Of a DNA stretch of 42,145 bases, positions 1-42,145 are shown in pieces; positions within the stretch are counted from its first letter, which is position 1, and the number at the start of each line of letters is the position of its first letter. The DNA lies in the sequence record NC_073322.1; one strand, 5' to 3'. The position numbers were made by a program, and so were the translations under genes. Under the pieces are notes generated by a model. It was not told where the DNA came from. It did not search any database and worked only from the letters and a program-made list of their open reading frames with translations. The DNA is from Escherichia phage vB_EcoS-Ro145c2YLVW.

Positions 1-203
1 AGTGGATTAAGTGTAGTGAGCAGATGCCACCTAAAATGACCGGAGTTCTGGTTGCTACTGAGTTCTGGCATAAAGGTGACTGGCGTATGAAGTGGGCTAC
101 TTATGTGCCTGGGCATCCGGATGCTGACGATGGGTGGCTGATTCCTGGTGCTTCCTGGAAGCCATCACACTGGATGCCGTTACCAGAGCCACCGGAAGTG
201 TGA
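1..203 (+). CDS. hypothetical protein, 3' fragment (gene starts upstream of window)
   Basis: Frame open from window edge to TGA at 201-203; in-frame ATG at 24 could also give a 59-aa product. Confidence 0.3.
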   Translation, partial: WIKCSEQMPPKMTGVLVATEFWHKGDWRMKWATYVPGHPDADDGWLIPGASWKPSHWMPLPEPPEV

Positions 204-327
204 TGTTCAATAGTTTGGGATTTTACTGAGTGACTTACGCTGCTACACAGCAGCGTATCATTTTTCTCATTTTTGTTCTATTTCACCAAACGCAACAATC
301 GACGAGACTATTGCAGGAGATGCAACA

Positions 328-504
328 ATGAAAACGTTCACAGAGAAACTTATGGAGTGCGTTGCGAAGCGAGATGCTGCGGCTCGTAGTTACCGTAAAT
401 GCGCCAACTGCGGCAGCGGGCAGGTACAGTTAATCTCGTACCTGGGCGACTCGGTTACGCATAAGTGTCGAAAGTGCTGTCACGTGAATGCGCAACCCCA
501 ATAA
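328..504 (+). CDS. small Cys-rich zinc-ribbon protein (58 aa)
   Basis: ATG 328 with GCAGGAG Shine-Dalgarno 8 nt upstream; CxxC...CxxCC motifs; below ORF-track length cutoff. Confidence 0.4.
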   Translation: MKTFTEKLMECVAKRDAAARSYRKCANCGSGQVQLISYLGDSVTHKCRKCCHVNAQPQ

Positions 505-511
505 AATTTAC

Positions 512-540
512 TTGCACACTTGAATAGAATAGGCTACTAT
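512..540 (+). promoter_or_regulatory. sigma70-like promoter, conserved class A cassette (TTGCAC-17 nt-TACTAT)
   Basis: -35 TTGCAC, 17-nt spacer, -10 TACTAT; about 30 nt near-identical to cassettes at 10598-10626(-), 20344-20372(-), 41428-41456(+). Confidence 0.5.
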
Positions 541-570
541 TCATTTACACGAACGAGAGGAGAGACAGAG

Positions 571-720
571 ATGGTTACTTTGATGGTTATGGAGTTTGAA
601 AACAGCGCAGCAACTTACCGCGAGATTACTATGGTGCAGGCGTATCACCTGGCCTCAAACGGCAACTTCTACAAGGCTCAAATCATCAATGAGTTTGGGG
701 TAATTGACTATGAATTTTAA
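571..720 (+). CDS. hypothetical small protein (49 aa)
   Basis: Track ORF 520..720 starts at TTG inside the promoter; trimmed to first ATG (571) preceded by GAGGAGAGA. Confidence 0.45.
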   Translation: MVTLMVMEFENSAATYREITMVQAYHLASNGNFYKAQIINEFGVIDYEF

Positions 721-979
721 CAGTTACACCGTGACTGTTGATTTTGAGGGGCTGGAGTTGCCCCTCCCTAACAACTACCGGTACATAACTCGAGACCGTT
801 TCGGGTTTATCCAGGGGTGGCGTAACAAACCAACAGACACTGAGTTCGGGATGTCAGGAGGGGAAGAGTTGCCGATTACTTTTGGGCATCAGAGTAGCAA
901 CGAAGAACTTAAAACGGTGATTCGTAAGTATCGCCGCCGTAACACCGGGCTTATCGCAATAACAGGCGCTGCTGAATAA
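710..979 (+). CDS. hypothetical protein
   Basis: Track ORF 704..979 trimmed to ATG 710; overlaps upstream gene end (coupled). Confidence 0.5.
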   Translation: MNFNSYTVTVDFEGLELPLPNNYRYITRDRFGFIQGWRNKPTDTEFGMSGGEELPITFGHQSSNEELKTVIRKYRRRNTGLIAITGAAE

Positions 980-998
980 GCTAGAGGAGAGACAGAAG

Positions 999-1109
999 AT
1001 GAAAGATTATAGCGAAGTAACTTTAGGTGAGTTGCAGGACGAGTACGAAGATACGCTGTACCCGTTCATCTGCGACGGAGATTACAACGGCGTCTATAAC
1101 GGGGAGTGA
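999..1109 (+). CDS. hypothetical small protein (36 aa)
   Basis: ATG 999 preceded by AGAGGAGAGACAGAAG leader resembling the one at 571; stop overlaps next gene start. Confidence 0.3.
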   Translation: MKDYSEVTLGELQDEYEDTLYPFICDGDYNGVYNGE

Positions 1110-1114
1110 AGAAT

Positions 1115-1477
1115 ATGAGTAACAAAAACGAAGTATTCGAGTACCTGATTGACCAACTACGGCAACAGGTAAACAGCAATCAGTGCGAAGACCTGGCGCA
1201 CGAGGTGCAGTCACTTAAGAATCAGTTACGCGATGCGTCGGCGCTGGTGGCTGAGTTACAGAGTGAGTTGCAGCATCAGATTGACCTGGCGGCGGGTGTG
1301 TATAGATGGTCTACCGCATATTTCGACGAGAAAGGTAAAGTCACCAGGGTGGAGCGCGGGGTTAAGAGCGAGCAATCAGGTTGCCGTAAAGAAGATACAC
1401 AGGAATGCGGGCATGATTGGTACTTTTACGATAAAGGCACATCGATGATGTGCAAGAAATGCGGGCTGAAGAAATGA
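1115..1477 (+). CDS. hypothetical protein, coiled-coil with C-terminal Cys cluster
   Basis: Track ORF 1106..1477 trimmed to ATG 1115; C-terminal C...C...CxxC. Confidence 0.5.
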   Translation: MSNKNEVFEYLIDQLRQQVNSNQCEDLAHEVQSLKNQLRDASALVAELQSELQHQIDLAAGVYRWSTAYFDEKGKVTRVERGVKSEQSGCRKEDTQECGHDWYFYDKGTSMMCKKCGLKK

Positions 1478-1677
1478 CCAGCATCTTATTTATCTGGGTA
1501 TTATACGCGGGCCAGATGCAACTAGCGGCATCAGAAACGTTTTACTCGATGGAGGCGTGCCAGTCAGCGGCACGCGCCGCAGAGAACGCGCACTTCCTGT
1601 TTCAGGGAGACAAGCCCAACGATTCAGAGGTGCGCGCTATCTGCTCACCTAAGCGACTTGGTAAACAGGAGAAGTAA
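1474..1677 (+). CDS. hypothetical protein with hydrophobic N-terminus
   Basis: Track ORF 1450..1677; ATG 1474 overlaps stop of upstream gene; start choice uncertain. Confidence 0.4.
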   Translation: MTSILFIWVLYAGQMQLAASETFYSMEACQSAARAAENAHFLFQGDKPNDSEVRAICSPKRLGKQEK

Positions 1678-1679
1678 TT

Positions 1680-1862
1680 ATGGTACAGAGATATAGCTAC
1701 AACCCGATGTTCGGGTTTACTCCTGATGTTGAAGGCGGGTTAGTGCTTTACGAAGATTACGTGAAACTCGAAGCCGAGTTACAGAAATACAAAGACCAGT
1801 TCCCTGATTACGTCGAGTGCGCTAATTGTGGGTCGGTTACACATGTGGAAGGGGTGGAGTGA
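1680..1862 (+). CDS. hypothetical protein with CxxC motif
   Basis: ATG 1680 preceded by AGGAGAAG; 60 aa. Confidence 0.5.
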   Translation: MVQRYSYNPMFGFTPDVEGGLVLYEDYVKLEAELQKYKDQFPDYVECANCGSVTHVEGVE

Positions 1863-2155
1863 TGTCGTTAGCAACTGACATCCTGAAACGAAGCGGCCTC
1901 GCGCCGCTGTCACCAAGAGCGAACACCCAGATATACAAGCGCCGCCGTAACGCGCTGTTCCCTGAGATTCAGGCCAGACTCAAAGCTGTCCGCGCCTGTG
2001 GATTCCAGAACGGGAAGGCCGTGAATCTCGGTGAGTTTAAAACAAAGGAACGAGCGGCAATCGCTAATCGGCTATTTAATTACTGGAAATCGCTCGGGTA
2101 TGAAGATATTCCGACGAAACCACAGAGACGACAATACATCTGGAGACACAAATAA
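1862..2155 (+). CDS. hypothetical protein
   Basis: Track ORF 1826..2155 trimmed to ATG 1862 overlapping upstream stop. Confidence 0.5.
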   Translation: MSLATDILKRSGLAPLSPRANTQIYKRRRNALFPEIQARLKAVRACGFQNGKAVNLGEFKTKERAAIANRLFNYWKSLGYEDIPTKPQRRQYIWRHK

Positions 2156-2230
2156 ACCGTTATTAAGATAATTCCTAACCGTGCTATCCTCCAGTTACTG
2201 CATACTTAATACGCACCTGGAGGATTCATC

Positions 2231-2539
2231 TTGGATAAACTTACTGAAACAGTGACAGGCTGGCTTCTGGCTGCCGCACTCGCCGGAGGGGTAATCGGAC
2301 TACGACAACATAAGTCCGCTATTTCCGGCCCTATTGACGGATTCTGCTTTATTGCAACTGGCTTCACCTGCGCCGTATTTGGTGCGCCCCTCGCCGCTCA
2401 ATGGTTTGGAATCACGGGCGAGCGCGAAATCGCTGGCCTTGGCTTCATTATCGCTATTCTCTGGATGCCTATCTATTCCCGTCTCTCCGGTATCGTCGCT
2501 GGAGAATACATCGCACGTCGAGGAGGCACAGATGAATGA
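2231..2539 (+). CDS. putative holin
   Basis: 102-aa protein with hydrophobic helices directly upstream of endolysin; TTG start 2231 after GGAGGA. Confidence 0.6.
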   Translation: MDKLTETVTGWLLAAALAGGVIGLRQHKSAISGPIDGFCFIATGFTCAVFGAPLAAQWFGITGEREIAGLGFIIAILWMPIYSRLSGIVAGEYIARRGGTDE

Positions 2540-2804
2540 GTTATTCTGGTTCGGCGGTATGCTGGCAATCGGAGGCACATCGCTGTTTAATGTGTATCAC
2601 CCCAGCGTGGACGACGGGCTATTCGGTCGGGTGCTCTATATCCTGACCGCTATTGTCTGCGCCGCCGGATGTATCCACCTGTTACAGGGCAGTATGTCAC
2701 CTACGCTGCCTGAGACATTAATCACATTAGTTGCGCTGCGTCAGATTCGTCATGCGTGGCTGTCGTACGGAGGACATAAGCGTGTCTCGAAACATTTCAG
2801 ATAA
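2532..2804 (+). CDS. second lysis-cassette membrane protein (holin or antiholin partner)
   Basis: ATG 2532 after GAGGAGG; 91 aa with two hydrophobic segments; overlaps holin end and endolysin start. Confidence 0.5.
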   Translation: MNELFWFGGMLAIGGTSLFNVYHPSVDDGLFGRVLYILTAIVCAAGCIHLLQGSMSPTLPETLITLVALRQIRHAWLSYGGHKRVSKHFR

Positions 2805-3270
2805 TGGGCTGCATTTCACCGCCGCGTTCGAGGGGTTCCGCGGGGCCGCCTACCGCGCTACGCCGAACGAGAAGTACCTGACGATAGGCTATGGGCACTA
2901 CGGGCCGGACGTAACACCTGGCAAGACCATCACCCCCGGGCAAGGCCTCCTGCTACTTAATCGTGATATGGCTAAGGCTGCAGCTGCGGTTGATGCTGCA
3001 GCGCACCATTCGCTGACACAGGCACAGTTCGACGCTGTGTGTGACCTGGTCTATAATGCAGGTGCAGGTGTGATTGCAGCTACCACCGGCACGGGTAAGG
3101 CGCTGCGCTCGGGGGATATTGCAACGCTGCGGGCTAAGCTGGCGCTGTTTATCAACCAGAACGGCAAGCCGTTACTCGGCCTGCGGCGCCGTACTGCCGG
3201 ACGTCTTGCACTGTTCGACGGTAAACTGTGGCAGGAGGCCGAGGCTATTGGGCGCGCGGTGAAAGGTTGA
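2782..3270 (+). CDS. endolysin, phage lysozyme (GH24-like)
   Basis: FEGFRGAAY...TIGYGH matches the lysozyme catalytic Glu / TIGxGH signature; GTG start 2782 after GGAGGA. Confidence 0.8.
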   Translation: MSRNISDNGLHFTAAFEGFRGAAYRATPNEKYLTIGYGHYGPDVTPGKTITPGQGLLLLNRDMAKAAAAVDAAAHHSLTQAQFDAVCDLVYNAGAGVIAATTGTGKALRSGDIATLRAKLALFINQNGKPLLGLRRRTAGRLALFDGKLWQEAEAIGRAVKG

Positions 3271-3336
3271 CACCTGAGACTAATCCGACGATACTTAAAT
3301 CACCTCCTGTTTCATCCCTCTGCTCTCCAGTTTTAT

Positions 3337-3367
3337 CCCGGCCCTGACCCAGCCGGGATTTTTTTTT
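3337..3367 (+). terminator. rho-independent terminator
   Basis: CCCGGC-9 nt loop-GCCGGG stem followed by A(T)9 run, immediately after endolysin. Confidence 0.7.
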
Positions 3368-3389
3368 ATCTATTTTCTGTAATGACTAG

Positions 3390-3418
3390 TTGACTATTAC
3401 CTACGACCCTATTATATT
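3390..3418 (+). promoter_or_regulatory. sigma70-like promoter (TTGACT-17 nt-TATATT)
   Basis: Consensus-like hexamers at correct spacing upstream of small-ORF operon; spacer shares CTATTATA core with class B promoters. Confidence 0.45.
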
Positions 3419-3451
3419 TACTTCATCGACAACGAGAACGGAGTAGAGAAG

Positions 3452-3529
3452 ATGAGTAACTTCCATAATGAGCATGTGATGCAGTTCTATCGTCATAATC
3501 TGAAAACTAAAGGAGTGTTTGGGAAATGA
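3452..3529 (+). CDS. tiny ORF (25 aa)
   Basis: ATG after GGAGTAGAGAAG; stop overlaps next ATG (translational coupling). Confidence 0.3.
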
Positions 3530-3675
3530 AAATCACAGATATCGAAGCATTCAAAGACGCACAACTGATGGCACGCATCGCCGTCAATAACCTGAGCAGC
3601 AATATCCCGGCTGACGCGTTCTGGGCCGCCGCGATGCGGGTACTGAAAGCAGCTTATGTAGGAGAGAAGAAATGA
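3526..3675 (+). CDS. tiny ORF (49 aa)
   Basis: ATG overlapping upstream stop; AGGAG upstream; stop overlaps next ATG. Confidence 0.3.
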
Positions 3676-3842
3676 GCGAAGAAATTAGAGAACGAAGTAA
3701 AGTACTTCTACCGTTGTGGGTGGGATATAAAGTCGGCCACACCCCGTTCCCAACACGTGAGGAACTGATGAAACGTAACAGTTTCCCGGGGCCGGACAAG
3801 AACAAGTATCTCAATCGCATGTGGGGAGAGCGTAAAGAATGA
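3672..3842 (+). CDS. tiny ORF (56 aa)
   Basis: ATGA overlap with both neighbours; chains into track ORF 3839..4084. Confidence 0.3.
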   Translation: MSEEIRERSKVLLPLWVGYKVGHTPFPTREELMKRNSFPGPDKNKYLNRMWGERKE

Positions 3843-4084
3843 CTGACCGTGAATACGAAAAGATGATGGTAGAGGCGGTTAACGGCGGCGTAGACATCGG
3901 TCACGTGATGCACGTCCTGAATACTAAAATCGCGGTAGCGGAGCAAATGGTTGAGTCGCTTTATGAGACCCGCCGCGAACTGATTAACCGCTTCAACCTG
4001 AACAAGTGCGAACATGAGTTCGACTACAATCCGAAGGATATGTGCGGGCAGTGTATTAAATGCGGGGTACAGCGTCATGCCTAA
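3839..4084 (+). CDS. hypothetical protein with C-terminal zinc-ribbon (CxxC-x-CxxC)
   Basis: Track ORF; ATG start; CGQCIKCG motif. Confidence 0.5.
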   Translation: MTDREYEKMMVEAVNGGVDIGHVMHVLNTKIAVAEQMVESLYETRRELINRFNLNKCEHEFDYNPKDMCGQCIKCGVQRHA

Positions 4085-4355
4085 AATCACAATCGCATCA
4101 CTCGAGCGCCGTATTATGGTGCTTGAGTCAGAGAAACAGACGTTAGGCGGGCAACTGTCAATTAACGGTGAGTTTCAACTGGAGGTGTTTAAGCAGTTAC
4201 TCACATTAACGGCGGACATAGAAAATATTGTCGCCCTTCTAGAGTCAGGGGAATGGGGCGAGCATTGCGCAGAATCGGAGTTAGGCCAACGGCTTGAGTC
4301 GGAGATTACTAACATGCTTAGTGGTCTTGGGTGGTCGCCAGATGAAAGCACCTGA
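4077..4355 (+). CDS. hypothetical protein
   Basis: Track ORF 4014..4355 trimmed to ATG 4077 overlapping upstream stop. Confidence 0.5.
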   Translation: MPKITIASLERRIMVLESEKQTLGGQLSINGEFQLEVFKQLLTLTADIENIVALLESGEWGEHCAESELGQRLESEITNMLSGLGWSPDEST

Positions 4356-4524
4356 GCCAGTAGTTATCGATGGCGTCCTGTGGAAACCTTACTCGGTTAA
4401 CCACATCGACGCCGACGGGAAGAAGTTTAGCTTCTACATTTTTGCAATTAGCCGTGAGCACGCCGCTTGTGTGGTTGACGATATACGAGAAACGGCGTGG
4501 CTTGGTGATGAGATAGTGGGGTGA
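4342..4524 (+). CDS. hypothetical protein
   Basis: Track ORF 4294..4524 trimmed to ATG 4342. Confidence 0.45.
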   Translation: MKAPEPVVIDGVLWKPYSVNHIDADGKKFSFYIFAISREHAACVVDDIRETAWLGDEIVG

Positions 4525-4528
4525 GAGT

Positions 4529-4612
4529 ATGAGTCTTGGAGTGGTTATTGGTCTGGTCGGTCTTAGTTACTTCATTGGGTTATTGGTTGGATTTCTGTGG
4601 GGTAGATACTAA
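4529..4612 (+). CDS. small hydrophobic peptide (27 aa)
   Basis: ATG after GAGAG; single predicted membrane helix; stop overlaps ATG 4612. Confidence 0.3.
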   Translation: MSLGVVIGLVGLSYFIGLLVGFLWGRY

Positions 4613-4893
4613 TGGCACGTACCGTTGCCGCGAGATTCACTGATATTGAATCTGCGATAGAAGAAGCTGTTTATAATAAATTCTGCAACCCCTCTGCTAC
4701 GCACAACTACGGAGTTATTGTTAAATACGGCAAGTTTGAAATTAGGAGAGTTCGCACCGGTCGCCCGCACGAGTTTTTATGGACAACAGAAAGCCTAGTC
4801 CCGCGGTGCCACATTTACACAAGCGGCGCACATACGATTTTTGTAGACCTTAACAAGAAAGATATTACCGTCACTAAAGGAGAGACAAATTGA
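4612..4893 (+). CDS. hypothetical protein
   Basis: Track ORF, ATG start. Confidence 0.5.
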   Translation: MARTVAARFTDIESAIEEAVYNKFCNPSATHNYGVIVKYGKFEIRRVRTGRPHEFLWTTESLVPRCHIYTSGAHTIFVDLNKKDITVTKGETN

Positions 4894-5126
4894 TTACCAG
4901 CATTCCTAAACTGATTGAAGAGTACGGAAGTATGTCGGAGACCTGCCGACAAACCGGTATCTGCGAAATGACGATTGCCAAGTACAGCAAAGACGTGAAC
5001 TGCGAGCGCCACGTAATTTATAACAACCGTCTGATGACGCACGTTAAGACAAGCCCGGTGTTATTCACGCGCCGCGGTATCACTAAAACTGAGCAACGTA
5101 TTGCTAAAGAGGAGAGTGGGGGATGA
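4890..5126 (+). CDS. hypothetical protein, possible HTH
   Basis: TTG start after AAAGGAGAGACAA leader; coupled to neighbours. Confidence 0.45.
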   Translation: MITSIPKLIEEYGSMSETCRQTGICEMTIAKYSKDVNCERHVIYNNRLMTHVKTSPVLFTRRGITKTEQRIAKEESGG

Positions 5127-5305
5127 TTGATATTTTGAGGGCTACAAATGCTGCCGGTGACCTGGTGTTTTGGTTGGCCTTTCTCGGTGTGCTGATAAAA
5201 CAACCGACTTTGTTTAACGTTATTCCTCGCTATCTGTGGTGGCCTATGTTTTTAGGCATGGGAGTATCAGGAGTGGCTGGTATCCTTTTGTGGTTTTTCA
5301 AATGA
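5123..5305 (+). CDS. small membrane protein
   Basis: 60 aa, two hydrophobic segments; last gene before terminator. Confidence 0.5.
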   Translation: MIDILRATNAAGDLVFWLAFLGVLIKQPTLFNVIPRYLWWPMFLGMGVSGVAGILLWFFK

Positions 5306-5407
5306 GGCTACTAATCATCCCGAACGCCTGGGCTATCGCTGTAGCTAACGACCATTACGGCGGCGACGGTAAAAGAGCACCACGACACTGCCTATATAAC
5401 TGATACA

Positions 5408-5432
5408 AGCCCTCTACGGAGGGCTTTCTTTT
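5408..5432 (+). terminator. rho-independent terminator
   Basis: AGCCCTC-TACG-GAGGGCT hairpin followed by TTCTTTT. Confidence 0.65.
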
Positions 5433-5459
5433 ACATCCCGCCTAATCCCCTTATATAAT
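5431..5459 (+). promoter_or_regulatory. sigma70-like promoter (TTACAT-17 nt-TATAAT) for packaging/head operon
   Basis: Near-consensus hexamers directly after terminator and upstream of terminase small subunit. Confidence 0.5.
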
Positions 5460-5524
5460 CCCTTTAGACGCGTAGGGCGCGTCTGGTGCGCTCTGATGGT
5501 CAGACGCATATGCAAGGGGATTAT

Positions 5525-6070
5525 ATGAAGCTGAAACTCAAGCAGCCATCGCCAGAGGTGGTGCAAGCTGCGCATGAAGAAGCTGTTAGCGCGAACCGTC
5601 GCCGTAAACGGCCGCGCGGTAAACAGAGCCTTTATCAATCGTCCCGTAATTCCGCTGCGTTGTGGGACCCGGACTATTGTGACGAATTGATTCGTTTCTT
5701 CGACCGCACGTCATGGGAACTTGTGCCTACGTCCAAAGGTGACGAACGCCCGCTGATTCAGGATAAGCCACCGTCACTGGCCCGCTTTGCCTTACACATC
5801 GGCGTCACTATCCCGATTATTAAGCTGTGGCTGCGTGAGATTCCCGCATTTGCAGAAGCCTATGAAACTGCACAGGCGCTGGAAGAGGCGTACTTCACTG
5901 AGACAGGCGCGGCGGGCATCTCCGCTACGTTTGCCGCTGCGAAGCTGGGCCTTAGCAAAGAGAAACCGGTTGAATCCACCGAAAAAACGGCGCCGACTGA
6001 GATTATTTTCAGTGTTGCAGAGCCTGTAGGTAAAATCGTAACAACGAATATGGGCGAGGTAGAGGAATGA
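5525..6070 (+). CDS. terminase small subunit (putative)
   Basis: Immediately upstream of and overlapping terminase large subunit; basic N-terminus and HTH-like segment; track ORF trimmed to ATG 5525. Confidence 0.6.
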   Translation: MKLKLKQPSPEVVQAAHEEAVSANRRRKRPRGKQSLYQSSRNSAALWDPDYCDELIRFFDRTSWELVPTSKGDERPLIQDKPPSLARFALHIGVTIPIIKLWLREIPAFAEAYETAQALEEAYFTETGAAGISATFAAAKLGLSKEKPVESTEKTAPTEIIFSVAEPVGKIVTTNMGEVEE

Positions 6071-7317
6071 GTATTCAGCTATCCGCCCCTCAGGCGCTGT
6101 TTCTTAATTGCGATAACAAATACAAAGCCTACGTCGGCGGCTTCGGCAGCGGCAAAACATTTGTTGGCTGCCTAGACCTGCTTACGTTTATGCTTAAGCA
6201 TCCCGGTACACGCCTTGGCTACTTTGGACCAACATATCCGGCTATCCGAGACATCTTCTATCCGACATTCGAGGAAGCGGCTAACCTGCTAGGCCTCGAT
6301 GTGCTTGTTAAATCTGGGGACAAAGAGGTAGTGGTTACCCGTGGTAAGACAGTGCTCGGGACAGTTATCTGCCGGTCGATGGATAACCCAGGCTCGATAG
6401 TCGGCTTCAAAATCGCGGCTGCGGTCGTGGATGAGCTCGATGTATTGAGTCGCGAGAAAGCTGAGCTGGCGTGGAACAAAATCGTAGCCCGTATGCGTCT
6501 GGTCATCCCGGGCGTAATCAACCACATCTCCGTAACCACGACACCGGAAGGATTCAAGTTCGTCTACGCCAAGTTCAAAGAGAACCCGACGCCGAGCTAC
6601 TCTATGGTGCAGGCATCAACTCATGAGAACGCCAGATTCCTGCCGCCGGATTATATTAGCTCGCTGACAGAGACTTACCCGGCGCAGTTGATTAACGCAT
6701 ATCTTAACGGTGAGTTCGTCAACCTGACATCCGGCAGCGTGTATTACGCATACGACCGCCGTAAGCATCGCAGCAAAGAGACAATTCAGCCTGGCGACAC
6801 GCTGTACATCGGGCAGGACTTCAACGTTACGAAGAATGCCAGCGCCGTGTATGTGCAACGTAAAGACGGCTGGCACGCGGTAGCGGAACTGAAAGGACTG
6901 TTCGATACGCCGGACACCGTGCGCGTAATTACTGAGAAGTGGAAGTCACAAGGCCACCGCATCGTCGTTTACCCTGACGCCAGCGGCAAGAACCGCAAGA
7001 CCAACTCGGCGTCAATCTCTGATATTGCATTACTCCAGCAGGCCGGGTTCGATGTGCGGGCTAAATCAGCCAACCCGCCGGTTAAGGACCGTGTTTTAGC
7101 CGTGAATACCGCGCTGGAAAAAGGTAAGCTGTGGGTTAACGACCACTTATGCCCCGAGATAGCCAAGACGCTGGAGCAACAGGCATATGACGATAACGGA
7201 GAGCCAGCTAAAGACGGCATCATTGACCATATGGCAGATGCGCTCGGCTATCCTGTAGTTTACGAGATGCCAGTGGTTAAACCAGTAATCAACATCCCGG
7301 TGACTTTCGCACTTTAA
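6067..7317 (+). CDS. terminase large subunit
   Basis: Walker A GGFGSGKT near N-terminus, about 416 aa, followed by portal gene. Confidence 0.9.
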   Translation: MSIQLSAPQALFLNCDNKYKAYVGGFGSGKTFVGCLDLLTFMLKHPGTRLGYFGPTYPAIRDIFYPTFEEAANLLGLDVLVKSGDKEVVVTRGKTVLGTVICRSMDNPGSIVGFKIAAAVVDELDVLSREKAELAWNKIVARMRLVIPGVINHISVTTTPEGFKFVYAKFKENPTPSYSMVQASTHENARFLPPDYISSLTETYPAQLINAYLNGEFVNLTSGSVYYAYDRRKHRSKETIQPGDTLYIGQDFNVTKNASAVYVQRKDGWHAVAELKGLFDTPDTVRVITEKWKSQGHRIVVYPDASGKNRKTNSASISDIALLQQAGFDVRAKSANPPVKDRVLAVNTALEKGKLWVNDHLCPEIAKTLEQQAYDDNGEPAKDGIIDHMADALGYPVVYEMPVVKPVINIPVTFAL

Positions 7318-7329
7318 GAGGATTATTCA

Positions 7330-8805
7330 ATGTTAACTATGAACGGTCAGAATCAGGGTGTTAAGACGAAACACCAGGAATGGCTGCATCACTTCGATAA
7401 ATGGCAGAAGGTACGTCACGCACTGGAAGGCGACCTTATTCGCTATCTGCGCAACGTCGGGAAGAACGAGCCTGACCCGACCTACGCGGCACAGCGCCAG
7501 GAAGAATATGAGAACGGCGCTATCTGCTACAACTTCACTAAACGTACCCTGGCGGGGATGGTCGGCAGTGTCATGCGCAAAGACCCTGAGCAGATTATCC
7601 CCCCTGAACTTGAGTACCTGTTACGCAATGCTGATGGTTCCGGTGTCGGGCTGTGGCAGCACGCACAGGATACTTTGATGGAGATTGACTCGGTGGGCCG
7701 TGGCGGGCTGCTGGTGGACGCCCCTGAGACAGCTGCGGCAACGGCAGCAGAACAGAACGCAGGATTATTAAACCCGGTCATTGCATTCTACACCACGGAG
7801 AACATCATCAACTGGCGACTGACACGCGTCGGTTCAGTCAACCGTGTGACTATGGTCGTGCTGCGTGAGGTATGGGAATACTCAGAACCGGGGGCAGAGT
7901 TTGAAACCAAGTTCGGTGAACAGTTCCGCGTCCTCGACCTGATTGATGGTCGTTACCGCCAACGCATCTATCGCTTCGATGTCGAAGGCGGCGCTCAGGA
8001 CGAAGTAATCGAAATATTCCCGGAACTCGGCGAACAGTTACGTGGCAAAATCCCGTTCACGTTTATTGGCGCAAGCAACAACGACGCCACTATCGACGAT
8101 GCGCCTTTGCTGCCGTTGGCCGAGCTAAACATAGGACACTTCAGAAATTCGGCTGATGTGGAAGAGGCCAGCTTTATAGTAGGCCAGCCCACTCTGTTCA
8201 TCGCCCCCGGCGATAATATGAGCATGGAGCAATGGAAAGAAGCCAACCCCCACGGCATCCGCATGGGGTCGCGTTCTGGTCACAACATTGGCTACGGCGG
8301 CACTGCGTTTCTGGTTCAGGCGGCGGAAACTAACCTCGCCAAACAGAACATGCTGGATAAAGAGAATCAGGCCATCCAGATTGGCGCACAGCTTATTACC
8401 CCGACGCAACAAATCACCGCTGAATCGGCCCGCCTGCAACGAGGTGCGGATACGTCCGTTATGGCGACAATCGCACGCAACGTAAGCATGGCGTACACCG
8501 ATGCGCTACGCTGGGTAGCTGCGATGCTTGGGCTTCGTGAGGATACTGAGATTGAGTTCAAGCTGAATATGGAGTTCTTCCTGCAACCGATGACCGCCCA
8601 GGACCGTGCTCAGTGGATGGCCGACATCAACGCCGGTCTGTTACCAGCTACCGCTTACTACGCGGCATTGCGCAAGGCGGGTGTAACTGACTGGACAGAT
8701 GAGGATATTCAGAACGCTATTGAAGACGCGCCGCTGCCGGTTTTTACACAGACTACCGGGGAAATTCCGGCTACAGCACAGCAGGATGAAGAGGCGCAGC
8801 AATGA
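7330..8805 (+). CDS. portal protein
   Basis: 491-aa protein directly after terminase large subunit; AAGAGGA SD before ATG 7330. Confidence 0.8.
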   Translation: MLTMNGQNQGVKTKHQEWLHHFDKWQKVRHALEGDLIRYLRNVGKNEPDPTYAAQRQEEYENGAICYNFTKRTLAGMVGSVMRKDPEQIIPPELEYLLRNADGSGVGLWQHAQDTLMEIDSVGRGGLLVDAPETAAATAAEQNAGLLNPVIAFYTTENIINWRLTRVGSVNRVTMVVLREVWEYSEPGAEFETKFGEQFRVLDLIDGRYRQRIYRFDVEGGAQDEVIEIFPELGEQLRGKIPFTFIGASNNDATIDDAPLLPLAELNIGHFRNSADVEEASFIVGQPTLFIAPGDNMSMEQWKEANPHGIRMGSRSGHNIGYGGTAFLVQAAETNLAKQNMLDKENQAIQIGAQLITPTQQITAESARLQRGADTSVMATIARNVSMAYTDALRWVAAMLGLREDTEIEFKLNMEFFLQPMTAQDRAQWMADINAGLLPATAYYAALRKAGVTDWTDEDIQNAIEDAPLPVFTQTTGEIPATAQQDEEAQQ

Positions 8806-9857
8806 GCAAGCTATCGCAGATGATTATCAGCCATCAAATATGGCTACAGAGACTAGGAACGCAAACAGCGTCGCTGTCCGTCCCCTTCGTCAATAAGATG
8901 CGTGCGGAGGTGCGCGACGCGGTGCTTAAGTTCGGTGACGACGCGCGCACAGTGAAGAAGCTGAATAAAATGCTGACAAGCCTGGATGGCGTGCTGGATG
9001 ACGTCACCGGCGATTGGAAGAGCACGATAGAGAAGAGCCTTCGCGAGATTGCCGACTACGAGAATAAGTGGTTTATCCATACGCTGGAGGCCAACACGAA
9101 GCCGAAAACGTTTATTACCGGACCTACGGCAGAAGAACTGTGGTCGCGTATCAAGTTCGCACCACTGGCGATGGGTAACTCACCTGTCGGCGTTATGGAC
9201 CTGATGTCAGGCTGGGCGCAGACCGAGCGTAACCGCCTTGTGCGCGGCGTACAGACCGGCTTTGTGCAGGGGCAGACAACCCACCAAATTGTCTCTGCCG
9301 TTGTGGGCCCCGGTGGCCTGGCCGATATATCTGAGCGCAACGTAATGACGGTAGTCCGAACAGCAGTGAGTCACGTATCGAACACGGCGCGAGACTCTGT
9401 GTACGACAGCAACAGCGATATTGTGAGCAAATATCAGTGGGTATCTACGCTCGACAGCCGTACTTCGACTGTATGTAAGTCGCGCGACGGCCAGAAATAT
9501 GACATAGGTAGAGGGCCGATGCCCCCCGCCCATCCGAACTGCCGCAGTACCACTATCCCGGTAATCGAAGATGACTTCCTGGACTTTCTCGACGAGGGGG
9601 CTAAGCGGGCGGCTAAGGGTGCGGACGGCGGTACTCAGGTAAGCGCAGACACCACCTATTACGAGTTCCTGAAGCAACAACCGGCATGGTTTCAGGACCA
9701 GGCGCTCGGCCCTGTTCGCGGTAAGATTTTCCGCGGCAGCGGTATATCGCCGGAAGAGTTTCGCGTAATATCTGTAGATGGTTTCGGGAATCCGCTCACG
9801 CTTAAGCAGATGGCGGAACTCGATAAACGTGTTGCTGATTATCTGAAAGGGGAATAA
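8802..9857 (+). CDS. head morphogenesis / minor head protein
   Basis: Position after portal with overlapping start; size 351 aa. Confidence 0.65.
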   Translation: MSKLSQMIISHQIWLQRLGTQTASLSVPFVNKMRAEVRDAVLKFGDDARTVKKLNKMLTSLDGVLDDVTGDWKSTIEKSLREIADYENKWFIHTLEANTKPKTFITGPTAEELWSRIKFAPLAMGNSPVGVMDLMSGWAQTERNRLVRGVQTGFVQGQTTHQIVSAVVGPGGLADISERNVMTVVRTAVSHVSNTARDSVYDSNSDIVSKYQWVSTLDSRTSTVCKSRDGQKYDIGRGPMPPAHPNCRSTTIPVIEDDFLDFLDEGAKRAAKGADGGTQVSADTTYYEFLKQQPAWFQDQALGPVRGKIFRGSGISPEEFRVISVDGFGNPLTLKQMAELDKRVADYLKGE

Positions 9858-10318
9858 TGATGGGCTTTTTCAAAATTACTGATGTACCGTCGCGCCGCGT
9901 AGTCCAGTTTGCCCGTGTGTCTGGCTCTGGCGAGAACGTGGTGTTTATTGATGATGAAAGTGAACTGGGTACTCCTGTAGACGATATGCCGTTTGCCGAC
10001 AAGACCGGTATTGCGCTACCAGCGGCGGGTATGCTTTACGAGATTCCGTATCTGGCTGATGCAGGTGATGTTTATTTCTCGGTACAACCTAAAGATGCAG
10101 AACTGACAGACGGCAGCGCGACTATCACTGTCGAAGTTAAGGCGGGTAAAGCCCCCTATGCGCTGGCATGGTACAAAGACGGCAAGGAAGTGGTAAATGC
10201 CCCGGAAGAGGCTTTGTCACTGACGGTTAACGCCGCGGGTGAATACTTCGTTAAAGTTACTGATGCCAATGGAGTGGAGGCGGTTAGCAAAGCGGCGAAG
10301 GTTACTAAGCCAGAATGA
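9857..10318 (+). CDS. structural protein with C-terminal Ig-like domain
   Basis: C-terminal segment PYALAWYKDGKEV...EYFVKVTDANG resembles Ig-like fold; homologous to domain in 13649..13999. Confidence 0.5.
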   Translation: MMGFFKITDVPSRRVVQFARVSGSGENVVFIDDESELGTPVDDMPFADKTGIALPAAGMLYEIPYLADAGDVYFSVQPKDAELTDGSATITVEVKAGKAPYALAWYKDGKEVVNAPEEALSLTVNAAGEYFVKVTDANGVEAVSKAAKVTKPE

Positions 10319-10321
10319 TAA

Positions 10322-10348
10322 AAGGCCCCATTATGGGGCCTTAGTTTT
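10322..10348. terminator. bidirectional hairpin terminator
   Basis: AAGGCCCCA-TTA-TGGGGCCTT stem-loop followed by AGTTTT; sits between convergent genes. Confidence 0.6.
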
Positions 10349-10571
10349 AAACTTCCACGTCTATCACCAAATCATCAGGCATGGTTATGACTATTTTATC
10401 GTTTTCATAGAACGGGCTAAGAGGCTCATTTTCAGGCTGCAAACGTAAAGTTAGCTTTTTATCACCAAAATAATCTATGTAACGAACCCAGTACCACTCG
10501 TCGAATACCTGTACCTTTTCTCCGGGGCGTACATCTCTAGCCTTCTTTTGATTCGTAAATCTAATCGGCAT
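10347..10571 (-). CDS. hypothetical protein (74 aa), antisense moron
   Basis: ATG with AGGAGG SD; driven by class A promoter at 10598-10626; ends at the bidirectional terminator. Confidence 0.55.
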   Translation of the reverse strand: MPIRFTNQKKARDVRPGEKVQVFDEWYWVRYIDYFGDKKLTLRLQPENEPLSPFYENDKIVITMPDDLVIDVEV

Positions 10572-10597
10572 AAATACCTCCTGTTTAAGTTAACTGA

Positions 10598-10626
10598 ATA
10601 GTACCCTACTATATTGGGGTGTGCAA
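10598..10626 (-). promoter_or_regulatory. sigma70-like promoter, class A cassette
   Basis: Minus strand TTGCAC-17 nt-TACTAT; near-identical to cassettes at 512, 20344, 41428. Confidence 0.5.
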
Positions 10627-10692
10627 ACTATTTGTTTATGTATTCCAGTTATTCCGCTCAATTGTAAATGTTGGAATAAACTATTCGAATAG

Positions 10693-10721
10693 TTGACTTT
10701 TCACTGAAAATGTGCTAAGCT
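10693..10721 (+). promoter_or_regulatory. promoter with extended -10 (TTGACT-17 nt-TGcTAAGCT)
   Basis: -35 TTGACT 10693-10698, TG motif then TAAGCT 10716-10721; preceded by GGAATA-type repeats. Confidence 0.4.
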
Positions 10722-10728
10722 CCACCTG

Positions 10729-10929
10729 AGCTTGTGAAGTATGAACAAGCGACCGCGGCGCGGGCAGGTAACGGAGCGGGACGTAAGTCCTGAGTGTAGT
10801 TACGCTGACGCGTTCGGAAGGGCCATACTCTATTGCTTGTGTAAAAAGTAACGGGTTTACTGAGATTACGCCGTTTCTATGTTTAAATGATAAGGCCTAG
10901 CGCCCCGCTTTATGGCGGGGCTTTACTTA
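10729..10929 (+). ncRNA. candidate small RNA or structured leader upstream of spanins
   Basis: About 200 nt between a promoter and a GC-rich hairpin (GCCCCGC-TTTATG-GCGGGGC plus T-rich tail); no ORF over 10 codons; internal hairpin GCTTGT-N9-ACAAGC. Confidence 0.3.
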
Positions 10930-10945
10930 TCGAGAAAGGGGAAAC

Positions 10946-11332
10946 ATGAATCTTAAAGCAACTGTCATGGCAGGAGCATGTTTCATCATCCTGGTTTACG
11001 CACACGGCATCTACCAGTATCGCAGCGGCTGGAACGAGGGCCGGGCGAATCTCATTTCGCAGCAACAGCAGAAAGCACAAGCTGAGTTAGCGAAGAAAAC
11101 ACAACGGCAGCAGCAGGATGAATCAAAGGCCGCGGCCGCTGACAACGAAGGCAAGACGAAATCAGAGGTGATTACCCGTGAAGTCGTTAAGTACATTAAA
11201 ACGCCTGGTCGCAGCGTGTGCACTTTCGACCCTGAGCGCGTGCAGCTCAAGTCCCGCGCCGTCGCAAACGCCAATTCCATCCCCGGATACGACGATGATG
11301 CAGCCGCCGTGCAAACTGGCACCGCCAAGTAG
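10946..11332 (+). CDS. i-spanin (Rz-like)
   Basis: N-terminal membrane helix then charged Q/K/E-rich coiled-coil region; o-spanin-like gene embedded in +1 frame. Confidence 0.6.
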   Translation: MNLKATVMAGACFIILVYAHGIYQYRSGWNEGRANLISQQQQKAQAELAKKTQRQQQDESKAAAADNEGKTKSEVITREVVKYIKTPGRSVCTFDPERVQLKSRAVANANSIPGYDDDAAAVQTGTAK

Positions 11333-11441
11333 CGACGCTGACGAGGATTTGGCTGTCGACGTTCAGAACGCCGAATGCGCACGGCAATTGCGCCTGAAAG
11401 TGTTCATGTTGCAGGATTACGTGAGGAATATTCTGGAATAG
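11178..11441 (+). CDS. o-spanin (Rz1-like lipoprotein)
   Basis: Signal peptide with lipobox LSAC, proline-rich mature region; starts inside Rz-like gene and extends past its stop. Confidence 0.6.
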   Translation: MKSLSTLKRLVAACALSTLSACSSSPAPSQTPIPSPDTTMMQPPCKLAPPSSDADEDLAVDVQNAECARQLRLKVFMLQDYVRNILE

Positions 11442-11475
11442 TTGCCTTGCATGTTGGAATAATTTATTCTTGACA
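11420..11475 (+). promoter_or_regulatory. operator-like GGAATA repeat region with -35-like TTGACA
   Basis: GAATATTC and GAATAATTTATTC palindromes plus 12-mer ATGTTGGAATAA shared with 10664-10675; TTGACA at 11470 with no clear -10. Confidence 0.3.
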
Positions 11476-11523
11476 TGTAAATCCGGGTGGCCCGGGTTCC
11501 AACGTCCAGGGGACATACTGACT

Positions 11524-12225
11524 ATGAATCGTTTTTTACGTTATCCGTTCCAGGAAGAAGCTGGGGCAGAAGATAAATCCGCCGGCGGTGACGCGCCGAA
11601 AATGTTCACCGCTGAAGAAGTTCAGGCGCTGATTGAGAAAGAAGTTGCCGGGCTTAAGGCCAATCAGGAAGCATTGCTGGCGGAGAAGAAAGAAGCTGCC
11701 CGTAAAGCAAGAGAGGCTGAAGAAGAACGGCAGCGCGCACACCAGGAGGCATTAAAAGCCGCCGGTAAGATGGACGAGTTCGAAAAGACGATTCGTAGCC
11801 AGTATGACCCGGTGTTAGCAGAGAAAGATGGTCGCATCACCAAAATGGCTGAGCGCATCCTCGGCAGCGAACGTAAAGCGGTGTTAGGCTCTTTCGCTGG
11901 TGACTTTATTACCCCGGAAGCAGTAGACATTCTTGCGTCGTTCGTTATGACTGGGTTCGAAGGCGATGATGTTGTTACTAAGTTTGTTGGCGCAGACGGT
12001 AACGTAATCACGACTGACCCGGAACAGTTCCGCAAATACCTGCGCGAACACAAAGCGTTTTCGCATTTGATTAAAGCAAATGCAGCTTCCGGCGGCGGGG
12101 CTTCCGGTGGCAAAGGCGGCGGGGCCGCACCAGCGTTTAAAGACATGAGTGAAGCGGAGCGTTTAGCTCTGTATAAATCGAACCCTGCCGAATTTGAACG
12201 GCAACTTAAAGCCCTGAGGAAATAA
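11524..12225 (+). CDS. scaffolding protein (putative)
   Basis: Coiled-coil, Ala/Glu/Lys-rich 234-aa protein directly upstream of major capsid gene. Confidence 0.55.
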   Translation: MNRFLRYPFQEEAGAEDKSAGGDAPKMFTAEEVQALIEKEVAGLKANQEALLAEKKEAARKAREAEEERQRAHQEALKAAGKMDEFEKTIRSQYDPVLAEKDGRITKMAERILGSERKAVLGSFAGDFITPEAVDILASFVMTGFEGDDVVTKFVGADGNVITTDPEQFRKYLREHKAFSHLIKANAASGGGASGGKGGGAAPAFKDMSEAERLALYKSNPAEFERQLKALRK

Positions 12226-12227
12226 TA

Positions 12228-13277
12228 ATGGCAATTACCACTATCGGCGATATCGTAACTGGCAACATCCCGGTCCTGGCGTCTTATATGACCGAGGATC
12301 CGGTAGAAAAAACCGCGTTCTTCCAGTCCGGTATTCTGACCCCGACTCCGTACGCTGCCGAGATTGCTCGTGGCCCGTCCAATATCGCTAATATTCCTTT
12401 CTGGAAAGCGATTGATACCTCTATCGAGCCTAACTACTCGAACGATGTGTATCAGGACATCGCTACCCCGCGTAATGTGCAAACCGGTGAGATGATGGCC
12501 CGCGTTGCGTACCTGAACGAAGGTTTTGGTCAGGCGGACCTGACTGTTGAACTTACCAGCCAGAATCCGCTGCAATCCGTGGCGTCCCGTCTGGATAACT
12601 TCTGGCAGCGCCAGGCGCAACGCCGTCTGATTGCTACCGCGCTCGGCCTGTACAACGACAACGTAGCCGCTACCGATGCTTACCACGAGCAGAATGACAT
12701 GGTAATCGACGTGTCCGCTACTCTGGGCTTCGACTCCGGCGCGTTCATCGACGCTACCCAGACTATGGGTGATGCTCTGATGGGCAACGGCGGTGAAGTG
12801 TTGGGTGCTATCGCGATGCACAGCTTCGTTTATGCGCAGGCGCGTAAGCAGCAGCTTATCGACTTCATTCGTGATGCTGACAACAACACCATGTTTGCCA
12901 CCTACCAGGGCTACCGTGTGATTGTTGACGACAGCATGACCGTAGTCGGTACCGGCCCGAGCCGTAAGTTCATCTCCATCATCTTTGGCAATGGCGCTAT
13001 CGGTTACGGCGAAGGCTCCCCGGCCAATCCGCTGGCCTACGAGCGCGAAGAATCCCGCGGCAACGGCGGTGGCGTTGAAACCCTGTGGACCCGTAAGACC
13101 TGGTTGCTGCATCCACTGGGCTACAGCTTCACCAGCACAGTAATCACCGGTAACGGCACCGAGACTGTCGCACGTTCTGCTTCCTGGCAGGACCTGGCGA
13201 ACGCCTCCAACTGGAACCGTGTGGTTGAGCGTAAGCATGTACCGATTGCCTTCCTGGTAACTGGTGTCGGGGCTTAA
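12228..13277 (+). CDS. major capsid protein
   Basis: 349-aa protein following scaffold, followed by strong terminator; position and size typical. Confidence 0.8.
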   Translation: MAITTIGDIVTGNIPVLASYMTEDPVEKTAFFQSGILTPTPYAAEIARGPSNIANIPFWKAIDTSIEPNYSNDVYQDIATPRNVQTGEMMARVAYLNEGFGQADLTVELTSQNPLQSVASRLDNFWQRQAQRRLIATALGLYNDNVAATDAYHEQNDMVIDVSATLGFDSGAFIDATQTMGDALMGNGGEVLGAIAMHSFVYAQARKQQLIDFIRDADNNTMFATYQGYRVIVDDSMTVVGTGPSRKFISIIFGNGAIGYGEGSPANPLAYEREESRGNGGGVETLWTRKTWLLHPLGYSFTSTVITGNGTETVARSASWQDLANASNWNRVVERKHVPIAFLVTGVGA

Positions 13278-13293
13278 GGTTAAGATATAATCG

Positions 13294-13320
13294 GGAGGGA
13301 CTTCGGTCCCTCTTTTCATT
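13294..13320 (+). terminator. rho-independent terminator
   Basis: GGGAGGGAC-TTCG-GTCCCTC hairpin followed by TTTTCATTT. Confidence 0.65.
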
Positions 13321-13336
13321 TACTAAGAGGTAAATT

Positions 13337-13636
13337 ATGGCTAAGACCGGAAAAGGCTTGCCGCGCAGCCTTCAGAACGTCGATTTCGGCGACTTTGACA
13401 TCCCAGTAACGCCGGCTACTACCAGCGTAGTTGGTGGGGTTAAAAAGTCAGCTACTGTGGCTGCACCTGCGGCCATTACCGCTGGCGAAGGAGCGCAGTC
13501 TGCTGATGCTCCAACTAAGACAGAGTTCGATGCTCTTGTAGCCGAGTACAACAAACTTCGAACTGATGTTACCGCGCTGCGCACTACCGTAGCAAATCTG
13601 TTGACTGCGCTTAAAAACGCAGGAACCGTAAGCTAA
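13337..13636 (+). CDS. hypothetical head-associated protein
   Basis: Track ORF; Ala/Thr-rich with C-terminal coiled coil. Confidence 0.5.
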   Translation: MAKTGKGLPRSLQNVDFGDFDIPVTPATTSVVGGVKKSATVAAPAAITAGEGAQSADAPTKTEFDALVAEYNKLRTDVTALRTTVANLLTALKNAGTVS

Positions 13637-13648
13637 AGGAGCTTAAAA

Positions 13649-13999
13649 ATGGTTGATGTAATCAAACGTCGTATTACCGGAGTTTCTGACGATTCTCCTG
13701 CCGACGGTCAGGTTGAAATCGACATGGCAAATATCTCACCAGCATCTTTTTCTACCGCGCTTGCGGCTACTACCGCAGTTACAGCAGGGAATACAATGAC
13801 TCTTACCGTAGTGGTAACTGGCGGTCTGGAGCCGTATTCCTACCAGTGGTACAAAGATAACAACGCTATCGCTGGCGCAAACGCTGCTTCCTATGCGAAG
13901 GCGTCCACTACTACCGCAGATTCAGGCACGTATAAAGTGGTTGTTCACGACGTATATGGTAATATTATCTCCAGTAGCACCATAGCAACTGTATCTTAA
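13649..13999 (+). CDS. structural protein with Ig-like domain
   Basis: PYSYQWYKDNNAI...GTYKVVVHDVYG resembles Ig-like fold; paralogous domain in 9857..10318. Confidence 0.55.
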   Translation: MVDVIKRRITGVSDDSPADGQVEIDMANISPASFSTALAATTAVTAGNTMTLTVVVTGGLEPYSYQWYKDNNAIAGANAASYAKASTTTADSGTYKVVVHDVYGNIISSSTIATVS

Positions 14000-14035
14000 T
14001 ACCGCGGCCCTTCGGGGCCGTAATAAGGAAAGGTC

Positions 14036-14215
14036 ATGGCAGATAATTATGTAATCCGCGAAAAGTACACCCACGTTGATGTTGTTGACGGTCAGGTGAC
14101 GCCAGTTCGCGGTGTGGTAGAAGAGGATGAACTGGTAGCGGTTCAACCGGAGAACGAAGAAGCGCGCAACAACGGTGGTGGTGTTAAGCGTCGTCGCCGT
14201 AAGTCGGAGGAATAA
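14036..14215 (+). CDS. hypothetical small protein (59 aa)
   Basis: ATG after AAGGAAAGG; basic C-terminus; just below track cutoff. Confidence 0.35.
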   Translation: MADNYVIREKYTHVDVVDGQVTPVRGVVEEDELVAVQPENEEARNNGGGVKRRRRKSEE

Positions 14216-14218
14216 TTC

Positions 14219-14731
14219 ATGCCGCTAATCGTGGAAGATGGGTCGATAGTACCTGACGCTGACAGTTACGTTAGCCTGGCTGATGCCCGCGCGTTAGCGG
14301 CTAATTATGGCTTTGAGCTGCCGGAAGACGATACCGCAGCAGAGGTGGCCTTGCGCAACGGCGCTACTTATGTCGGGCTTGCAGAACCGCAGATGTGCGG
14401 TCGTCGTGTATCCGCAGAGCAGTCTCTTGCGTACCCCCGCACCGGCGTTACGTTAAACGGATTCCCTGTAGCGAACAATGTCATTCCGAAGCAGGTAATT
14501 CTTGCGCAGGTAATCGCCGCTGTTACGTATGGTGTAGGTACGGAAGTGCGAGCTAACTCTGATGGGCGTTCCGTGCAGACTGAGCGCGTAGAAGGCGCAG
14601 TGACCGTGACATACTTCAACAACGGCAACAGTGGCGCTACGACCGCAATTACCGCCGCGGACGATGCCTTACGCCCGTTACTGTGTGGCGGACTTAACAA
14701 TGGCTTCTCCTTTAACGTGTACCGGGGTTAA
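14219..14731 (+). CDS. head-tail connector/adaptor (putative)
   Basis: Position between capsid and tail genes; track ORF. Confidence 0.45.
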   Translation: MPLIVEDGSIVPDADSYVSLADARALAANYGFELPEDDTAAEVALRNGATYVGLAEPQMCGRRVSAEQSLAYPRTGVTLNGFPVANNVIPKQVILAQVIAAVTYGVGTEVRANSDGRSVQTERVEGAVTVTYFNNGNSGATTAITAADDALRPLLCGGLNNGFSFNVYRG

Positions 14732-14733
14732 AA

Positions 14734-15348
14734 ATGGCGAAGACTAAAACAGAGATGTTTACCCTTATAGGCGCTAATCTTCCAGATAACACCGACAAAC
14801 TTATCACCCCCGCAGCATTGCGCGAGGTAATGACGCAGATGGCCGACTCGCCTATTTACGCCACTCCGGGTGTTAAAGAGGTAGAAGTTCTCCGTGCCGC
14901 GTCAACCGTGGCACAAGCGCCTACCGCAGTAGATACGGCATTGCAGTTAACTTTCGGCTCCGCTCAGGGGAGTGCATCTGACCCGGTAATGATTAATGCT
15001 GCGGGGCTGGTTACGTCCAACACCGCAGGTAACTACGCCGTTCGCATCAAGTTACAGGCCGGGCGCACCGGGGCCAGCGGTACATCTATCCTGCTATCGC
15101 GCATCCTCGTCAACGGCGCTCAATACGGTTCCCCCGCAGCAACTAAGCTGGTAAGCGCCGACATAACAATTCCTATTGAGTCCCGCGTTGTTATTGGCCC
15201 AACCGCAGGCCAGACGTTTGCCGTTCAGATTATGCGGGATAGCGCCGGGAGTAACTTCGGCGGCGTATATCCGCAAGCGGCTACGGTAACTGCATGGGGT
15301 ACAGCACCATCTGCGCTACTGGTTATCTCGAGACTGGAGGCTGCCTGA
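14734..15348 (+). CDS. hypothetical structural protein
   Basis: Track ORF, tight coupling with neighbours. Confidence 0.5.
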   Translation: MAKTKTEMFTLIGANLPDNTDKLITPAALREVMTQMADSPIYATPGVKEVEVLRAASTVAQAPTAVDTALQLTFGSAQGSASDPVMINAAGLVTSNTAGNYAVRIKLQAGRTGASGTSILLSRILVNGAQYGSPAATKLVSADITIPIESRVVIGPTAGQTFAVQIMRDSAGSNFGGVYPQAATVTAWGTAPSALLVISRLEAA

Positions 15349-15686
15349 TGAGCACCGATTTCAGTAAACGTATGCAAGGCGTAGGTACGCGCCTGCTAAC
15401 CAAATTCGGTAGCACGGTATCTCTGGTTCGCGCTGGCTCGAAAGTGTGGGACGAAGTTCTCGGCGAATACGTCTGGTCTGCGGATGAAGTGTTGCCGTTG
15501 AAGGCCGTTCCGGTTCCTGTTAACGCAGGACTGGTAAACGGTACGACGATTCAGGCAGGTGACATGATCGTTAAGGCTGATTACAGCGTCGTTCCGAAGA
15601 TGGAAGACAAGGTGCAATTTGGCGGCGAGCAATGGTCTATCGAAGCCATTGAGAAGAAGATGGTTAATGATGATGACGTGTCCTAA
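15348..15686 (+). CDS. head-tail joining protein (putative)
   Basis: Track ORF 15294..15686 trimmed to ATG 15348 overlapping upstream stop. Confidence 0.45.
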   Translation: MSTDFSKRMQGVGTRLLTKFGSTVSLVRAGSKVWDEVLGEYVWSADEVLPLKAVPVPVNAGLVNGTTIQAGDMIVKADYSVVPKMEDKVQFGGEQWSIEAIEKKMVNDDDVS

Positions 15687-15703
15687 TTTATGCAGGTGAG
15701 AAA

Positions 15704-16102
15704 ATGACAACATTTGAACAGTCTATTCAGAATTTTATAAAGAAGGCCAAAAAGAACCCTGAACTGGTGGTTCGCCAGGTCACGATTAAATTATATTCTC
15801 AGATTATAATGGCAAGTCCCGTTAAGACGGGTAGATTCAGGATGAATTGGCAGGTCAGTAATAACAAGCCAGCAACGGGTGTTTTAATAGCAGACGACCC
15901 TTCCGGGAGCAGAGCTATAGGTCGGATGACAAATTACGTTATATCATCTCCTGAGTGGGAAAATTTCTGTTTTACAAATAATTTGCCATATGCGGAAAGG
16001 TTAGAATATGGGTACTCACAACAAGCACCTCAAGGCATGGTCCGTGTGACTGTCGCCAGATTTCAACGTCTACTCAACGAAGCTGCGGCGAGGGCAGATT
16101 GA
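15704..16102 (+). CDS. tail completion / neck protein (HK97 gp10-like, putative)
   Basis: Size and position before major tail protein. Confidence 0.45.
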   Translation: MTTFEQSIQNFIKKAKKNPELVVRQVTIKLYSQIIMASPVKTGRFRMNWQVSNNKPATGVLIADDPSGSRAIGRMTNYVISSPEWENFCFTNNLPYAERLEYGYSQQAPQGMVRVTVARFQRLLNEAAARAD

Positions 16103-16515
16103 TGGGCTACTTTGAGGACTTAACCAAAGCGTTTGATGTGCCGTTGGTGGCCTTCGGGACCGCAAACGGCATCAGGGTTGCGCTTGAAAATATCGACGCG
16201 CCGACGTCAACCGATACGCCGTATCTGGCGAGTTACATGTTGCTGGCAGATACGGAACAGGCGGATTTGTTCTTCACCGAGCAACGCTCAGGTGTTTATC
16301 AGGTCAACATTAACTACGCGTCGGTGAAAGGTAGCGCGCCAATCAATAAAATGGCAGACTTACTTAACACGGTGTTTAAAGCAGGTAAGTCATTTTCACG
16401 TAACGACATCTGCGCCGAGGTTCAATCAGTTAGCCTGGGGCCGCTGATTGTAGAAAACGGATGGGCCAAAAGACCATTGTCAATTAACTTTATTGCATTC
16501 ACCAAGAGGCTGTGA
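16099..16515 (+). CDS. tail terminator-like protein (putative)
   Basis: Track ORF, position immediately upstream of major tail protein. Confidence 0.45.
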   Translation: MMGYFEDLTKAFDVPLVAFGTANGIRVALENIDAPTSTDTPYLASYMLLADTEQADLFFTEQRSGVYQVNINYASVKGSAPINKMADLLNTVFKAGKSFSRNDICAEVQSVSLGPLIVENGWAKRPLSINFIAFTKRL

Positions 16516-16517
16516 AT

Positions 16518-17684
16518 ATGGCTACAACTCCTTTTAAGGGCGCGAATACCGCGCAATTCTATGTGGCGGAAGTGACCCCGGGCGTAACACCAAGTAACCC
16601 GGTATGGTCGCCGTTGCGTAGCACTGGCGGCGTTCCTGCCGTAACCCGCGATGCGCTGACTTCCAACGAACTGGACGGCAGCCGTGAAACTACATCCATC
16701 CGCACTGGCAATAAGCAGGTAAGCGGGGAGTATGCCATCGAACTTAGCTCTCGTAGTCAGGATGATTTCCTGGCTGGCGCGATGACTTCTACGTGGCAGG
16801 ATGGGGTAGAGATTACGGGTGCCGAAATTACTGTCGCCCCCGCAGGTAAAACATTCACCCGCGCTGCCGGTAGCTTCATTACTGACGGTGTAGAAGTTGG
16901 TGACCTTATTGCGTTCACCGACTTAACCGGCGACAACGCAAAACCGTTTATCGTGACCGCGGTTTCTGCTCTTGTAGTTACGGGTGCGGGCATTCAGCAC
17001 ACGCTGACAGCAGAGACTGTAACCACCGACGCTAAAACTGGCGATAAACTGGAAACCGGTAACGCATGTAAGACGTTCTCCATCCTGACATGGTTCAAAG
17101 GACAGTGCGGGAACCCTGACGCGTACATGTTGACCAAAGGCGTGGAAATCTCCGGTTTCACCATTGAACAGGCCGTAAACGCGATGGTGACAGGCAGCTT
17201 CCCGTTCATCGGCCTGAGTCAGGAGATTCTTACCACGCCGCCGTCTGGCTCTGATTTCTCTCAGGTGACGTTCACGGACGAGCCGTTCTCTTCTGTAGAT
17301 GTGTCTGTGTTCGACGGTTCTACGCCGTTGCGTTGCGATACTCTCACTATCACCAACGATAACGGTGCTTCCGCGCAGTTCGAACTCGGCAACAGTAGCG
17401 TCGCGTTCGTGGAACGGGGGCGCGCAGCTAACACCTTTTCCATCTCCGGTAAGCTGTACGACATGACGATGATTCAGAAGTTTATCAACGAGCAGCAGGT
17501 AGAGATTAACTCTATTCTGGCGGGGGTAAACGGGGCTATGTCTTTCAGTTTGAAACGTGCGGAACTTACGGCGGTTACGCCTGAGATTGGCGGACCTGAG
17601 TCAATCACCCAGAGCATAGAAGGACAGTCCACAGGCAATCAATATCAATCTTCTATTGTAATACAGCGTATTAGCTACGCGTAA
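16518..17684 (+). CDS. major tail protein (putative)
   Basis: Large Thr/Ser/Gly-rich protein at canonical position; track ORF trimmed to ATG 16518. Confidence 0.6.
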   Translation: MATTPFKGANTAQFYVAEVTPGVTPSNPVWSPLRSTGGVPAVTRDALTSNELDGSRETTSIRTGNKQVSGEYAIELSSRSQDDFLAGAMTSTWQDGVEITGAEITVAPAGKTFTRAAGSFITDGVEVGDLIAFTDLTGDNAKPFIVTAVSALVVTGAGIQHTLTAETVTTDAKTGDKLETGNACKTFSILTWFKGQCGNPDAYMLTKGVEISGFTIEQAVNAMVTGSFPFIGLSQEILTTPPSGSDFSQVTFTDEPFSSVDVSVFDGSTPLRCDTLTITNDNGASAQFELGNSSVAFVERGRAANTFSISGKLYDMTMIQKFINEQQVEINSILAGVNGAMSFSLKRAELTAVTPEIGGPESITQSIEGQSTGNQYQSSIVIQRISYA

Positions 17685-17688
17685 GTAA

Positions 17689-17708
17689 AAGGCCCCGAAA
17701 GGGGCCTT
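17689..17708. terminator. bidirectional hairpin terminator AAGGCCCC-GAAA-GGGGCCTT
   Basis: Perfect 8-bp GC stem with GAAA loop between convergent genes; identical copy at 18218-18237. Confidence 0.6.
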
Positions 17709-17709
17709 A

Positions 17710-18204
17710 CTATTTACCGTGGTTCTCGTGGAACCCCAAATCTCTTTCAGCAACTCTCCTCGCGGCAACTGCATCTAGTATCGTCTTAAAGCACCCGATA
17801 TGTGTTTTTACGTTATTGTTGAATATCTGCGCGTACCACAACCTTTCTTTCGCGTTCCAGTAGACTCCGGTTACTCCTGATTTATTATTACGCTGTTTTG
17901 ACATATTTTTATGGTTTTCCGCATTGGACTTTTTAGCTAAGTTAAGCGGTCTATTGTTTATTCGGTCATGGTCTAGATGGTCTATTTGATCTGACGAGGT
18001 TAGCTTATTGTTAGGATTGTTTAAGTCCCAAGCTATACGGTGCGCCGCATGCCATTTACCCCGGAAAAATATCCTTCTATATCCGTCTCGCTGGACGGTA
18101 CCTGCTTCCTCTCCAGCCTTAGCCCTCCCGGACCGGGTTACTCTGTTAAATATCCTTCCTGAAATTAAGTCGTATATGAAAAATTCATTCCAATCCATAA
18201 TCAT
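17710..18204 (-). CDS. HNH homing endonuclease with AP2-type DNA-binding domain
   Basis: HNH-type motifs (YRRIFFRGKWHAAHRIAW, IDHLDHDRINN) and C-terminal GVTGVYW...W segment. Confidence 0.8.
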   Translation of the reverse strand: MIMDWNEFFIYDLISGRIFNRVTRSGRAKAGEEAGTVQRDGYRRIFFRGKWHAAHRIAWDLNNPNNKLTSSDQIDHLDHDRINNRPLNLAKKSNAENHKNMSKQRNNKSGVTGVYWNAKERLWYAQIFNNNVKTHIGCFKTILDAVAARRVAERDLGFHENHGK

Positions 18205-18217
18205 CTCCTATTGTGAT

Positions 18218-18237
18218 AAGGCCCCGAAAGGGGCCTT
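18218..18237. repeat. second copy of AAGGCCCCGAAAGGGGCCTT hairpin
   Basis: 20/20 nt identical to 17689-17708; followed by T run on plus strand. Confidence 0.6.
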
Positions 18238-18241
18238 TTTC

Positions 18242-18472
18242 TTACTCATCAATATTACTCCTGTACTCCCGTAACTTCTCCAGACTCTCAATTGCTTCCG
18301 CTAAGTCGGTTCCTGTGTCCTTGTGCCCCCGCAAGCCCATACACAATAGCTTCTTCAATGCGTGCTGTAACGCCGGGTCGCGGATGTCGAAGGCACGTAG
18401 CACGTCGTAAACGTCTACTGTCATAGTGCTGCCGTGAGTGTTTGTCATTGTGCGGTTGTATTTTGAAGTCAT
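18242..18472 (-). CDS. hypothetical protein (76 aa)
   Basis: Track ORF between the two HNH genes. Confidence 0.5.
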   Translation of the reverse strand: MTSKYNRTMTNTHGSTMTVDVYDVLRAFDIRDPALQHALKKLLCMGLRGHKDTGTDLAEAIESLEKLREYRSNIDE

Positions 18473-18485
18473 AAATCAATCTCCC

Positions 18486-18956
18486 CTACTCATGGTTTTC
18501 ATGAAAACCGTATTTACTCTCGGCGGCTTTACGCGCGGCAACCGCTACATCAAAATCGTCGTAAAGCCCTAAATGCACTTGTTTGTAGTTAACTTTTATA
18601 AACGCGCGCCACTTACCCGCGGCTTTGTGGAAACTTACACCTGTAGCCCCGGATTTATTTATCTTTCTCATAGTTTTATTTTTACTGTCCCCTGTATTGT
18701 CGGTGGCGCGTAGATTTTCTATTCTATTGTCTAGCCTGTTATGGTTTATGTGGTCTATTTGAGTTTTCCTGTCTAAGTCGCATTTATTATAAAGACACCA
18801 TGCTATGCGGTGGACATACACTGTTTTACCACCCATACCGCAGCACAGATAGCCTCTTACACCAACCGTACCAACCTCAGCACCAGTAGATATCCTGGTA
18901 ACCTGCCCCGTCTCAGGGCAGTATTTAAATTGTTTTGAAACATCAAGATACTTCAT
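18486..18956 (-). CDS. HNH homing endonuclease with AP2-type domain (paralog)
   Basis: VYVHRIAW, IDHINHNRLDN and GATGVSF...W motifs; paralogous to 17710..18204. Confidence 0.8.
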   Translation of the reverse strand: MKYLDVSKQFKYCPETGQVTRISTGAEVGTVGVRGYLCCGMGGKTVYVHRIAWCLYNKCDLDRKTQIDHINHNRLDNRIENLRATDNTGDSKNKTMRKINKSGATGVSFHKAAGKWRAFIKVNYKQVHLGLYDDFDVAVAARKAAESKYGFHENHE

Positions 18957-20083
18957 CTTAGCATCTCCGGTGAGATTGAAAGCCTACCTACTTCCCCGAA
19001 CTCTGAACTATAGGTTATGACATTAGCGGACCTCTTAGACATCCACCCGCCGCGAGAAGCATATGCATCTTTCGCCGCGAGAGTGCGATGTTGTTCCACT
19101 ACCATATTCCTACTTTCTACAATCTTTTGATGGTGGAGATGCCCGACATGTGCGTAACTGTACTCGCTTTCGCCAAATGCTTTTCTGAACTTAGCTATCA
19201 TAATGGGTTCGACCACCTCAAACCGGCATTTATGCCCGTGTGTAAAGAACAGTGTCGTTTTACCGTGTTGCACCATCTTGTAAACATCCGGCGACGTATC
19301 GACGAACACACGCGGCTCATTGTCGTACAGCGTACTGAACATCTCAGCCAACCAAATCATTCCGCTTTCGTCGTGGTTCCCTTGCACGATAAGCAAGCGA
19401 ACATTTTTATGCTTAACCAGCGCCATACCAACAACACGGCGTACCATACGAATCATGTAGCGGACTAGTTTCTGGTAGCGCGTGTCCGCATCAAGAACAT
19501 GACCGCTCGCTGGCGTAACGGCATCCAGACTATCGAAGTGTGCGAAGTCCCCGAGCAGATTAATGACTCCTGTTCCTGCATCTGGCGCTTTCTGGAATGC
19601 CGCATCGAACCATCGGGAGAACAGGTCTTCAGCAATCTTCATATCCCAGTCGTCGCCGCTCTCGTCGGCCCAGGCCAGCATGCCGAGATGGAAATCAGAT
19701 ACCGTGTAAAGATTGAGTAGTTTGTCGTCACGTTTGGCTCGAGTCGCTTTAACAGGCGCAACTGGGGTAATCTCTGACTTCATGCCTTCAACCACGGCTT
19801 TCATCAACTCAACCTGACGTTCGGCATCGGTGTCGGTCTTAACCCATTGCAACTTAGTGTTGCCGAACTCGTCTACCAGTGACGACGTTCCTTTAATCTT
19901 GTAGCCGTCTGGCACAAGGTGACTAACATCACGACCATGACCTACGCCTTTCTTCGCCAGCTTCGCTTTACGGATACGAATAACGCGGTCTGAGATGCCG
20001 TATTTACGGGCAATGTCGATATTCTTCATCCCGACGTTCAATTCTTCCTGTAACTGTTCGTCGGTTATTTTCTTCTGGGCCAT
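18953..20083 (-). CDS. calcineurin-like metallophosphoesterase with N-terminal HTH domain
   Basis: Ordered motifs DFH, GDFAHFD, GNHDE, THGHK, GHLHH match the metallophosphoesterase signature; N-terminal 110 aa has an HTH-like segment. Confidence 0.75.
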   Translation of the reverse strand: MAQKKITDEQLQEELNVGMKNIDIARKYGISDRVIRIRKAKLAKKGVGHGRDVSHLVPDGYKIKGTSSLVDEFGNTKLQWVKTDTDAERQVELMKAVVEGMKSEITPVAPVKATRAKRDDKLLNLYTVSDFHLGMLAWADESGDDWDMKIAEDLFSRWFDAAFQKAPDAGTGVINLLGDFAHFDSLDAVTPASGHVLDADTRYQKLVRYMIRMVRRVVGMALVKHKNVRLLIVQGNHDESGMIWLAEMFSTLYDNEPRVFVDTSPDVYKMVQHGKTTLFFTHGHKCRFEVVEPIMIAKFRKAFGESEYSYAHVGHLHHQKIVESRNMVVEQHRTLAAKDAYASRGGWMSKRSANVITYSSEFGEVGRLSISPEMLR

Positions 20084-20121
20084 GCTTACTTCCTCGTGTT
20101 TAGGATTTGTCCTATACTAGC

Positions 20122-20313
20122 TCACTTCTCGTTAACATTCGAGTTGCACGCCCAGATTAAAATAAATACCCACGGCAGCAGAACCCAACCAAGAAACAGG
20201 TTAGCCATGAATATCGCCAACTTCGCTTTATGGTTACGGAAATATGCAACCAGGAAAGGCGCGAAATAAGCGAGCAGTGCAAACAGAATTAAGGAAACTG
20301 GTAAACTTGACAT
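20122..20313 (-). CDS. small membrane protein (63 aa, two predicted TM helices)
   Basis: Track ORF trimmed to ATG 20313 with AAGGGG SD; own class A promoter. Confidence 0.5.
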   Translation of the reverse strand: MSSLPVSLILFALLAYFAPFLVAYFRNHKAKLAIFMANLFLGWVLLPWVFILIWACNSNVNEK

Positions 20314-20343
20314 TTTAAACCCCTTCATTGTTGGTGTAAGTGA

Positions 20344-20372
20344 ATAGTACCCTATTATATTGGGGTGTGCAA
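20344..20372 (-). promoter_or_regulatory. sigma70-like promoter, class A cassette
   Basis: Minus strand TTGCAC-17 nt-TACTAT; 30/32 identical to cassette at 10598-10626. Confidence 0.5.
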
Positions 20373-20480
20373 GTAATGTGATAGAATAATTTTGCGCCTA
20401 GTGTCGCACACGAAAAGCGGGTGGTTCCCGTCTGGCGCATTTATCGATAACCTGTAACCTCTTAACCAAAGGATTAAAGA

Positions 20481-20900
20481 ATGAAACTTTCTGATTTTTA
20501 TTTCGAAGAGAAAGCACTGGTAGGCAAGAAAATGCCGATTCTGCTGCCGAATGGCGAAGACTCCGGCGAGTGGCTTAATGTTGTAAGCCCTGATGCGGAT
20601 GCCGCCGTTAAAGCGGGGCGTGCTTTCATTATCGCGTACCGTCGCGGACTGGCGCGTTTTGAAGAACTGGAAAAAACCGCTAAAGCCTCCGGCGACTATA
20701 CAGAATATAACCTGGCGATTAATGAACTGGCGGAAGACCTCAACCGGCAACTCGCGGCTGAAGTCGTAAACGGCTGGAGCTTCGACGACGAGCCTTTCTC
20801 TAAGGAAGCGTTTAACAAATTGCTCGACCAGTTCAAAGGGCTTGGAACCCAGGTAGCCGCGTTCCATAACGCTGAGCGCAAAGCATTACAGGAAAAGTAG
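20481..20900 (+). CDS. tail assembly chaperone (putative, by position)
   Basis: First of two ORFs directly upstream of tape measure gene. Confidence 0.45.
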   Translation: MKLSDFYFEEKALVGKKMPILLPNGEDSGEWLNVVSPDADAAVKAGRAFIIAYRRGLARFEELEKTAKASGDYTEYNLAINELAEDLNRQLAAEVVNGWSFDDEPFSKEAFNKLLDQFKGLGTQVAAFHNAERKALQEK

Positions 20901-20932
20901 ACGCGCTGTACAGGTTCGCCACCTACGAGTTT

Positions 20933-21265
20933 GTGGATAAGCATAAAATCAGAGAGTTTGATTCTATAGCTGACGGACATGAACAGGCGCTTATCGCGAT
21001 GGGTGTAATCGATAAGAAAAAACGTGCAGCGCGACGGGGTGGGCCAGAATGTCCGCCCCTTTTCATATCCACCTTTGAGACGTATTGCGACATTAAGTTT
21101 ACGCGACACGTGCGCGAGGACGCTGTAGTATTGTTTGCAAGAGAATCCGTTACGTGGCAAGACCTGAAAGCCTATCTCGACGTTACACAAAAACAGCTTA
21201 GCCTGTTCGAGATAGACATTATCATGGGCTTAGAAGCAATCTTTGAAGGTAGAAACCATGGCTGA
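20933..21265 (+). CDS. second tail assembly chaperone-position ORF
   Basis: GTG start; frame is -1 relative to upstream ORF and open from 20876, but no canonical slippery heptamer seen. Confidence 0.35.
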   Translation: MDKHKIREFDSIADGHEQALIAMGVIDKKKRAARRGGPECPPLFISTFETYCDIKFTRHVREDAVVLFARESVTWQDLKAYLDVTQKQLSLFEIDIIMGLEAIFEGRNHG

Positions 21266-23528
21266 TATCGCTAGCTTGATAGTACGAGTATCCGCAACCG
21301 GCGTCGATAAAGTCACATCACAACTGAACGGGCTTACTAAAGCCGCAGGCGCTGCGGCTGCCGCCGTTGTCAGCCTGGAAACCGCTAAGCAGGTGTTCAG
21401 TGCGCTGGTGGACTCCCAGCGAAACTTCGATAAGCTGAACTCCGGCCTCATCACAATGACCGGGAGTGCTGAGAACGCGGCTAAGGCTTTCAGCGTCCTG
21501 CAACAGTTCGCGAAAGAAACCCCGTACGGCCTCAACCAGGCGGTGGAAGGCTTTACTAAACTTGTAGCCCTCGGCCTGAACCCCAGCAAAGAGGCGTTAA
21601 TCTCCTACGGCAACACCGCCGCTGCGATGGGTAAAGACCTTAATCAGATGATTGAGGCCGTGGCGGACGCCAGTACATTTGAATTTGAGCGACTGAAAGA
21701 GTTCGGTATTAAGTCTTCCCAACAGGCAGATACCGTTTCGTTCACGTTCCGCGGCGTAACGACCACAGTTAAGAAGAACTCCGAAGAAATTCAGAAATAC
21801 CTGCTAAACATCGGTAACACTGATTTCGCCGGGGCGATGGAAACGCGTTCGAAAACCCTTGACGGGCAGTTATCTAGCCTCGCGGACTCCTTTGACGGCC
21901 TTGTACTTGCGGTGGCGCAATCAGGTTTCGGCGACGCCGTAGGTGAGCAAGCTGCGACAGCGGAAGATGCCATCACGGCCCTAACCGATGCCATCGCGTC
22001 TAATGAGATAGCAGCCACGCTCCAGGATTGGGTGACACTGTTCAATGAATCGTTCAAGTTTATTTCTGACGCTTTGAACGATCTGGCATACGACACCGAG
22101 GACAAATCCGTGGATATGTCCGACTCGCTGGGGACTATCCCGGACGCTATTCGTGAGTGGTTGCCTGACATTCAGCAGACATTCCACGAGGTTATTGCGT
22201 GGTTCCAGCGCATTGACGATTACGCGGTCGCGTTAGGCCAGACCCTCGCCGACGTGTTCGACCCGAGCAAAACGGCAGCGCTAACATTTAAAAACCTGAC
22301 CGCAGAGGCCGACGCCGCATACGCCGCCAGCATAAAACGCGCAGAGGCCGAATCACAGGCTATCACCAACAGGTCTAAGCAGCGTAAGAAAGAAATTGAG
22401 GAACAGCGCAAGCAGTATGACGAGCGCAAGAAGCAAGAAATTGACTTAGCCAGCCTTGTTAATAAAAAGAGCGGAAATGGTGGAACCGGAAATACCAACG
22501 ACAAAGACGCGAAAGCCGCCGCTAAGAAAGCGGAGCAATTGCGTAAACAGGCCCAGGATTATCTCGACACTTTGGCCCGTCAGAACAACGACGAATTAAA
22601 GGCTATTGACGCACAGGAACAGCAGAAACTGGCTAAGGCAAAAGAGTTCTACAACCAGGGCGCGTTGGCTCTGAAAGAATACGAGCAAGCAAAAACGGCT
22701 ATCGTCCTCGAAGCCGGACAAGCACGGCAGGAAGAGCTGGATAAGCGAGAGAAAGAACGGCAGGAAAAGCAGCAGAAAGGTGAAGACTTCATGGCTCAGA
22801 TTATGGGTCAGAATGCCGCCGAGCTTGAGCTTCTGGAAATTCAGGAACAACAAAAACTGGACGTTGCGGACCGATACCGCGAACAGAACCTTATTAATGA
22901 GGAGCAGTACCAGGCTGCGGTTAATGCCATAAATGACCAATATGCTTTGAAGCGCGCCAACGCTACAGGTAACGCTTTCGGGATGATGGCGGATAACATG
23001 AAGGCCTCACTAGGGGAGGCGTCGTCCGCGTACAAAGCATTCGCTATTGCTCAGGCCACAATCGCCACATACACCTCCGCTATTGAGGCTTATAAATCAG
23101 CGTCCGCTATCCCCGTGATTGGCTGGGTTATGGGGCCAATTGCCGCCGCCGCCGCCGTAGCCGCCGGTATGGCTAACATAGGTAAGATTCGTTCGGCTCG
23201 TGAACAGGGTGGTCAATTATCCGCGGGCCAGATGTCCACCATCGCTGAACGCGGTAAACCGGAGGTTATCATGCCTGCGGGGGCATCGCGTGTGCGCACC
23301 GCGCAGCAGATGAAAGAGATTATGGGGCAAAACGGCGGAAACTCCGGCGGTGACAGCGTGACAATTGTCAACAACACCACCGGGCGAGTTGATTCTGCGG
23401 TAACAGAACGTGATGACGAAGGGCGTTTACGTATTATAATCAGTGAAACAGTATCGGCGGCGTTACAGGACAGCAACAGCGCAATCTCTAAGTCACGCCG
23501 TGCTACACGAAACCAGCCGGGGTATTAA
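21258..23528 (+). CDS. tail tape measure protein
   Basis: 757 aa, long coiled-coil central region, Gly-rich C-terminal segment; canonical position. Confidence 0.8.
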   Translation: MADIASLIVRVSATGVDKVTSQLNGLTKAAGAAAAAVVSLETAKQVFSALVDSQRNFDKLNSGLITMTGSAENAAKAFSVLQQFAKETPYGLNQAVEGFTKLVALGLNPSKEALISYGNTAAAMGKDLNQMIEAVADASTFEFERLKEFGIKSSQQADTVSFTFRGVTTTVKKNSEEIQKYLLNIGNTDFAGAMETRSKTLDGQLSSLADSFDGLVLAVAQSGFGDAVGEQAATAEDAITALTDAIASNEIAATLQDWVTLFNESFKFISDALNDLAYDTEDKSVDMSDSLGTIPDAIREWLPDIQQTFHEVIAWFQRIDDYAVALGQTLADVFDPSKTAALTFKNLTAEADAAYAASIKRAEAESQAITNRSKQRKKEIEEQRKQYDERKKQEIDLASLVNKKSGNGGTGNTNDKDAKAAAKKAEQLRKQAQDYLDTLARQNNDELKAIDAQEQQKLAKAKEFYNQGALALKEYEQAKTAIVLEAGQARQEELDKREKERQEKQQKGEDFMAQIMGQNAAELELLEIQEQQKLDVADRYREQNLINEEQYQAAVNAINDQYALKRANATGNAFGMMADNMKASLGEASSAYKAFAIAQATIATYTSAIEAYKSASAIPVIGWVMGPIAAAAAVAAGMANIGKIRSAREQGGQLSAGQMSTIAERGKPEVIMPAGASRVRTAQQMKEIMGQNGGNSGGDSVTIVNNTTGRVDSAVTERDDEGRLRIIISETVSAALQDSNSAISKSRRATRNQPGY

Positions 23529-23531
23529 ACT

Positions 23532-24026
23532 ATGTCTTCTTTAAGGTTCCCAATGTCCCTTCGGCCAATAGTGTCGAAGGGGTACTCCCAAACGCGAGGG
23601 AGTAATATCTGGCGTACAGAAGTTCAGGGTGGCGTACCTCGCCAGGGGCGTGCTACATACTTTGAACCGGTGCCGATTAGCGTTACCCTGGTCGTATCGT
23701 CACTAGGCCGCCAGGCTTTCTATAGCTTCCTGAATAACATAGACGGCGGTGCGTCGTCGTTCATCATGCCCCACGACACCGGGTTAGGTATCGAAGACCA
23801 CCAGGTGCTTATTACGTCAGACATTAGTGACAGTACTGATGACGGTAAGAACTGGGTTATTACGTTCACAGCAACAGCAGAACGCACTGCGATTCAGGAA
23901 GACACATGTCTTACGAAGAATCTTCCTGATTTGTTCGGTTGCTATGGTGATTGTTTAGGAGGGTTCCTCAAAGCATACGGAACCGCGCAATCAACGTTTC
24001 CACGAATTTGGGACCCGATGCAATGA
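23532..24026 (+). CDS. minor tail protein (distal tail, putative)
   Basis: Position immediately after tape measure. Confidence 0.5.
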   Translation: MSSLRFPMSLRPIVSKGYSQTRGSNIWRTEVQGGVPRQGRATYFEPVPISVTLVVSSLGRQAFYSFLNNIDGGASSFIMPHDTGLGIEDHQVLITSDISDSTDDGKNWVITFTATAERTAIQEDTCLTKNLPDLFGCYGDCLGGFLKAYGTAQSTFPRIWDPMQ

Positions 24027-24538
24027 GCCAGGAATCAGTAGAAGCCGCATATCGCCGTAAGCTGGCTTCTAACCCTGACGGCGAAATTGACTACACGACG
24101 CTGGAGATAGTTCACCCGCTTCTTTCGAAGCGGTATTTGCTTGTTCGCGGAACTTCCGACCTAACGGCGACGTTAGAGACTGGTGAAGTCGTTACGTTTG
24201 AGGCTACGCCTATGGAGGCTAAAGGGGCCGCCAACAATAACGACATGGACCAGCGAGCATCGTTCGCATTGCCCGATATTGGAAACCAGTTAGACGATGA
24301 GATGGATAGGATACCGCCCGATAATACCGTGTTGCCTAAGTTTATATTCCGCCGTTTTGTTAGTACCGATTTGTCTTACCCGGCTGACGGGCCTGTTGTG
24401 TACGAGTTGCAGTCGATAAACCAGGAGAAGGGGTTATTCACGGCGGATGTTGGCGTTCCTATGTTGAACCAAAGAGCCACTGGCGAGTTAATGACTCCTT
24501 CAGTAATCCCATTGTTACGTGGTATTTTGTCTACATGA
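24023..24538 (+). CDS. minor tail protein
   Basis: Track ORF 23951..24538 trimmed to ATG 24023 overlapping upstream stop. Confidence 0.5.
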   Translation: MSQESVEAAYRRKLASNPDGEIDYTTLEIVHPLLSKRYLLVRGTSDLTATLETGEVVTFEATPMEAKGAANNNDMDQRASFALPDIGNQLDDEMDRIPPDNTVLPKFIFRRFVSTDLSYPADGPVVYELQSINQEKGLFTADVGVPMLNQRATGELMTPSVIPLLRGILST

Positions 24539-24900
24539 ACATTAATTCTTATACTGGTCTTCCGTATGATTTTCGCCGCCGTAATTGCTGGCACCATGTG
24601 TGTAACGTTCGCGCGGACGCGGGGCTCCCCACGCCCGAGTTTAACGTCGCTTCGCCAACACAGATTAATGATGCCTTTGAAGAAGGCCATAAAGACACTA
24701 AAGGCCTCGTACACGTAGAAACTCCGCAAAACTTCGATGTCGTTCTGATGGCAACGCGACACAGAAACCGTGTAATCTGGCACGCTGGCGTATATTATGG
24801 TGGTATGGTCAGTCATTGCGAGCTAGCTAGTCGCCAGGTACGGTTAGACCGACTGGAAGACTTGCGCGAAACTTATGCGGAGATAGAATTTTGGCGCTGA
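24535..24900 (+). CDS. tail-tip protein with Cys/His peptidase-like motif (NlpC/P60-like, putative)
   Basis: NCWHHVCN ... H arrangement and position before the central tail-tip gene. Confidence 0.45.
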   Translation: MNINSYTGLPYDFRRRNCWHHVCNVRADAGLPTPEFNVASPTQINDAFEEGHKDTKGLVHVETPQNFDVVLMATRHRNRVIWHAGVYYGGMVSHCELASRQVRLDRLEDLRETYAEIEFWR

Positions 24901-25217
24901 TATTACACTACACCCGTAACGAAGACGGTACTTTCGACCGCAAACGGTACAACGTACCGCCGATGGAATACGTCGTTGCTAACATCCCTGACGGGGTGCC
25001 GGTACGTATTTACCGGGGCGAGATTGGCGAGGATACGGAAGTAACGGAAGATTTCGAAGCGCTGAAAGAAGACGACGTATTCCATATTATCGAAGGTGCT
25101 GGTGGCGGTGGCGGTGTTCTCGGAAAACTGCTTGACCCATTGGGTGTGCTTAAGTTTATCACTAAACTGATTTCCCCGTCGCAGACAACGCCTAAAACTA
25201 GTGTAGCTAACCAGTAA
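24891..25217 (+). CDS. tail assembly protein (lambda I-like position)
   Basis: Small protein with poly-Gly linker; C-terminal 17 codons repeated at N-terminus of next gene. Confidence 0.5.
   Translation: MALILHYTRNEDGTFDRKRYNVPPMEYVVANIPDGVPVRIYRGEIGEDTEVTEDFEALKEDDVFHIIEGAGGGGGVLGKLLDPLGVLKFITKLISPSQTTPKTSVANQ
25164..25214 (+). repeat. 51-bp direct repeat, copy 1
   Basis: AAACTGATTTCCCCGTCGCAGACAACGCCTAAAACTAGTGTAGCTAACCAG; 49/51 identical to 25278-25328. Confidence 0.8.
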
Positions 25218-25259
25218 TCCGGAGGGGGTTGTGTAGGGAAAGAGCGTAAACCTTGGGGG

Positions 25260-27560
25260 GTGCCGAAGTATTTCAAAAAACTGATTTCCCCGTCGCAGAA
25301 AACGCCTAAAACTAGTTTAGCTAACCAGCAGGCGGAGTCGCCAAACAACAACCTGACGGACCGAAACAATAAACCTCGCCCGTATGAGCGGTCGTATGAT
25401 ATTTGCGGCAGGGTACAGACTATCCCTAATGACCTCATGACTACCTATAAAATATTCGATGAATCCGGCCGAATTATCGAGTATGGATACTACGACGCCG
25501 GTCGAGGTTACCTGGATATCAAAGCAGAAGACATTACTGACGGCGATACTAAAGTACAGGAGATTACAGGTACATCTGTCGCGGTGTATGCGCCGTTTAC
25601 ATCGCCTAACAATACAAATACTCCTCAGCTTCTGGTGGGGGAACCTATCAATCAGAATCTTTATATAACTATCGCTTCTAATGAAGTAGACGGAGCCGTT
25701 CTTAAAGCCCGTAACGATATAAGGGTTAACCCTAGCGACACGGGCCGTGTGAGATATGACTCTGCTACAAAAATTGGATACCTGTATGATGGCACGGGGG
25801 ATTCTGGCTTCGCGGAAATATTATCTGTTGGCGATACCGCGTCGTTCAATAACTTTGACGTTCCGGACGTAACAAATACCAACGGCAACTTTCGTGTTCT
25901 TTATGTCGATAACTTCGAGCTGCGGGTCGACACCGGCGGCGCGTCTAACTGGGCTGCTTTAGGTTCAACCACCTATTCACTTTCCCCGAGAAGTGACACG
26001 TGGGTGGGCCCTGTGAATACGTATGAAAGAACATTAACCGACTGGACCACCTTAAACCGCCTGGAAGTTGAACGAGTAGTTGCTAACATTGCCGCCGCGA
26101 ATGGCATGTACAAGGACAACGGCAGTAAATTGCGCACCGCTGTAACTGTAGAGCTTCAATATCAGCTACTAGATGAATCCGGGGCACCGTACGGAAGCAT
26201 TTACTCGAAACAGGCCACTATATCCGGGCGGTCCGCAGATTACACCGGGGTCACCATTTACGCCGACCTGCCCGTGCGGTCGAAAGTCAGGGTACGCGCC
26301 CGGCGTGTTACCAACCTGGACCTCGATTTCGAGGGCACCGTGGTAGACGAGGTTTCCTACATCAACCTTTACGGGCAGGTCCGCGACACTACGCCGCATT
26401 ACGGCAACCGTACTACTGTACACTCTGCACGTAAGCCGACGCCGCGGGCCGCAGAGATTAAGCAGCCGCAGCTACGTATGGTCGCGACGGAGATGGTGTA
26501 CAAATACCTCGGCAACGGCGTATTTGACGCGGTTATGACACCTAATACCCAAGCCGTTCAGTCGTTAATACGCCTGGCGCGGGACCCAGTAGTAGGAAAC
26601 CTCAATCTCACCACGGCTAACATGGATAAGTTGTTGGCTACGCAAGCAGAGATTGAAAATTATTTCGGAAATGCTGAGGCTGGGCAGTTCTGCTACACAT
26701 TCGATGATTACAAAACGACTATGCAGGACATCATCAGCACAATAGCTGATGCTATTTTCTGCACGCCATATCGTAAAGGGCAAGACATATTACTGGATTT
26801 CGAGCGCCCTCGTATGGGGCCGGAGATGGTATTCACCCACCGCAGTAAAACAACGGCATCCGAGAGGTGGACTAGGACATTCAACGACGCTCAGGTATAC
26901 GATAGTCTTAAGTTCTCCTACATCGACCCAGATACCAACGTAAAAGAGACTATTAGCATTCCAGCCGAAGGTGGTGTTAATACCGAAACGTATGACTCCA
27001 AGGGTATACGTAATTATCGCCAGGCGTACTGGGCGGCGTACCGCCGCTACCAGAAAAACCTGTTGAAGAAGGTAACGGTATCATTCACGGCGACAGAAGA
27101 AGGGATTTTTGCAATGCCTGGGCGTGCGGTAAGTGTGGTAAAAGGTTCGCGTATGGCTCCACAAGACGGCTATGTAATCGCCGTTAACGGGCTTACGCTT
27201 ACTCTTTCTCGGCCGGTCGCGTTTACTCCTGGGGATGACCACTCACTGATTCTTAAGAAGCGAGACGGGGGAGTTCAAAGTGTTGCCGTTGTGCCTGGAA
27301 GCCACGACCGTGAAGTGGTTATGCTATCCGCGCCGCAGGAGGCAATTTACACGGGGAATAGCGCACTAAAAACTGAGTTTTCATTCGGCAACGAAGCAAG
27401 GCATAATGCTCAGATGATTCTTGTTTCTACAGTTGACCCCGGAGATGACAGAACAGTTAAGATTACCGGGATTAACTATGAAGCAGATTTCTATAAATAC
27501 GACGGCGTCGCGCCTTTCGGTCGCGGTTTCTCCGACGGATTCAGCAACGGTTTTAGTTAA
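25260..27560 (+). CDS. central tail fiber / tail tip protein (J-like, putative)
   Basis: 766-aa protein downstream of tail-tip assembly genes; GTG start after CTTGGGGGG. Confidence 0.65.
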   Translation: MPKYFKKLISPSQKTPKTSLANQQAESPNNNLTDRNNKPRPYERSYDICGRVQTIPNDLMTTYKIFDESGRIIEYGYYDAGRGYLDIKAEDITDGDTKVQEITGTSVAVYAPFTSPNNTNTPQLLVGEPINQNLYITIASNEVDGAVLKARNDIRVNPSDTGRVRYDSATKIGYLYDGTGDSGFAEILSVGDTASFNNFDVPDVTNTNGNFRVLYVDNFELRVDTGGASNWAALGSTTYSLSPRSDTWVGPVNTYERTLTDWTTLNRLEVERVVANIAAANGMYKDNGSKLRTAVTVELQYQLLDESGAPYGSIYSKQATISGRSADYTGVTIYADLPVRSKVRVRARRVTNLDLDFEGTVVDEVSYINLYGQVRDTTPHYGNRTTVHSARKPTPRAAEIKQPQLRMVATEMVYKYLGNGVFDAVMTPNTQAVQSLIRLARDPVVGNLNLTTANMDKLLATQAEIENYFGNAEAGQFCYTFDDYKTTMQDIISTIADAIFCTPYRKGQDILLDFERPRMGPEMVFTHRSKTTASERWTRTFNDAQVYDSLKFSYIDPDTNVKETISIPAEGGVNTETYDSKGIRNYRQAYWAAYRRYQKNLLKKVTVSFTATEEGIFAMPGRAVSVVKGSRMAPQDGYVIAVNGLTLTLSRPVAFTPGDDHSLILKKRDGGVQSVAVVPGSHDREVVMLSAPQEAIYTGNSALKTEFSFGNEARHNAQMILVSTVDPGDDRTVKITGINYEADFYKYDGVAPFGRGFSDGFSNGFS
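25278..25328 (+). repeat. 51-bp direct repeat, copy 2
   Basis: AAACTGATTTCCCCGTCGCAGAAAACGCCTAAAACTAGTTTAGCTAACCAG. Confidence 0.8.
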
Positions 27561-27572
27561 AGAGGACTCTAT

Positions 27573-29663
27573 ATGTCAAGCGGATGCGGTGACGTTTTAA
27601 GCTTGGCGGATTTACAAACCGCCAAGAAACACCAGATTTTTGAAGCCGAGGTTATCACCGGTAAATCCGGCGGTGTTGCTACGGGAGCTGATATCGATTA
27701 CGCGACCAACCCTGTTACCGGCCAGACTCAAAAGACGCTACCCGCCGTGTTGCGTGACGCTGGTTTTTCACCCGTGTCATGGGACTTCGCCACTGGCGGA
27801 ACGTTAACAGTTAGTGACCGCGACAAAGTGGTGTACGACCCTGTAAGTGAAACATGGTACTCATACGCAGGTACACTACCTGTTACAGTCCCCGCTGGTT
27901 TTAACCCTGTTGGTAATGCGGACTGGAAGCCGCAGACAGACCCGGATTTGAGGTCCGATTTAACCGCCCCATCATCGGGTCTTATTGTCGATGCATCCAA
28001 TATTTTCATCAAAGCTAGTTCTCCTGGTACAAAGGATGTTCCGTTAAACACATTTGCGGGCCAGATGGTTAGTTTACTTAATTTCCAGGGAGTGGTAGCC
28101 GATGGTATAACCGATACACGAGCCGGGGTGCAAGCTGCGATAGACGCGTGTGCTCTCGCTGGGGTTACGTTATATATCCCAGACGGTGTGTATGCTTTCG
28201 GAAACTTCTTCACCCAACCTTCTAATTCTAAGCTAGTTTTCGGTGAAAATGCATGGTTTAAACTACTAAATAACACCACCTGGCCTGGGCTTGGCGGTAT
28301 AAGCCACTTCCACAACACCGGAACTAACTACAATGATTTCCTTAATACGGACGGTGAAACTATTAAGTATGTAGAAGCTACCAATGTAGTCACTGTAGGA
28401 ATGAAGCTGGACTGTAACAATATTGAGGGTGAAAACGGCATTTCATCAGCATGGGGTTCTAATATCCGCCATATCCGCCCTATAGTTAAGAATACAGTAC
28501 ACACAAACACCGCTCTAGGCGGTAGGGCGTTTCAGATAGAAGGTGAGCTAAACCAAGATATTGTAGTATCAGATGCCACTATTATTGATTGCTCTATTGG
28601 GTGCAATAGCCAAGGTTTAGCAGGCAGCACAACCGCCAACACCCGCGCAGTAACTTACGACGGTATTTTCATGAAAAATGTTGGAGTACCATTTAACATC
28701 GATGGGCAGGTATCCAACCCCGAAACCGCAGACGGCAGAGTACATTCAGTAACCGCATACAATGTAACATTGCATAATTGTGGCGGGCCGAAAGCACCAT
28801 TTGCATCCCAATTAGACGGCGGCATTATTTGCGGGGATCGTGGGGCTGGTTTAGCAATATACGGTCTTCGTTTGATAAATGAGGATTCTTATGGTGGTAT
28901 AGGCGCGGTGTTTAGAGGGGTTATTTATAACGTAGCTATACACGACGCAGATTTAACAGCCCCTTATATTAGTGCCATTGTCGACCACACTCCGCCGGGG
29001 TTTGGCTCACCATCACTGGCAGCATTAGGCGGTTTTGTGTCGACAAGGAACGTTAAAGTAAACGCGAATATTGACTACATAGCTAATGGGCCTAACAACA
29101 GTATAGGTCCTCACAGCCTTAGATTAGATATAGATATGGCTAAGGCATCTATTACAACATTGTTTGGTTCGAGCATAGCCTCGGACCCTACCACGCTGGC
29201 TATGGTGGAAATATTAGATACCAACACCGGGACAAGTAGTGGGTATCGGTCCTTTGGGGACATATACCGTGAAGGCAACTCCCCATCTGTCTGTATAAAA
29301 CGAAAAGATTCCATCGGGCCTGTAGTCCCGGTTGATGCGTCTGGCGCGAGTCTACCCCTTACCCCTAATGGGGTCCAACGTTTTGTTAGAAATGGAAATA
29401 CCGTCACAATATCTATCGATGTAACTTACCCAACCACAGCGGACTCTCGCCCTGCGACCATATCAGGTATTCCGGTTCCAGGAGTAACAGGAGTAAATTA
29501 TTGCGGCATTGGTACTGTTCTTAACGGTGCTGCTGCTGGTACTATTGCGGTGGTTAAAGGTGGGGAAAATTTTATAAGACTTTTAACTCCAACCGGCTCC
29601 AATACCCTAAACAGTGATTTATCTGGTAAAAATATTTCTATATCACTTACGTATATGTTCTGA
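27573..29663 (+). CDS. tailspike with pectate-lyase-like beta-helix (putative depolymerase)
   Basis: GVVADGITDTRAGVQAAIDACALAGVTLYIPDGVYAF resembles right-handed beta-helix glycanase N-terminal repeats; last plus-strand structural gene. Confidence 0.6.
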   Translation: MSSGCGDVLSLADLQTAKKHQIFEAEVITGKSGGVATGADIDYATNPVTGQTQKTLPAVLRDAGFSPVSWDFATGGTLTVSDRDKVVYDPVSETWYSYAGTLPVTVPAGFNPVGNADWKPQTDPDLRSDLTAPSSGLIVDASNIFIKASSPGTKDVPLNTFAGQMVSLLNFQGVVADGITDTRAGVQAAIDACALAGVTLYIPDGVYAFGNFFTQPSNSKLVFGENAWFKLLNNTTWPGLGGISHFHNTGTNYNDFLNTDGETIKYVEATNVVTVGMKLDCNNIEGENGISSAWGSNIRHIRPIVKNTVHTNTALGGRAFQIEGELNQDIVVSDATIIDCSIGCNSQGLAGSTTANTRAVTYDGIFMKNVGVPFNIDGQVSNPETADGRVHSVTAYNVTLHNCGGPKAPFASQLDGGIICGDRGAGLAIYGLRLINEDSYGGIGAVFRGVIYNVAIHDADLTAPYISAIVDHTPPGFGSPSLAALGGFVSTRNVKVNANIDYIANGPNNSIGPHSLRLDIDMAKASITTLFGSSIASDPTTLAMVEILDTNTGTSSGYRSFGDIYREGNSPSVCIKRKDSIGPVVPVDASGASLPLTPNGVQRFVRNGNTVTISIDVTYPTTADSRPATISGIPVPGVTGVNYCGIGTVLNGAAAGTIAVVKGGENFIRLLTPTGSNTLNSDLSGKNISISLTYMF

Positions 29664-29668
29664 TAACT

Positions 29669-29687
29669 AAGGCCCCAACGGGGCCTT
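29669..29687. terminator. hairpin terminator at convergence of structural and replication modules
   Basis: AAGGCCCC-AAC-GGGGCCTT followed by TTATCT. Confidence 0.6.
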
Positions 29688-29691
29688 TTAT

Positions 29692-29829
29692 CTACTCTTC
29701 TGATAACTTCTCCAGTACAAACGCCAGTTGCGCATTAGCGGCGTCTCTTTGCTGCCGTAGTCGTAGAACTTCTTCTTCAAGTTCCTTGATACGTTTTTGC
29801 AATGCTGGAATAGGGGCTATGATGTTCAT
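29692..29829 (-). CDS. small coiled-coil protein (45 aa)
   Basis: ATG overlapping stop of upstream gene (TGATG); below track cutoff. Confidence 0.35.
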   Translation of the reverse strand: MNIIAPIPALQKRIKELEEEVLRLRQQRDAANAQLAFVLEKLSEE

Positions 29830-30017
29830 CATTCGAACTCCACCAAATCACCGTTAAAGAACTCGGCAACTATATAACCAGAATCGGGGTCATAGTCTGC
29901 TATACTTTCTGCTCCGCTTTCATCCACCACTCGGTACTCTATGCCGTTGTAGATGGTCTGGTATTCCTCGCCTTCTATAAAATCATCGATTGTGGAACTT
30001 ACGCAAAACAGTTTCAT
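29829..30017 (-). CDS. small acidic protein (62 aa)
   Basis: Track ORF, coupled to helicase gene. Confidence 0.45.
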   Translation of the reverse strand: MKLFCVSSTIDDFIEGEEYQTIYNGIEYRVVDESGAESIADYDPDSGYIVAEFFNGDLVEFE

Positions 30018-31438
30018 TTCTTACCTCGTCTCTTCATGTAATTAAGCAACTCTTCCTGTACAGATTTTTTCTCGTCCGTACGCGCGGCAACAACCTCGTC
30101 CAGCGTGTCCTTAGCAACGATGTGATAGAGGAACACCGGGCGCTCGTGGCCTGCCTGTTTCTGGCGTACAGGGCCTATACGCTCGACGACCTGCAAATAG
30201 TGCTCAAGGTTCCAGCCTTGCGAGATGAATGCCAGATGATGCCCGCCGTCCTGTAAATTCAAACCATGCCCGGCTGACGCAGGGTGTACGCATAAGATTT
30301 CTATTTCCCCGCGGTTCCACGCTTCCATCTGCTTATTGCCCTTAGCACCTTTTGCGAACGCCTGCGCCTGCGGGAATCGCTTAAGGATGCGCTCCAGTTC
30401 GTGCTTAAACTGATAGGCCACCAGTAACGGCGCCCCCTGTAACTCCTCAACAATTGACTCCAGTGCGTCCAGTTTTGTGTCGTGCACTTTCTCCCATTCT
30501 TTCGTCGCTTCGCCGTCTGGCCCCGACACATACACGGCACCGGAGGCAATTTGCAAGCACTTTGACGTCTTCGCCGCGGCGTTAGCCGCCTCAACTTCTC
30601 CGCTCTCCAGTTCCGCGAATAACTTCTCCTCCATATCTATGTACGCCTGACGTGCTTTCTTCGGCAGGTCGATTTCCACCGGTACGATAACAGGCGCTTC
30701 ACATCCGAACCACTCGGCGGCGTCAATCGTGAGACTAATGTCCTTCATCTTCTGGTGAATCTCATTATCCGCACCCGGGCGCGCATGATATTCACGGGCC
30801 ATAGCTGATTTGCCTTTCTGTACCGAGTTAAACCAGCGGTCGGTGAATGCCGTATATGAAGAACCAAGACGCTCGCCCGCGTCGATAAACCAGTTCTGCC
30901 CCCACAAGTCTTTGAGGCCGTTTGGTGATGGTGTGCCGGTGAGGTTAATGAATCGCTTGACCTTGCCGAACGCCACTTTACTAAGAGCCTTCGCGCGCTT
31001 GCTTCCGCCGGAACGGCTGCGGAACGATTTCAGCTTCGTGCTTTCATCGGCAACGATAACCGTAAAAGGCCAGTCGTCTTTGCCGTAGTAGTCAATCAGC
31101 CACTCGATAACTTCGTAGTTAGTGCACACCACGTTGGCGTCTGACTCCAGCGCCGCGATACGGCGCTTCTCTGAGCCAGTGGCATCGACGACGCGCAGAC
31201 ACGGGAAACCCCACTTAGTTTGTTCTGCGGGCCACGTACCAGACGCAACACGTAACGGGGCGAGGATTAACACGCGGTCCTCTTCCGTAAGCTGCCCGTT
31301 GCGGAACAGGCGGTTTAGAACCCACATCGTTGCGGAACTTTTGCCCGCGCCCATCGAGGCCCAAATATTACAGCGCGGATGCCGTAGCATGAACGAAGTC
31401 ATGAGTTTCTGGTACTCTCGCCTTTGAAACTTACTCAT
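30014..31438 (-). CDS. SNF2-family ATP-dependent helicase
   Basis: Walker A GAGKSSA, DEAD-like VIVADEST, helicase C-terminal block; start set to ATG 31438 (track gives GTG 31450). Confidence 0.75.
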   Translation of the reverse strand: MSKFQRREYQKLMTSFMLRHPRCNIWASMGAGKSSATMWVLNRLFRNGQLTEEDRVLILAPLRVASGTWPAEQTKWGFPCLRVVDATGSEKRRIAALESDANVVCTNYEVIEWLIDYYGKDDWPFTVIVADESTKLKSFRSRSGGSKRAKALSKVAFGKVKRFINLTGTPSPNGLKDLWGQNWFIDAGERLGSSYTAFTDRWFNSVQKGKSAMAREYHARPGADNEIHQKMKDISLTIDAAEWFGCEAPVIVPVEIDLPKKARQAYIDMEEKLFAELESGEVEAANAAAKTSKCLQIASGAVYVSGPDGEATKEWEKVHDTKLDALESIVEELQGAPLLVAYQFKHELERILKRFPQAQAFAKGAKGNKQMEAWNRGEIEILCVHPASAGHGLNLQDGGHHLAFISQGWNLEHYLQVVERIGPVRQKQAGHERPVFLYHIVAKDTLDEVVAARTDEKKSVQEELLNYMKRRGKK

Positions 31439-31694
31439 TTTGCAAATCACCTCGTTCTTTGGCGAACCTTAACGCCCTTCTGGCGGCCGATGAGTTTGAA
31501 GTATATCTGTGGCCGCATGTTTTGCATTCTAACTTCGGCGTTCCGTTTTTAGTTTCTCCGATAACAATGACATTACGCCACCTGATAAAGCTACTGTCTC
31601 TGTGGCCGTCTCTGGTGGAAAATGATGACGCAAGCCAGGCGCCCTCCCACTCCCGCAAACACTTAACACATCGCAAGCTATGATGTACTGTCAT
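31431..31694 (-). CDS. zinc-ribbon protein
   Basis: CxxC ... CxxC pair (CVKC, CKTC). Confidence 0.5.
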   Translation of the reverse strand: MTVHHSLRCVKCLREWEGAWLASSFSTRDGHRDSSFIRWRNVIVIGETKNGTPKLECKTCGHRYTSNSSAARRALRFAKERGDLQNE

Positions 31695-31885
31695 TTTGCC
31701 ACCAGTACCAGTTCTTTACGCCCAAACGCCGTAACATTGCCCGTCACATCTTCGATAACCAGTTTACCGTTCGACTCGACGAACACAGTATCAACGGCAA
31801 CAGGCCGGCGTGTCTTAACGTTGAAAATCATGTCGCCAGGTACGATGTCGCGTGCCGGTTTGCGGTCATATTCGTATTTATTCAT
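31691..31885 (-). CDS. hypothetical protein
   Basis: Track ORF, coupled. Confidence 0.45.
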   Translation of the reverse strand: MNKYEYDRKPARDIVPGDMIFNVKTRRPVAVDTVFVESNGKLVIEDVTGNVTAFGRKELVLVAK

Positions 31886-32088
31886 TATTCGTCTTCCTCT
31901 GTGCAGTAGTTTTCTAGTACATAATTCAGTGCGTTACGTTTTGCCTCGTCTATACATATGCACAGTCGGTCAAATTCAAGATCATCTAAAACAGATTCAG
32001 CGCCAACTAATCCCTCCAATGCGGTTACAATGTCGCCATCATATTTTTCGTACATGTACTTAACGATGTGCGGGTCTAACTTTCTCAT
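31885..32088 (-). CDS. hypothetical acidic protein
   Basis: Track ORF immediately downstream of class B promoter. Confidence 0.45.
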   Translation of the reverse strand: MRKLDPHIVKYMYEKYDGDIVTALEGLVGAESVLDDLEFDRLCICIDEAKRNALNYVLENYCTEEDE

Positions 32089-32120
32089 TTCTCAATTCCT
32101 TATATTGTTGGTGTGTGTGG

Positions 32121-32405
32121 TTAACTATAATAGTTCACTATTAGGTCGTCAACCTCTTCTTTTGTTCCTACTACAAAAACATTTGCGCCACGTTTACGAA
32201 GCCGTTTGTGCTCCCGCAACTGATGGTCCTCCGGTTCCGTGTTTTCATCCTTCTTCACCTCTACAAACCATATCACTCCTCCTGGAAGGGCGACTAACAG
32301 GTCAGGCGCTCCGTTTCTACCCTCGTACGACAGCTTACGAACGAGGCCGCCAATAGCCTCGAATCGGTCTTTTGCGTATTTCTGTATTTTGCCTTCCGGG
32401 GTCAT
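32121..32405 (-). CDS. VRR-NUC domain nuclease
   Basis: PDLLVALPGGVIWFVEVKKD matches PD-(D/E)xK VRR-NUC core; start set to ATG 32405. Confidence 0.6.
   Translation of the reverse strand: MTPEGKIQKYAKDRFEAIGGLVRKLSYEGRNGAPDLLVALPGGVIWFVEVKKDENTEPEDHQLREHKRLRKRGANVFVVGTKEEVDDLIVNYYS
32124..32152 (-). promoter_or_regulatory. sigma70-like promoter, class B (TTGACG-17 nt-TATAGT)
   Basis: Spacer contains AATAGT...CTATTATAGTT core shared with promoters at 35700 and 37970. Confidence 0.45.
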
Positions 32406-32554
32406 TAGCGCAGAACCCAAGTAAGGAAAGCCCCTCCTAGAACGGCAATACCGACAAACTTAAAGAACAGACCGTAACAGAACATCGCAGCTATTCCCGC
32501 GCCGGATAACAGTGCGAGCATGGTTACTGTCGCCCAAAATACAAACATTGTCAT
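32405..32554 (-). CDS. small membrane peptide (49 aa)
   Basis: Hydrophobic ORF coupled by TAATG overlap to VRR-NUC gene; two further tiny ORFs (Zn-ribbon about 32551-32640, membrane about 32637-32768) chain upstream. Confidence 0.3.
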   Translation of the reverse strand: MTMFVFWATVTMLALLSGAGIAAMFCYGLFFKFVGIAVLGGAFLTWVLR

Positions 32555-32780
32555 AATACGCACCCCTCACGTTTCGTATGCGCAATGCCACAGCGCGGAC
32601 AGATTCGACAGTCTTCTTCATAGAACCAGTAAATTTTCATTCCAGCACCCACAGATAAATTGCGATTAACATACACAATACGGCAACCATCATTCCGTAT
32701 TGACCTTCGTGACAGTAAACCCCGGCGGCGAATCCCGCCAGCGCCGTAACAATCAGTTTACTTAGCATTAGAACCACCTC

Positions 32781-34958
32781 TCACTTAGCGTACCGGTACA
32801 TTTCGCTGCCTTCTGCTACAAGAGGGAATCCCTCAGCCCATTCAGGTAATTCGCACATCAATCGTTCGAGTTCAGCCACATTGTATTCAGGCGAATCTGG
32901 CGTCTCGCAGATAATTTCATCGTGTACATGAAGTACAATCGGGTAGCCGTTTGCTTCAACGTTAAGTAGCGCATTAGCCAGCAAGTCACGGCACAGTGCC
33001 TGGGTACAGTTTTCCACCAGTTTCCCGGAGTACGTGTACTGGAAGCCCCACTGACGAGTTAACTGGTTTTCACCTTGGTACTTGATGCGCACGTTAGTAG
33101 AAACTTTCCCGTCTTCGTCCGTCTCTTTCGATACACTTAAACCTACGCCAGGGTAGGACATTACGCGGCCTGACGGCAACGTCATGCGCAACCACCAACC
33201 AGCTACCTTGTTGCCGTTGTTATCTGTTTCTACGTTGCGTGAAAACTTAACGCCACGAGGACCAGCGGTGAACTCTTTCCCTGGATTACGTATTGCCGCC
33301 ATAGCTGCGTCTTCGATATCACGCCAGAAAGCTACAGTCTCAGGGTGCGACTCGCGCCACATGCGCTTGATAGCGTCACATGTACGCCAGACTTTCTTAT
33401 CCAGAATATATGATGGTCGGTCATCTTTTTCACCAGGACGCGGTGGCCGCTTGGCTTCCTGAATACGCGCCCACTCGTACCCACGTGCGGTAGCGGCCCA
33501 GATGTGGTCAGGGAAAGTACCGTCCATTGTTTTAGCCATATCAACCAGGTCAAGGCCGAGGTTCTTGGCGAACTGAACGAAAGCCCCTACGCCGCCAGCG
33601 TAGCCGAGTCCCAACTCGCAAGCTTTGCCTATCTGGCGAAGGTCTTTACGTTCTTTCTTAATGTAATCCGGTTCCAGGCCAAACATCTTGCCCGCCGTTA
33701 CGCAATAAATATCCAGCCCGGCCCGGAAAGTATCGAGCGCGGCTTCTTCGCCCGCCAGCCATGCCAGCCCGCGACCTTCAACGTTAGAGTAATCTGCAAC
33801 AACAAACTTGTGCCCTGCTTCCGGGATAATGCAGCTGCGCACCGTAGATGCCGTTAGCTTGGCTACATCAAACCGACGATGCGCACGTCCTTTCAGCAAC
33901 GCAGAAATCCCTTTATCCAGCTCATCGTCATGATAGTACCCGCGGGCCAGGTTCTGTGGCTGGAAGCCTTTACCGGCGAATCGTAGCGTACGTTTAGCCC
34001 CGCCGTACTGGATGCAACCGCGGCGGCGGTCGTCAGAAGAACGACCCAGCAATAACGGTGTGTATTTCGTTGACGCGGTGGACGCCGCTCCGAGGCGCAT
34101 TTCGACAATATCACGGGCATCGTCGGGTAAATCCTCGTCAGCCAGCAGGTCAAACAACGTTGCTTTTTGCGCGTTATGAATGCGGTTCGCAGGGGCCAGT
34201 TCCTGCAATGCCGGTAGAAAGTCTTTTCCGGTTAATGAACAGCCGAATTTACGTTGAGATTCCTCCTGCAACTCCCCCTTATGCCGTGTTATGGCTTCAA
34301 TAGCGGCTTCTGCCAGCGCAATATCAACCTTGAACCCGCGGTCGTTGATTAACTGGTCCAGTTCCAGTACGCGGTCCTCGAACTCAGAGTTGCCCCACGA
34401 CGGCATTTTTTGAAACACTTCACGCATCGAAGTGATATCACTAATAGCGTACTTGATGAATAACGCCCACTCCTCCGGGTGCGTCTCAGACGTATAGCGG
34501 CGTATTTTGTAATTCTTCGGGGTCGGCTTGGTGAATCTCTTTATTAACGCCTTACCGCGTTTGTCCTTGGCGTTCTCTGCAGATACTTCCAGCACTTCAC
34601 ACAAAACAGCCAATTTCCCCGGCAGCGCGTGGCGAAAAGCACAGGTCATTGTATCTATAACGCTGCTTACAGGTATGTCATAGCCCCAGCAGTTGCGGAT
34701 AACTAAGCGGTCAAACATATTGAAGTTATGACCTACAATCTTAATATCCCCTCTCATTGCCTTACGCAGGCCAACTTTCAGGTCGCGCGGCATATCGCTG
34801 CCGTCTGTGCAGTCCCAGCAACGCACCTCGCCGTCGTCGAACGCGTAGGTGCATATCAGAATTTCTGTAGATGGGTGTTCGGCGTAGGCATAACTGCCGA
34901 CAACCGTTATGTCTAATTCACAAAAAGTTTCTGTATCAAGATAAAGTAATTCGTTCAT
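32781..34958 (-). CDS. DNA polymerase, family A, with 3'-5' exonuclease domain
   Basis: Exo I LYLDTETF; pol motif A VVADYSNVEGR, motif B-like RQIGKACELGLGYAGG, motif C VHDEI. Confidence 0.9.
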   Translation of the reverse strand: MNELLYLDTETFCELDITVVGSYAYAEHPSTEILICTYAFDDGEVRCWDCTDGSDMPRDLKVGLRKAMRGDIKIVGHNFNMFDRLVIRNCWGYDIPVSSVIDTMTCAFRHALPGKLAVLCEVLEVSAENAKDKRGKALIKRFTKPTPKNYKIRRYTSETHPEEWALFIKYAISDITSMREVFQKMPSWGNSEFEDRVLELDQLINDRGFKVDIALAEAAIEAITRHKGELQEESQRKFGCSLTGKDFLPALQELAPANRIHNAQKATLFDLLADEDLPDDARDIVEMRLGAASTASTKYTPLLLGRSSDDRRRGCIQYGGAKRTLRFAGKGFQPQNLARGYYHDDELDKGISALLKGRAHRRFDVAKLTASTVRSCIIPEAGHKFVVADYSNVEGRGLAWLAGEEAALDTFRAGLDIYCVTAGKMFGLEPDYIKKERKDLRQIGKACELGLGYAGGVGAFVQFAKNLGLDLVDMAKTMDGTFPDHIWAATARGYEWARIQEAKRPPRPGEKDDRPSYILDKKVWRTCDAIKRMWRESHPETVAFWRDIEDAAMAAIRNPGKEFTAGPRGVKFSRNVETDNNGNKVAGWWLRMTLPSGRVMSYPGVGLSVSKETDEDGKVSTNVRIKYQGENQLTRQWGFQYTYSGKLVENCTQALCRDLLANALLNVEANGYPIVLHVHDEIICETPDSPEYNVAELERLMCELPEWAEGFPLVAEGSEMYRYAK

Positions 34959-34974
34959 TATTTCGACCCTTTGT

Positions 34975-34997
34975 AAAAAGGCCCAATAAAGGGCCTT
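34975..34997 (-). terminator. intra-operon terminator/attenuator between SSB and polymerase
   Basis: AAGGCCC-TTTATT-GGGCCTT hairpin followed by TTTT on minus strand. Confidence 0.55.
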
Positions 34998-35016
34998 AAT
35001 TAAACTGATTCAAGTA

Positions 35017-35646
35017 TTAACCACGGCGACGACGTTCTCGGCGCGGTGCTTCATCTTCTTCGTCGTCTTCAAGGTCATTGACGCTCGCAGCAACTTTAGA
35101 GCCTCCAAACGCTTTACCTTCGCCGACGTATTTAATCGCCAGCAGGTTAACGCCGAGGACTTTGTATTTCTGGCTGAACCAGATTTCAACGCTTACGTTA
35201 GCAACGCAGCCGCTGTAAACCTGTTCGCCTTCAATCTGTTCACCGTCTACGTTGAAGTCCTGCTCTACCTGAGTCTCACCTTTTTTAGAGGTTACAATCA
35301 GCGGTTGTTTCTGTGCCTTCGCTTTGAAGTAGAAACCTTCCGGGAAGTCTTCAAAAGGATTATCACGCTCGGCAATGTCTTTAATCGCGCATTTATCCAT
35401 GTGCTTGCCTTCGCCGTAGTTTGACTTCATCCACTTCTCGGCAGCGGCGGCACCAAGTGCTTCTTCTACAACCGCATAAACGGTGTCGTACATTTCGTCG
35501 ATTTGCGCATGGTCAGACGGCAGGATGATAGTCGCGCTGTACTGGCCTTTAGTGATTGAGCCATCATCGTTTTCACGGTCTTTTTCGCGTTCGAATACGT
35601 TAACCCATGCAGTGTTTACTTTACGCAGATTTAATTTCATTCCCAT
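35017..35646 (-). CDS. single-stranded DNA-binding protein (putative)
   Basis: 209 aa, acidic stretch DLEDDEEDE near C-terminus, within replication module. Confidence 0.55.
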   Translation of the reverse strand: MGMKLNLRKVNTAWVNVFEREKDRENDDGSITKGQYSATIILPSDHAQIDEMYDTVYAVVEEALGAAAAEKWMKSNYGEGKHMDKCAIKDIAERDNPFEDFPEGFYFKAKAQKQPLIVTSKKGETQVEQDFNVDGEQIEGEQVYSGCVANVSVEIWFSQKYKVLGVNLLAIKYVGEGKAFGGSKVAASVNDLEDDEEDEAPRRERRRRG

Positions 35647-35699
35647 TTGATTTCTCGCTTTTAAGTTTACTCCGGGAAGCTGCCCGGCCAGTGATTAGA

Positions 35700-35729
35700 A
35701 CTATAATAGCTAACTATTCAGGTGTCAAC
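35700..35729 (-). promoter_or_regulatory. sigma70-like promoter, class B (TTGACA-18 nt-TATAGT)
   Basis: Consensus -35; conserved AATAGT...CTATTATAGTT spacer core. Confidence 0.5.
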
Positions 35730-35732
35730 ACT

Positions 35733-35888
35733 TTATTTAAACGTTTCTTTTGTCATACGGATAATTTTCGCCGATTCGTCCCTAATTATCATGCTGAATA
35801 CCTGGTATATGACTTTGCTCCTGCCTAGCTTCGCTCCGTTTCGATGCTGTTGTATGTAGCTTTTATGCAATTCTTGAATCGTACTCAT
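35733..35888 (-). CDS. hypothetical small protein (51 aa)
   Basis: ATG overlaps exonuclease stop (ATGA); track ORF 35733..35918 trimmed. Confidence 0.35.
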   Translation of the reverse strand: MSTIQELHKSYIQQHRNGAKLGRSKVIYQVFSMIIRDESAKIIRMTKETFK

Positions 35889-37147
35889 TCCAAATCCCCC
35901 TCTGTTACTTGATTCCACTCAGGCCGTTTATCGTCTGCCGTTGCAACGCATGGTGCTCCTGGCTTACGAGTAATGAAGTCTTTCAGTTCTTCTTCCGGCA
36001 CAACTTTAACAGCTTCGGTTGGCGTCATGAGCACTTGCTTCATTAGCGCGATGCCGTATTTGCTTGCCACTTTCTCCGCGTCTTTCCACGCGCGATTACC
36101 CGGACGACCTTCTACCAGCTTGTAACCCGGCACTTTCTTGCCAGAATGCAAAGCGGCAGCCATAGCTTTCTCAACCTTGTCGATGTGCTGGCGCAACAAC
36201 GGCAACTTCTCATACTCGGCGACGAGTTGCTCAGGTGTCAGTTCCAGTGCAAAATCGTCCTCCAGTTCTTCCGCCAGCACCGCGTTAACGGTTTTTGTAC
36301 GCGCTGCGCACTGTTCTGAGAACCGACACCACTGGCAACCATCGACCGACGGCTTGAAGTCCGACGCTTTCAGGTTCTTCTTTCCACGGAAATAGGCATC
36401 AAGGGCCCGCAGCGCTCGTTTCCGTGCGAACTTAGCGAACAGTTCCAGACCTTCAACCGAGATGTCCCACTCCGACGCGCCACCAGCATACGGCTGGAAG
36501 ATGACCAGGCGAACTACTGTGATGTTATAACGTCTCTTGAGTCGGCGATAAACACCGAGAGCGTAAAGCATAAGCTGCTTGTTTTCTTTCGCTTCAACAC
36601 GATGCCGTCCTGTTTTCAGGTCGCCTATAATGAGCATGTGCCCATCGGTGTTAGACAGCTCCTGAACGGCAACGAGGTCAGCAGTTCCGAACGTCTCAAC
36701 GCCTTCATAGCCCGGATGCAATACCTCAGTAAGATTGACGCGCATTTCCAGCTTGGCGTAAGTGGCAACGTCGATAATCGCTTTGCAGTAGTCTGTGTAC
36801 TTGCGCACCTGTTCAATCATGTCAGCCGTAATCAGTACCGCACCTTTCATCGGGCTGATTAGTGCCTTAATCTGACCTTTACCCTCATCCAGCACGTAAG
36901 CACCGACTTCACGCTCCAACGGCAGCGCAGTGCCTTTGATGTACTGGTTTAGATGTACCTCAGCTATTGTGTGCATAGCTGTGCCTAATACCGCAGATTT
37001 ACCTGACGTGTTAGGGATATCTTTTTCACAGGCCAGCGATGCGGCGCAGCTTAACCACTTTTTGGCACCTGACGGCGACAGTAAGGCGTGCACATCGTTA
37101 TTGCCGCCGCGTTCTTTTAAAATCATTCCGTACCTCCCACTGGTCAA
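35885..37147 (-). CDS. PD-(D/E)xK exonuclease, RecB/Cas4-like with Cys cluster
   Basis: GDLKTG...EAKENKQLMLYAL nuclease core and C-terminal CQWCRFSEQC cysteines. Confidence 0.7.
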   Translation of the reverse strand: MTSGRYGMILKERGGNNDVHALLSPSGAKKWLSCAASLACEKDIPNTSGKSAVLGTAMHTIAEVHLNQYIKGTALPLEREVGAYVLDEGKGQIKALISPMKGAVLITADMIEQVRKYTDYCKAIIDVATYAKLEMRVNLTEVLHPGYEGVETFGTADLVAVQELSNTDGHMLIIGDLKTGRHRVEAKENKQLMLYALGVYRRLKRRYNITVVRLVIFQPYAGGASEWDISVEGLELFAKFARKRALRALDAYFRGKKNLKASDFKPSVDGCQWCRFSEQCAARTKTVNAVLAEELEDDFALELTPEQLVAEYEKLPLLRQHIDKVEKAMAAALHSGKKVPGYKLVEGRPGNRAWKDAEKVASKYGIALMKQVLMTPTEAVKVVPEEELKDFITRKPGAPCVATADDKRPEWNQVTEGDLE

Positions 37148-37394
37148 TTAAATGCCGCGTCTGGTGCTGGCAGTGCATAGCCCACCCATACATCGACTCG
37201 AAGACATAAAAGTCAGGTTTGGCGAAGGTCGTTCGCTTAATCTGCGACACGCGGCGACCTATATCTTTAGGGCGCGGTACTTTGCCTAAGTACGCCATCT
37301 CTTCCATCCGGTGCGCACCTGACGGCGCACGCAACAGCCACAACGCCTCTGTGTTATCCCGCCTGTCGATGGCGCGGTAGAGTTGGTAAATCAT
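37098..37394 (-). CDS. hypothetical protein
   Basis: Track ORF overlapping exonuclease start. Confidence 0.4.
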   Translation of the reverse strand: MIYQLYRAIDRRDNTEALWLLRAPSGAHRMEEMAYLGKVPRPKDIGRRVSQIKRTTFAKPDFYVFESMYGWAMHCQHQTRHLIDQWEVRNDFKRTRRQ

Positions 37395-37437
37395 AATTCC
37401 GAACCTCAGTTAAAGCGGCCCGAAGGCCGCAGGATAG

Positions 37438-37938
37438 TTATTCTTCTTCGAAATATTTGTTCTTGATTGCCGTCAGGCGTTCCAGATATTCAGCCAAGTC
37501 TTCGTCTTTAATCGCCGCAATCTTCATCTTCTTACCTGTGAACTCTTCCAGCAGTTCATCGGAATCGTCGCACGCGGCATCGCTCGGACCTTCATTAATT
37601 GCATCGTCGATGGCCTGAATCTGGTCACGCAGAGACTGGTAATCGACTTCTTCCTTCCCTTCTTCCGGCTCTGGCTCTGGCTGCTCTACTTTAGCTTTAC
37701 GCGGCTTGCGTTTTGGCTTCTCTTCTTCTGCTGATTTAGTGTCGACGATGTCTTCACCTTCGACCGGGATTTCTTTTGTTGCTTCTTTTGCGCACTCGTC
37801 TACCGCTTCTTTGGTATACATTACCGTCTCTACTTCTAGTGGCGCGGCAACCCGAACAACTTGTTTCGCGCTGTTCGCAGCAATCAGTTCATGTGCAACT
37901 ACGAAACGTTCCAGTAATTTTAAGAATTGGTCTAACAT
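37438..37938 (-). CDS. highly acidic protein, first gene downstream of class B promoter
   Basis: Asp/Glu-rich (EPEPEEGKEE, DDSDELLEE); GAGAGGAGAGAAACAA leader before ATG. Confidence 0.5.
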   Translation of the reverse strand: MLDQFLKLLERFVVAHELIAANSAKQVVRVAAPLEVETVMYTKEAVDECAKEATKEIPVEGEDIVDTKSAEEEKPKRKPRKAKVEQPEPEPEEGKEEVDYQSLRDQIQAIDDAINEGPSDAACDDSDELLEEFTGKKMKIAAIKDEDLAEYLERLTAIKNKYFEEE

Positions 37939-37969
37939 TTGTTTCTCTCCTCTCGTTTGGTATGGGCTA

Positions 37970-37999
37970 ACTATAATAGCTGACTATTCATGATGTCAA
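37970..37999 (-). promoter_or_regulatory. sigma70-like promoter, class B (TTGACA-18 nt-TATAGT)
   Basis: Consensus -35, conserved spacer core; divergent from XRE gene. Confidence 0.5.
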
Positions 38000-38063
38000 T
38001 GGGCTTTTCTAAAATAATTAATATGGTACTATTCACATATCAACTGACTAAGGAGTGATTAAC

Positions 38064-38279
38064 ATGCAACCATCTGAACTAGGCATCCGTGTAGAACAGC
38101 GCCGTAAAGAACTCGGCATCTCCCAGCGCCGTCTGGCTGTCCTGACGGGAGTTTCTCAGGGCGCAATTAATCAGCTTGCACTCGGAGTAACTCAGGACGT
38201 CCGCCCGGCAACGCTGTTTAAACTGGCGGAAGTGCTGGAAGTAGACGCCAAGTGGCTGGCGTTAGGTGAAGGGGCTTAA
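38064..38279 (+). CDS. XRE-family HTH transcriptional regulator
   Basis: ELGISQRRLAVLTGVSQGAINQL helix-turn-helix; AAGGAG SD before ATG 38064. Confidence 0.7.
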   Translation: MQPSELGIRVEQRRKELGISQRRLAVLTGVSQGAINQLALGVTQDVRPATLFKLAEVLEVDAKWLALGEGA

Positions 38280-38296
38280 TGCCCCTTTCTTTTTAC
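38269..38296 (+). terminator. rho-independent terminator
   Basis: AAGGGGC-TTAAT-GCCCCTT hairpin followed by TCTTTTT. Confidence 0.55.
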
Positions 38297-40537
38297 CTAT
38301 TCCAAATCTTCCTCTGTAACTTTCAGCATCTCATTCGGTTCGTATATTGTCTTCGGCCTTAATCTGTCACCTATCTTTTCGGGTATCCGGTATGTGCCGG
38401 GGGCAACTTCACCGTTAACATCACACCCGAGCATCAACTCACCGTCTTTCAGCATCTTCTCAAGATGGTGGTTGGTGATGGCGTGGTCCCCCGAGTTCGC
38501 CACTATCTGCCGTTGGGTAAAACCTCGTCCGGTGTCGTCGGACTGTTGCAGGTCTTCCAGCGCGGCGAGTATTGATTCCTTACGCCCTTCATCCTTCCCG
38601 CGTTTTACAGCATTCTTTACGTTTTCTTTACCTTCCTTTGTCAGCCCTTCTTCCCGCTCTTTCTCCTCGTCAGTTTTGAATGGCTCGAAGCCCCACGGCA
38701 TCAACACAAGCGCCTTGTGTGGTTCCGGCAGGTCGAGGTTTACGATTGTGCCGTATTCCTCCGTGCTGCCCAGGAACTCCACCGCGCGGTACTCTTTCGG
38801 CGGTGGCGCTTCACGGAACTGTACCGACTCCAGCACCATACCAACCGTCTTCTGTTGAGGCCCGTGCTTAAATTTAGAGTGGTATACGTTTATCTGACGG
38901 TCGGTTGCGCGTTCAATTGTCAGCTCCACGTCGACACCCGCATACAGCGCCCCACTGCCACGGGCTTTCTTTCCACCCTTCGGGGTATGGTGAACAACGC
39001 CCACCGCAGCTTTGGTTGCGTCGCGTACTTCTTTCAGGATGGCAATGACTTTACCCATGCCGATTGCCGTCGATGAACTGTTCTCGTCGAACTTATCAAT
39101 CGTCAGGGCCAGGGTCTGGTTGAGGGTATCGAACGCGACCATCCCAATTGGCTCGTCACCCGCGGTTTCGCGCATCAACTTAATCAGGCTTTTCAGTTTT
39201 CCGACTTCACCCATGTCGATGACATGTACATAATCTTTACCTTCCTCGCCATATTTAGCCGCGAGTGCGTCGATGCGTGTGCGTGTAGCAGCACCACCCT
39301 CACCGTCGATATAGAAATGGTGGCAACGCTGGGTATCTGCCCCTGCAAACCGGTATCCGGCGGCGCTAAGGTACATCATCCCCAGCGTATAGAACGATTT
39401 GTACGTGCCAGATTCCCCGACGATATCCCAGATACAATCCGACGGCATGTACCCTTCAACGACGAAATCAGCCTTTACCGGTTCCGGTAACTCGTCCTCC
39501 TCTGGATCCTCGTCGTCTTCCAGGTCGTCCAGGCTGCATGAAACATATTCACGTGCACCCCATCCGATGGCCTCTGCAACTTCACTGAACGGCAGCCCGG
39601 TCGCATCGCACGCGTATTTCCACACATCTTTCGGTGGCCTGCCTTCTGTCGCCCCAATGTCGGTGTCGTGAATCATGGTTACGTTCGGCGCTTCGTACCC
39701 TTCACGTGGGAAACACAGCAGGAAGTCGTCCGGGCGTGGCGTCGGGTCGCTGTAGTTTTCTGCGTGTTCTGGTGTGGCAGGCATCTTAAGGCCGCGAGGC
39801 GTCATGATGCCGCCGTACTCAAACGCCAGCGATTCAAACGCATCTGTAAACGCGGTGCGCAGTTCTTCCGGAATCTGGTAGTCAGATGCGCTGCTTACCT
39901 CGTAATCCGGGATGCCTTCCAGTAACTCGTCAGGGTCAATCAGGTCATTGCGGCGCGCCCAGATAACGGTAGAGCCGACCGGCGGCAGGTACATAGGCTG
40001 AGACAGAGTGAACCCGCTGCGGTCGGCACCCATGCCTTTGAAGAAGTGCTCCAGCAATCCGTGACGAACGCGGATGATGTCACCACCTTCAACCGGACGC
40101 CCCAGCGGCATGACGACGCGAAAGCGCGGTGACTCATCGGTATGTGATGCCGTAGTGTAAAGGCACATAGCCTGACGGCTGCGCTTAACCAGGCACACCA
40201 CTTCCTGATACTCTTCCGGCGTTGCGCTGTCGAAGTCCAGGTACGCCAGCGACGATTTACTTACAGACGCGTCACAGCGATAAAAGAAGCCTTTGCGCGC
40301 TTGCTTAAAGTCACCGGTTTCCGGGTCTTTTACGGTGCTGTGCGTAGCGTCGCACGCGGCAGTAACATAGCCAGGTGCTGTCTTCGGGTTAATTCCGTCG
40401 CGAACGGAATCGAGTGGACGGATTAACTCTTTCAGGTCGTCCAGTGTTGCCGTGTGTGTTGTTCTGACGTTTATATCCTTTTTCTCCGCCCGCGCGTTGC
40501 GACGAGACCACGAGTAGGATAAGATTGCATCGGACAT
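38297..40537 (-). CDS. DNA primase/helicase (primase-like N-terminal region plus RecA-like P-loop ATPase)
   Basis: Walker A GESGTYKS in central domain; 746 aa; canonical position in replication module. Confidence 0.65.
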   Translation of the reverse strand: MSDAILSYSWSRRNARAEKKDINVRTTHTATLDDLKELIRPLDSVRDGINPKTAPGYVTAACDATHSTVKDPETGDFKQARKGFFYRCDASVSKSSLAYLDFDSATPEEYQEVVCLVKRSRQAMCLYTTASHTDESPRFRVVMPLGRPVEGGDIIRVRHGLLEHFFKGMGADRSGFTLSQPMYLPPVGSTVIWARRNDLIDPDELLEGIPDYEVSSASDYQIPEELRTAFTDAFESLAFEYGGIMTPRGLKMPATPEHAENYSDPTPRPDDFLLCFPREGYEAPNVTMIHDTDIGATEGRPPKDVWKYACDATGLPFSEVAEAIGWGAREYVSCSLDDLEDDEDPEEDELPEPVKADFVVEGYMPSDCIWDIVGESGTYKSFYTLGMMYLSAAGYRFAGADTQRCHHFYIDGEGGAATRTRIDALAAKYGEEGKDYVHVIDMGEVGKLKSLIKLMRETAGDEPIGMVAFDTLNQTLALTIDKFDENSSSTAIGMGKVIAILKEVRDATKAAVGVVHHTPKGGKKARGSGALYAGVDVELTIERATDRQINVYHSKFKHGPQQKTVGMVLESVQFREAPPPKEYRAVEFLGSTEEYGTIVNLDLPEPHKALVLMPWGFEPFKTDEEKEREEGLTKEGKENVKNAVKRGKDEGRKESILAALEDLQQSDDTGRGFTQRQIVANSGDHAITNHHLEKMLKDGELMLGCDVNGEVAPGTYRIPEKIGDRLRPKTIYEPNEMLKVTEEDLE

Positions 40538-40595
40538 GTTGTGTTTCCTTCAGCAAGTAATTTGGCCTCGGCGTTCACCGCGTCGGGGCTTTCTT

Positions 40596-40829
40596 TTATT
40601 CCAGGTCTTCTAAAGTAGCGGTCATTCCGCGAACTTCTGCAACAGCGCTATATTTCCCGCCAACGTTTTTTACGACACCGGATTTAACCAGCACGCGTAA
40701 CGACGCTTCAATAATGGCGGAACTATAGTACTTAAAATAACTGCGGCGCAAGTCAAGAACACTACACGACCCTTTTTTACGTGTAAGCGAAACTACCGCC
40801 GTAAATACTCGTGACTGGAACTCTGTCAT
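40596..40829 (-). CDS. hypothetical protein ending in TLEDLE
   Basis: Track ORF; shares C-terminal DLE tail with primase and exonuclease. Confidence 0.45.
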   Translation of the reverse strand: MTEFQSRVFTAVVSLTRKKGSCSVLDLRRSYFKYYSSAIIEASLRVLVKSGVVKNVGGKYSAVAEVRGMTATLEDLE

Positions 40830-40996
40830 TTCACATTCTCCTTAATCCACGCTTCCACTTTATCCGGGTCAAACGTACCTGGCTGACGGCGGCCCATAAT
40901 GCGGATACAGCAATCAGGGAACTTCCCACTCTTTAACCAGTTATTCAGCGTTCGACGAGTAACCCCGATACGCTCGGCTACCTCATTCTGCGTCAT
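40826..40996 (-). CDS. small HTH DNA-binding protein
   Basis: NEVAERIGVTRRTLNNWLK helix-turn-helix; start set to ATG 40996 with GAGGG SD (track gives TTG 41029). Confidence 0.55.
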   Translation of the reverse strand: MTQNEVAERIGVTRRTLNNWLKSGKFPDCCIRIMGRRQPGTFDPDKVEAWIKENVK

Positions 40997-41028
40997 TCTC
41001 AAACCCTCATTATCAGTTAACGAAACCA

Positions 41029-41057
41029 AGTATACATTGCGAATAATGGGAAATCAA
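41029..41057 (-). promoter_or_regulatory. sigma70-like promoter (TTGATT-17 nt-TATACT) for replication operon
   Basis: Hexamers at correct spacing about 30 nt upstream of ATG 40996. Confidence 0.4.
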
Positions 41058-41336
41058 ACATAATCTCACCTATTGACATTACGGAAATCTTCGTTTAAGG
41101 TGCTTCTATATCTTAGTTACTTTGATTCCTGTTCACCTTGTAAAACCCGCCGAAAACGAGCGCACAACGCGAAGTGTTAGGCGGCAGTTTACTGAACATT
41201 CGAATTATCGTAACTTCCCTTCCTTAGTATCTCAGTTGCCCTGGGCAAGCTCTATTCTCATCGGCAGCATATCTCTTAAGTAACTGATTTTTTTAATGTG
41301 CTGTAGATTCGCAACCGTAAAAATGTAACGATTATT

Positions 41337-41364
41337 GGGCAGGCTTAAGGCCTGCCCTTTAGTT
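41337..41364 (+). terminator. rho-independent terminator in non-coding region
   Basis: GGGCAGGC-TTAA-GCCTGCCC hairpin followed by TTTAGTT. Confidence 0.55.
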
Positions 41365-41427
41365 ACCAAGTAATAAGAATAAAGGCACATCCCTACCTGA
41401 AGAATCACAACGGCAACGAATCTTTGC

Positions 41428-41456
41428 TTGCATACCCCAATATAATAGGCTACTAT
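41428..41456 (+). promoter_or_regulatory. sigma70-like promoter, class A cassette (TTGCAT-17 nt-TACTAT)
   Basis: Near-identical to cassettes at 512, 10598, 20344. Confidence 0.5.
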
Positions 41457-41490
41457 TCACTTATCGAAACGAGACAGAGGGGTGAGGGTT

Positions 41491-41676
41491 ATGTTTAAGA
41501 AGGGTCAGTTGGTCAGGGACAAACAAACCGGCGATTTATTCGAGGTAATAGAATCGAATTTAATGTGGTTTGGTTTTGTAGAGGTTAATAGCGCGGCGGG
41601 CTACGGAAAGGGTTTACTTCGTAAGTGCGATTTAGAACTCATCGGCAACAATTTTAAATTCAAAGGGGCGAAGTGA
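41491..41676 (+). CDS. hypothetical small protein (61 aa)
   Basis: Track ORF 41482..41676 trimmed to ATG 41491; GAGACAGAGGGGTGAGGG leader. Confidence 0.45.
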   Translation: MFKKGQLVRDKQTGDLFEVIESNLMWFGFVEVNSAAGYGKGLLRKCDLELIGNNFKFKGAK

Positions 41677-41930
41677 TGGAAGAATTAATTTGTATTGAAT
41701 CTGAACCAGATGTGCAGGGTTGGTTTGTAAAAGGTAACAAGTATTCGTCTGGAGTATATTACGACGGCCGTCGATACGTTTTAGATGAAGACGGTGATGA
41801 ATGGGATTTAGAGGACGCGGTTGGAGGAACTTTAACTATTAGTTTCTTCAATGCTGTTGCCGCCTCATTCACAACGGCATCGAATCATGATGCGAGTGCC
41901 GACGACTCTGAGGGAGGTTGCCGTGAATAA
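41673..41930 (+). CDS. hypothetical acidic protein
   Basis: Track ORF coupled by ATGA overlap. Confidence 0.45.
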   Translation: MMEELICIESEPDVQGWFVKGNKYSSGVYYDGRRYVLDEDGDEWDLEDAVGGTLTISFFNAVAASFTTASNHDASADDSEGGCRE

Positions 41931-41990
41931 TTACCCGTTTATTTTAATTGTCAGCGCCGTTTATGTGGCGCACGCGTTATGGGGGTTGGT

Positions 41991-42145
41991 ATGAGAGAAG
42001 CATTTGAACGCTGGGCCGTAGTCGAGGGGCTGCCGGTTAACAAGGGTTCGAAGAAAGAGTACCTGAACGTTAAGACGCGTCTCGCGTGGCGGGCGTGGAA
42101 AGCTGGCGTTCGAACTGCGATGAATAAGGAGGTGAAACATGAGCG
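41991..42145 (+). CDS. hypothetical protein, 5' fragment running off window end
   Basis: ATG 41991, open to window end; may continue into the partial ORF at window start if the genome is circularly permuted. Confidence 0.3.
   Translation, partial: MREAFERWAVVEGLPVNKGSKKEYLNVKTRLAWRAWKAGVRTAMNKEVKHE

What the first reader, a model, noticed from the sequence alone, without database searches (positions are those of the whole stretch)
32124..37999. Second promoter family with conserved spacer (class B) driving the replication module
Three minus-strand promoters (32124-32152, 35700-35729, 37970-37999) share TTGAC(A/G)-N-(G/T)AATAGT-N-A(A/G)CTAT-TATAGT-T. The plus-strand promoter at 3390-3418 shares the CTATTATA core. 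The spacer contains the reverse complement of the ACTATTCA element of class A cassettes, so the two families may be read by a common factor in different geometry, or represent temporal classes.
Basis: seen in the sequence. Interest (0 to 1): 0.4.

Follow-up and report, generated by a model that had tools for sequence, protein, structure and literature searches.

The report
Shared repressor-type operator inside phage promoters
Three strong host-type promoters in front of this virulent E. coli phage's DNA-replication genes each contain the same 14-base inverted repeat, which also sits in at least seven other promoters of the genome and is most likely the binding site of a small phage-encoded Cro-like repressor; this is a useful regulatory map but an ordinary kind of mechanism.

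Summary
The window is Escherichia phage vB_EcoS-Ro145clw (Kagunavirus). The three minus-strand sites are the best sigma-70 promoter matches in the replication region (TTGACR, 17-18 nt, TATAGT).

Their shared spacer is an inverted repeat, AATAG-N4-CTATT. Ten sites in the window match it with at most one arm mismatch, against about 1.1 in shuffles. All lie on core promoter elements, in three registers:
- over the -10 hexamer (class A and the gp36 promoter);
- between -35 and -10 (class B, this finding);
- over the -35 hexamer (two plus-strand promoters, including 3390).

In about 48 related phages, located by flanking anchors and not by the motif, the arms are almost invariant. The four central bases and the neighbouring spacer vary freely. 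That is the pattern expected of a dimeric-protein operator.

The best candidate reader is gp36, a 71-aa protein resembling 434 Cro. Its gene is divergent from class B promoter 3, and a second, weaker operator lies over its own promoter. A 56-aa excisionase-like HTH protein, gp39, is the main rival. Binding, repression and timing are all inferred.

The motif itself was already published as a PHIRE "phage promoter" consensus and attributed to a phage RNA polymerase. No such gene is annotated here. I rate it a new member of a known kind, of modest interest.

The parts
32124..32152 (-). Class B promoter 1 (TTGACG-17-TATAGT). It lies inside the last 11 codons of gene 00027 and drives gp26, gp25, the helicase, gp23 and gp22.
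   Evidence: The reading frame ...GTT GAC GAC CTA ATA GTG AAC TAT TAT AGT TAA was read directly.
32129..32142 (.). Operator-like inverted repeat in promoter 1. It reads AATAG-TGAA-CTATT on the minus strand, with its centre near -18.5.
35700..35728 (-). Class B promoter 2 (TTGACA-17-TATAGT). It drives the Enc34-type ssDNA-binding protein (35017-35646) and DNA polymerase (32781-34958).
35705..35718 (.). Operator-like inverted repeat in promoter 2 (AATAG-TTAG-CTATT on the minus strand).
37970..37999 (-). Class B promoter 3 (TTGACA-18-TATAGT). It drives gp35 (37438-37938), gp34 and the PD-(D/E)XK nuclease (35885-37126).
37975..37988 (.). Operator-like inverted repeat in promoter 3 (AATAG-TCAG-CTATT on the minus strand).
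38020..38033 (+). Second, imperfect repeat (AATAT-GGTA-CTATT, 9 of 10 arm bases). It lies over the putative gp36 promoter, an extended -10 TGG-TACTAT at 38024-38032 with no recognisable -35.
   Evidence: (conserved in all Kagunavirus loci)
38064..38279 (+). gp36, a 71-aa XRE-family HTH protein resembling 434 Cro. It is monocistronic, with a terminator hairpin at 38268-38288. It is the best candidate reader of the repeat.
40826..40996 (-). gp39, a 56-aa HTH_17 (excisionase-like) protein and the rival candidate reader. [quoted passage not shown]
41029..41057 (-). Promoter of the gp39 operon (TTGATT-17-TATACT). It carries no inverted repeat.
512..541 (+). Class A promoter (TTGCAC-17-TACTAT) with the repeat over the -10 hexamer (528-541). 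It drives gene 00044 and those that follow.
41428..41457 (+). Class A promoter (TTGCAT-17-TACTAT) with the repeat at 41444-41457. It drives genes 00040 and 00041.
10597..10626 (-). Class A promoter on the minus strand. The repeat at 10597-10610 has one arm mismatch. It drives the 74-aa gene at 10347-10571.
20343..20372 (-). Class A promoter on the minus strand, with the repeat at 20343-20356. It drives the superinfection-immunity, phosphoesterase and HNH gene cluster.
3385..3418 (+). Class C promoter (TTGACT-17-TATATT). The repeat ACTAG-TTGA-CTATT (3385-3398) lies over the -35 hexamer.
   Evidence: The orthologues in K1G and Jersey carry a different single arm mismatch.
10688..10721 (+). Class C promoter (TTGACT-17-TAAGCT). 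The repeat AATAG-TTGA-CTTTT (10688-10701) lies over the -35 hexamer.

Best explanation
The three class B sites are promoters for the host sigma-70 RNA polymerase. They head three successive transcription units of the replication module.

Between the -35 and -10 hexamers, and overlapping the first base of the -10, each carries a 14-bp operator, AATAG-N4-CTATT. The extended form is wKAATAG-N4-CTATTMw.

The same operator lies over the -10 of the class A promoters and of the gp36 promoter. It lies over the -35 of two plus-strand promoters. Together these sites form one regulon.

A phage-encoded dimeric helix-turn-helix protein binds these sites and keeps RNA polymerase off the promoter, so it acts as a repressor. 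The most likely reader is gp36, a 71-aa protein resembling 434 Cro. Its own promoter carries a weaker copy, which would give negative autoregulation. Differences in operator register and quality would then set how early and how fully each promoter is shut down.

Shown:
- the sequences and their excess over chance;
- the three registers;
- the conservation pattern in relatives;
- the fold and family of gp36.

Inferred:
- that a protein binds the repeat at all;
- that the protein is gp36 (about 0.5 on its own);
- that the effect is repression;
- any link to timing.
For: 1. The three sites are the best sigma-70 matches in the region, each followed by a ribosome-binding site and start codon.
2. 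The repeat occurs 10 times in 42 kb with at most one arm mismatch, against 1.1 in shuffles. Every copy lies on a core promoter element.
3. It sits in three registers, with centres near -12.5, -18.5 and -33.5. Contacts with RNA polymerase cannot explain one sequence in three positions. An independent protein site can.
4. Orthologous promoters in about 48 relatives were located by flanking anchors, not by the motif.
   - Each arm position deviates in 0-2 of 32-42 unique sequences.
   - The four central positions deviate in 0-19 (4-19 at B1 and B2).
   - The spacer bases next to the -35 deviate in 2-17.
   - At promoter 2, the sequence upstream of the -35 is mosaic and unalignable.
5. K1G and Jersey carry the repeat at the orthologues of all three class B sites, the 3390 promoter and several class A sites (K1G also at the 10688 and gp36-promoter sites). 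The 3390 orthologue in Jersey has its single mismatch in the other arm.
6. Promoter 1 lies in coding sequence. From my own knowledge, the codons it imposes there, CTA and ATA, are rare in E. coli. That suggests selection on the DNA sequence itself.
7. gp36 has the expected properties.
   - Pfam HTH_3, E = 2e-12.
   - Best solved relatives are 434 Cro (also 71 aa) and 434 repressor, E about 1e-5.
   - The AF2 model has five helices, pLDDT 85, and TM 0.77-0.83 to 2cro.
   - From my own knowledge, 434 operators are also 14 bp with conserved outer arms and four uncontacted central bases.
8. The gp36 gene is divergent from promoter 3. Two copies of the repeat lie in the 125-bp intergenic region, one of them over gp36's own -10.
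9. The base before AATAG tracks the gp36 type.
   - It is T at 37 of 37 sites in loci with the Jersey-type recognition helix (SQSLITH).
   - It is G at 120 of 149 sites in loci with the Kagunavirus type (SQGAINQ).
   - The gp39 helix type is shared by both groups.
Against: - No binding or expression data exist for any of this.
- gp36 is only 48% identical between Kagunavirus and Jerseyvirus, and its recognition helix differs, yet the five-base arms are identical.
- A 43%-identical gp36 homologue exists in a third clade (L051-L058), where the repeat is absent.
- gp39 has exactly the phyletic distribution of the repeat.
- The G/T covariation rests on essentially one phylogenetic split.
- The K1B4 time course puts the gp36 homologue in 'middle' and polymerase and helicase in 'late'. 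A simple 'early promoters shut off by gp36' model does not predict that. The sampling there is coarse and probably spans several infection cycles.
Confidence: 0.55

Rival explanations
1. The reader of the repeat is gp39, the 56-aa excisionase-like HTH protein. It is made first, from the only strong early-region promoter that lacks the repeat, and it then acts on all the other promoters as repressor or modulator.
For: - gp39 is present in Kagunavirus and Jerseyvirus at 71-100% identity. It was not found in the two clades that lack the repeat. This is the same distribution as the motif.
- Its putative recognition helix is conserved between the two genera, matching the invariant arms.
- Its promoter lacks the repeat in all relatives examined.
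- Its K1B4 homologue is one of only four 'early' genes.
Against: - It is 56 aa, with no evident dimerisation element for a palindromic site.
- Relatives of this fold usually bind direct repeats or act in excision or packaging. Fold matches are weak, all with E > 0.28.
- Three gp39 helix variants coexist with an unchanged motif. The concerted G-to-T flank change occurs without any gp39 helix change.
- No copy of the repeat lies near its own gene.
Confidence: 0.2
2. There is no dedicated factor. The similarity reflects paralogous promoter and leader cassettes copied around the genome and kept because the sequence makes a strong sigma-70 promoter.
For: - Class A units and promoter 3 also share a leader sequence, AACGAGAGGAG, which suggests common ancestry of whole cassettes.
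- The right arm overlaps the -10 hexamer in class B and the left arm does so in class A, so part of the conservation comes from the promoter itself.
Against: - The left arm in class B (-25 to -21) and the promoter-distal arm in class A are as invariant as the hexamers. Adjacent spacer bases and the four central bases vary freely.
- The same repeat occurs in three registers.
- A concerted flank change has occurred at dispersed sites.
Confidence: 0.1
3. The repeat is a loading site for a Q- or AlpA-type antiterminator. Such sites also lie between -35 and -10.
For: - QBE and ABE elements lie between the -35 and -10 hexamers. ABE spans -25 to -20, where the class B left arm lies.
- Many terminator-like hairpins lie in the operons.
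Against: - AlpA and Q proteins need an N-terminal ring that enters the RNA exit channel. In the paper AlpA has eight helices and residues numbered past 140, whereas gp39 has 56 residues and gp36 has 71.
- ABE is a single 6-mer, not a palindrome.
- The class A and class C registers do not fit a loading-site geometry.
- No consistent -10-like pause element was seen downstream, though this was checked only by eye.
Confidence: 0.04
4. A host transcription factor of E. coli or Salmonella binds the repeat.
For: The arms are identical in phages of two host genera.
Against: - The flank base changes in concert between the E. coli and Salmonella phages, although host orthologues would be nearly identical.
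- The motif is clade-specific among related phages.
- I know of no host factor with this consensus. That rests on memory and was not tested.
Confidence: 0.05
5. The sites are promoters for a phage-encoded RNA polymerase. This is how the same motif was described for phage fBC-Eco01.
For: The consensus tgAATAGTa-ccTATTat-T was found by PHIRE in seven copies and labelled as phage RNA polymerase promoters (PMC9825357).
Against: - None of the 67 annotated genes encodes an RNA polymerase.
- The motif always sits on canonical sigma-70 hexamers at correct spacing.
- It is palindromic and occurs in both orientations relative to transcription.
Confidence: 0.01

Closest known systems
Phage 434 Cro / cI repressor with the 14-bp OR/OL operators
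   Same: - A small XRE-family HTH protein of the same length as 434 Cro (71 aa).
- 434 Cro and 434 repressor are its best solved relatives by sequence; 434 Cro is among the best fold matches, behind HipB.
- A 14-bp operator with conserved five-base arms and four variable central bases.
- Operators that overlap core promoter elements, including the regulator's own promoter.
   Different: - There is no cI partner, no integrase and no lysogeny switch.
- The operators are not clustered in threes at one control region. They are dispersed over at least 10 promoters.
- The arm sequence is different.
- Binding has not been tested.
PHIRE 'phage promoter' consensus of Kagunavirus fBC-Eco01 (PMC9825357); also seven PHIRE sites in vB_EcoS-Golestan (PMC7203180)
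   Same: It is the same motif, tgAATAGTa-ccTATTat-T, in seven copies per genome.
   Different: - That paper attributes it to a phage RNA polymerase.
- The passages I read do not mention the inverted repeat, the sigma-70 hexamers around it, the three registers or a candidate binding protein.
Lambda Cro turn-down of early promoters; P22 Arc operator between -35 and -10 of Pant (from my own knowledge)
   Same: A small phage repressor made during lytic growth binds inside core promoters to limit early transcription.
   Different: Here the sites are genome-wide in a strictly virulent siphovirus. They include promoters upstream of lysis and morphogenesis genes.
Q-binding element (lambdoid phages) and AlpA-binding element (PMC9371919)
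   Same: It is a factor-binding element placed between the -35 and -10 hexamers.
   Different: - QBE and ABE are not palindromes of this type.
- They work with a downstream pause site and a much larger protein.
- Neither feature is evident here.

Membership tests
Sigma-70 (housekeeping) promoter | A -35 and a -10 hexamer close to TTGACA and TATAAT, separated by 16-18 nt | tested here: met
   11, 11 and 10 of 12 positions match, with spacers of 18, 17 and 17. These are the top three hits in the region.
Sigma-70 (housekeeping) promoter | A mapped transcription start site downstream | not testable with these tools
   No 5'-end data exist. The only support is a ribosome-binding site and start codon about 30-55 nt downstream of each -10 hexamer.
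Cro/cI-type (XRE) repressor-operator system | An inverted-repeat operator with conserved arms and a variable centre | tested here: met
   Each arm position deviates in 0-2 of 32-42 unique orthologues. The central positions deviate in 0-19 (4-19 at B1 and B2).
Cro/cI-type (XRE) repressor-operator system | An XRE-fold HTH protein encoded next to its operators | tested here: met
   - HTH_3, E = 2e-12.
- 434 Cro, E = 8e-6.
- TM 0.77-0.83 to 2cro.
- Two copies of the repeat lie within 125 bp upstream of the gene.
Cro/cI-type (XRE) repressor-operator system | Specific binding of the protein to the operator | not testable with these tools
   This needs a gel-shift or footprinting experiment.
Cro/cI-type (XRE) repressor-operator system | Protein specificity and operator sequence change together across relatives | tested here: inconclusive
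   - The flank base (G or T) follows the gp36 type.
- The five-base arms are unchanged despite a different recognition helix.
- A third clade has a gp36 homologue but no repeat.
Lysogeny switch (cI, Cro and integrase) | A second repressor gene and an integrase | tested here: not met
   None is annotated among the 67 CDS. Published genomes of this group are described as lacking lysogeny genes (PMC7203180, PMC9825357).
Phage-RNA-polymerase promoter | A phage-encoded RNA polymerase gene | tested here: not met
   No such gene is present in the annotation.
Q/AlpA antiterminator loading site | A factor with an RNA-exit-channel ring domain | tested here: not met
   The candidate proteins have 56 and 71 aa and consist of a single HTH domain. 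In the paper AlpA has eight helices and residues numbered past 140.
Q/AlpA antiterminator loading site | A -10-like pause element in the initially transcribed region | not tested
   This was inspected only by eye and nothing consistent was seen.
MerR-type activated promoter | An over-long 19-20 bp spacer with the dyad centred in it | tested here: not met
   The spacers are 17-18 bp. The dyad centres lie near -18.5, -12.5 and -33.5.

The most novel reading that the evidence does not exclude
A strictly virulent siphovirus group that is widely used in phage therapy runs almost its whole transcription programme through one Cro-like protein. Its 14-bp operator is built into nearly every sigma-70 promoter, in three different registers: over the -35, in the spacer, and over the -10. 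Register and operator quality, not different factors, would then encode the order in which promoters are silenced. Only the gp39 operon promoter and a promoter upstream of the terminase genes escape.
Probability: 0.25. Interest if true: 0.55.

Novelty: new member of a known kind. Interest (0 to 1): 0.35.

Why it matters
- Kagunaviruses and Jerseyviruses are common therapy and biocontrol phages, and their gene regulation has not been studied experimentally.
- A defined operator, two named candidate regulators and a list of 10 controlled promoters give a directly testable regulatory map.
- The result corrects a published attribution of this motif to a phage RNA polymerase.
- The promoters could also serve as compact, strong, repressible parts.
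- Conceptually the mechanism (a small phage repressor binding inside core promoters) is well known.

Tried and rejected
- **First motif search.** It found nothing because I set the gap too long. Shorter patterns fixed this.
- **Circular conservation table.** My first table was built from sites selected by the motif itself. I replaced it with orthologues located by flanking anchors.
- **Other repeated elements.** No other repeated palindrome was found in the distant clades. They carry a different, non-palindromic repeated word, TGCAACCAAY, in their promoters. This could not be tied cleanly to either HTH protein.
- **AlpA/Q antitermination analogy.** Considered and rejected on protein size and element type.
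- **MerR-type activation.** Rejected on spacer length.
- **gp39 homologue search.** The large-database search returned only close relatives (77% identity or more). No independent lineage was available to test the pairing of gp39 with the motif.
- **Raoultella phage RP180.** It turned out to be the same as a locus already held and added no diversity.
- **Rfam scan.** No matches in the window.
- **Fuzzy-regex search.** It timed out and was replaced by blastn.
- **Not done.** I did not search host genomes for the motif, because a 14-base pattern would return thousands of chance hits.

Full report
**Identity of the window.** The window is almost identical (99.9%) to Escherichia phage vB_EcoS-Ro145clw, MG852086.2 (Kagunavirus, Guernseyvirinae), rotated relative to the record. 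The record annotates 67 genes and no regulatory features. The region in the finding is the minus-strand replication module.

**Check of the observation.** All three sites exist as described:
- TTGACG-17-TATAGT at 32152..32124;
- TTGACA-17-TATAGT at 35728..35700;
- TTGACA-18-TATAGT at 37999..37970.

They are the three best sigma-70-like matches between 29.5 and 42.1 kb, although the total number of weak promoter-like hits there is no greater than in shuffles. The shared spacer is far beyond chance:
- 7 hits to AATAGTNANCTATTATA with up to 2 mismatches, against 0.05 expected;
- 7 hits to ACTATTCA, against 1.0 expected.

Each site is followed by a Shine-Dalgarno sequence and the start codon of a replication unit:
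- gp35, gp34 and the PD-(D/E)XK nuclease;
- an Enc34-type ssDNA-binding protein and DNA polymerase I;
- gp26 through the helicase.

Promoter 1 lies inside the last 11 codons of the upstream gene, in the frame ...GTT GAC GAC CTA ATA GTG AAC TAT TAT AGT TAA. From my own knowledge, the CTA and ATA codons it imposes there are rare in E. coli.

**What the shared element is.** The conserved spacer is an inverted repeat, AATAG-N4-CTATT.

Read on their transcribed strand, the "class A" cassettes are TTGCAy-ACCCCAAT-ATAATAGGsTACTATTCA. That is a -35 TTGCAC, a 17-nt spacer and a -10 TACTAT, and they contain the same repeat.

In the whole window, 10 sites match the repeat with at most one mismatch in the ten arm positions. 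Shuffles give a mean of 1.1 and a maximum of 4. Every one lies on a core promoter element. I place the -10 hexamer at -12 to -7. The sites then fall into three registers:
- **Class A, centre near -12.5.** The repeat covers the -10 hexamer. Sites: 512-541 (+), 41428-41457 (+), 10597-10626 (-), 20343-20372 (-).
- **Class B, centre near -18.5.** The repeat fills the spacer, and its last base is the first base of the -10 hexamer. These are the three sites of this finding.
- **Class C, centre near -33.5.** The four variable central bases are the TTGA of the -35 hexamer TTGACT.

A tenth copy, AATAT-GGTA-CTATT at 38020-38033, lies in the class A register over a TGG-TACTAT extended -10 element directly upstream of gp36. 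Its single arm mismatch creates the T of the TG motif.

Two plausible promoters carry no repeat: the gp39 operon promoter at 41057..41029 and a promoter at 5430-5459 upstream of the terminase genes.

**Conservation in relatives.** Using the nuclease as query I fetched 74 loci from viral contigs.

Exact AATAG-N4-CTATT sites occur at the orthologous positions in Kagunavirus-like and Jerseyvirus-like loci. There are none in two more distant clades, L051-L058 and L059-L074.

To avoid circularity I re-located the three class B orthologues by flanking anchors and aligned them. Among 32-42 unique sequences per site:
- each arm position deviates in 0-2 sequences;
- the four central positions deviate in 0-19 (4-19 at B1 and B2);
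- the spacer bases between the -35 hexamer and the left arm deviate in 2-17.

At promoter 2 the sequence upstream of the -35 is mosaic, so the sharp conservation boundary there is informative. At promoter 3 the whole intergenic region is conserved, so that site is less informative.

The few exceptions carry a single arm change, such as ACTAG, AATCG or CTACT.

Full genomes of K1G and Jersey carry the repeat at the orthologues of the three class B sites, the 3390 promoter and several class A sites. K1G also has the 10688 and gp36-promoter copies; neither copy is seen in Jersey at one arm mismatch or fewer, and K1G lacks the 10597 class A site together with its gene. At the 3390 orthologue the window has ACTAG...CTATT while Jersey has AATAG...CTAGT. 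The mismatch is in a different arm each time.

Invariant arms, a free centre and three registers fit a site for a dimeric DNA-binding protein. They do not fit contacts made by RNA polymerase.

**Candidate readers.** Pfam scans of 20 small proteins from the early regions found two HTH proteins.

*gp36 (38064-38279, +; 71 aa)*
- It belongs to the XRE family, with HTH_3 at E = 2e-12.
- Its best solved relatives are 434 Cro, also 71 aa, and the 434 repressor.
- A single-sequence AlphaFold2 model has five helices and pLDDT 85. It superposes on 434 Cro with TM 0.77-0.83, and also on HipB, SinR, P22 c2 and restriction-modification controller proteins.
- Its gene is monocistronic, with its own terminator. 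It is divergent from promoter 3, with two copies of the repeat 45 bp apart in the 125-bp intergenic region.
- From my own knowledge, 434 operators are also 14 bp with conserved outer arms and four uncontacted central bases.

*gp39 (40826-40996, -; 56 aa)*
- It is an HTH_17 (excisionase-like) winged helix: PHROG "excisionase and transcriptional regulator", model pLDDT 74, and only weak fold hits.

**Weighing the two candidates.**

For gp36:
- its family, size and the operator geometry;
- its position next to two operators, one over its own promoter;
- the flank base before AATAG follows the gp36 helix type. It is T at 37 of 37 sites in Jersey-type loci. It is G at 120 of 149 sites in Kagunavirus-type loci, and the 29 exceptions are all class B sites (the alignments place them at promoter 1). 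The gp39 helix type I is shared by both groups, and three gp39 helix variants coexist with an unchanged motif.

For gp39:
- it has the same phyletic distribution as the repeat, whereas a 43%-identical gp36 homologue exists in clade L051-L058 without the repeat;
- its helix is conserved between the two genera, as the arms are;
- its promoter never carries the repeat;
- its K1B4 homologue is one of four "early" genes.

I rate gp36 at about 0.5, gp39 at about 0.2, and the remainder goes to no factor, a host factor or another protein.

**Direction of regulation.** All three registers overlap the RNA polymerase contact surface, and the spacers are optimal at 17-18 bp. Repression by occlusion is therefore the natural reading. 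MerR-type activation needs 19-20 bp spacers.

A Q/AlpA-type loading site is unlikely. ABE is a single 6-mer, and in the paper AlpA has eight helices, with residues numbered past 140, including a ring that enters the RNA exit channel.

**Timing.** This could not be tested. The K1B4 time course (PMC12645636) classes the genes as follows:
- the gp39 homologue is "early";
- the gp36 homologue and the primase are "middle";
- the polymerase and the helicase-region genes are "late".

Its 5-120 min sampling is coarse, and I treat it as uninformative for the class A versus class B question.

**Relation to what is known.** The motif has been reported. PHIRE found seven copies in Kagunavirus fBC-Eco01, with consensus tgAATAGTa-ccTATTat-T, and the authors assigned them to a phage-encoded RNA polymerase. 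Seven PHIRE sites were also reported for Golestan. No RNA polymerase gene is annotated here, and the motif sits on sigma-70 hexamers.

The new points are:
- the inverted-repeat nature of the motif;
- the three registers;
- the conservation pattern in relatives;
- the two candidate regulators.

The mechanism is of a well-known kind, a Cro-like repressor acting inside promoters. I therefore rate this a new member of a known kind with modest interest.

Noticed in passing
window 10679-10921 (+): A perfect 16-bp palindrome, AACTATTCGAATAGTT (10679-10694), has the half-sites everted. It abuts the class C promoter at 10693-10721. A leader of about 180 nt and a strong terminator hairpin (10902-10921) follow, before the plus-strand gene at 10946. 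The palindrome, promoter and first part of the leader are conserved in K1G. The layout recalls lambda PR'/tR' and may be a regulated read-through point for late genes. Rfam has no match.
   Followed up: partly
window 35672-35687 (-): A hairpin, CCGGG-CAGCTT-CCCGG, lies at the 5' end of the promoter 2 transcript. It is conserved in Kagunavirus and Jerseyvirus, and a similar hairpin follows the equivalent promoter in the more distant clade L051-L058. It may be an RNA stability or translation element for the ssDNA-binding protein and polymerase operon.
   Followed up: no
loci L051-L074 (for example L059 8782 and 20563; L051 4805 and 11513): More distant relatives lack AATAG-N4-CTATT. Instead they carry a different repeated 10-mer, TGCAACCAAY, in or next to their promoters, singly or as an inverted pair. 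The class A -35 region here (TTGCACACCCCAAT) resembles it.
   Followed up: partly
window 32121-32152 (-): Class B promoter 1 is embedded in the last 11 codons of gene 00027, which K1G annotates as a Holliday junction resolvase. The operator arms impose CTA and ATA codons, which from my own knowledge are rare in E. coli.
   Followed up: partly
window 5407-5459 (+): A terminator hairpin (5407-5426) is followed directly by a promoter-like site without the repeat (TTTACA-18-TATAAT) and by a further conserved hairpin upstream of the terminase genes. The -10 hexamer is conserved in K1G and Jersey. It is a possible late promoter that escapes the operator system.
   Followed up: partly
window about 25215-25255: The window is 114 bp longer than GenBank MG852086.2. 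The difference maps to a short repeated stretch in a tail gene, where record bases 13213-13285 align twice.
   Followed up: no
window 17710-20313 (-): The minus-strand cluster driven by the class A promoter at 20343-20372 sits in the middle of the tail genes. It encodes a superinfection-immunity protein (Imm_superinfect), a phosphoesterase and two HNH endonuclease-domain proteins.
   Followed up: no
window 40537-40596: A hairpin at 40564-40590 lies between gp38 and the primase gene. It could end an early gp39-gp38 transcript. That would fit the K1B4 data, in which the gp39 homologue is 'early' and the primase 'middle'.
   Followed up: no
K1G record NC_027993.1 (L077 about 33400-33640); RP180 MK737937.1 (about 34744-35103): The gp36 gene is not annotated in these public records. 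In K1G its start and promoter region are conserved, and the RP180-equivalent locus L031 encodes a 96%-identical gp36.
   Followed up: no

What the first reader, a model, noticed from the sequence alone, without database searches (positions are those of the whole stretch)
35885..40829. Shared C-terminal DLE tail on three replication-module proteins
The RecB/Cas4-like exonuclease ends in VTEGDLE, the primase/helicase in VTEEDLE and the 77-aa protein at 40596-40829 in TATLEDLE. Acidic C-terminal tails are docking motifs in known replisomes (for example SSB tails and the T7 gp4 and gp2.5 tails binding the polymerase). An identical terminal tripeptide on three otherwise unrelated proteins suggests a common binding pocket on a hub protein such as the polymerase or SSB-like protein.
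Basis: partly seen in the sequence, partly recalled or inferred. Interest (0 to 1): 0.55.

Follow-up and report, generated by a model that had tools for sequence, protein, structure and literature searches.

The report
Shared acidic-Leu docking tail on replication proteins
Several DNA-replication proteins of this E. coli phage carry the same short acidic "…E-E-D-L-E" peptide on floppy ends or linkers; the peptide is conserved and changes in step across distant phage relatives, so it is probably a shared handle for docking onto one partner, as phage T7 does with its polymerase, though that partner has not been identified.

Summary
The window is a Kagunavirus genome, 100% identical to Escherichia phage vB_EcoS-Ro145clw over the region. 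Exactly 3 of 67 proteins end in DLE: the Cas4-like DUF2800 exonuclease (VTEGDLE), the primase-helicase (VTEEDLE) and a 77-aa winged-helix protein (ATLEDLE). Column-shuffle P is 0.03 for the triple and 0.001 for the 6/7 match.

The tails are kept through synonymous codon changes, different stop codons and different downstream contexts. They co-vary in other genera: HK578 has ATDEDLKN and ATDDDLKD, and eiAU has DDDLVD and NSDLED.

The real motif is acidic-acidic-D-L plus 1-3 residues, not "DLE-COOH". It also occurs internally in the gp2.5-like SSB, just after the OB fold, and in the disordered primase-helicase linker, in all six lineages examined. AlphaFold2 places the gp38 and primase-helicase copies in low-confidence, non-globular segments (pLDDT about 53 or less).

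Across 44 lineages of the DUF2800-SSB-PolA module, tails match within a genome more than between genomes (Exo-primase P<5e-5; Exo-SSB P=0.005; controls not significant).

Best reading: a shared short linear docking motif analogous to the T7 gp4 and gp2.5 acidic tails. The receptor is unknown; candidates are PolA, the helicase core and the SSB groove. This is a new variant of a known kind.

The parts
35885..37126 (-). DUF2800 / PD-(D/E)XK (Cas4/RecB-like) exonuclease, 413 aa
   Evidence: Pfam PF10926 (residues 13-402, E=1e-67) and PF12705. Four Cys are invariant (C27, C264, C267, C273) in the family alignment A1. The Pfam domain ends at residue 402, so the tail lies outside it.
35888..35908 (-). 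Exonuclease C-terminal tail VTEGDLE (acidic-DL motif copy 1)
   Evidence: The consensus in 120 close relatives is V[TS]EEDLE. It is conserved and co-varies in distant genera.
38297..40537 (-). Primase-helicase, 746 aa: N-terminal primase domain, RepA-like hexameric-helicase core, long helix, C-terminal winged helix
   Evidence: PHROG 3228 'replicative helicase-primase' and Pfam AAA_25 at residues 352-522. AF2 model mean pLDDT is 85. The helicase core resembles RSF1010 RepA (1NLF/1G8Y, TM 0.65-0.68).
38300..38320 (-). Primase-helicase C-terminal tail VTEEDLE (motif copy 2), at the end of a low-confidence tail (pLDDT <50 for residues 729-740, block mean ~53 for 741-746)
   Evidence: An acidic-DL tail is present in most (about 12-13) of the ~16 close-subfamily 50%-identity representatives that reach the C-terminus, but in only 1 of the ~125 more distant AAA_25 relatives.
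39488..39541 (-). Primase-helicase inter-domain linker SCSLDDLEDDEDPEEDEL (internal motif copy 3)
   Evidence: a C-x-[DE]-[DEA]-D-L-x-[DN] motif lies at the same place in 6 lineages (VCTDEDLEDEP, VCTDADLDNEP, VCQDEDLMDAP and others). AF2 pLDDT is <50 over most of residues 327-351 (327-334, 341-346, 349-351).
35017..35646 (-). T7 gp2.5-type ssDNA-binding/annealing protein (DUF2815 / Enc34 ORF6 family), 209 aa
   Evidence: Pfam PF10991 (E=5e-16) and PHROG 112. The family has a solved structure and function (PMC5686142).
35050..35085 (-). SSB post-OB-fold segment SVNDLEDDEEDE (internal motif copy 4), followed by the Arg-rich end APRRERRRRG (35020-35049)
   Evidence: [TS]-[DE]-[DE]-D-L-x-DDD follows the AFGG end of the OB fold in all 6 DL-clade lineages. 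The basic or polyampholyte extension is found only in this clade among 88 loci.
40596..40829 (-). gp38, 77-aa winged-helix protein encoded just upstream of the primase-helicase
   Evidence: AF2 gives a winged helix for residues 1-62 with pLDDT >90. Foldseek hits are generic winged-helix domains such as LexA-N, MotA and RPA32. It belongs to PHROG 5169 (unknown function) and homologs were found only in Guernseyvirinae-like sequences.
40599..40634 (-). gp38 disordered tail VRGMTATLEDLE (motif copy 5)
   Evidence: pLDDT is <50 for residues 66-77. E74, D75 and L76 are invariant and E77 nearly invariant in 18 homologs down to 71% identity.
32781..34958 (-). Family A DNA polymerase, 725 aa: candidate receptor (inferred only)
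   Evidence: Pfam DNA_pol_A. The C-terminus is never acidic in 67 loci (fraction with net charge of 3 or more is 0.00). It is the receptor in the T7 precedent (PMC12593628, PMC12339929).

Best explanation
The three DLE tails are copies of one short linear motif: two or three acidic residues, then Asp-Leu, then one to three variable residues, usually preceded by Thr, Ser or Ala. The motif sits on disordered ends or linkers of the phage's replication and recombination proteins. There are five copies in this genome: the Cas4-like exonuclease C-terminus, the primase-helicase C-terminus, the primase-helicase inter-domain linker, the gp2.5-type SSB just after its OB fold, and the tail of a small winged-helix protein.

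I infer that all copies bind the same surface on one partner. That partner is most likely phage-encoded, and the family A DNA polymerase is the leading candidate by analogy with T7. In T7 the acidic C-terminal tails of the gp4 helicase-primase and the gp2.5 SSB dock on basic patches of the gp5 polymerase. Sharing one handle would let the helicase-primase, SSB, exonuclease and a DNA-binding accessory protein be recruited to, or exchanged at, the same site. This would couple fork progression, SSB displacement and recombination-dependent restart.

Shown here: the existence of the motif, its conservation at protein level, its co-variation, its disordered context and its lineage specificity. Inferred: that it binds anything, and what it binds.
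For: 1. Presence and statistics: 3/67 C-termini share DLE, and two 7-mers match at 6/7, P~0.001. [DE][DEG]DL occurs 6 times in the proteome against 1.6 expected, P=0.003.
2. Selection acts on the protein, not the DNA. In relatives the motif is kept with GAG/GAA, GAT/GAC and TTG/TTA/CTG/CTT variation, all three stop codons, and downstream contexts that include an overlapping ATG, a terminator or a promoter-like intergenic region.
3. Deep conservation with co-variation on two unrelated proteins (exonuclease / primase-helicase):
   - Kagunavirus VTEEDLE / VTEEDLE
   - Jerseyvirus VTEDDLE / TTEGDLE
   - L011 VSDSDLE / AADEDLE
   - L091 VSDDDLSN / AEYDDLAD
   - Dhillonvirus ATDEDLKN / ATDDDLKD
   - Eiauvirus KDDDLVD / ATNSDLED
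4. The primase-helicase subfamily keeps the tail in most (about 12-13) of ~16 representatives at 50% clustering. It is essentially absent (1 of ~125) from more distant homologs.
5. Internal copies in the SSB and in the helicase linker are conserved in all six lineages.
6. The gp38 and primase-helicase copies lie in segments predicted disordered, and the exonuclease copy lies outside the Pfam domain: gp38 residues 66-77 and primase-helicase residues 327-351 (mostly) and 729-740 have pLDDT <50, with ~53 over 741-746. The exonuclease tail starts after the end of the Pfam domain at residue 402.
7. The phenomenon is general and lineage-specific. In 44 lineages of the DUF2800-SSB-PolA module, C-termini are more alike within a genome than between genomes: Exo-PrimHel z=4.3, P<5e-5; Exo-SSB z=2.6, P=0.005. 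Pairs involving PolA, VRR-NUC or the SNF2 helicase show nothing. In the Chi-like phage Siskin, five replication proteins end in ..D[DE]EV or ..DDEE.
8. Precedent: DUF2815 is structurally a T7 gp2.5-type SSB with an unstructured acidic tail (PMC5686142). T7 gp4 and gp2.5 tails bind gp5 basic patches (PMC12593628; PMC12339929).
Against: - No interaction was tested.
- The T7 tails depend on a C-terminal aromatic residue with a free carboxylate. Here the hydrophobic residue is Leu, it is not terminal, and two copies are internal, so the recognition mode must differ.
- The polymerase is too divergent from T7 gp5 to map the basic patches. phmmer against the PDB finds only the motif A region of Taq and Klenow-type enzymes.
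- In the DL clade the SSB ends in an Arg-rich block instead of the motif, which the simple T7 picture does not predict.
- The six DL-clade lineages are phylogenetically nested, so the co-variation rests on few independent events.
- Acidic C-termini are common in this module (59-69% of Exo and SSB tails have net charge of 3 or more), so part of the similarity is compositional.
Confidence: 0.6

Rival explanations
1. The receptor is the primase-helicase itself. The linker copy of the motif, about 20 residues N-terminal of the RecA-like core, would be an oligomerisation or regulatory peptide that docks on the neighbouring helicase subunit. The analogies are the Rad51/RadA FxxA motif and the DnaB and gp4 linkers. 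The C-terminal tails of the helicase, exonuclease, SSB and gp38 would then mimic it, as BRC repeats mimic FxxA. That would make the helicase ring the hub.
For: - The linker motif is conserved in six lineages at a fixed distance from the Walker A strand.
- The core is RepA/Rad51-like.
- gp38 is encoded immediately upstream of the helicase and has the same winged-helix plus tail architecture as the helicase C-terminus.
- By the T7 precedent the gp2.5 tail is also implicated in binding the primase-helicase (PMC5686142).
Against: - The positional analogy is the only evidence.
- The AF2 monomer does not dock either copy.
- Primase-helicases with DL tails also occur on contigs of other phage types where no second tail-bearing protein was seen, although those contigs are short.
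Confidence: 0.2
2. The receptor is the DNA-binding groove of the gp2.5-type SSB. The tails would be DNA mimics that compete with ssDNA and with the SSB's own acidic segment, handing SSB-coated ssDNA to the exonuclease or helicase.
For: - In the Enc34 ORF6 crystal the acidic tail lies in the beta-sheet groove of a neighbouring molecule. For T7 gp2.5, the tail and ssDNA compete for one surface (PMC5686142 and its reference 14).
- In most lineages of the module the exonuclease tail resembles the SSB tail, for example L030 where both end in AESLI.
- An exonuclease plus an annealing SSB is a classic two-component recombination pair.
Against: It does not by itself explain why the helicase linker and gp38 carry the motif, or why the DL-clade SSB added a basic extension. 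The hypothesis was not tested.
Confidence: 0.2
3. There is no common partner. Each acidic segment would be an intramolecular, DNA-mimicking autoinhibitory tail of a DNA-binding protein, and the similarity would reflect convergent composition.
For: - All bearers bind DNA: a nuclease, a helicase with a winged helix, an SSB and a winged-helix protein.
- Acidic tails are frequent in the module.
- Removing the Enc34 ORF6 tail changes DNA specificity.
Against: - Composition alone does not give a fixed D-L with matched flanks and matched numbers of trailing residues on unrelated proteins within each lineage.
- The within-genome excess of similarity is absent for the control proteins.
- AF2 does not fold the tails back onto their own domains.
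Confidence: 0.12
4. The motif targets a host factor. This could be mimicry of the enterobacterial SSB C-terminus (DFDDDIPF) to borrow host SSB-interacting proteins, or a signal for a host protease or chaperone.
For: - The DDDL core resembles DDDI of the host SSB tip. APSE-like exonuclease and SSB tails contain DFDD[VI] (the host sequence is quoted from memory).
- All DL-clade phages infect Enterobacterales.
Against: - The Pro-Phe-COOH that defines SSB-Ct recognition is absent, and two copies are internal.
- Chi-like phages of the same hosts use a different tail (..DEDEV), which argues for a co-evolving phage-encoded receptor.
- The tail ends in a charged residue, unlike the ClpXP and Tsp C-terminal degrons I know of (established knowledge).
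Confidence: 0.1
5. The shared tail is chance, or a nucleotide-level element such as a ribosome-binding site for the next gene, a terminator context or a recombination linker at gene borders.
For: - In this genome the exonuclease tail codons GAGGGGGAT..GAATGA contain a Shine-Dalgarno-like run and overlap the ATG of the next gene.
- Terminal Glu is very common (21/67).
- The exonuclease and helicase tails are also alike at DNA level in this genome.
Against: - Relatives keep the peptide with different codons, different stop codons, and with no overlapping downstream gene.
- gp38 uses different codons (GAC CTG) in this genome.
- The motif is conserved at 31-47% protein identity.
- Permutation tests give P of 0.001 to <5e-5.
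Confidence: 0.03

Closest known systems
Bacteriophage T7 replisome: acidic C-terminal tails of the gp4 helicase-primase and the gp2.5 SSB docking on basic patches of gp5 DNA polymerase
   Same: - Disordered acidic tails occur on the helicase-primase and on a gp2.5-fold SSB of the same replisome.
- The tails resemble each other.
- The polymerase is family A.
- The SSB family here (DUF2815 / Enc34 ORF6) is a structural homolog of gp2.5.
   Different: - The T7 tails end in an essential aromatic residue (..DTDF). Here the hydrophobic residue is Leu, followed by 1-3 residues.
- The motif is also internal, in the SSB and in the helicase linker.
- Additional bearers exist: a Cas4-like exonuclease and a small winged-helix protein.
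- The helicase is RepA-like and is fused to a different primase.
- The SSB of this clade ends in an Arg-rich block.
- Binding has not been shown.
Bacterial SSB C-terminal tip (SSB-Ct, DFDDDIPF) and its interactome
   Same: An acidic run followed by a hydrophobic residue on a disordered tail serves as a universal handle in DNA metabolism. The DDDL core resembles DDDI.
   Different: - The topology is reversed: many proteins carry the peptide and presumably one protein reads it, rather than one SSB tail read by many partners.
- There is no Pro-Phe-COOH.
- The peptide is phage-lineage-specific.
Sliding-clamp binding motifs (bacterial QL[SD]LF, T4 gp45-binding C-terminal peptides, PIP boxes)
   Same: The logic is the same: one short peptide, often C-terminal, is shared by several otherwise unrelated replication proteins that compete for one pocket on a hub.
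   Different: - No clamp is encoded in the window.
- The motif is acidic with a single Leu, not Gln plus paired hydrophobic residues.
- No sequence match to the clamp-binding consensus.
duf2800-gp2.5-polA module of phages (Enc34, Chi-like, APSE, Staphylococcus and Streptococcus phages)
   Same: The window carries the described module with the same gene order: exonuclease, SSB, PolA.
   Different: The papers found describe the gene module and the acidic tail of the SSB. None of the papers I found mentions tails shared between the exonuclease, the primase-helicase and other proteins.

Membership tests
T7-type acidic C-terminal docking tails (gp4/gp2.5 to gp5) | Tail is disordered and strongly acidic | tested here: met
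   pLDDT is <50 for gp38 residues 66-77 and primase-helicase residues 729-740, and about 53 over residues 741-746. The exonuclease tail lies beyond the Pfam domain end at residue 402. The sequences are VTEGDLE, VTEEDLE and ATLEDLE.
T7-type acidic C-terminal docking tails (gp4/gp2.5 to gp5) | Carried by both the helicase-primase and a gp2.5-fold SSB of the same phage | tested here: inconclusive
   The helicase-primase carries it at its C-terminus. The SSB is gp2.5-type (PF10991) but carries the motif internally (SVNDLEDDEEDE), followed by APRRERRRRG.
T7-type acidic C-terminal docking tails (gp4/gp2.5 to gp5) | C-terminal aromatic residue (Phe) with a free carboxylate is essential | tested here: not met
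   The tails end in Glu, Asp, Asn or Ala after Leu, and there is no aromatic residue in the last 7 positions. The Phe requirement is taken from titles cited in PMC12339929.
T7-type acidic C-terminal docking tails (gp4/gp2.5 to gp5) | Tail binds basic patches on the family A polymerase | not testable with these tools
   No multimer prediction or binding assay is available. PolA is too divergent from T7 gp5 to map the patches.
Bacterial SSB-Ct motif | Acidic run ending in (I/L)-P-F-COOH on an SSB | tested here: not met
   There is no Pro-Phe. The motif sits on non-SSB proteins and at internal positions.
Beta-clamp binding motif | QL[SD]LF or QxxL(x)F consensus | tested here: not met
   The tail sequences have no Gln and only one hydrophobic residue. 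No clamp gene appears among the 67 annotated genes.
C-terminal degrons (ssrA-like LAA, ClpXP C-motifs) | Non-polar or basic C-terminal residues | tested here: not met
   The termini are acidic. The consensus degrons are quoted from established knowledge.
DUF2800 Cas4/RecB-like exonuclease (for the first protein) | PD-(D/E)XK core plus four-Cys cluster | tested here: met
   PF10926 (E=1e-67) and PF12705. Invariant residues include D150, D169, K171, Q184, Y188 and C27/C264/C267/C273.
T7 gp2.5-type SSB (DUF2815 / Enc34 ORF6) | Match to the family profile | tested here: met
   PF10991 at 59 bits against a cut-off of 26, and PHROG 112 at E=4e-42. The fold itself was not predicted here.

The most novel reading that the evidence does not exclude
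The acidic-DL peptide is a replisome-wide recognition code. Five copies on four proteins form a multivalent network around one phage-encoded receptor (the polymerase or the helicase ring). Through the same site it physically couples a Cas4-like recombination exonuclease and an origin- or DNA-binding winged-helix protein to the fork. The unusual acidic/Arg-rich SSB extension of this clade acts as a built-in competitor or as a condensate-forming scaffold. The same principle, with a different lineage-specific peptide, operates throughout the very widespread DUF2800-gp2.5-PolA phage module, for example ..DEDEV on five proteins in Chi-like phages.
Probability: 0.25. Interest if true: 0.7.

Novelty: new variant of a known kind. 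Interest (0 to 1): 0.55.

Why it matters
The DUF2800-gp2.5-PolA replication and recombination module occurs in well over a thousand sequenced phages of Gram-negative and Gram-positive bacteria (1504 phage records match the exonuclease). How its proteins assemble is unknown.

A shared, lineage-specific docking peptide would give a direct experimental handle:
- peptide pull-downs to find the hub;
- point mutants to uncouple the exonuclease, SSB and helicase from it;
- tail swaps to test specificity between phages.

It would extend the T7 electrostatic-tail paradigm beyond helicase and SSB to a recombination nuclease and a small DNA-binding protein. It could also explain module-level incompatibility when phages recombine.

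DUF2800 nucleases and phage SSBs are reported triggers of retron defence systems (bioRxiv 10.64898/2026.07.14.737667). Knowing their interaction surfaces may therefore also matter for defence sensing.

Tried and rejected
1. DNA-level explanation (Shine-Dalgarno/ATGA overlap at the exonuclease stop, a terminator after the helicase, boundary repeats). Rejected, because relatives keep the peptide with other codons, stops and contexts.
2. The search for homologous proteins with the exonuclease returned only relatives at 94% identity or more. These were useful for tail counts but not for depth. Depth came from tblastn on phage genomes, IMG/VR loci and the 50%-cluster library.
3. Homology between gp38 and the primase-helicase C-terminal module. 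BLASTP found nothing, and forced global hhalign gave probability 3.6%. The architecture is the same, but common descent is not shown.
4. Mapping the T7 gp5 basic patches onto this PolA. This was not possible, because only the motif A region aligns to solved family A polymerases and T7 gp5 is not among the hits.
5. Looking for self-docking of the tails in AF2 monomers. None was seen.
6. Genomic contexts of seven more primase-helicase representatives. One 44-kb contig (L091) confirmed tail sharing with its exonuclease. L094 holds only the N-terminal fragment of an exonuclease. The other contigs were 3-10 kb, lacked the module, and showed no second tail bearer.
7. Pfam on the large unknown neighbours of those contigs gave no hits.
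8. Clamp-binding, SSB-Ct and degron readings were considered and rejected on sequence grounds.

Full report
**What the window is.** Over 35800-41100 the window is 100% identical to Escherichia phage vB_EcoS-Ro145clw (MG852086.2; Guernseyvirinae, Kagunavirus). 447 phage records share this region at 60% identity or more. The annotated record lists 67 proteins. In the region of the finding, window coordinate = record coordinate + 12043.

The finding lies in a leftward early operon that encodes:
- an HTH protein (40826-40996);
- a 77-aa protein, here called gp38 (40596-40829);
- a primase-helicase (38297-40537);
- three small proteins;
- a DUF2800/PD-(D/E)XK Cas4-like exonuclease (35885-37126);
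- a 51-aa protein;
- a T7 gp2.5-type SSB of the DUF2815/Enc34 ORF6 family (35017-35646);
- a family A DNA polymerase (32781-34958);
- further downstream, a VRR-NUC nuclease and an SNF2-like helicase.

The three proteins end in VTEGDLE, VTEEDLE and ATLEDLE, and no other annotated protein ends in DLE.
- Glu is the last residue of 21 of 67 proteins, so the tripeptide alone is only moderately surprising. The probability that any tripeptide is shared by three C-termini is 0.03 by column shuffle and 0.003 by bulk composition.
- The 6/7 identity of the exonuclease and helicase 7-mers has P of about 0.001.
- In all-frame ORF lists, a loose acidic-Leu C-terminal pattern selects only these three ORFs in this genome and in two Jerseyvirus genomes.

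**Selection acts on the peptide, not the DNA.** In this genome the exonuclease tail codons overlap a Shine-Dalgarno-like run and the ATG of the next gene. The helicase tail is followed by a terminator hairpin. In relatives the same peptides are encoded with synonymous differences (GAG/GAA, GAT/GAC, TTG/TTA/CTG/CTT, ACA/ACG/ACC/ACT), with all three stop codons, and with unrelated downstream sequence. Among 120 close exonuclease clusters, 98 read V[TS]EEDLE, identical to the helicase tail, and all but a few keep an acidic-DL(E) end. Of the 35 gp38 homologs found, 32 keep [ED][DE]LE.

**Deep conservation with co-variation.** I fetched whole genomes and metagenomic loci at 31-47% protein identity. 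The exonuclease and the primase-helicase keep matching ends in every lineage:

| Lineage | Exonuclease | Primase-helicase |
|---|---|---|
| Jerseyvirus | VTEDDLE(A) | TTEGDLE |
| IMG/VR locus L011 | VSDSDLE | AADEDLE |
| Contig L091 | VSDDDLSN | AEYDDLAD |
| Dhillonvirus HK578 and relatives | ATDEDLKN or ATDEDLSNE | ATDDDLKD |
| Eiauvirus eiAU | KDDDLVD | ATNSDLED |

The conserved unit is therefore [TSA]-acidic-acidic-D-L plus one to three variable residues, not a terminal DLE. Among 50%-identity cluster representatives of the primase-helicase, most (about 12-13) of the ~16 close-subfamily members that reach the C-terminus end this way. Only 1 of about 125 more distant AAA_25 relatives does. 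In the exonuclease family the tail follows the invariant D-x-R-P and an aromatic residue, and lies outside the Pfam domain.

- In all six DL-clade lineages the SSB carries the motif directly after the AFGG end of its OB fold: SVNDLEDDEEDE here, and TATDDDLSDDDD, SCSDEDLGDDDE, TATDDDLGDDDD and ASDDDLGDDDD elsewhere. An Arg-rich or alternating acidic/basic extension follows it, and that extension is unique to this clade among 88 loci.
- The primase-helicase carries another copy in the linker between its primase and helicase domains: SCSLDDLEDDED here, and VCTDEDLEDEP, VCTDADLDNEP and VCQDEDLMDAP elsewhere.
- [DE][DEG]DL is enriched in the proteome: 6 observed against 1.6 expected, P=0.003.

**Structural context.**
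- AlphaFold2 predicts gp38 as a winged helix (residues 1-62, pLDDT >90) with a disordered tail (residues 66-77, pLDDT <50). Its Foldseek matches are generic winged-helix domains.
- The primase-helicase model (mean pLDDT 85) has a primase domain, a disordered linker (residues 327-351), a RepA/RecA-like helicase core, a long helix, a C-terminal winged helix (residues 675-717) and a disordered tail (residues 729-746).
- gp38 thus has the same architecture as the C-terminal module of the helicase, but no significant sequence similarity to it.
- Neither model docks its motif onto its own domains.

**A wider, lineage-specific phenomenon.** The duf2800-gp2.5-polA module is known and widespread (PMC8093625; 1504 phage records). 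Other lineages use other shared tails.
- In the Chi-like phage Siskin, the primase (..DPFDDEDEV), a 134-aa protein (..NSEEDDV), the exonuclease (..WDDEDDDEV), the SSB (..DEDWEDEV) and the SNF2 helicase (..VWDDEE) all match.
- In APSE-like elements the exonuclease (..NDFDDVSDDALAADLI) and the SSB (..DDFDDISEGADASDLV) match. In L030 both end in AESLI.
- I took one representative per 60%-identity exonuclease cluster (44 lineages) and compared end-anchored similarity of C-termini within genomes against shuffled pairings. Exo-primase/helicase gave z=4.3, P<5e-5. Exo-SSB gave z=2.6, P=0.005. No pair involving PolA, VRR-NUC or the SNF2 helicase departed from the shuffles.
- PolA never has an acidic end, and the SNF2 helicase end is basic.

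**Mechanism.** The best-supported reading is a short linear docking motif shared by several replisome and recombination proteins.

The nearest characterised system is T7. There the acidic C-terminal tails of gp4 and gp2.5 bind basic patches of the gp5 polymerase and control loading, processivity, polymerase exchange and SSB displacement (PMC12593628; PMC12339929). The SSB family here is the structural homolog of gp2.5, and its acidic tail lies in a neighbour's DNA-binding groove in the crystal (PMC5686142).

By analogy the receptor is most likely the family A polymerase. Two alternatives are nearly as good:
- The helicase core: its own linker motif sits where Rad51/RadA carry their polymerisation peptide.
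- The SSB groove.

Shown: the existence of the motif, its conservation, its co-variation, its disordered context and its lineage specificity. Inferred: binding, and the identity of the receptor.

It is not a member of the T7 tail class in the strict sense. The defining terminal aromatic residue is absent, and two copies are internal. It also does not fit SSB-Ct, clamp-binding or degron consensus sequences.

**Novelty.** None of the papers I found that mention DUF2800 or DUF2815 describe tails shared between the exonuclease, the primase-helicase and other proteins. The principle is established, so I rate this a new variant of a known kind. Its interest is moderate, mainly because it makes the architecture of a very common but unstudied phage replisome directly testable.

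**Limits.**
- No interaction test was possible.
- The DL clade supplies only a handful of independent evolutionary events.
- Role assignment in the 80 IMG/VR loci was automatic (phmmer, E<1e-5), so some primase-helicase and VRR-NUC calls may be wrong. That adds noise rather than signal to the permutation test.

Noticed in passing
window 37438-37938 (-), 166-aa protein (gp35): This unknown-function protein (PHROG 3127) has its own conserved aromatic-acidic C-terminus: ..KYFEEE here, ..FFEFEEE in eiAU, ..YFELED in HK578, and ..YYELED and ..YYDIED in L011 and L091. It also has a D[ED]D[LV] about 20 residues upstream in most lineages. This may be a second tail class in the same module.
   Followed up: partly
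window 35020-35085 (-), C-terminus of the SSB: The gp2.5-type SSB ends in an acidic run followed by APRRERRRRG. In eiAU, HK578, L011 and L091 the extension is a 50-70-aa alternating acidic/Arg-Lys polyampholyte. Among 88 loci only the clade whose primase-helicase carries the DL tail has this. Its function is unknown.
   Followed up: partly
window 30014-31438 (-), SNF2-like helicase C-terminus: The C-terminus is basic and conserved (..LLNYMKRRGKK; ..LLEAMKKRG in distant lineages) across most of 65 loci. Mean net charge of the last 10 residues is -2.3 on an acidic-minus-basic scale. It could be a counterpart to the acidic tails.
   Followed up: no
window 40596-40829 vs 38300-38512 (-): gp38 (winged helix plus disordered DL tail) mirrors the C-terminal winged helix plus tail of the primase-helicase encoded immediately downstream. 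It may be a free-standing paralog or competitor, but the sequence similarity is not significant.
   Followed up: yes
window ~24891-27560 (+), large tail gene: Relative to MG852086.2 the window is 114 bases longer (42145 vs 42031). The 851-aa tail protein of that record is split here into a 108-aa ORF and a 766-aa ORF. The translation shows a near-repeat (..LISPSQ.. twice) with an in-frame stop. The window probably derives from the sister isolate Ro145c2YLVW, whose contig is 42145 bp.
   Followed up: partly
whole window (67 annotated proteins): There is a strong bias in the last residue: 21 proteins end in Glu and 16 in Lys. This inflates chance matches of C-terminal peptides and was taken into account.
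   Followed up: yes
L007 (Salmonella phage Siskin, Chivirus) 1002-10802: Five replication-module proteins (primase, a 134-aa hypothetical protein, the DUF2800 exonuclease, the DUF2815 SSB and the SNF2 helicase) all end in ..D[DE]EV or ..DDEE acidic tails preceded by Trp or Phe. This is the clearest example of the same principle with a different peptide.
   Followed up: partly
window 17710-18204 and 18486-18956 (-): Two neighbouring small proteins end in the same unusual peptide, ..GFHENHGK and ..GFHENHE. They are probably paralogs. They are unrelated to the DL motif.
   Followed up: no
window 33920-34150 (-), PolA residues ~270-285: PolA contains DLLADEDLPDDAR, which is conserved in Guernseyvirinae, L011 and L091 but not in HK578 or eiAU. 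It is probably part of a folded helix rather than a motif copy. This was not examined structurally.
   Followed up: no

What the first reader, a model, noticed from the sequence alone, without database searches (positions are those of the whole stretch)
41058..41427. 370-bp non-coding region with internal terminator between divergent early promoters
The region has no convincing ORF, a candidate promoter (TTGACA at 41073 with a weak -10), AT-rich tracts and a strong terminator hairpin at 41337-41364 just before the class A promoter. It may encode a small RNA of about 250 nt or contain the replication origin, given its position next to the primase/helicase operon.
Basis: partly seen in the sequence, partly recalled or inferred. 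Interest (0 to 1): 0.45.

Follow-up and report, generated by a model that had tools for sequence, protein, structure and literature searches.

The report
Conserved structured early non-coding RNA unit
The largest gene-free stretch of this E. coli phage, also found in several hundred related Salmonella and E. coli phages, looks like an unannotated gene for a folded RNA of about 255 bases that is made early in infection, not empty spacer DNA; what the RNA does is unknown.

Summary
The window is Escherichia phage vB_EcoS-Ro145clw (Kagunavirus, Guernseyvirinae). Positions 41058-41427 lie inside a 494-nt ORF-free gap (40997-41490) between the leftward HTH/primase-helicase operon and the rightward early genes.

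The gap contains:
- back-to-back sigma-70 promoters: P_left 41029-41057 and P_right, TTGACA 41073, N17, TAAGGT;
- a GC hairpin with a short T run (41337-41364);
- a 40-nt promoter motif (41428-41456) that occurs four times in the genome.

Comparative data favour the small-RNA reading:
- No ORF is conserved.
- P_right is invariant across two genera.
- A 101-nt hairpin (41115-41215) folds the same way in 31 distinct variants (mean z -5.2). Its tip has at least seven sequence alleles that all stay paired.
- One-sided changes in the aligned stems are mostly G.U on the + strand.
- The 3' part is 90-94% identical between genera whose primase-helicase is about 65% identical.

The element is mosaic. 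Unrelated cassettes of the same layout sit in the same slot in other Kagunaviruses. There is no match in Rfam, plasmids or E. coli genomes.

The replication-origin reading has no sequence hallmark (no iterons, DnaA boxes or GATC; the RNA is G-poor). It cannot be excluded, because the layout mirrors the transcript-dependent origin of lactococcal phage c2. The function is inferred, not shown.

The parts
41029..41057 (-). P_left: leftward sigma-70-type promoter (TTGATT, 17 nt, TATACT) for the HTH / 77-aa / primase-helicase operon
   Evidence: Consensus scan. The homologous position is annotated as a promoter in PVP-SE2. The surrounding 'AATGGGAAATCAA' is invariant across genera. The HTH gene is an early gene in a Kagunavirus time-course transcriptome (PMC12645636).
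41073..41101 (+). P_right: rightward promoter, TTGACA (41073-41078), 17 nt, TAAGGT (41096-41101). Predicted start near 41108.
   Evidence: Sequence. 'CACCTATTGACAT' and TAAG(G/T)T are invariant in the A1-type homologues I aligned. The site is annotated as an RpoD promoter in AG11. The three unrelated allelic types also carry a promoter here in the same orientation: TTGACA-16-TAAAAT and TTGAAA-18-TATAAT, both 11/12, and TTGACT-17-TAAGCT, which I read by eye and the scan did not list.
41115..41215 (+). P1: 101-nt interrupted hairpin. Basal stem AGUUAC/GUAACU, a conserved 4-nt CCUU bulge at 41136-41139, and a variable tip.
   Evidence: Minimum-free-energy fold, -32.9 kcal/mol. The same architecture appears in 31 distinct variants, mean z -5.2 against dinucleotide shuffles. 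Compensatory pairs: CG<->UA, GC<->AU and AU/GU/GC. A 1-nt indel on the 5' side (UGUUCA vs GUUUCA) is matched on the 3' side (UGAACA vs UGAAAC).
41142..41188 (+). Hypervariable tip of P1. In this phage: CCGCC (41147-41151) pairs with GGCGG (41180-41184), and an inner GCG/CGC stem carries the loop CACAA.
   Evidence: 20 distinct tip sequences fall into at least seven helix alleles. Examples: CCGCC/GGCGG, UGUUUAACCC/GGGUUAAACA, CGCUUAA/UUAAGCG, CCGCUUGA/UUAAGCGG, CUUAGCG/CGCGUUAAG. All fold as two-tier hairpins, -11 to -26 kcal/mol, and the flanks are about 95% identical within Kagunavirus.
41216..41235 (+). Unpaired pyrimidine-rich linker UCCCUUCCUUAGUAUCUCAG (two CUUCC motifs, resembling an anti-Shine-Dalgarno sequence; GUAUCU is invariant).
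   Evidence: Unpaired in the single-sequence and consensus folds. CUUCC lies at 41214 and 41219. CCUCC-type stretches also occur in unpaired parts of allelic types A3 and A4 and in some A1 variants. The CU part itself varies.
41236..41248 (+). P2: small hairpin UUGCCCUGGGCAA
   Evidence: Scan. Consensus fold with a UA->UG change in 12 of 29 sequences. Weak: -3.9 kcal/mol.
41262..41303 (+). P3: tentative hairpin bridging modules A and B (CGGCA 41262-41266 with UGCUG 41299-41303; UUAAG with UUUAA inside).
   Evidence: Consensus fold, with only one-sided (G.U) changes and no double compensation. The 3' arm motif UGCCGUA is shared by modules B1 and B2. Not kept in all A2 combinations, so the support is weak.
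41287..41289 (.). Recombination junction between module A (40997-41287) and module B1 (41289-41399), at the shared motif ACTGA(T).
   Evidence: BLAST breakpoints at query positions 291 and 293 are shared by phages with A1 only and phages with B1 only. B1 is lost in SETP13-like phages by deletion between the direct repeats GTA(A/T)CTGA.
41289..41399 (+). Module B1: AT-rich stretch, bipartite terminator hairpin, and a conserved tail GUAAUAAGAAUAAAGGCACA.
   Evidence: Found in 333 phage records, all at 88.7% identity or more. It is 90-94% identical to Jerseyviruses, against 50-82% for neighbouring coding DNA. Against AG11, the best tile of the element (41251-41350, spanning the A/B junction) ranks 19th of 841 genome tiles; tile 41301 ranks 98th.
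41325..41366 (+). Terminator: lower stem GUAAC (41325-41329) / GUUAC (41362-41366), upper stem 41337-41357, and U tract UUUAGUU (41358-41364).
   Evidence: Scan. Upper stem -17.1 kcal/mol. CG<->UA compensation in 5 of 29 sequences and variable loops. The U run is present only on the + strand. Sub-threshold Rfam hits here are all to the 3' ends of Hfq-type sRNAs on the + strand.
41428..41456 (+). P_A: the second rightward promoter (TTGCAT, 17 nt, TACTAT). It is part of a 40-nt motif repeated four times in the genome and is followed by SD and ATG at 41491.
   Evidence: It bounds the non-coding unit and is not part of the RNA.

Best explanation
The region is a self-contained early transcription unit for a structured non-coding RNA of about 255-260 nt. 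It is not spacer DNA and not a protein gene.

Proposed sequence of events:
1. Host sigma-70 RNA polymerase starts at P_right (TTGACA 41073 / TAAGGT 41096), near position 41108. P_right sits back-to-back with P_left, which drives the replication operon.
2. The nascent RNA folds into a 101-nt rod, P1 (41115-41215), whose tip varies freely in sequence but stays paired.
3. The rod is followed by an exposed pyrimidine-rich linker (41216-41235), two small hairpins, and an A/U-rich stretch.
4. Transcription ends, at least partly, at the GC hairpin plus UUUAGUU (41337-41364), just upstream of the next early promoter.

What is shown:
- absence of coding potential;
- conservation of the promoter, rod and terminator across Kagunavirus and Jerseyvirus;
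- compensatory and G.U-type substitutions;
- modular replacement by unrelated cassettes of the same layout.

What is inferred:
- that the RNA is made and is discrete;
- that the RNA, not the DNA, is the selected product.

Most speculative is the role. I favour a regulatory RNA that uses the exposed CU-rich (anti-Shine-Dalgarno-like) linker, held between stable hairpins, to bind purine-rich ribosome-binding regions or an RNA-binding protein early in infection. P1 and the terminator would give stability.

Probabilities: about 0.6 that a discrete functional RNA is made here; about 0.3 that it is a trans-acting or otherwise regulatory RNA.
For: - No conserved ORF. Several homologues have no ORF of 30 aa or more, and indels shift the frames.
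- The promoter is conserved and is annotated independently in AG11.
- All four unrelated allelic types carry a promoter in the same orientation, then GC-rich hairpins, then a hairpin with a T run.
- P1 is kept in 31 variants, mean z -5.2. There are at least seven tip alleles, all hairpins.
- 99.1% of cells are paired, and 0 of 500 shuffles reach the observed covariation score. 28 cells show double changes, against 8.9 expected.
- The common one-sided changes in stems are G.U on the + strand (AU->GU in 10 and 11 sequences, UA->UG in 12 and 12). Non-pairs are singletons. This fits the strand set by the promoter and the U tract.
- The core is conserved at the level of the top 2-12% of genome tiles, although it is non-coding.
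- There is one copy per genome, restricted to Guernseyvirinae. No match in Rfam, plasmids, E. coli genomes or GTDB genomes other than a contaminant contig.
Against: - No transcript data were available.
- The -10 hexamer is weak (TAAGGT) and the U tract is short, so read-through into the early genes is likely. The RNA could then be a leader and not a discrete product.
- Covariation in the aligned, conserved stems rests on few independent events, essentially the Kagunavirus/Jerseyvirus split. Only 4 pairs have double changes, which is not above shuffled expectation for that measure.
- The - strand folds about as well: z -2.9 for the whole unit, and it is more stable in 9 of 31 P1 variants. A DNA-level hairpin is therefore not excluded.
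- The CU-rich linker is less conserved than its surroundings.
- No outstanding target was found among the 67 phage translation-initiation regions; the best is about 2.3 sd from the mean. No antisense match of 11 nt or more exists in the phage genome.
- Strong conservation continues about 30 nt past the predicted 3' end (41366-41391), which an RNA ending at the terminator does not explain.
- Module B1 is naturally absent in SETP13-like phages.
Confidence: 0.55

Rival explanations
1. Transcript-dependent replication origin. The P_right transcript acts in cis, as a primer, an R-loop or an activator of duplex opening, to start phage DNA replication beside the replication operon. This is how the non-coding PE1-T transcript is thought to work in the origin of lactococcal phage c2 (Ceduovirus). 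T7, T4 and ColE1 origins also depend on a transcript.
For: - The layout matches the c2 origin as described in PMC7150918: a non-coding region between divergent gene blocks; flanked by the first two early promoters in the same direction; no ORF or RBS; several unrelated sequence types, each more than 90% conserved; RNA length and structure important.
- It is probably the largest ORF-free stretch of the genome and lies next to the primase-helicase operon.
- The cumulative GC skew has its minimum near 41000.
- The AT-rich stretch 41269-41328 is among the 0.6% least stable 60-bp windows.
- Sequence conservation exceeds what RNA pairing alone needs.
Against: - No iterons or tandem repeats here or elsewhere in the genome. 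No DnaA box or GATC in the gap.
- The skew minimum coincides with the switch in gene orientation, so it is confounded.
- About a dozen places are as AT-rich or more so. The least stable 100-bp window is 37967-38066.
- The predicted RNA is G-poor (G 50, C 60, U 83 of 259), and it is U-rich where a hybrid would form. This is the opposite of known R-loop or primer RNAs.
- Natural A/B chimeras and B1-less phages exist, whereas chimeric c2 origins are reported to be non-functional.
- Module A types do not track primase-helicase similarity. A1 occurs with helicases 97%, 86% and 65% identical to this one, and A3 with helicases 86% and 93% identical.
Confidence: 0.22
2. Cis-acting leader or insulator of the rightward early operon. 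P_right transcripts are meant to read into the early genes. The hairpins would be processing or stability sites (RNase III-type, as in the T7 early leader), or an attenuator or antiterminator switch. Alternatively, the terminator simply insulates the regulated P_A promoter from the constitutive P_right.
For: - The U tract is short (UUUAGUU), so termination is probably partial.
- In SETP13-like phages without module B there is no intrinsic terminator before the early genes.
- P1 is a rod of about 45 bp, long enough for RNase III.
- Jerseyviruses carry tandem promoter-hairpin cassettes over 620-970 nt here.
- The C-rich, G-poor unpaired linker resembles a Rho-loading site.
Against: - The early genes have their own conserved promoter 70 nt downstream of the terminator, so a 380-nt leader is not needed for their expression.
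- The terminator hairpin and its U tract are invariant or compensated in all 29 B1 sequences.
- There is no conserved pairing between the CU-rich linker and the SD of the first gene. That gene's initiation region was not among the five best-scoring partners of the linker.
Confidence: 0.15
3. A DNA-level element only: operator and regulator-binding sites for the HTH_17 protein or another phage protein, or a single-strand hairpin signal for primase or helicase loading. Any transcript would be incidental.
For: - HTH protein variants co-segregate with module A type: 96-98% identical with Kagunavirus A1, 71% with A3.
- Contiguous primary-sequence conservation over about 150 bp, extending beyond the terminator.
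- The - strand folds about as well as the + strand.
Against: - HTH/module A co-segregation is expected from simple linkage.
- Operators do not need a 101-nt hairpin kept by compensatory changes and a freely varying but always paired tip.
- G.U-type changes are tolerated on the + strand only.
- A promoter and terminator bracket the element in every allelic type.
Confidence: 0.08

Closest known systems
Origin region of Lactococcus phage c2 / Ceduovirus, with its non-coding early transcript PE1-T (as summarised in PMC7150918, citing Waterfield 1996, Lubbers 1998, Rakonjac 2003 and Schiemann 2004)
   Same: - A non-coding region between divergently transcribed gene blocks.
- Bounded by the first two early promoters, which point the same way.
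- No ORF and no RBS after the first promoter.
- The first promoter is expected to give a short non-coding RNA.
- Several mutually unrelated sequence types at the same slot, each more than 90% conserved within its type.
   Different: - No sequence similarity.
- The hosts are unrelated (Lactococcus vs Enterobacteriaceae).
- This phage encodes its own DNA polymerase and primase-helicase, whereas c2 origins replicate plasmids without phage proteins.
- Natural chimeras of the two modules exist here, and one module can be absent.
- Origin activity and the transcript are untested here.
Hfq- or ProQ-type bacterial and prophage small regulatory RNAs (for example PinT and Hrs12, the best sub-threshold Rfam hits)
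   Same: - Own sigma-70 promoter.
- No coding potential.
- Stable 5' hairpin, exposed pyrimidine-rich stretch, A/U-rich stretch, then a GC hairpin with U's at the 3' end.
- Size near the upper end of the sRNA range.
   Different: - Rfam scores are 17-22 bits against gathering scores of 60-79, so it is not a member of any described family.
- The U tail is short.
- The candidate seed is not the best-conserved part.
- No target was identified.
- It is carried by strictly lytic phages and is absent from E. coli genomes.
ColE1 RNA II / RNA I and the T4 oriF / T7 primary origin (promoter-driven origins)
   Same: A promoter followed by structured, non-coding transcribed DNA next to an AT-rich stretch. 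The hairpin tip is hypervariable, reminiscent of the specificity loops of antisense-controlled replicons.
   Different: - The RNA is G-poor and U-rich where a hybrid would form.
- No convincing antisense promoter inside the unit.
- No sequence in the phage complementary to the variable tip.
- No match to any plasmid.
T7-type early leader with RNase III processing hairpins
   Same: Strong host-type early promoter(s), followed by a long imperfect hairpin before the first early gene.
   Different: Here a terminator and a second promoter lie between the hairpin and the genes. RNase III cleavage is untested.

Membership tests
Any Rfam 15 family | Covariance-model score at or above the family's gathering threshold | tested here: not met
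   No hit in the window or in six loci carrying the other allelic types. At E <= 10 the best hits are 17-22 bits against gathering scores of 60-90.
Protein-coding small gene | An ORF with a start codon and frame conserved among homologues | tested here: not met
   Five Jerseyvirus homologues have no ORF of 30 aa or more. 1-2-nt indels and tips of variable length shift the frames. The ATG of a 10-codon mini-ORF at 41297 is AAG in several phages.
c2-type (Ceduovirus) transcript-dependent origin | A non-coding intergenic region between divergent gene blocks, flanked by the first two early promoters in the same orientation, with no ORF or RBS | tested here: met
   P_right is at 41073-41101 and P_A at 41428-41456, both on the + strand. 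P_left and the replication operon diverge from them. No conserved ORF.
c2-type (Ceduovirus) transcript-dependent origin | Several unrelated sequence types at the same locus, each highly conserved within its type | tested here: met
   Module A has four types (A1-A4) and module B has two (B1, B2). B1 is at least 88.7% identical in 333 records, and B2 is nearly invariant in 15 loci. The covariance model of A1 finds no A2, A3 or A4.
c2-type (Ceduovirus) transcript-dependent origin | No natural recombinant origins; chimeras are non-functional | tested here: not met
   The combinations A1+B1, A1+B2, A4+B1, A2+B2, A3+B2 and A1 without B all occur in sequenced phages.
c2-type (Ceduovirus) transcript-dependent origin | The fragment supports replication, and the transcript is required in cis | not testable with these tools
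   Needs plasmid replication assays, marker-frequency analysis and promoter mutants.
Iteron / DnaA-type origin (lambda, P4, SaPI, plasmid-like) | A cluster of direct repeats (iterons) for an initiator protein | tested here: not met
   No direct-repeat family beyond chance pairs of 8-20 nt in 40900-41600. No tandem array or iteron cluster anywhere in the window. TGTTCACC, the P4 iteron octamer as I recall it, occurs once (41131-41138) and reads TGTTTCACC in Jerseyviruses.
Iteron / DnaA-type origin (lambda, P4, SaPI, plasmid-like) | DnaA boxes, GATC clusters, and an AT-rich unwinding element | tested here: inconclusive
   No GATC in the gap. There is one DnaA-like site with a single mismatch, and it lies in the P_left spacer. 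The AT-rich stretch 41269-41328 is in the lowest 0.6% for duplex stability but is not unique.
Trans-acting (Hfq-type) small regulatory RNA | Own promoter and an intrinsic terminator that define a discrete untranslated RNA | tested here: inconclusive
   Both are predicted and conserved. The U tract has only 3 U's followed by AGUU, and no transcript data exist.
Trans-acting (Hfq-type) small regulatory RNA | A conserved unpaired seed with complementarity to target mRNAs | tested here: inconclusive
   The CU-rich linker is unpaired but variable. No outstanding partner was found among the 67 phage initiation regions. There is no antisense match of 11 nt or more in the phage. Short host seeds cannot be searched with these tools, and BLAST against E. 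coli genomes found nothing.
R-loop / primer RNA (ColE1 RNA II, T4 oriF) | A G-rich RNA (positive GC skew) able to form a persistent hybrid, and, for ColE1, an antisense regulator RNA | tested here: not met
   The RNA composition is A 66, C 60, G 50, U 83. The only - strand promoter-like site nearby (41467..41439, 9/12) lies outside the unit and is not conserved in the other motif copies.

The most novel reading that the evidence does not exclude
The unit is an RNA-defined, cassette-exchangeable replication origin of the Guernseyvirinae. An early host-polymerase transcript, whose 100-nt rod must fold correctly, would license initiation beside the phage's own primase-helicase. The freely varying hairpin tip and the unrelated alleles at the same slot would act as replicon-specificity determinants between co-infecting relatives. 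This would extend the c2 / ColE1 principle to enterobacterial lytic siphophages that carry a complete replisome.
Probability: 0.15. Interest if true: 0.7.

Novelty: new member of a known kind. Interest (0 to 1): 0.5.

Why it matters
Kagunaviruses and Jerseyviruses are among the most often isolated E. coli and Salmonella phages. The collection searched here holds more than 400 genomes. They are used for biocontrol and as engineering chassis. In the records inspected here, this 370-500-nt control region is unannotated apart from single promoter features and a few non-conserved hypothetical ORFs.

If the RNA is real, it is a new, family-wide early phage RNA with a clear and testable anatomy. It is either a regulator of the host or phage early programme or the key to where replication starts, and the replication origin of this subfamily is not known to me.

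There are practical consequences:
- Genome-minimisation or payload-insertion designs should not treat this gap as free space.
- Hypothetical ORFs annotated in it (for example in CR01, Bas73, Bas76 and NTEC3) are probably spurious.
- The cassette structure gives a natural set of swap experiments.

Tried and rejected
- **Known RNA families.** Rfam searches at the gathering threshold and at E <= 10 found nothing, for this phage and for the other allelic types. There are no tRNA or tmRNA genes.
- **Small protein.** The ORFs 41122-41283 (+), 41232-41408 (-) and a 10-codon mini-ORF at 41297 were rejected for lack of conservation.
- **Iteron origin.** Searches for repeats, tandem repeats, DnaA boxes and GATC sites were negative. 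The single TGTTCACC octamer is not repeated and not conserved.
- **GC skew as origin evidence.** The minimum is real but coincides with the flip in gene orientation.
- **DNA unwinding element.** The AT-rich stretch is not unique.
- **Host or plasmid origin of the element.** No match in plasmids, E. coli complete genomes or GTDB genomes. The seven pattern hits in GTDB are about the chance expectation by my estimate. One (L088) is a contaminating Jerseyvirus contig, two are 24-25-nt chance matches, and the rest gave no BLAST match.
- **Target search.** No antisense match of 11 nt or more in the phage genome, and no outlier among the 67 initiation regions.
- **CsrA sponge.** There are no GGA motifs.
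- **Homology between allelic types.** The covariance model of A1 finds only A1, one copy per genome. The only shared strings are short: GTAAC..TTAGTATCT.AGTT between A1 and A3, and TGCCGTA between B1 and B2.
- **Genome terminus in the element.** Several Jerseyvirus records are opened at equivalents of 41270-41317. In the one record I read (celemicas), the sequence is contiguous across the break, with no repeat. Relatives are reported to package by the headful mechanism, so I treat this as unexplained curation.
- **Literature.** No paper in the searchable library describes this region. The one Kagunavirus transcriptome reports only annotated genes.
- **Primary c2 papers.** The original c2-origin papers are not held in the library.
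Full report
**Identity and context.** The window is 100% identical over the 901-nt query 40800-41700 to Escherichia phage vB_EcoS-Ro145clw (MG852086.2; Kagunavirus, Guernseyvirinae). The finding lies in the 494-nt gap 40997-41490.
- To the left, on the - strand, are three genes: a 56-aa HTH_17 protein with its ATG at 40996; a 77-aa protein; and a 746-aa primase-helicase with an AAA_25 domain at residues 352-522.
- To the right, on the + strand, a string of small early genes starts at ATG 41491.
- The other large annotated gap in the record contains an unannotated 93-aa ORF. This gap is therefore probably the largest truly ORF-free stretch.

**Observation check.**
- TTGACA lies at 41073-41078, followed by 17 nt and TAAGGT at 41096-41101.
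- A GC hairpin at 41337-41357 (-17.1 kcal/mol) is followed by TTTAGTT.
- A leftward promoter, TTGATT-17-TATACT, lies at 41057..41029.
- Downstream, TTGCAT (41428) - 17 nt - TACTAT (41451) sits inside a 40-nt motif found four times in the genome.
- Two of these sites carry independent promoter annotations in relatives: P_left in PVP-SE2 and P_right in AG11.
- The raw counts of promoter-like and terminator-like sites are not above shuffled expectation. The argument therefore rests on comparison with relatives.

**Non-coding.** The three ORFs in the region are not conserved. Five Jerseyvirus homologues have no ORF of 30 aa or more across 400 nt, and 1-2-nt indels and variable-length segments shift the frames in others. 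No SD plus start codon follows P_right.

**Conservation.**
- The gap matches 445 phage records, apparently all Guernseyvirinae; a few carry other host names.
- Against Jerseyviruses, whose primase-helicase is about 65% identical in protein, 41301-41400 is 90-94% identical. That is higher than any 100-nt window of the flanking 3.7 kb, where coding DNA is 50-82% identical.
- Genome-wide against AG11, tile 41251-41350 ranks 19th of 841.
- There is no match in plasmids, in 5,426 complete E. coli genomes, or in GTDB genomes apart from one contaminating phage contig.

**Mosaic structure.** BLAST breakpoints define module A (40997-41287: both divergent promoters plus about 180 nt transcribed) and module B1 (41289-41399: AT-rich stretch plus terminator).
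- Some Jerseyviruses, SETP13-like, have A1 without B1. This looks like a deletion between GTA(A/T)CTGA repeats.
- Some Kagunaviruses have B1 behind an unrelated module, A4.
- Many have unrelated A2 or A3 modules followed by a different, almost invariant B2.
- Every type keeps the same layout: a rightward promoter about 60-110 nt from the HTH gene, then GC-rich hairpins, then a hairpin with a T run, then the conserved P_A promoter module. The promoters are TTGACA-16-TAAAAT, TTGAAA-18-TATAAT and TTGACT-17-TAAGCT; the last was read by eye and is not listed by the scan.
- A covariance model built from A1 finds only A1, once per genome.
- Module A type does not follow primase-helicase similarity, but it co-segregates with the adjacent HTH allele.

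**RNA structure.**
- The predicted transcript 41108-41372 folds with z -3.25 on the + strand and z -2.9 on the - strand.
- Its main feature is P1, a 101-nt interrupted hairpin at 41115-41215. Thirty-one distinct P1 variants from phage, viral-contig and metagenome collections fold into the same architecture, with mean z -5.2.
- The Kagunavirus and Jerseyvirus versions differ by compensated changes. These include CG<->UA, GC<->AU and AU/GU/GC pairs, and a 1-nt indel matched on the opposite arm.
- The P1 tip (41142-41188) is hypervariable inside flanks that are about 95% identical. There are 20 distinct sequences and at least seven helix alleles, every one a two-tier hairpin.
- On a 29-sequence alignment, 99.1% of cells are paired, against 29-48% when the 3' partners are slid by 1-3 columns. 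None of 500 shuffles reaches the observed covariation score.
- That evidence has limits. Only 4 pairs show double changes, and most variation traces to the single split between the two genera.
- The frequent one-sided changes are G.U on the + strand, which would be A.C on the - strand. The promoter orientation and the T run agree that the + strand is the functional one.
- The terminator stem shows one CG<->UA compensation and variable loops.
- P2 and P3 are weakly supported.

**What it most likely is.** The simplest reading of a conserved promoter, a compensated 100-nt hairpin, no coding potential and a conserved hairpin terminator about 255 nt downstream is a discrete early non-coding RNA.
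- The unpaired pyrimidine-rich linker (41216-41235, two CUUCC motifs) resembles an anti-Shine-Dalgarno sequence. CCUCC-type stretches also occur in unpaired parts of types A3 and A4.
- That is the basis for my preferred, but weakly supported, role as a regulatory RNA.
- Against it: the linker varies; no phage target stands out; the U tail is short; and conservation runs past the predicted 3' end.

**The origin reading.** There are no iterons, no DnaA box in the transcribed part, no GATC sites, and no uniquely unstable DNA.
- The skew minimum is confounded by gene orientation.
- The RNA is G-poor and U-rich, unlike primer or R-loop RNAs.
- Even so, the closest described system in layout is the origin of lactococcal phage c2. 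That origin is a non-coding region between divergent gene blocks, bounded by the first two early promoters. [quoted passage not shown] It also has three unrelated sequence types, each more than 90% conserved (PMC7150918).
- The locus here meets the layout features but not the 'no chimeras' feature, and its activity is untestable with these tools.
- I therefore keep this as the main rival, at about 0.2.
- A cis-acting leader or insulator role (about 0.15) and a purely DNA-level element (below 0.1) remain possible.

**Novelty and verdict.** No paper in the searchable library and no Rfam family describes this element. The GenBank records inspected leave it blank, annotate single promoters, or place non-conserved hypothetical ORFs in it. 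It is best filed as a new family of a known kind: a phage-encoded early non-coding RNA or transcript-bearing control region. It is real, conserved across a whole subfamily and experimentally tractable, but its function is unproven. Interest is moderate.

Noticed in passing
window 41427-41465 (+), 507-558 (+), 20376-20337 (-), 10626-10591 (-): A 40-nt promoter motif, cTTGCAcACCCCAAtATAATAGGnTACTATTCAc, occurs four times. Each copy is followed 25-35 nt later by SD plus ATG. The conserved spacer suggests a binding site for a phage or host factor. For two copies, the ATG lies inside the annotated genes 00014 and 00065 of MG852086.2, so those annotated starts are probably too far upstream.
   Followed up: partly
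window 4612-4893 (+): An unannotated 93-aa ORF fills most of the 534-nt gap in the GenBank annotation (record 34458-34991).
   Followed up: partly
equivalents of window 41270-41317 in Jerseyvirus records (celemicas L091/L092, templet, blauehaus, dunkel, horsemountain): Five independently deposited Jerseyvirus genomes are opened within about 50 nt of each other inside this element. In the one record I read (celemicas), the sequence is contiguous across the break, with no terminal repeat. The reason is unknown: a curation convention, or a pile-up of read ends.
   Followed up: partly
window 37967-38066: The least stable (most AT-rich) 100-bp stretch of the genome is the small divergent gap between gene 00035 and the DicA-like repressor gene, next to the 3' end of the primase-helicase gene. 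It is an alternative origin candidate.
   Followed up: no
L088 (NZ_JACVEL010000022.1, Taishania pollutisoli scaffold22) 1990-2413: This bacterial genome assembly contains an 18,987-bp scaffold with a Jerseyvirus-type intergenic region, 77% identical over 420 nt. It is most likely phage contamination of the assembly.
   Followed up: partly
L012 and L015, between the HTH gene and the intergenic region: Two Kagunavirus contigs carry about 140 nt of extra sequence inserted directly upstream of the conserved gap. It is possibly an additional small gene on the - strand.
   Followed up: no
window 1-120 vs 42026-42145: The window is 114 nt longer than the 42,031-bp circular GenBank record, but its two ends are not identical. 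The extra length must come from a difference elsewhere. I did not locate it.
   Followed up: no
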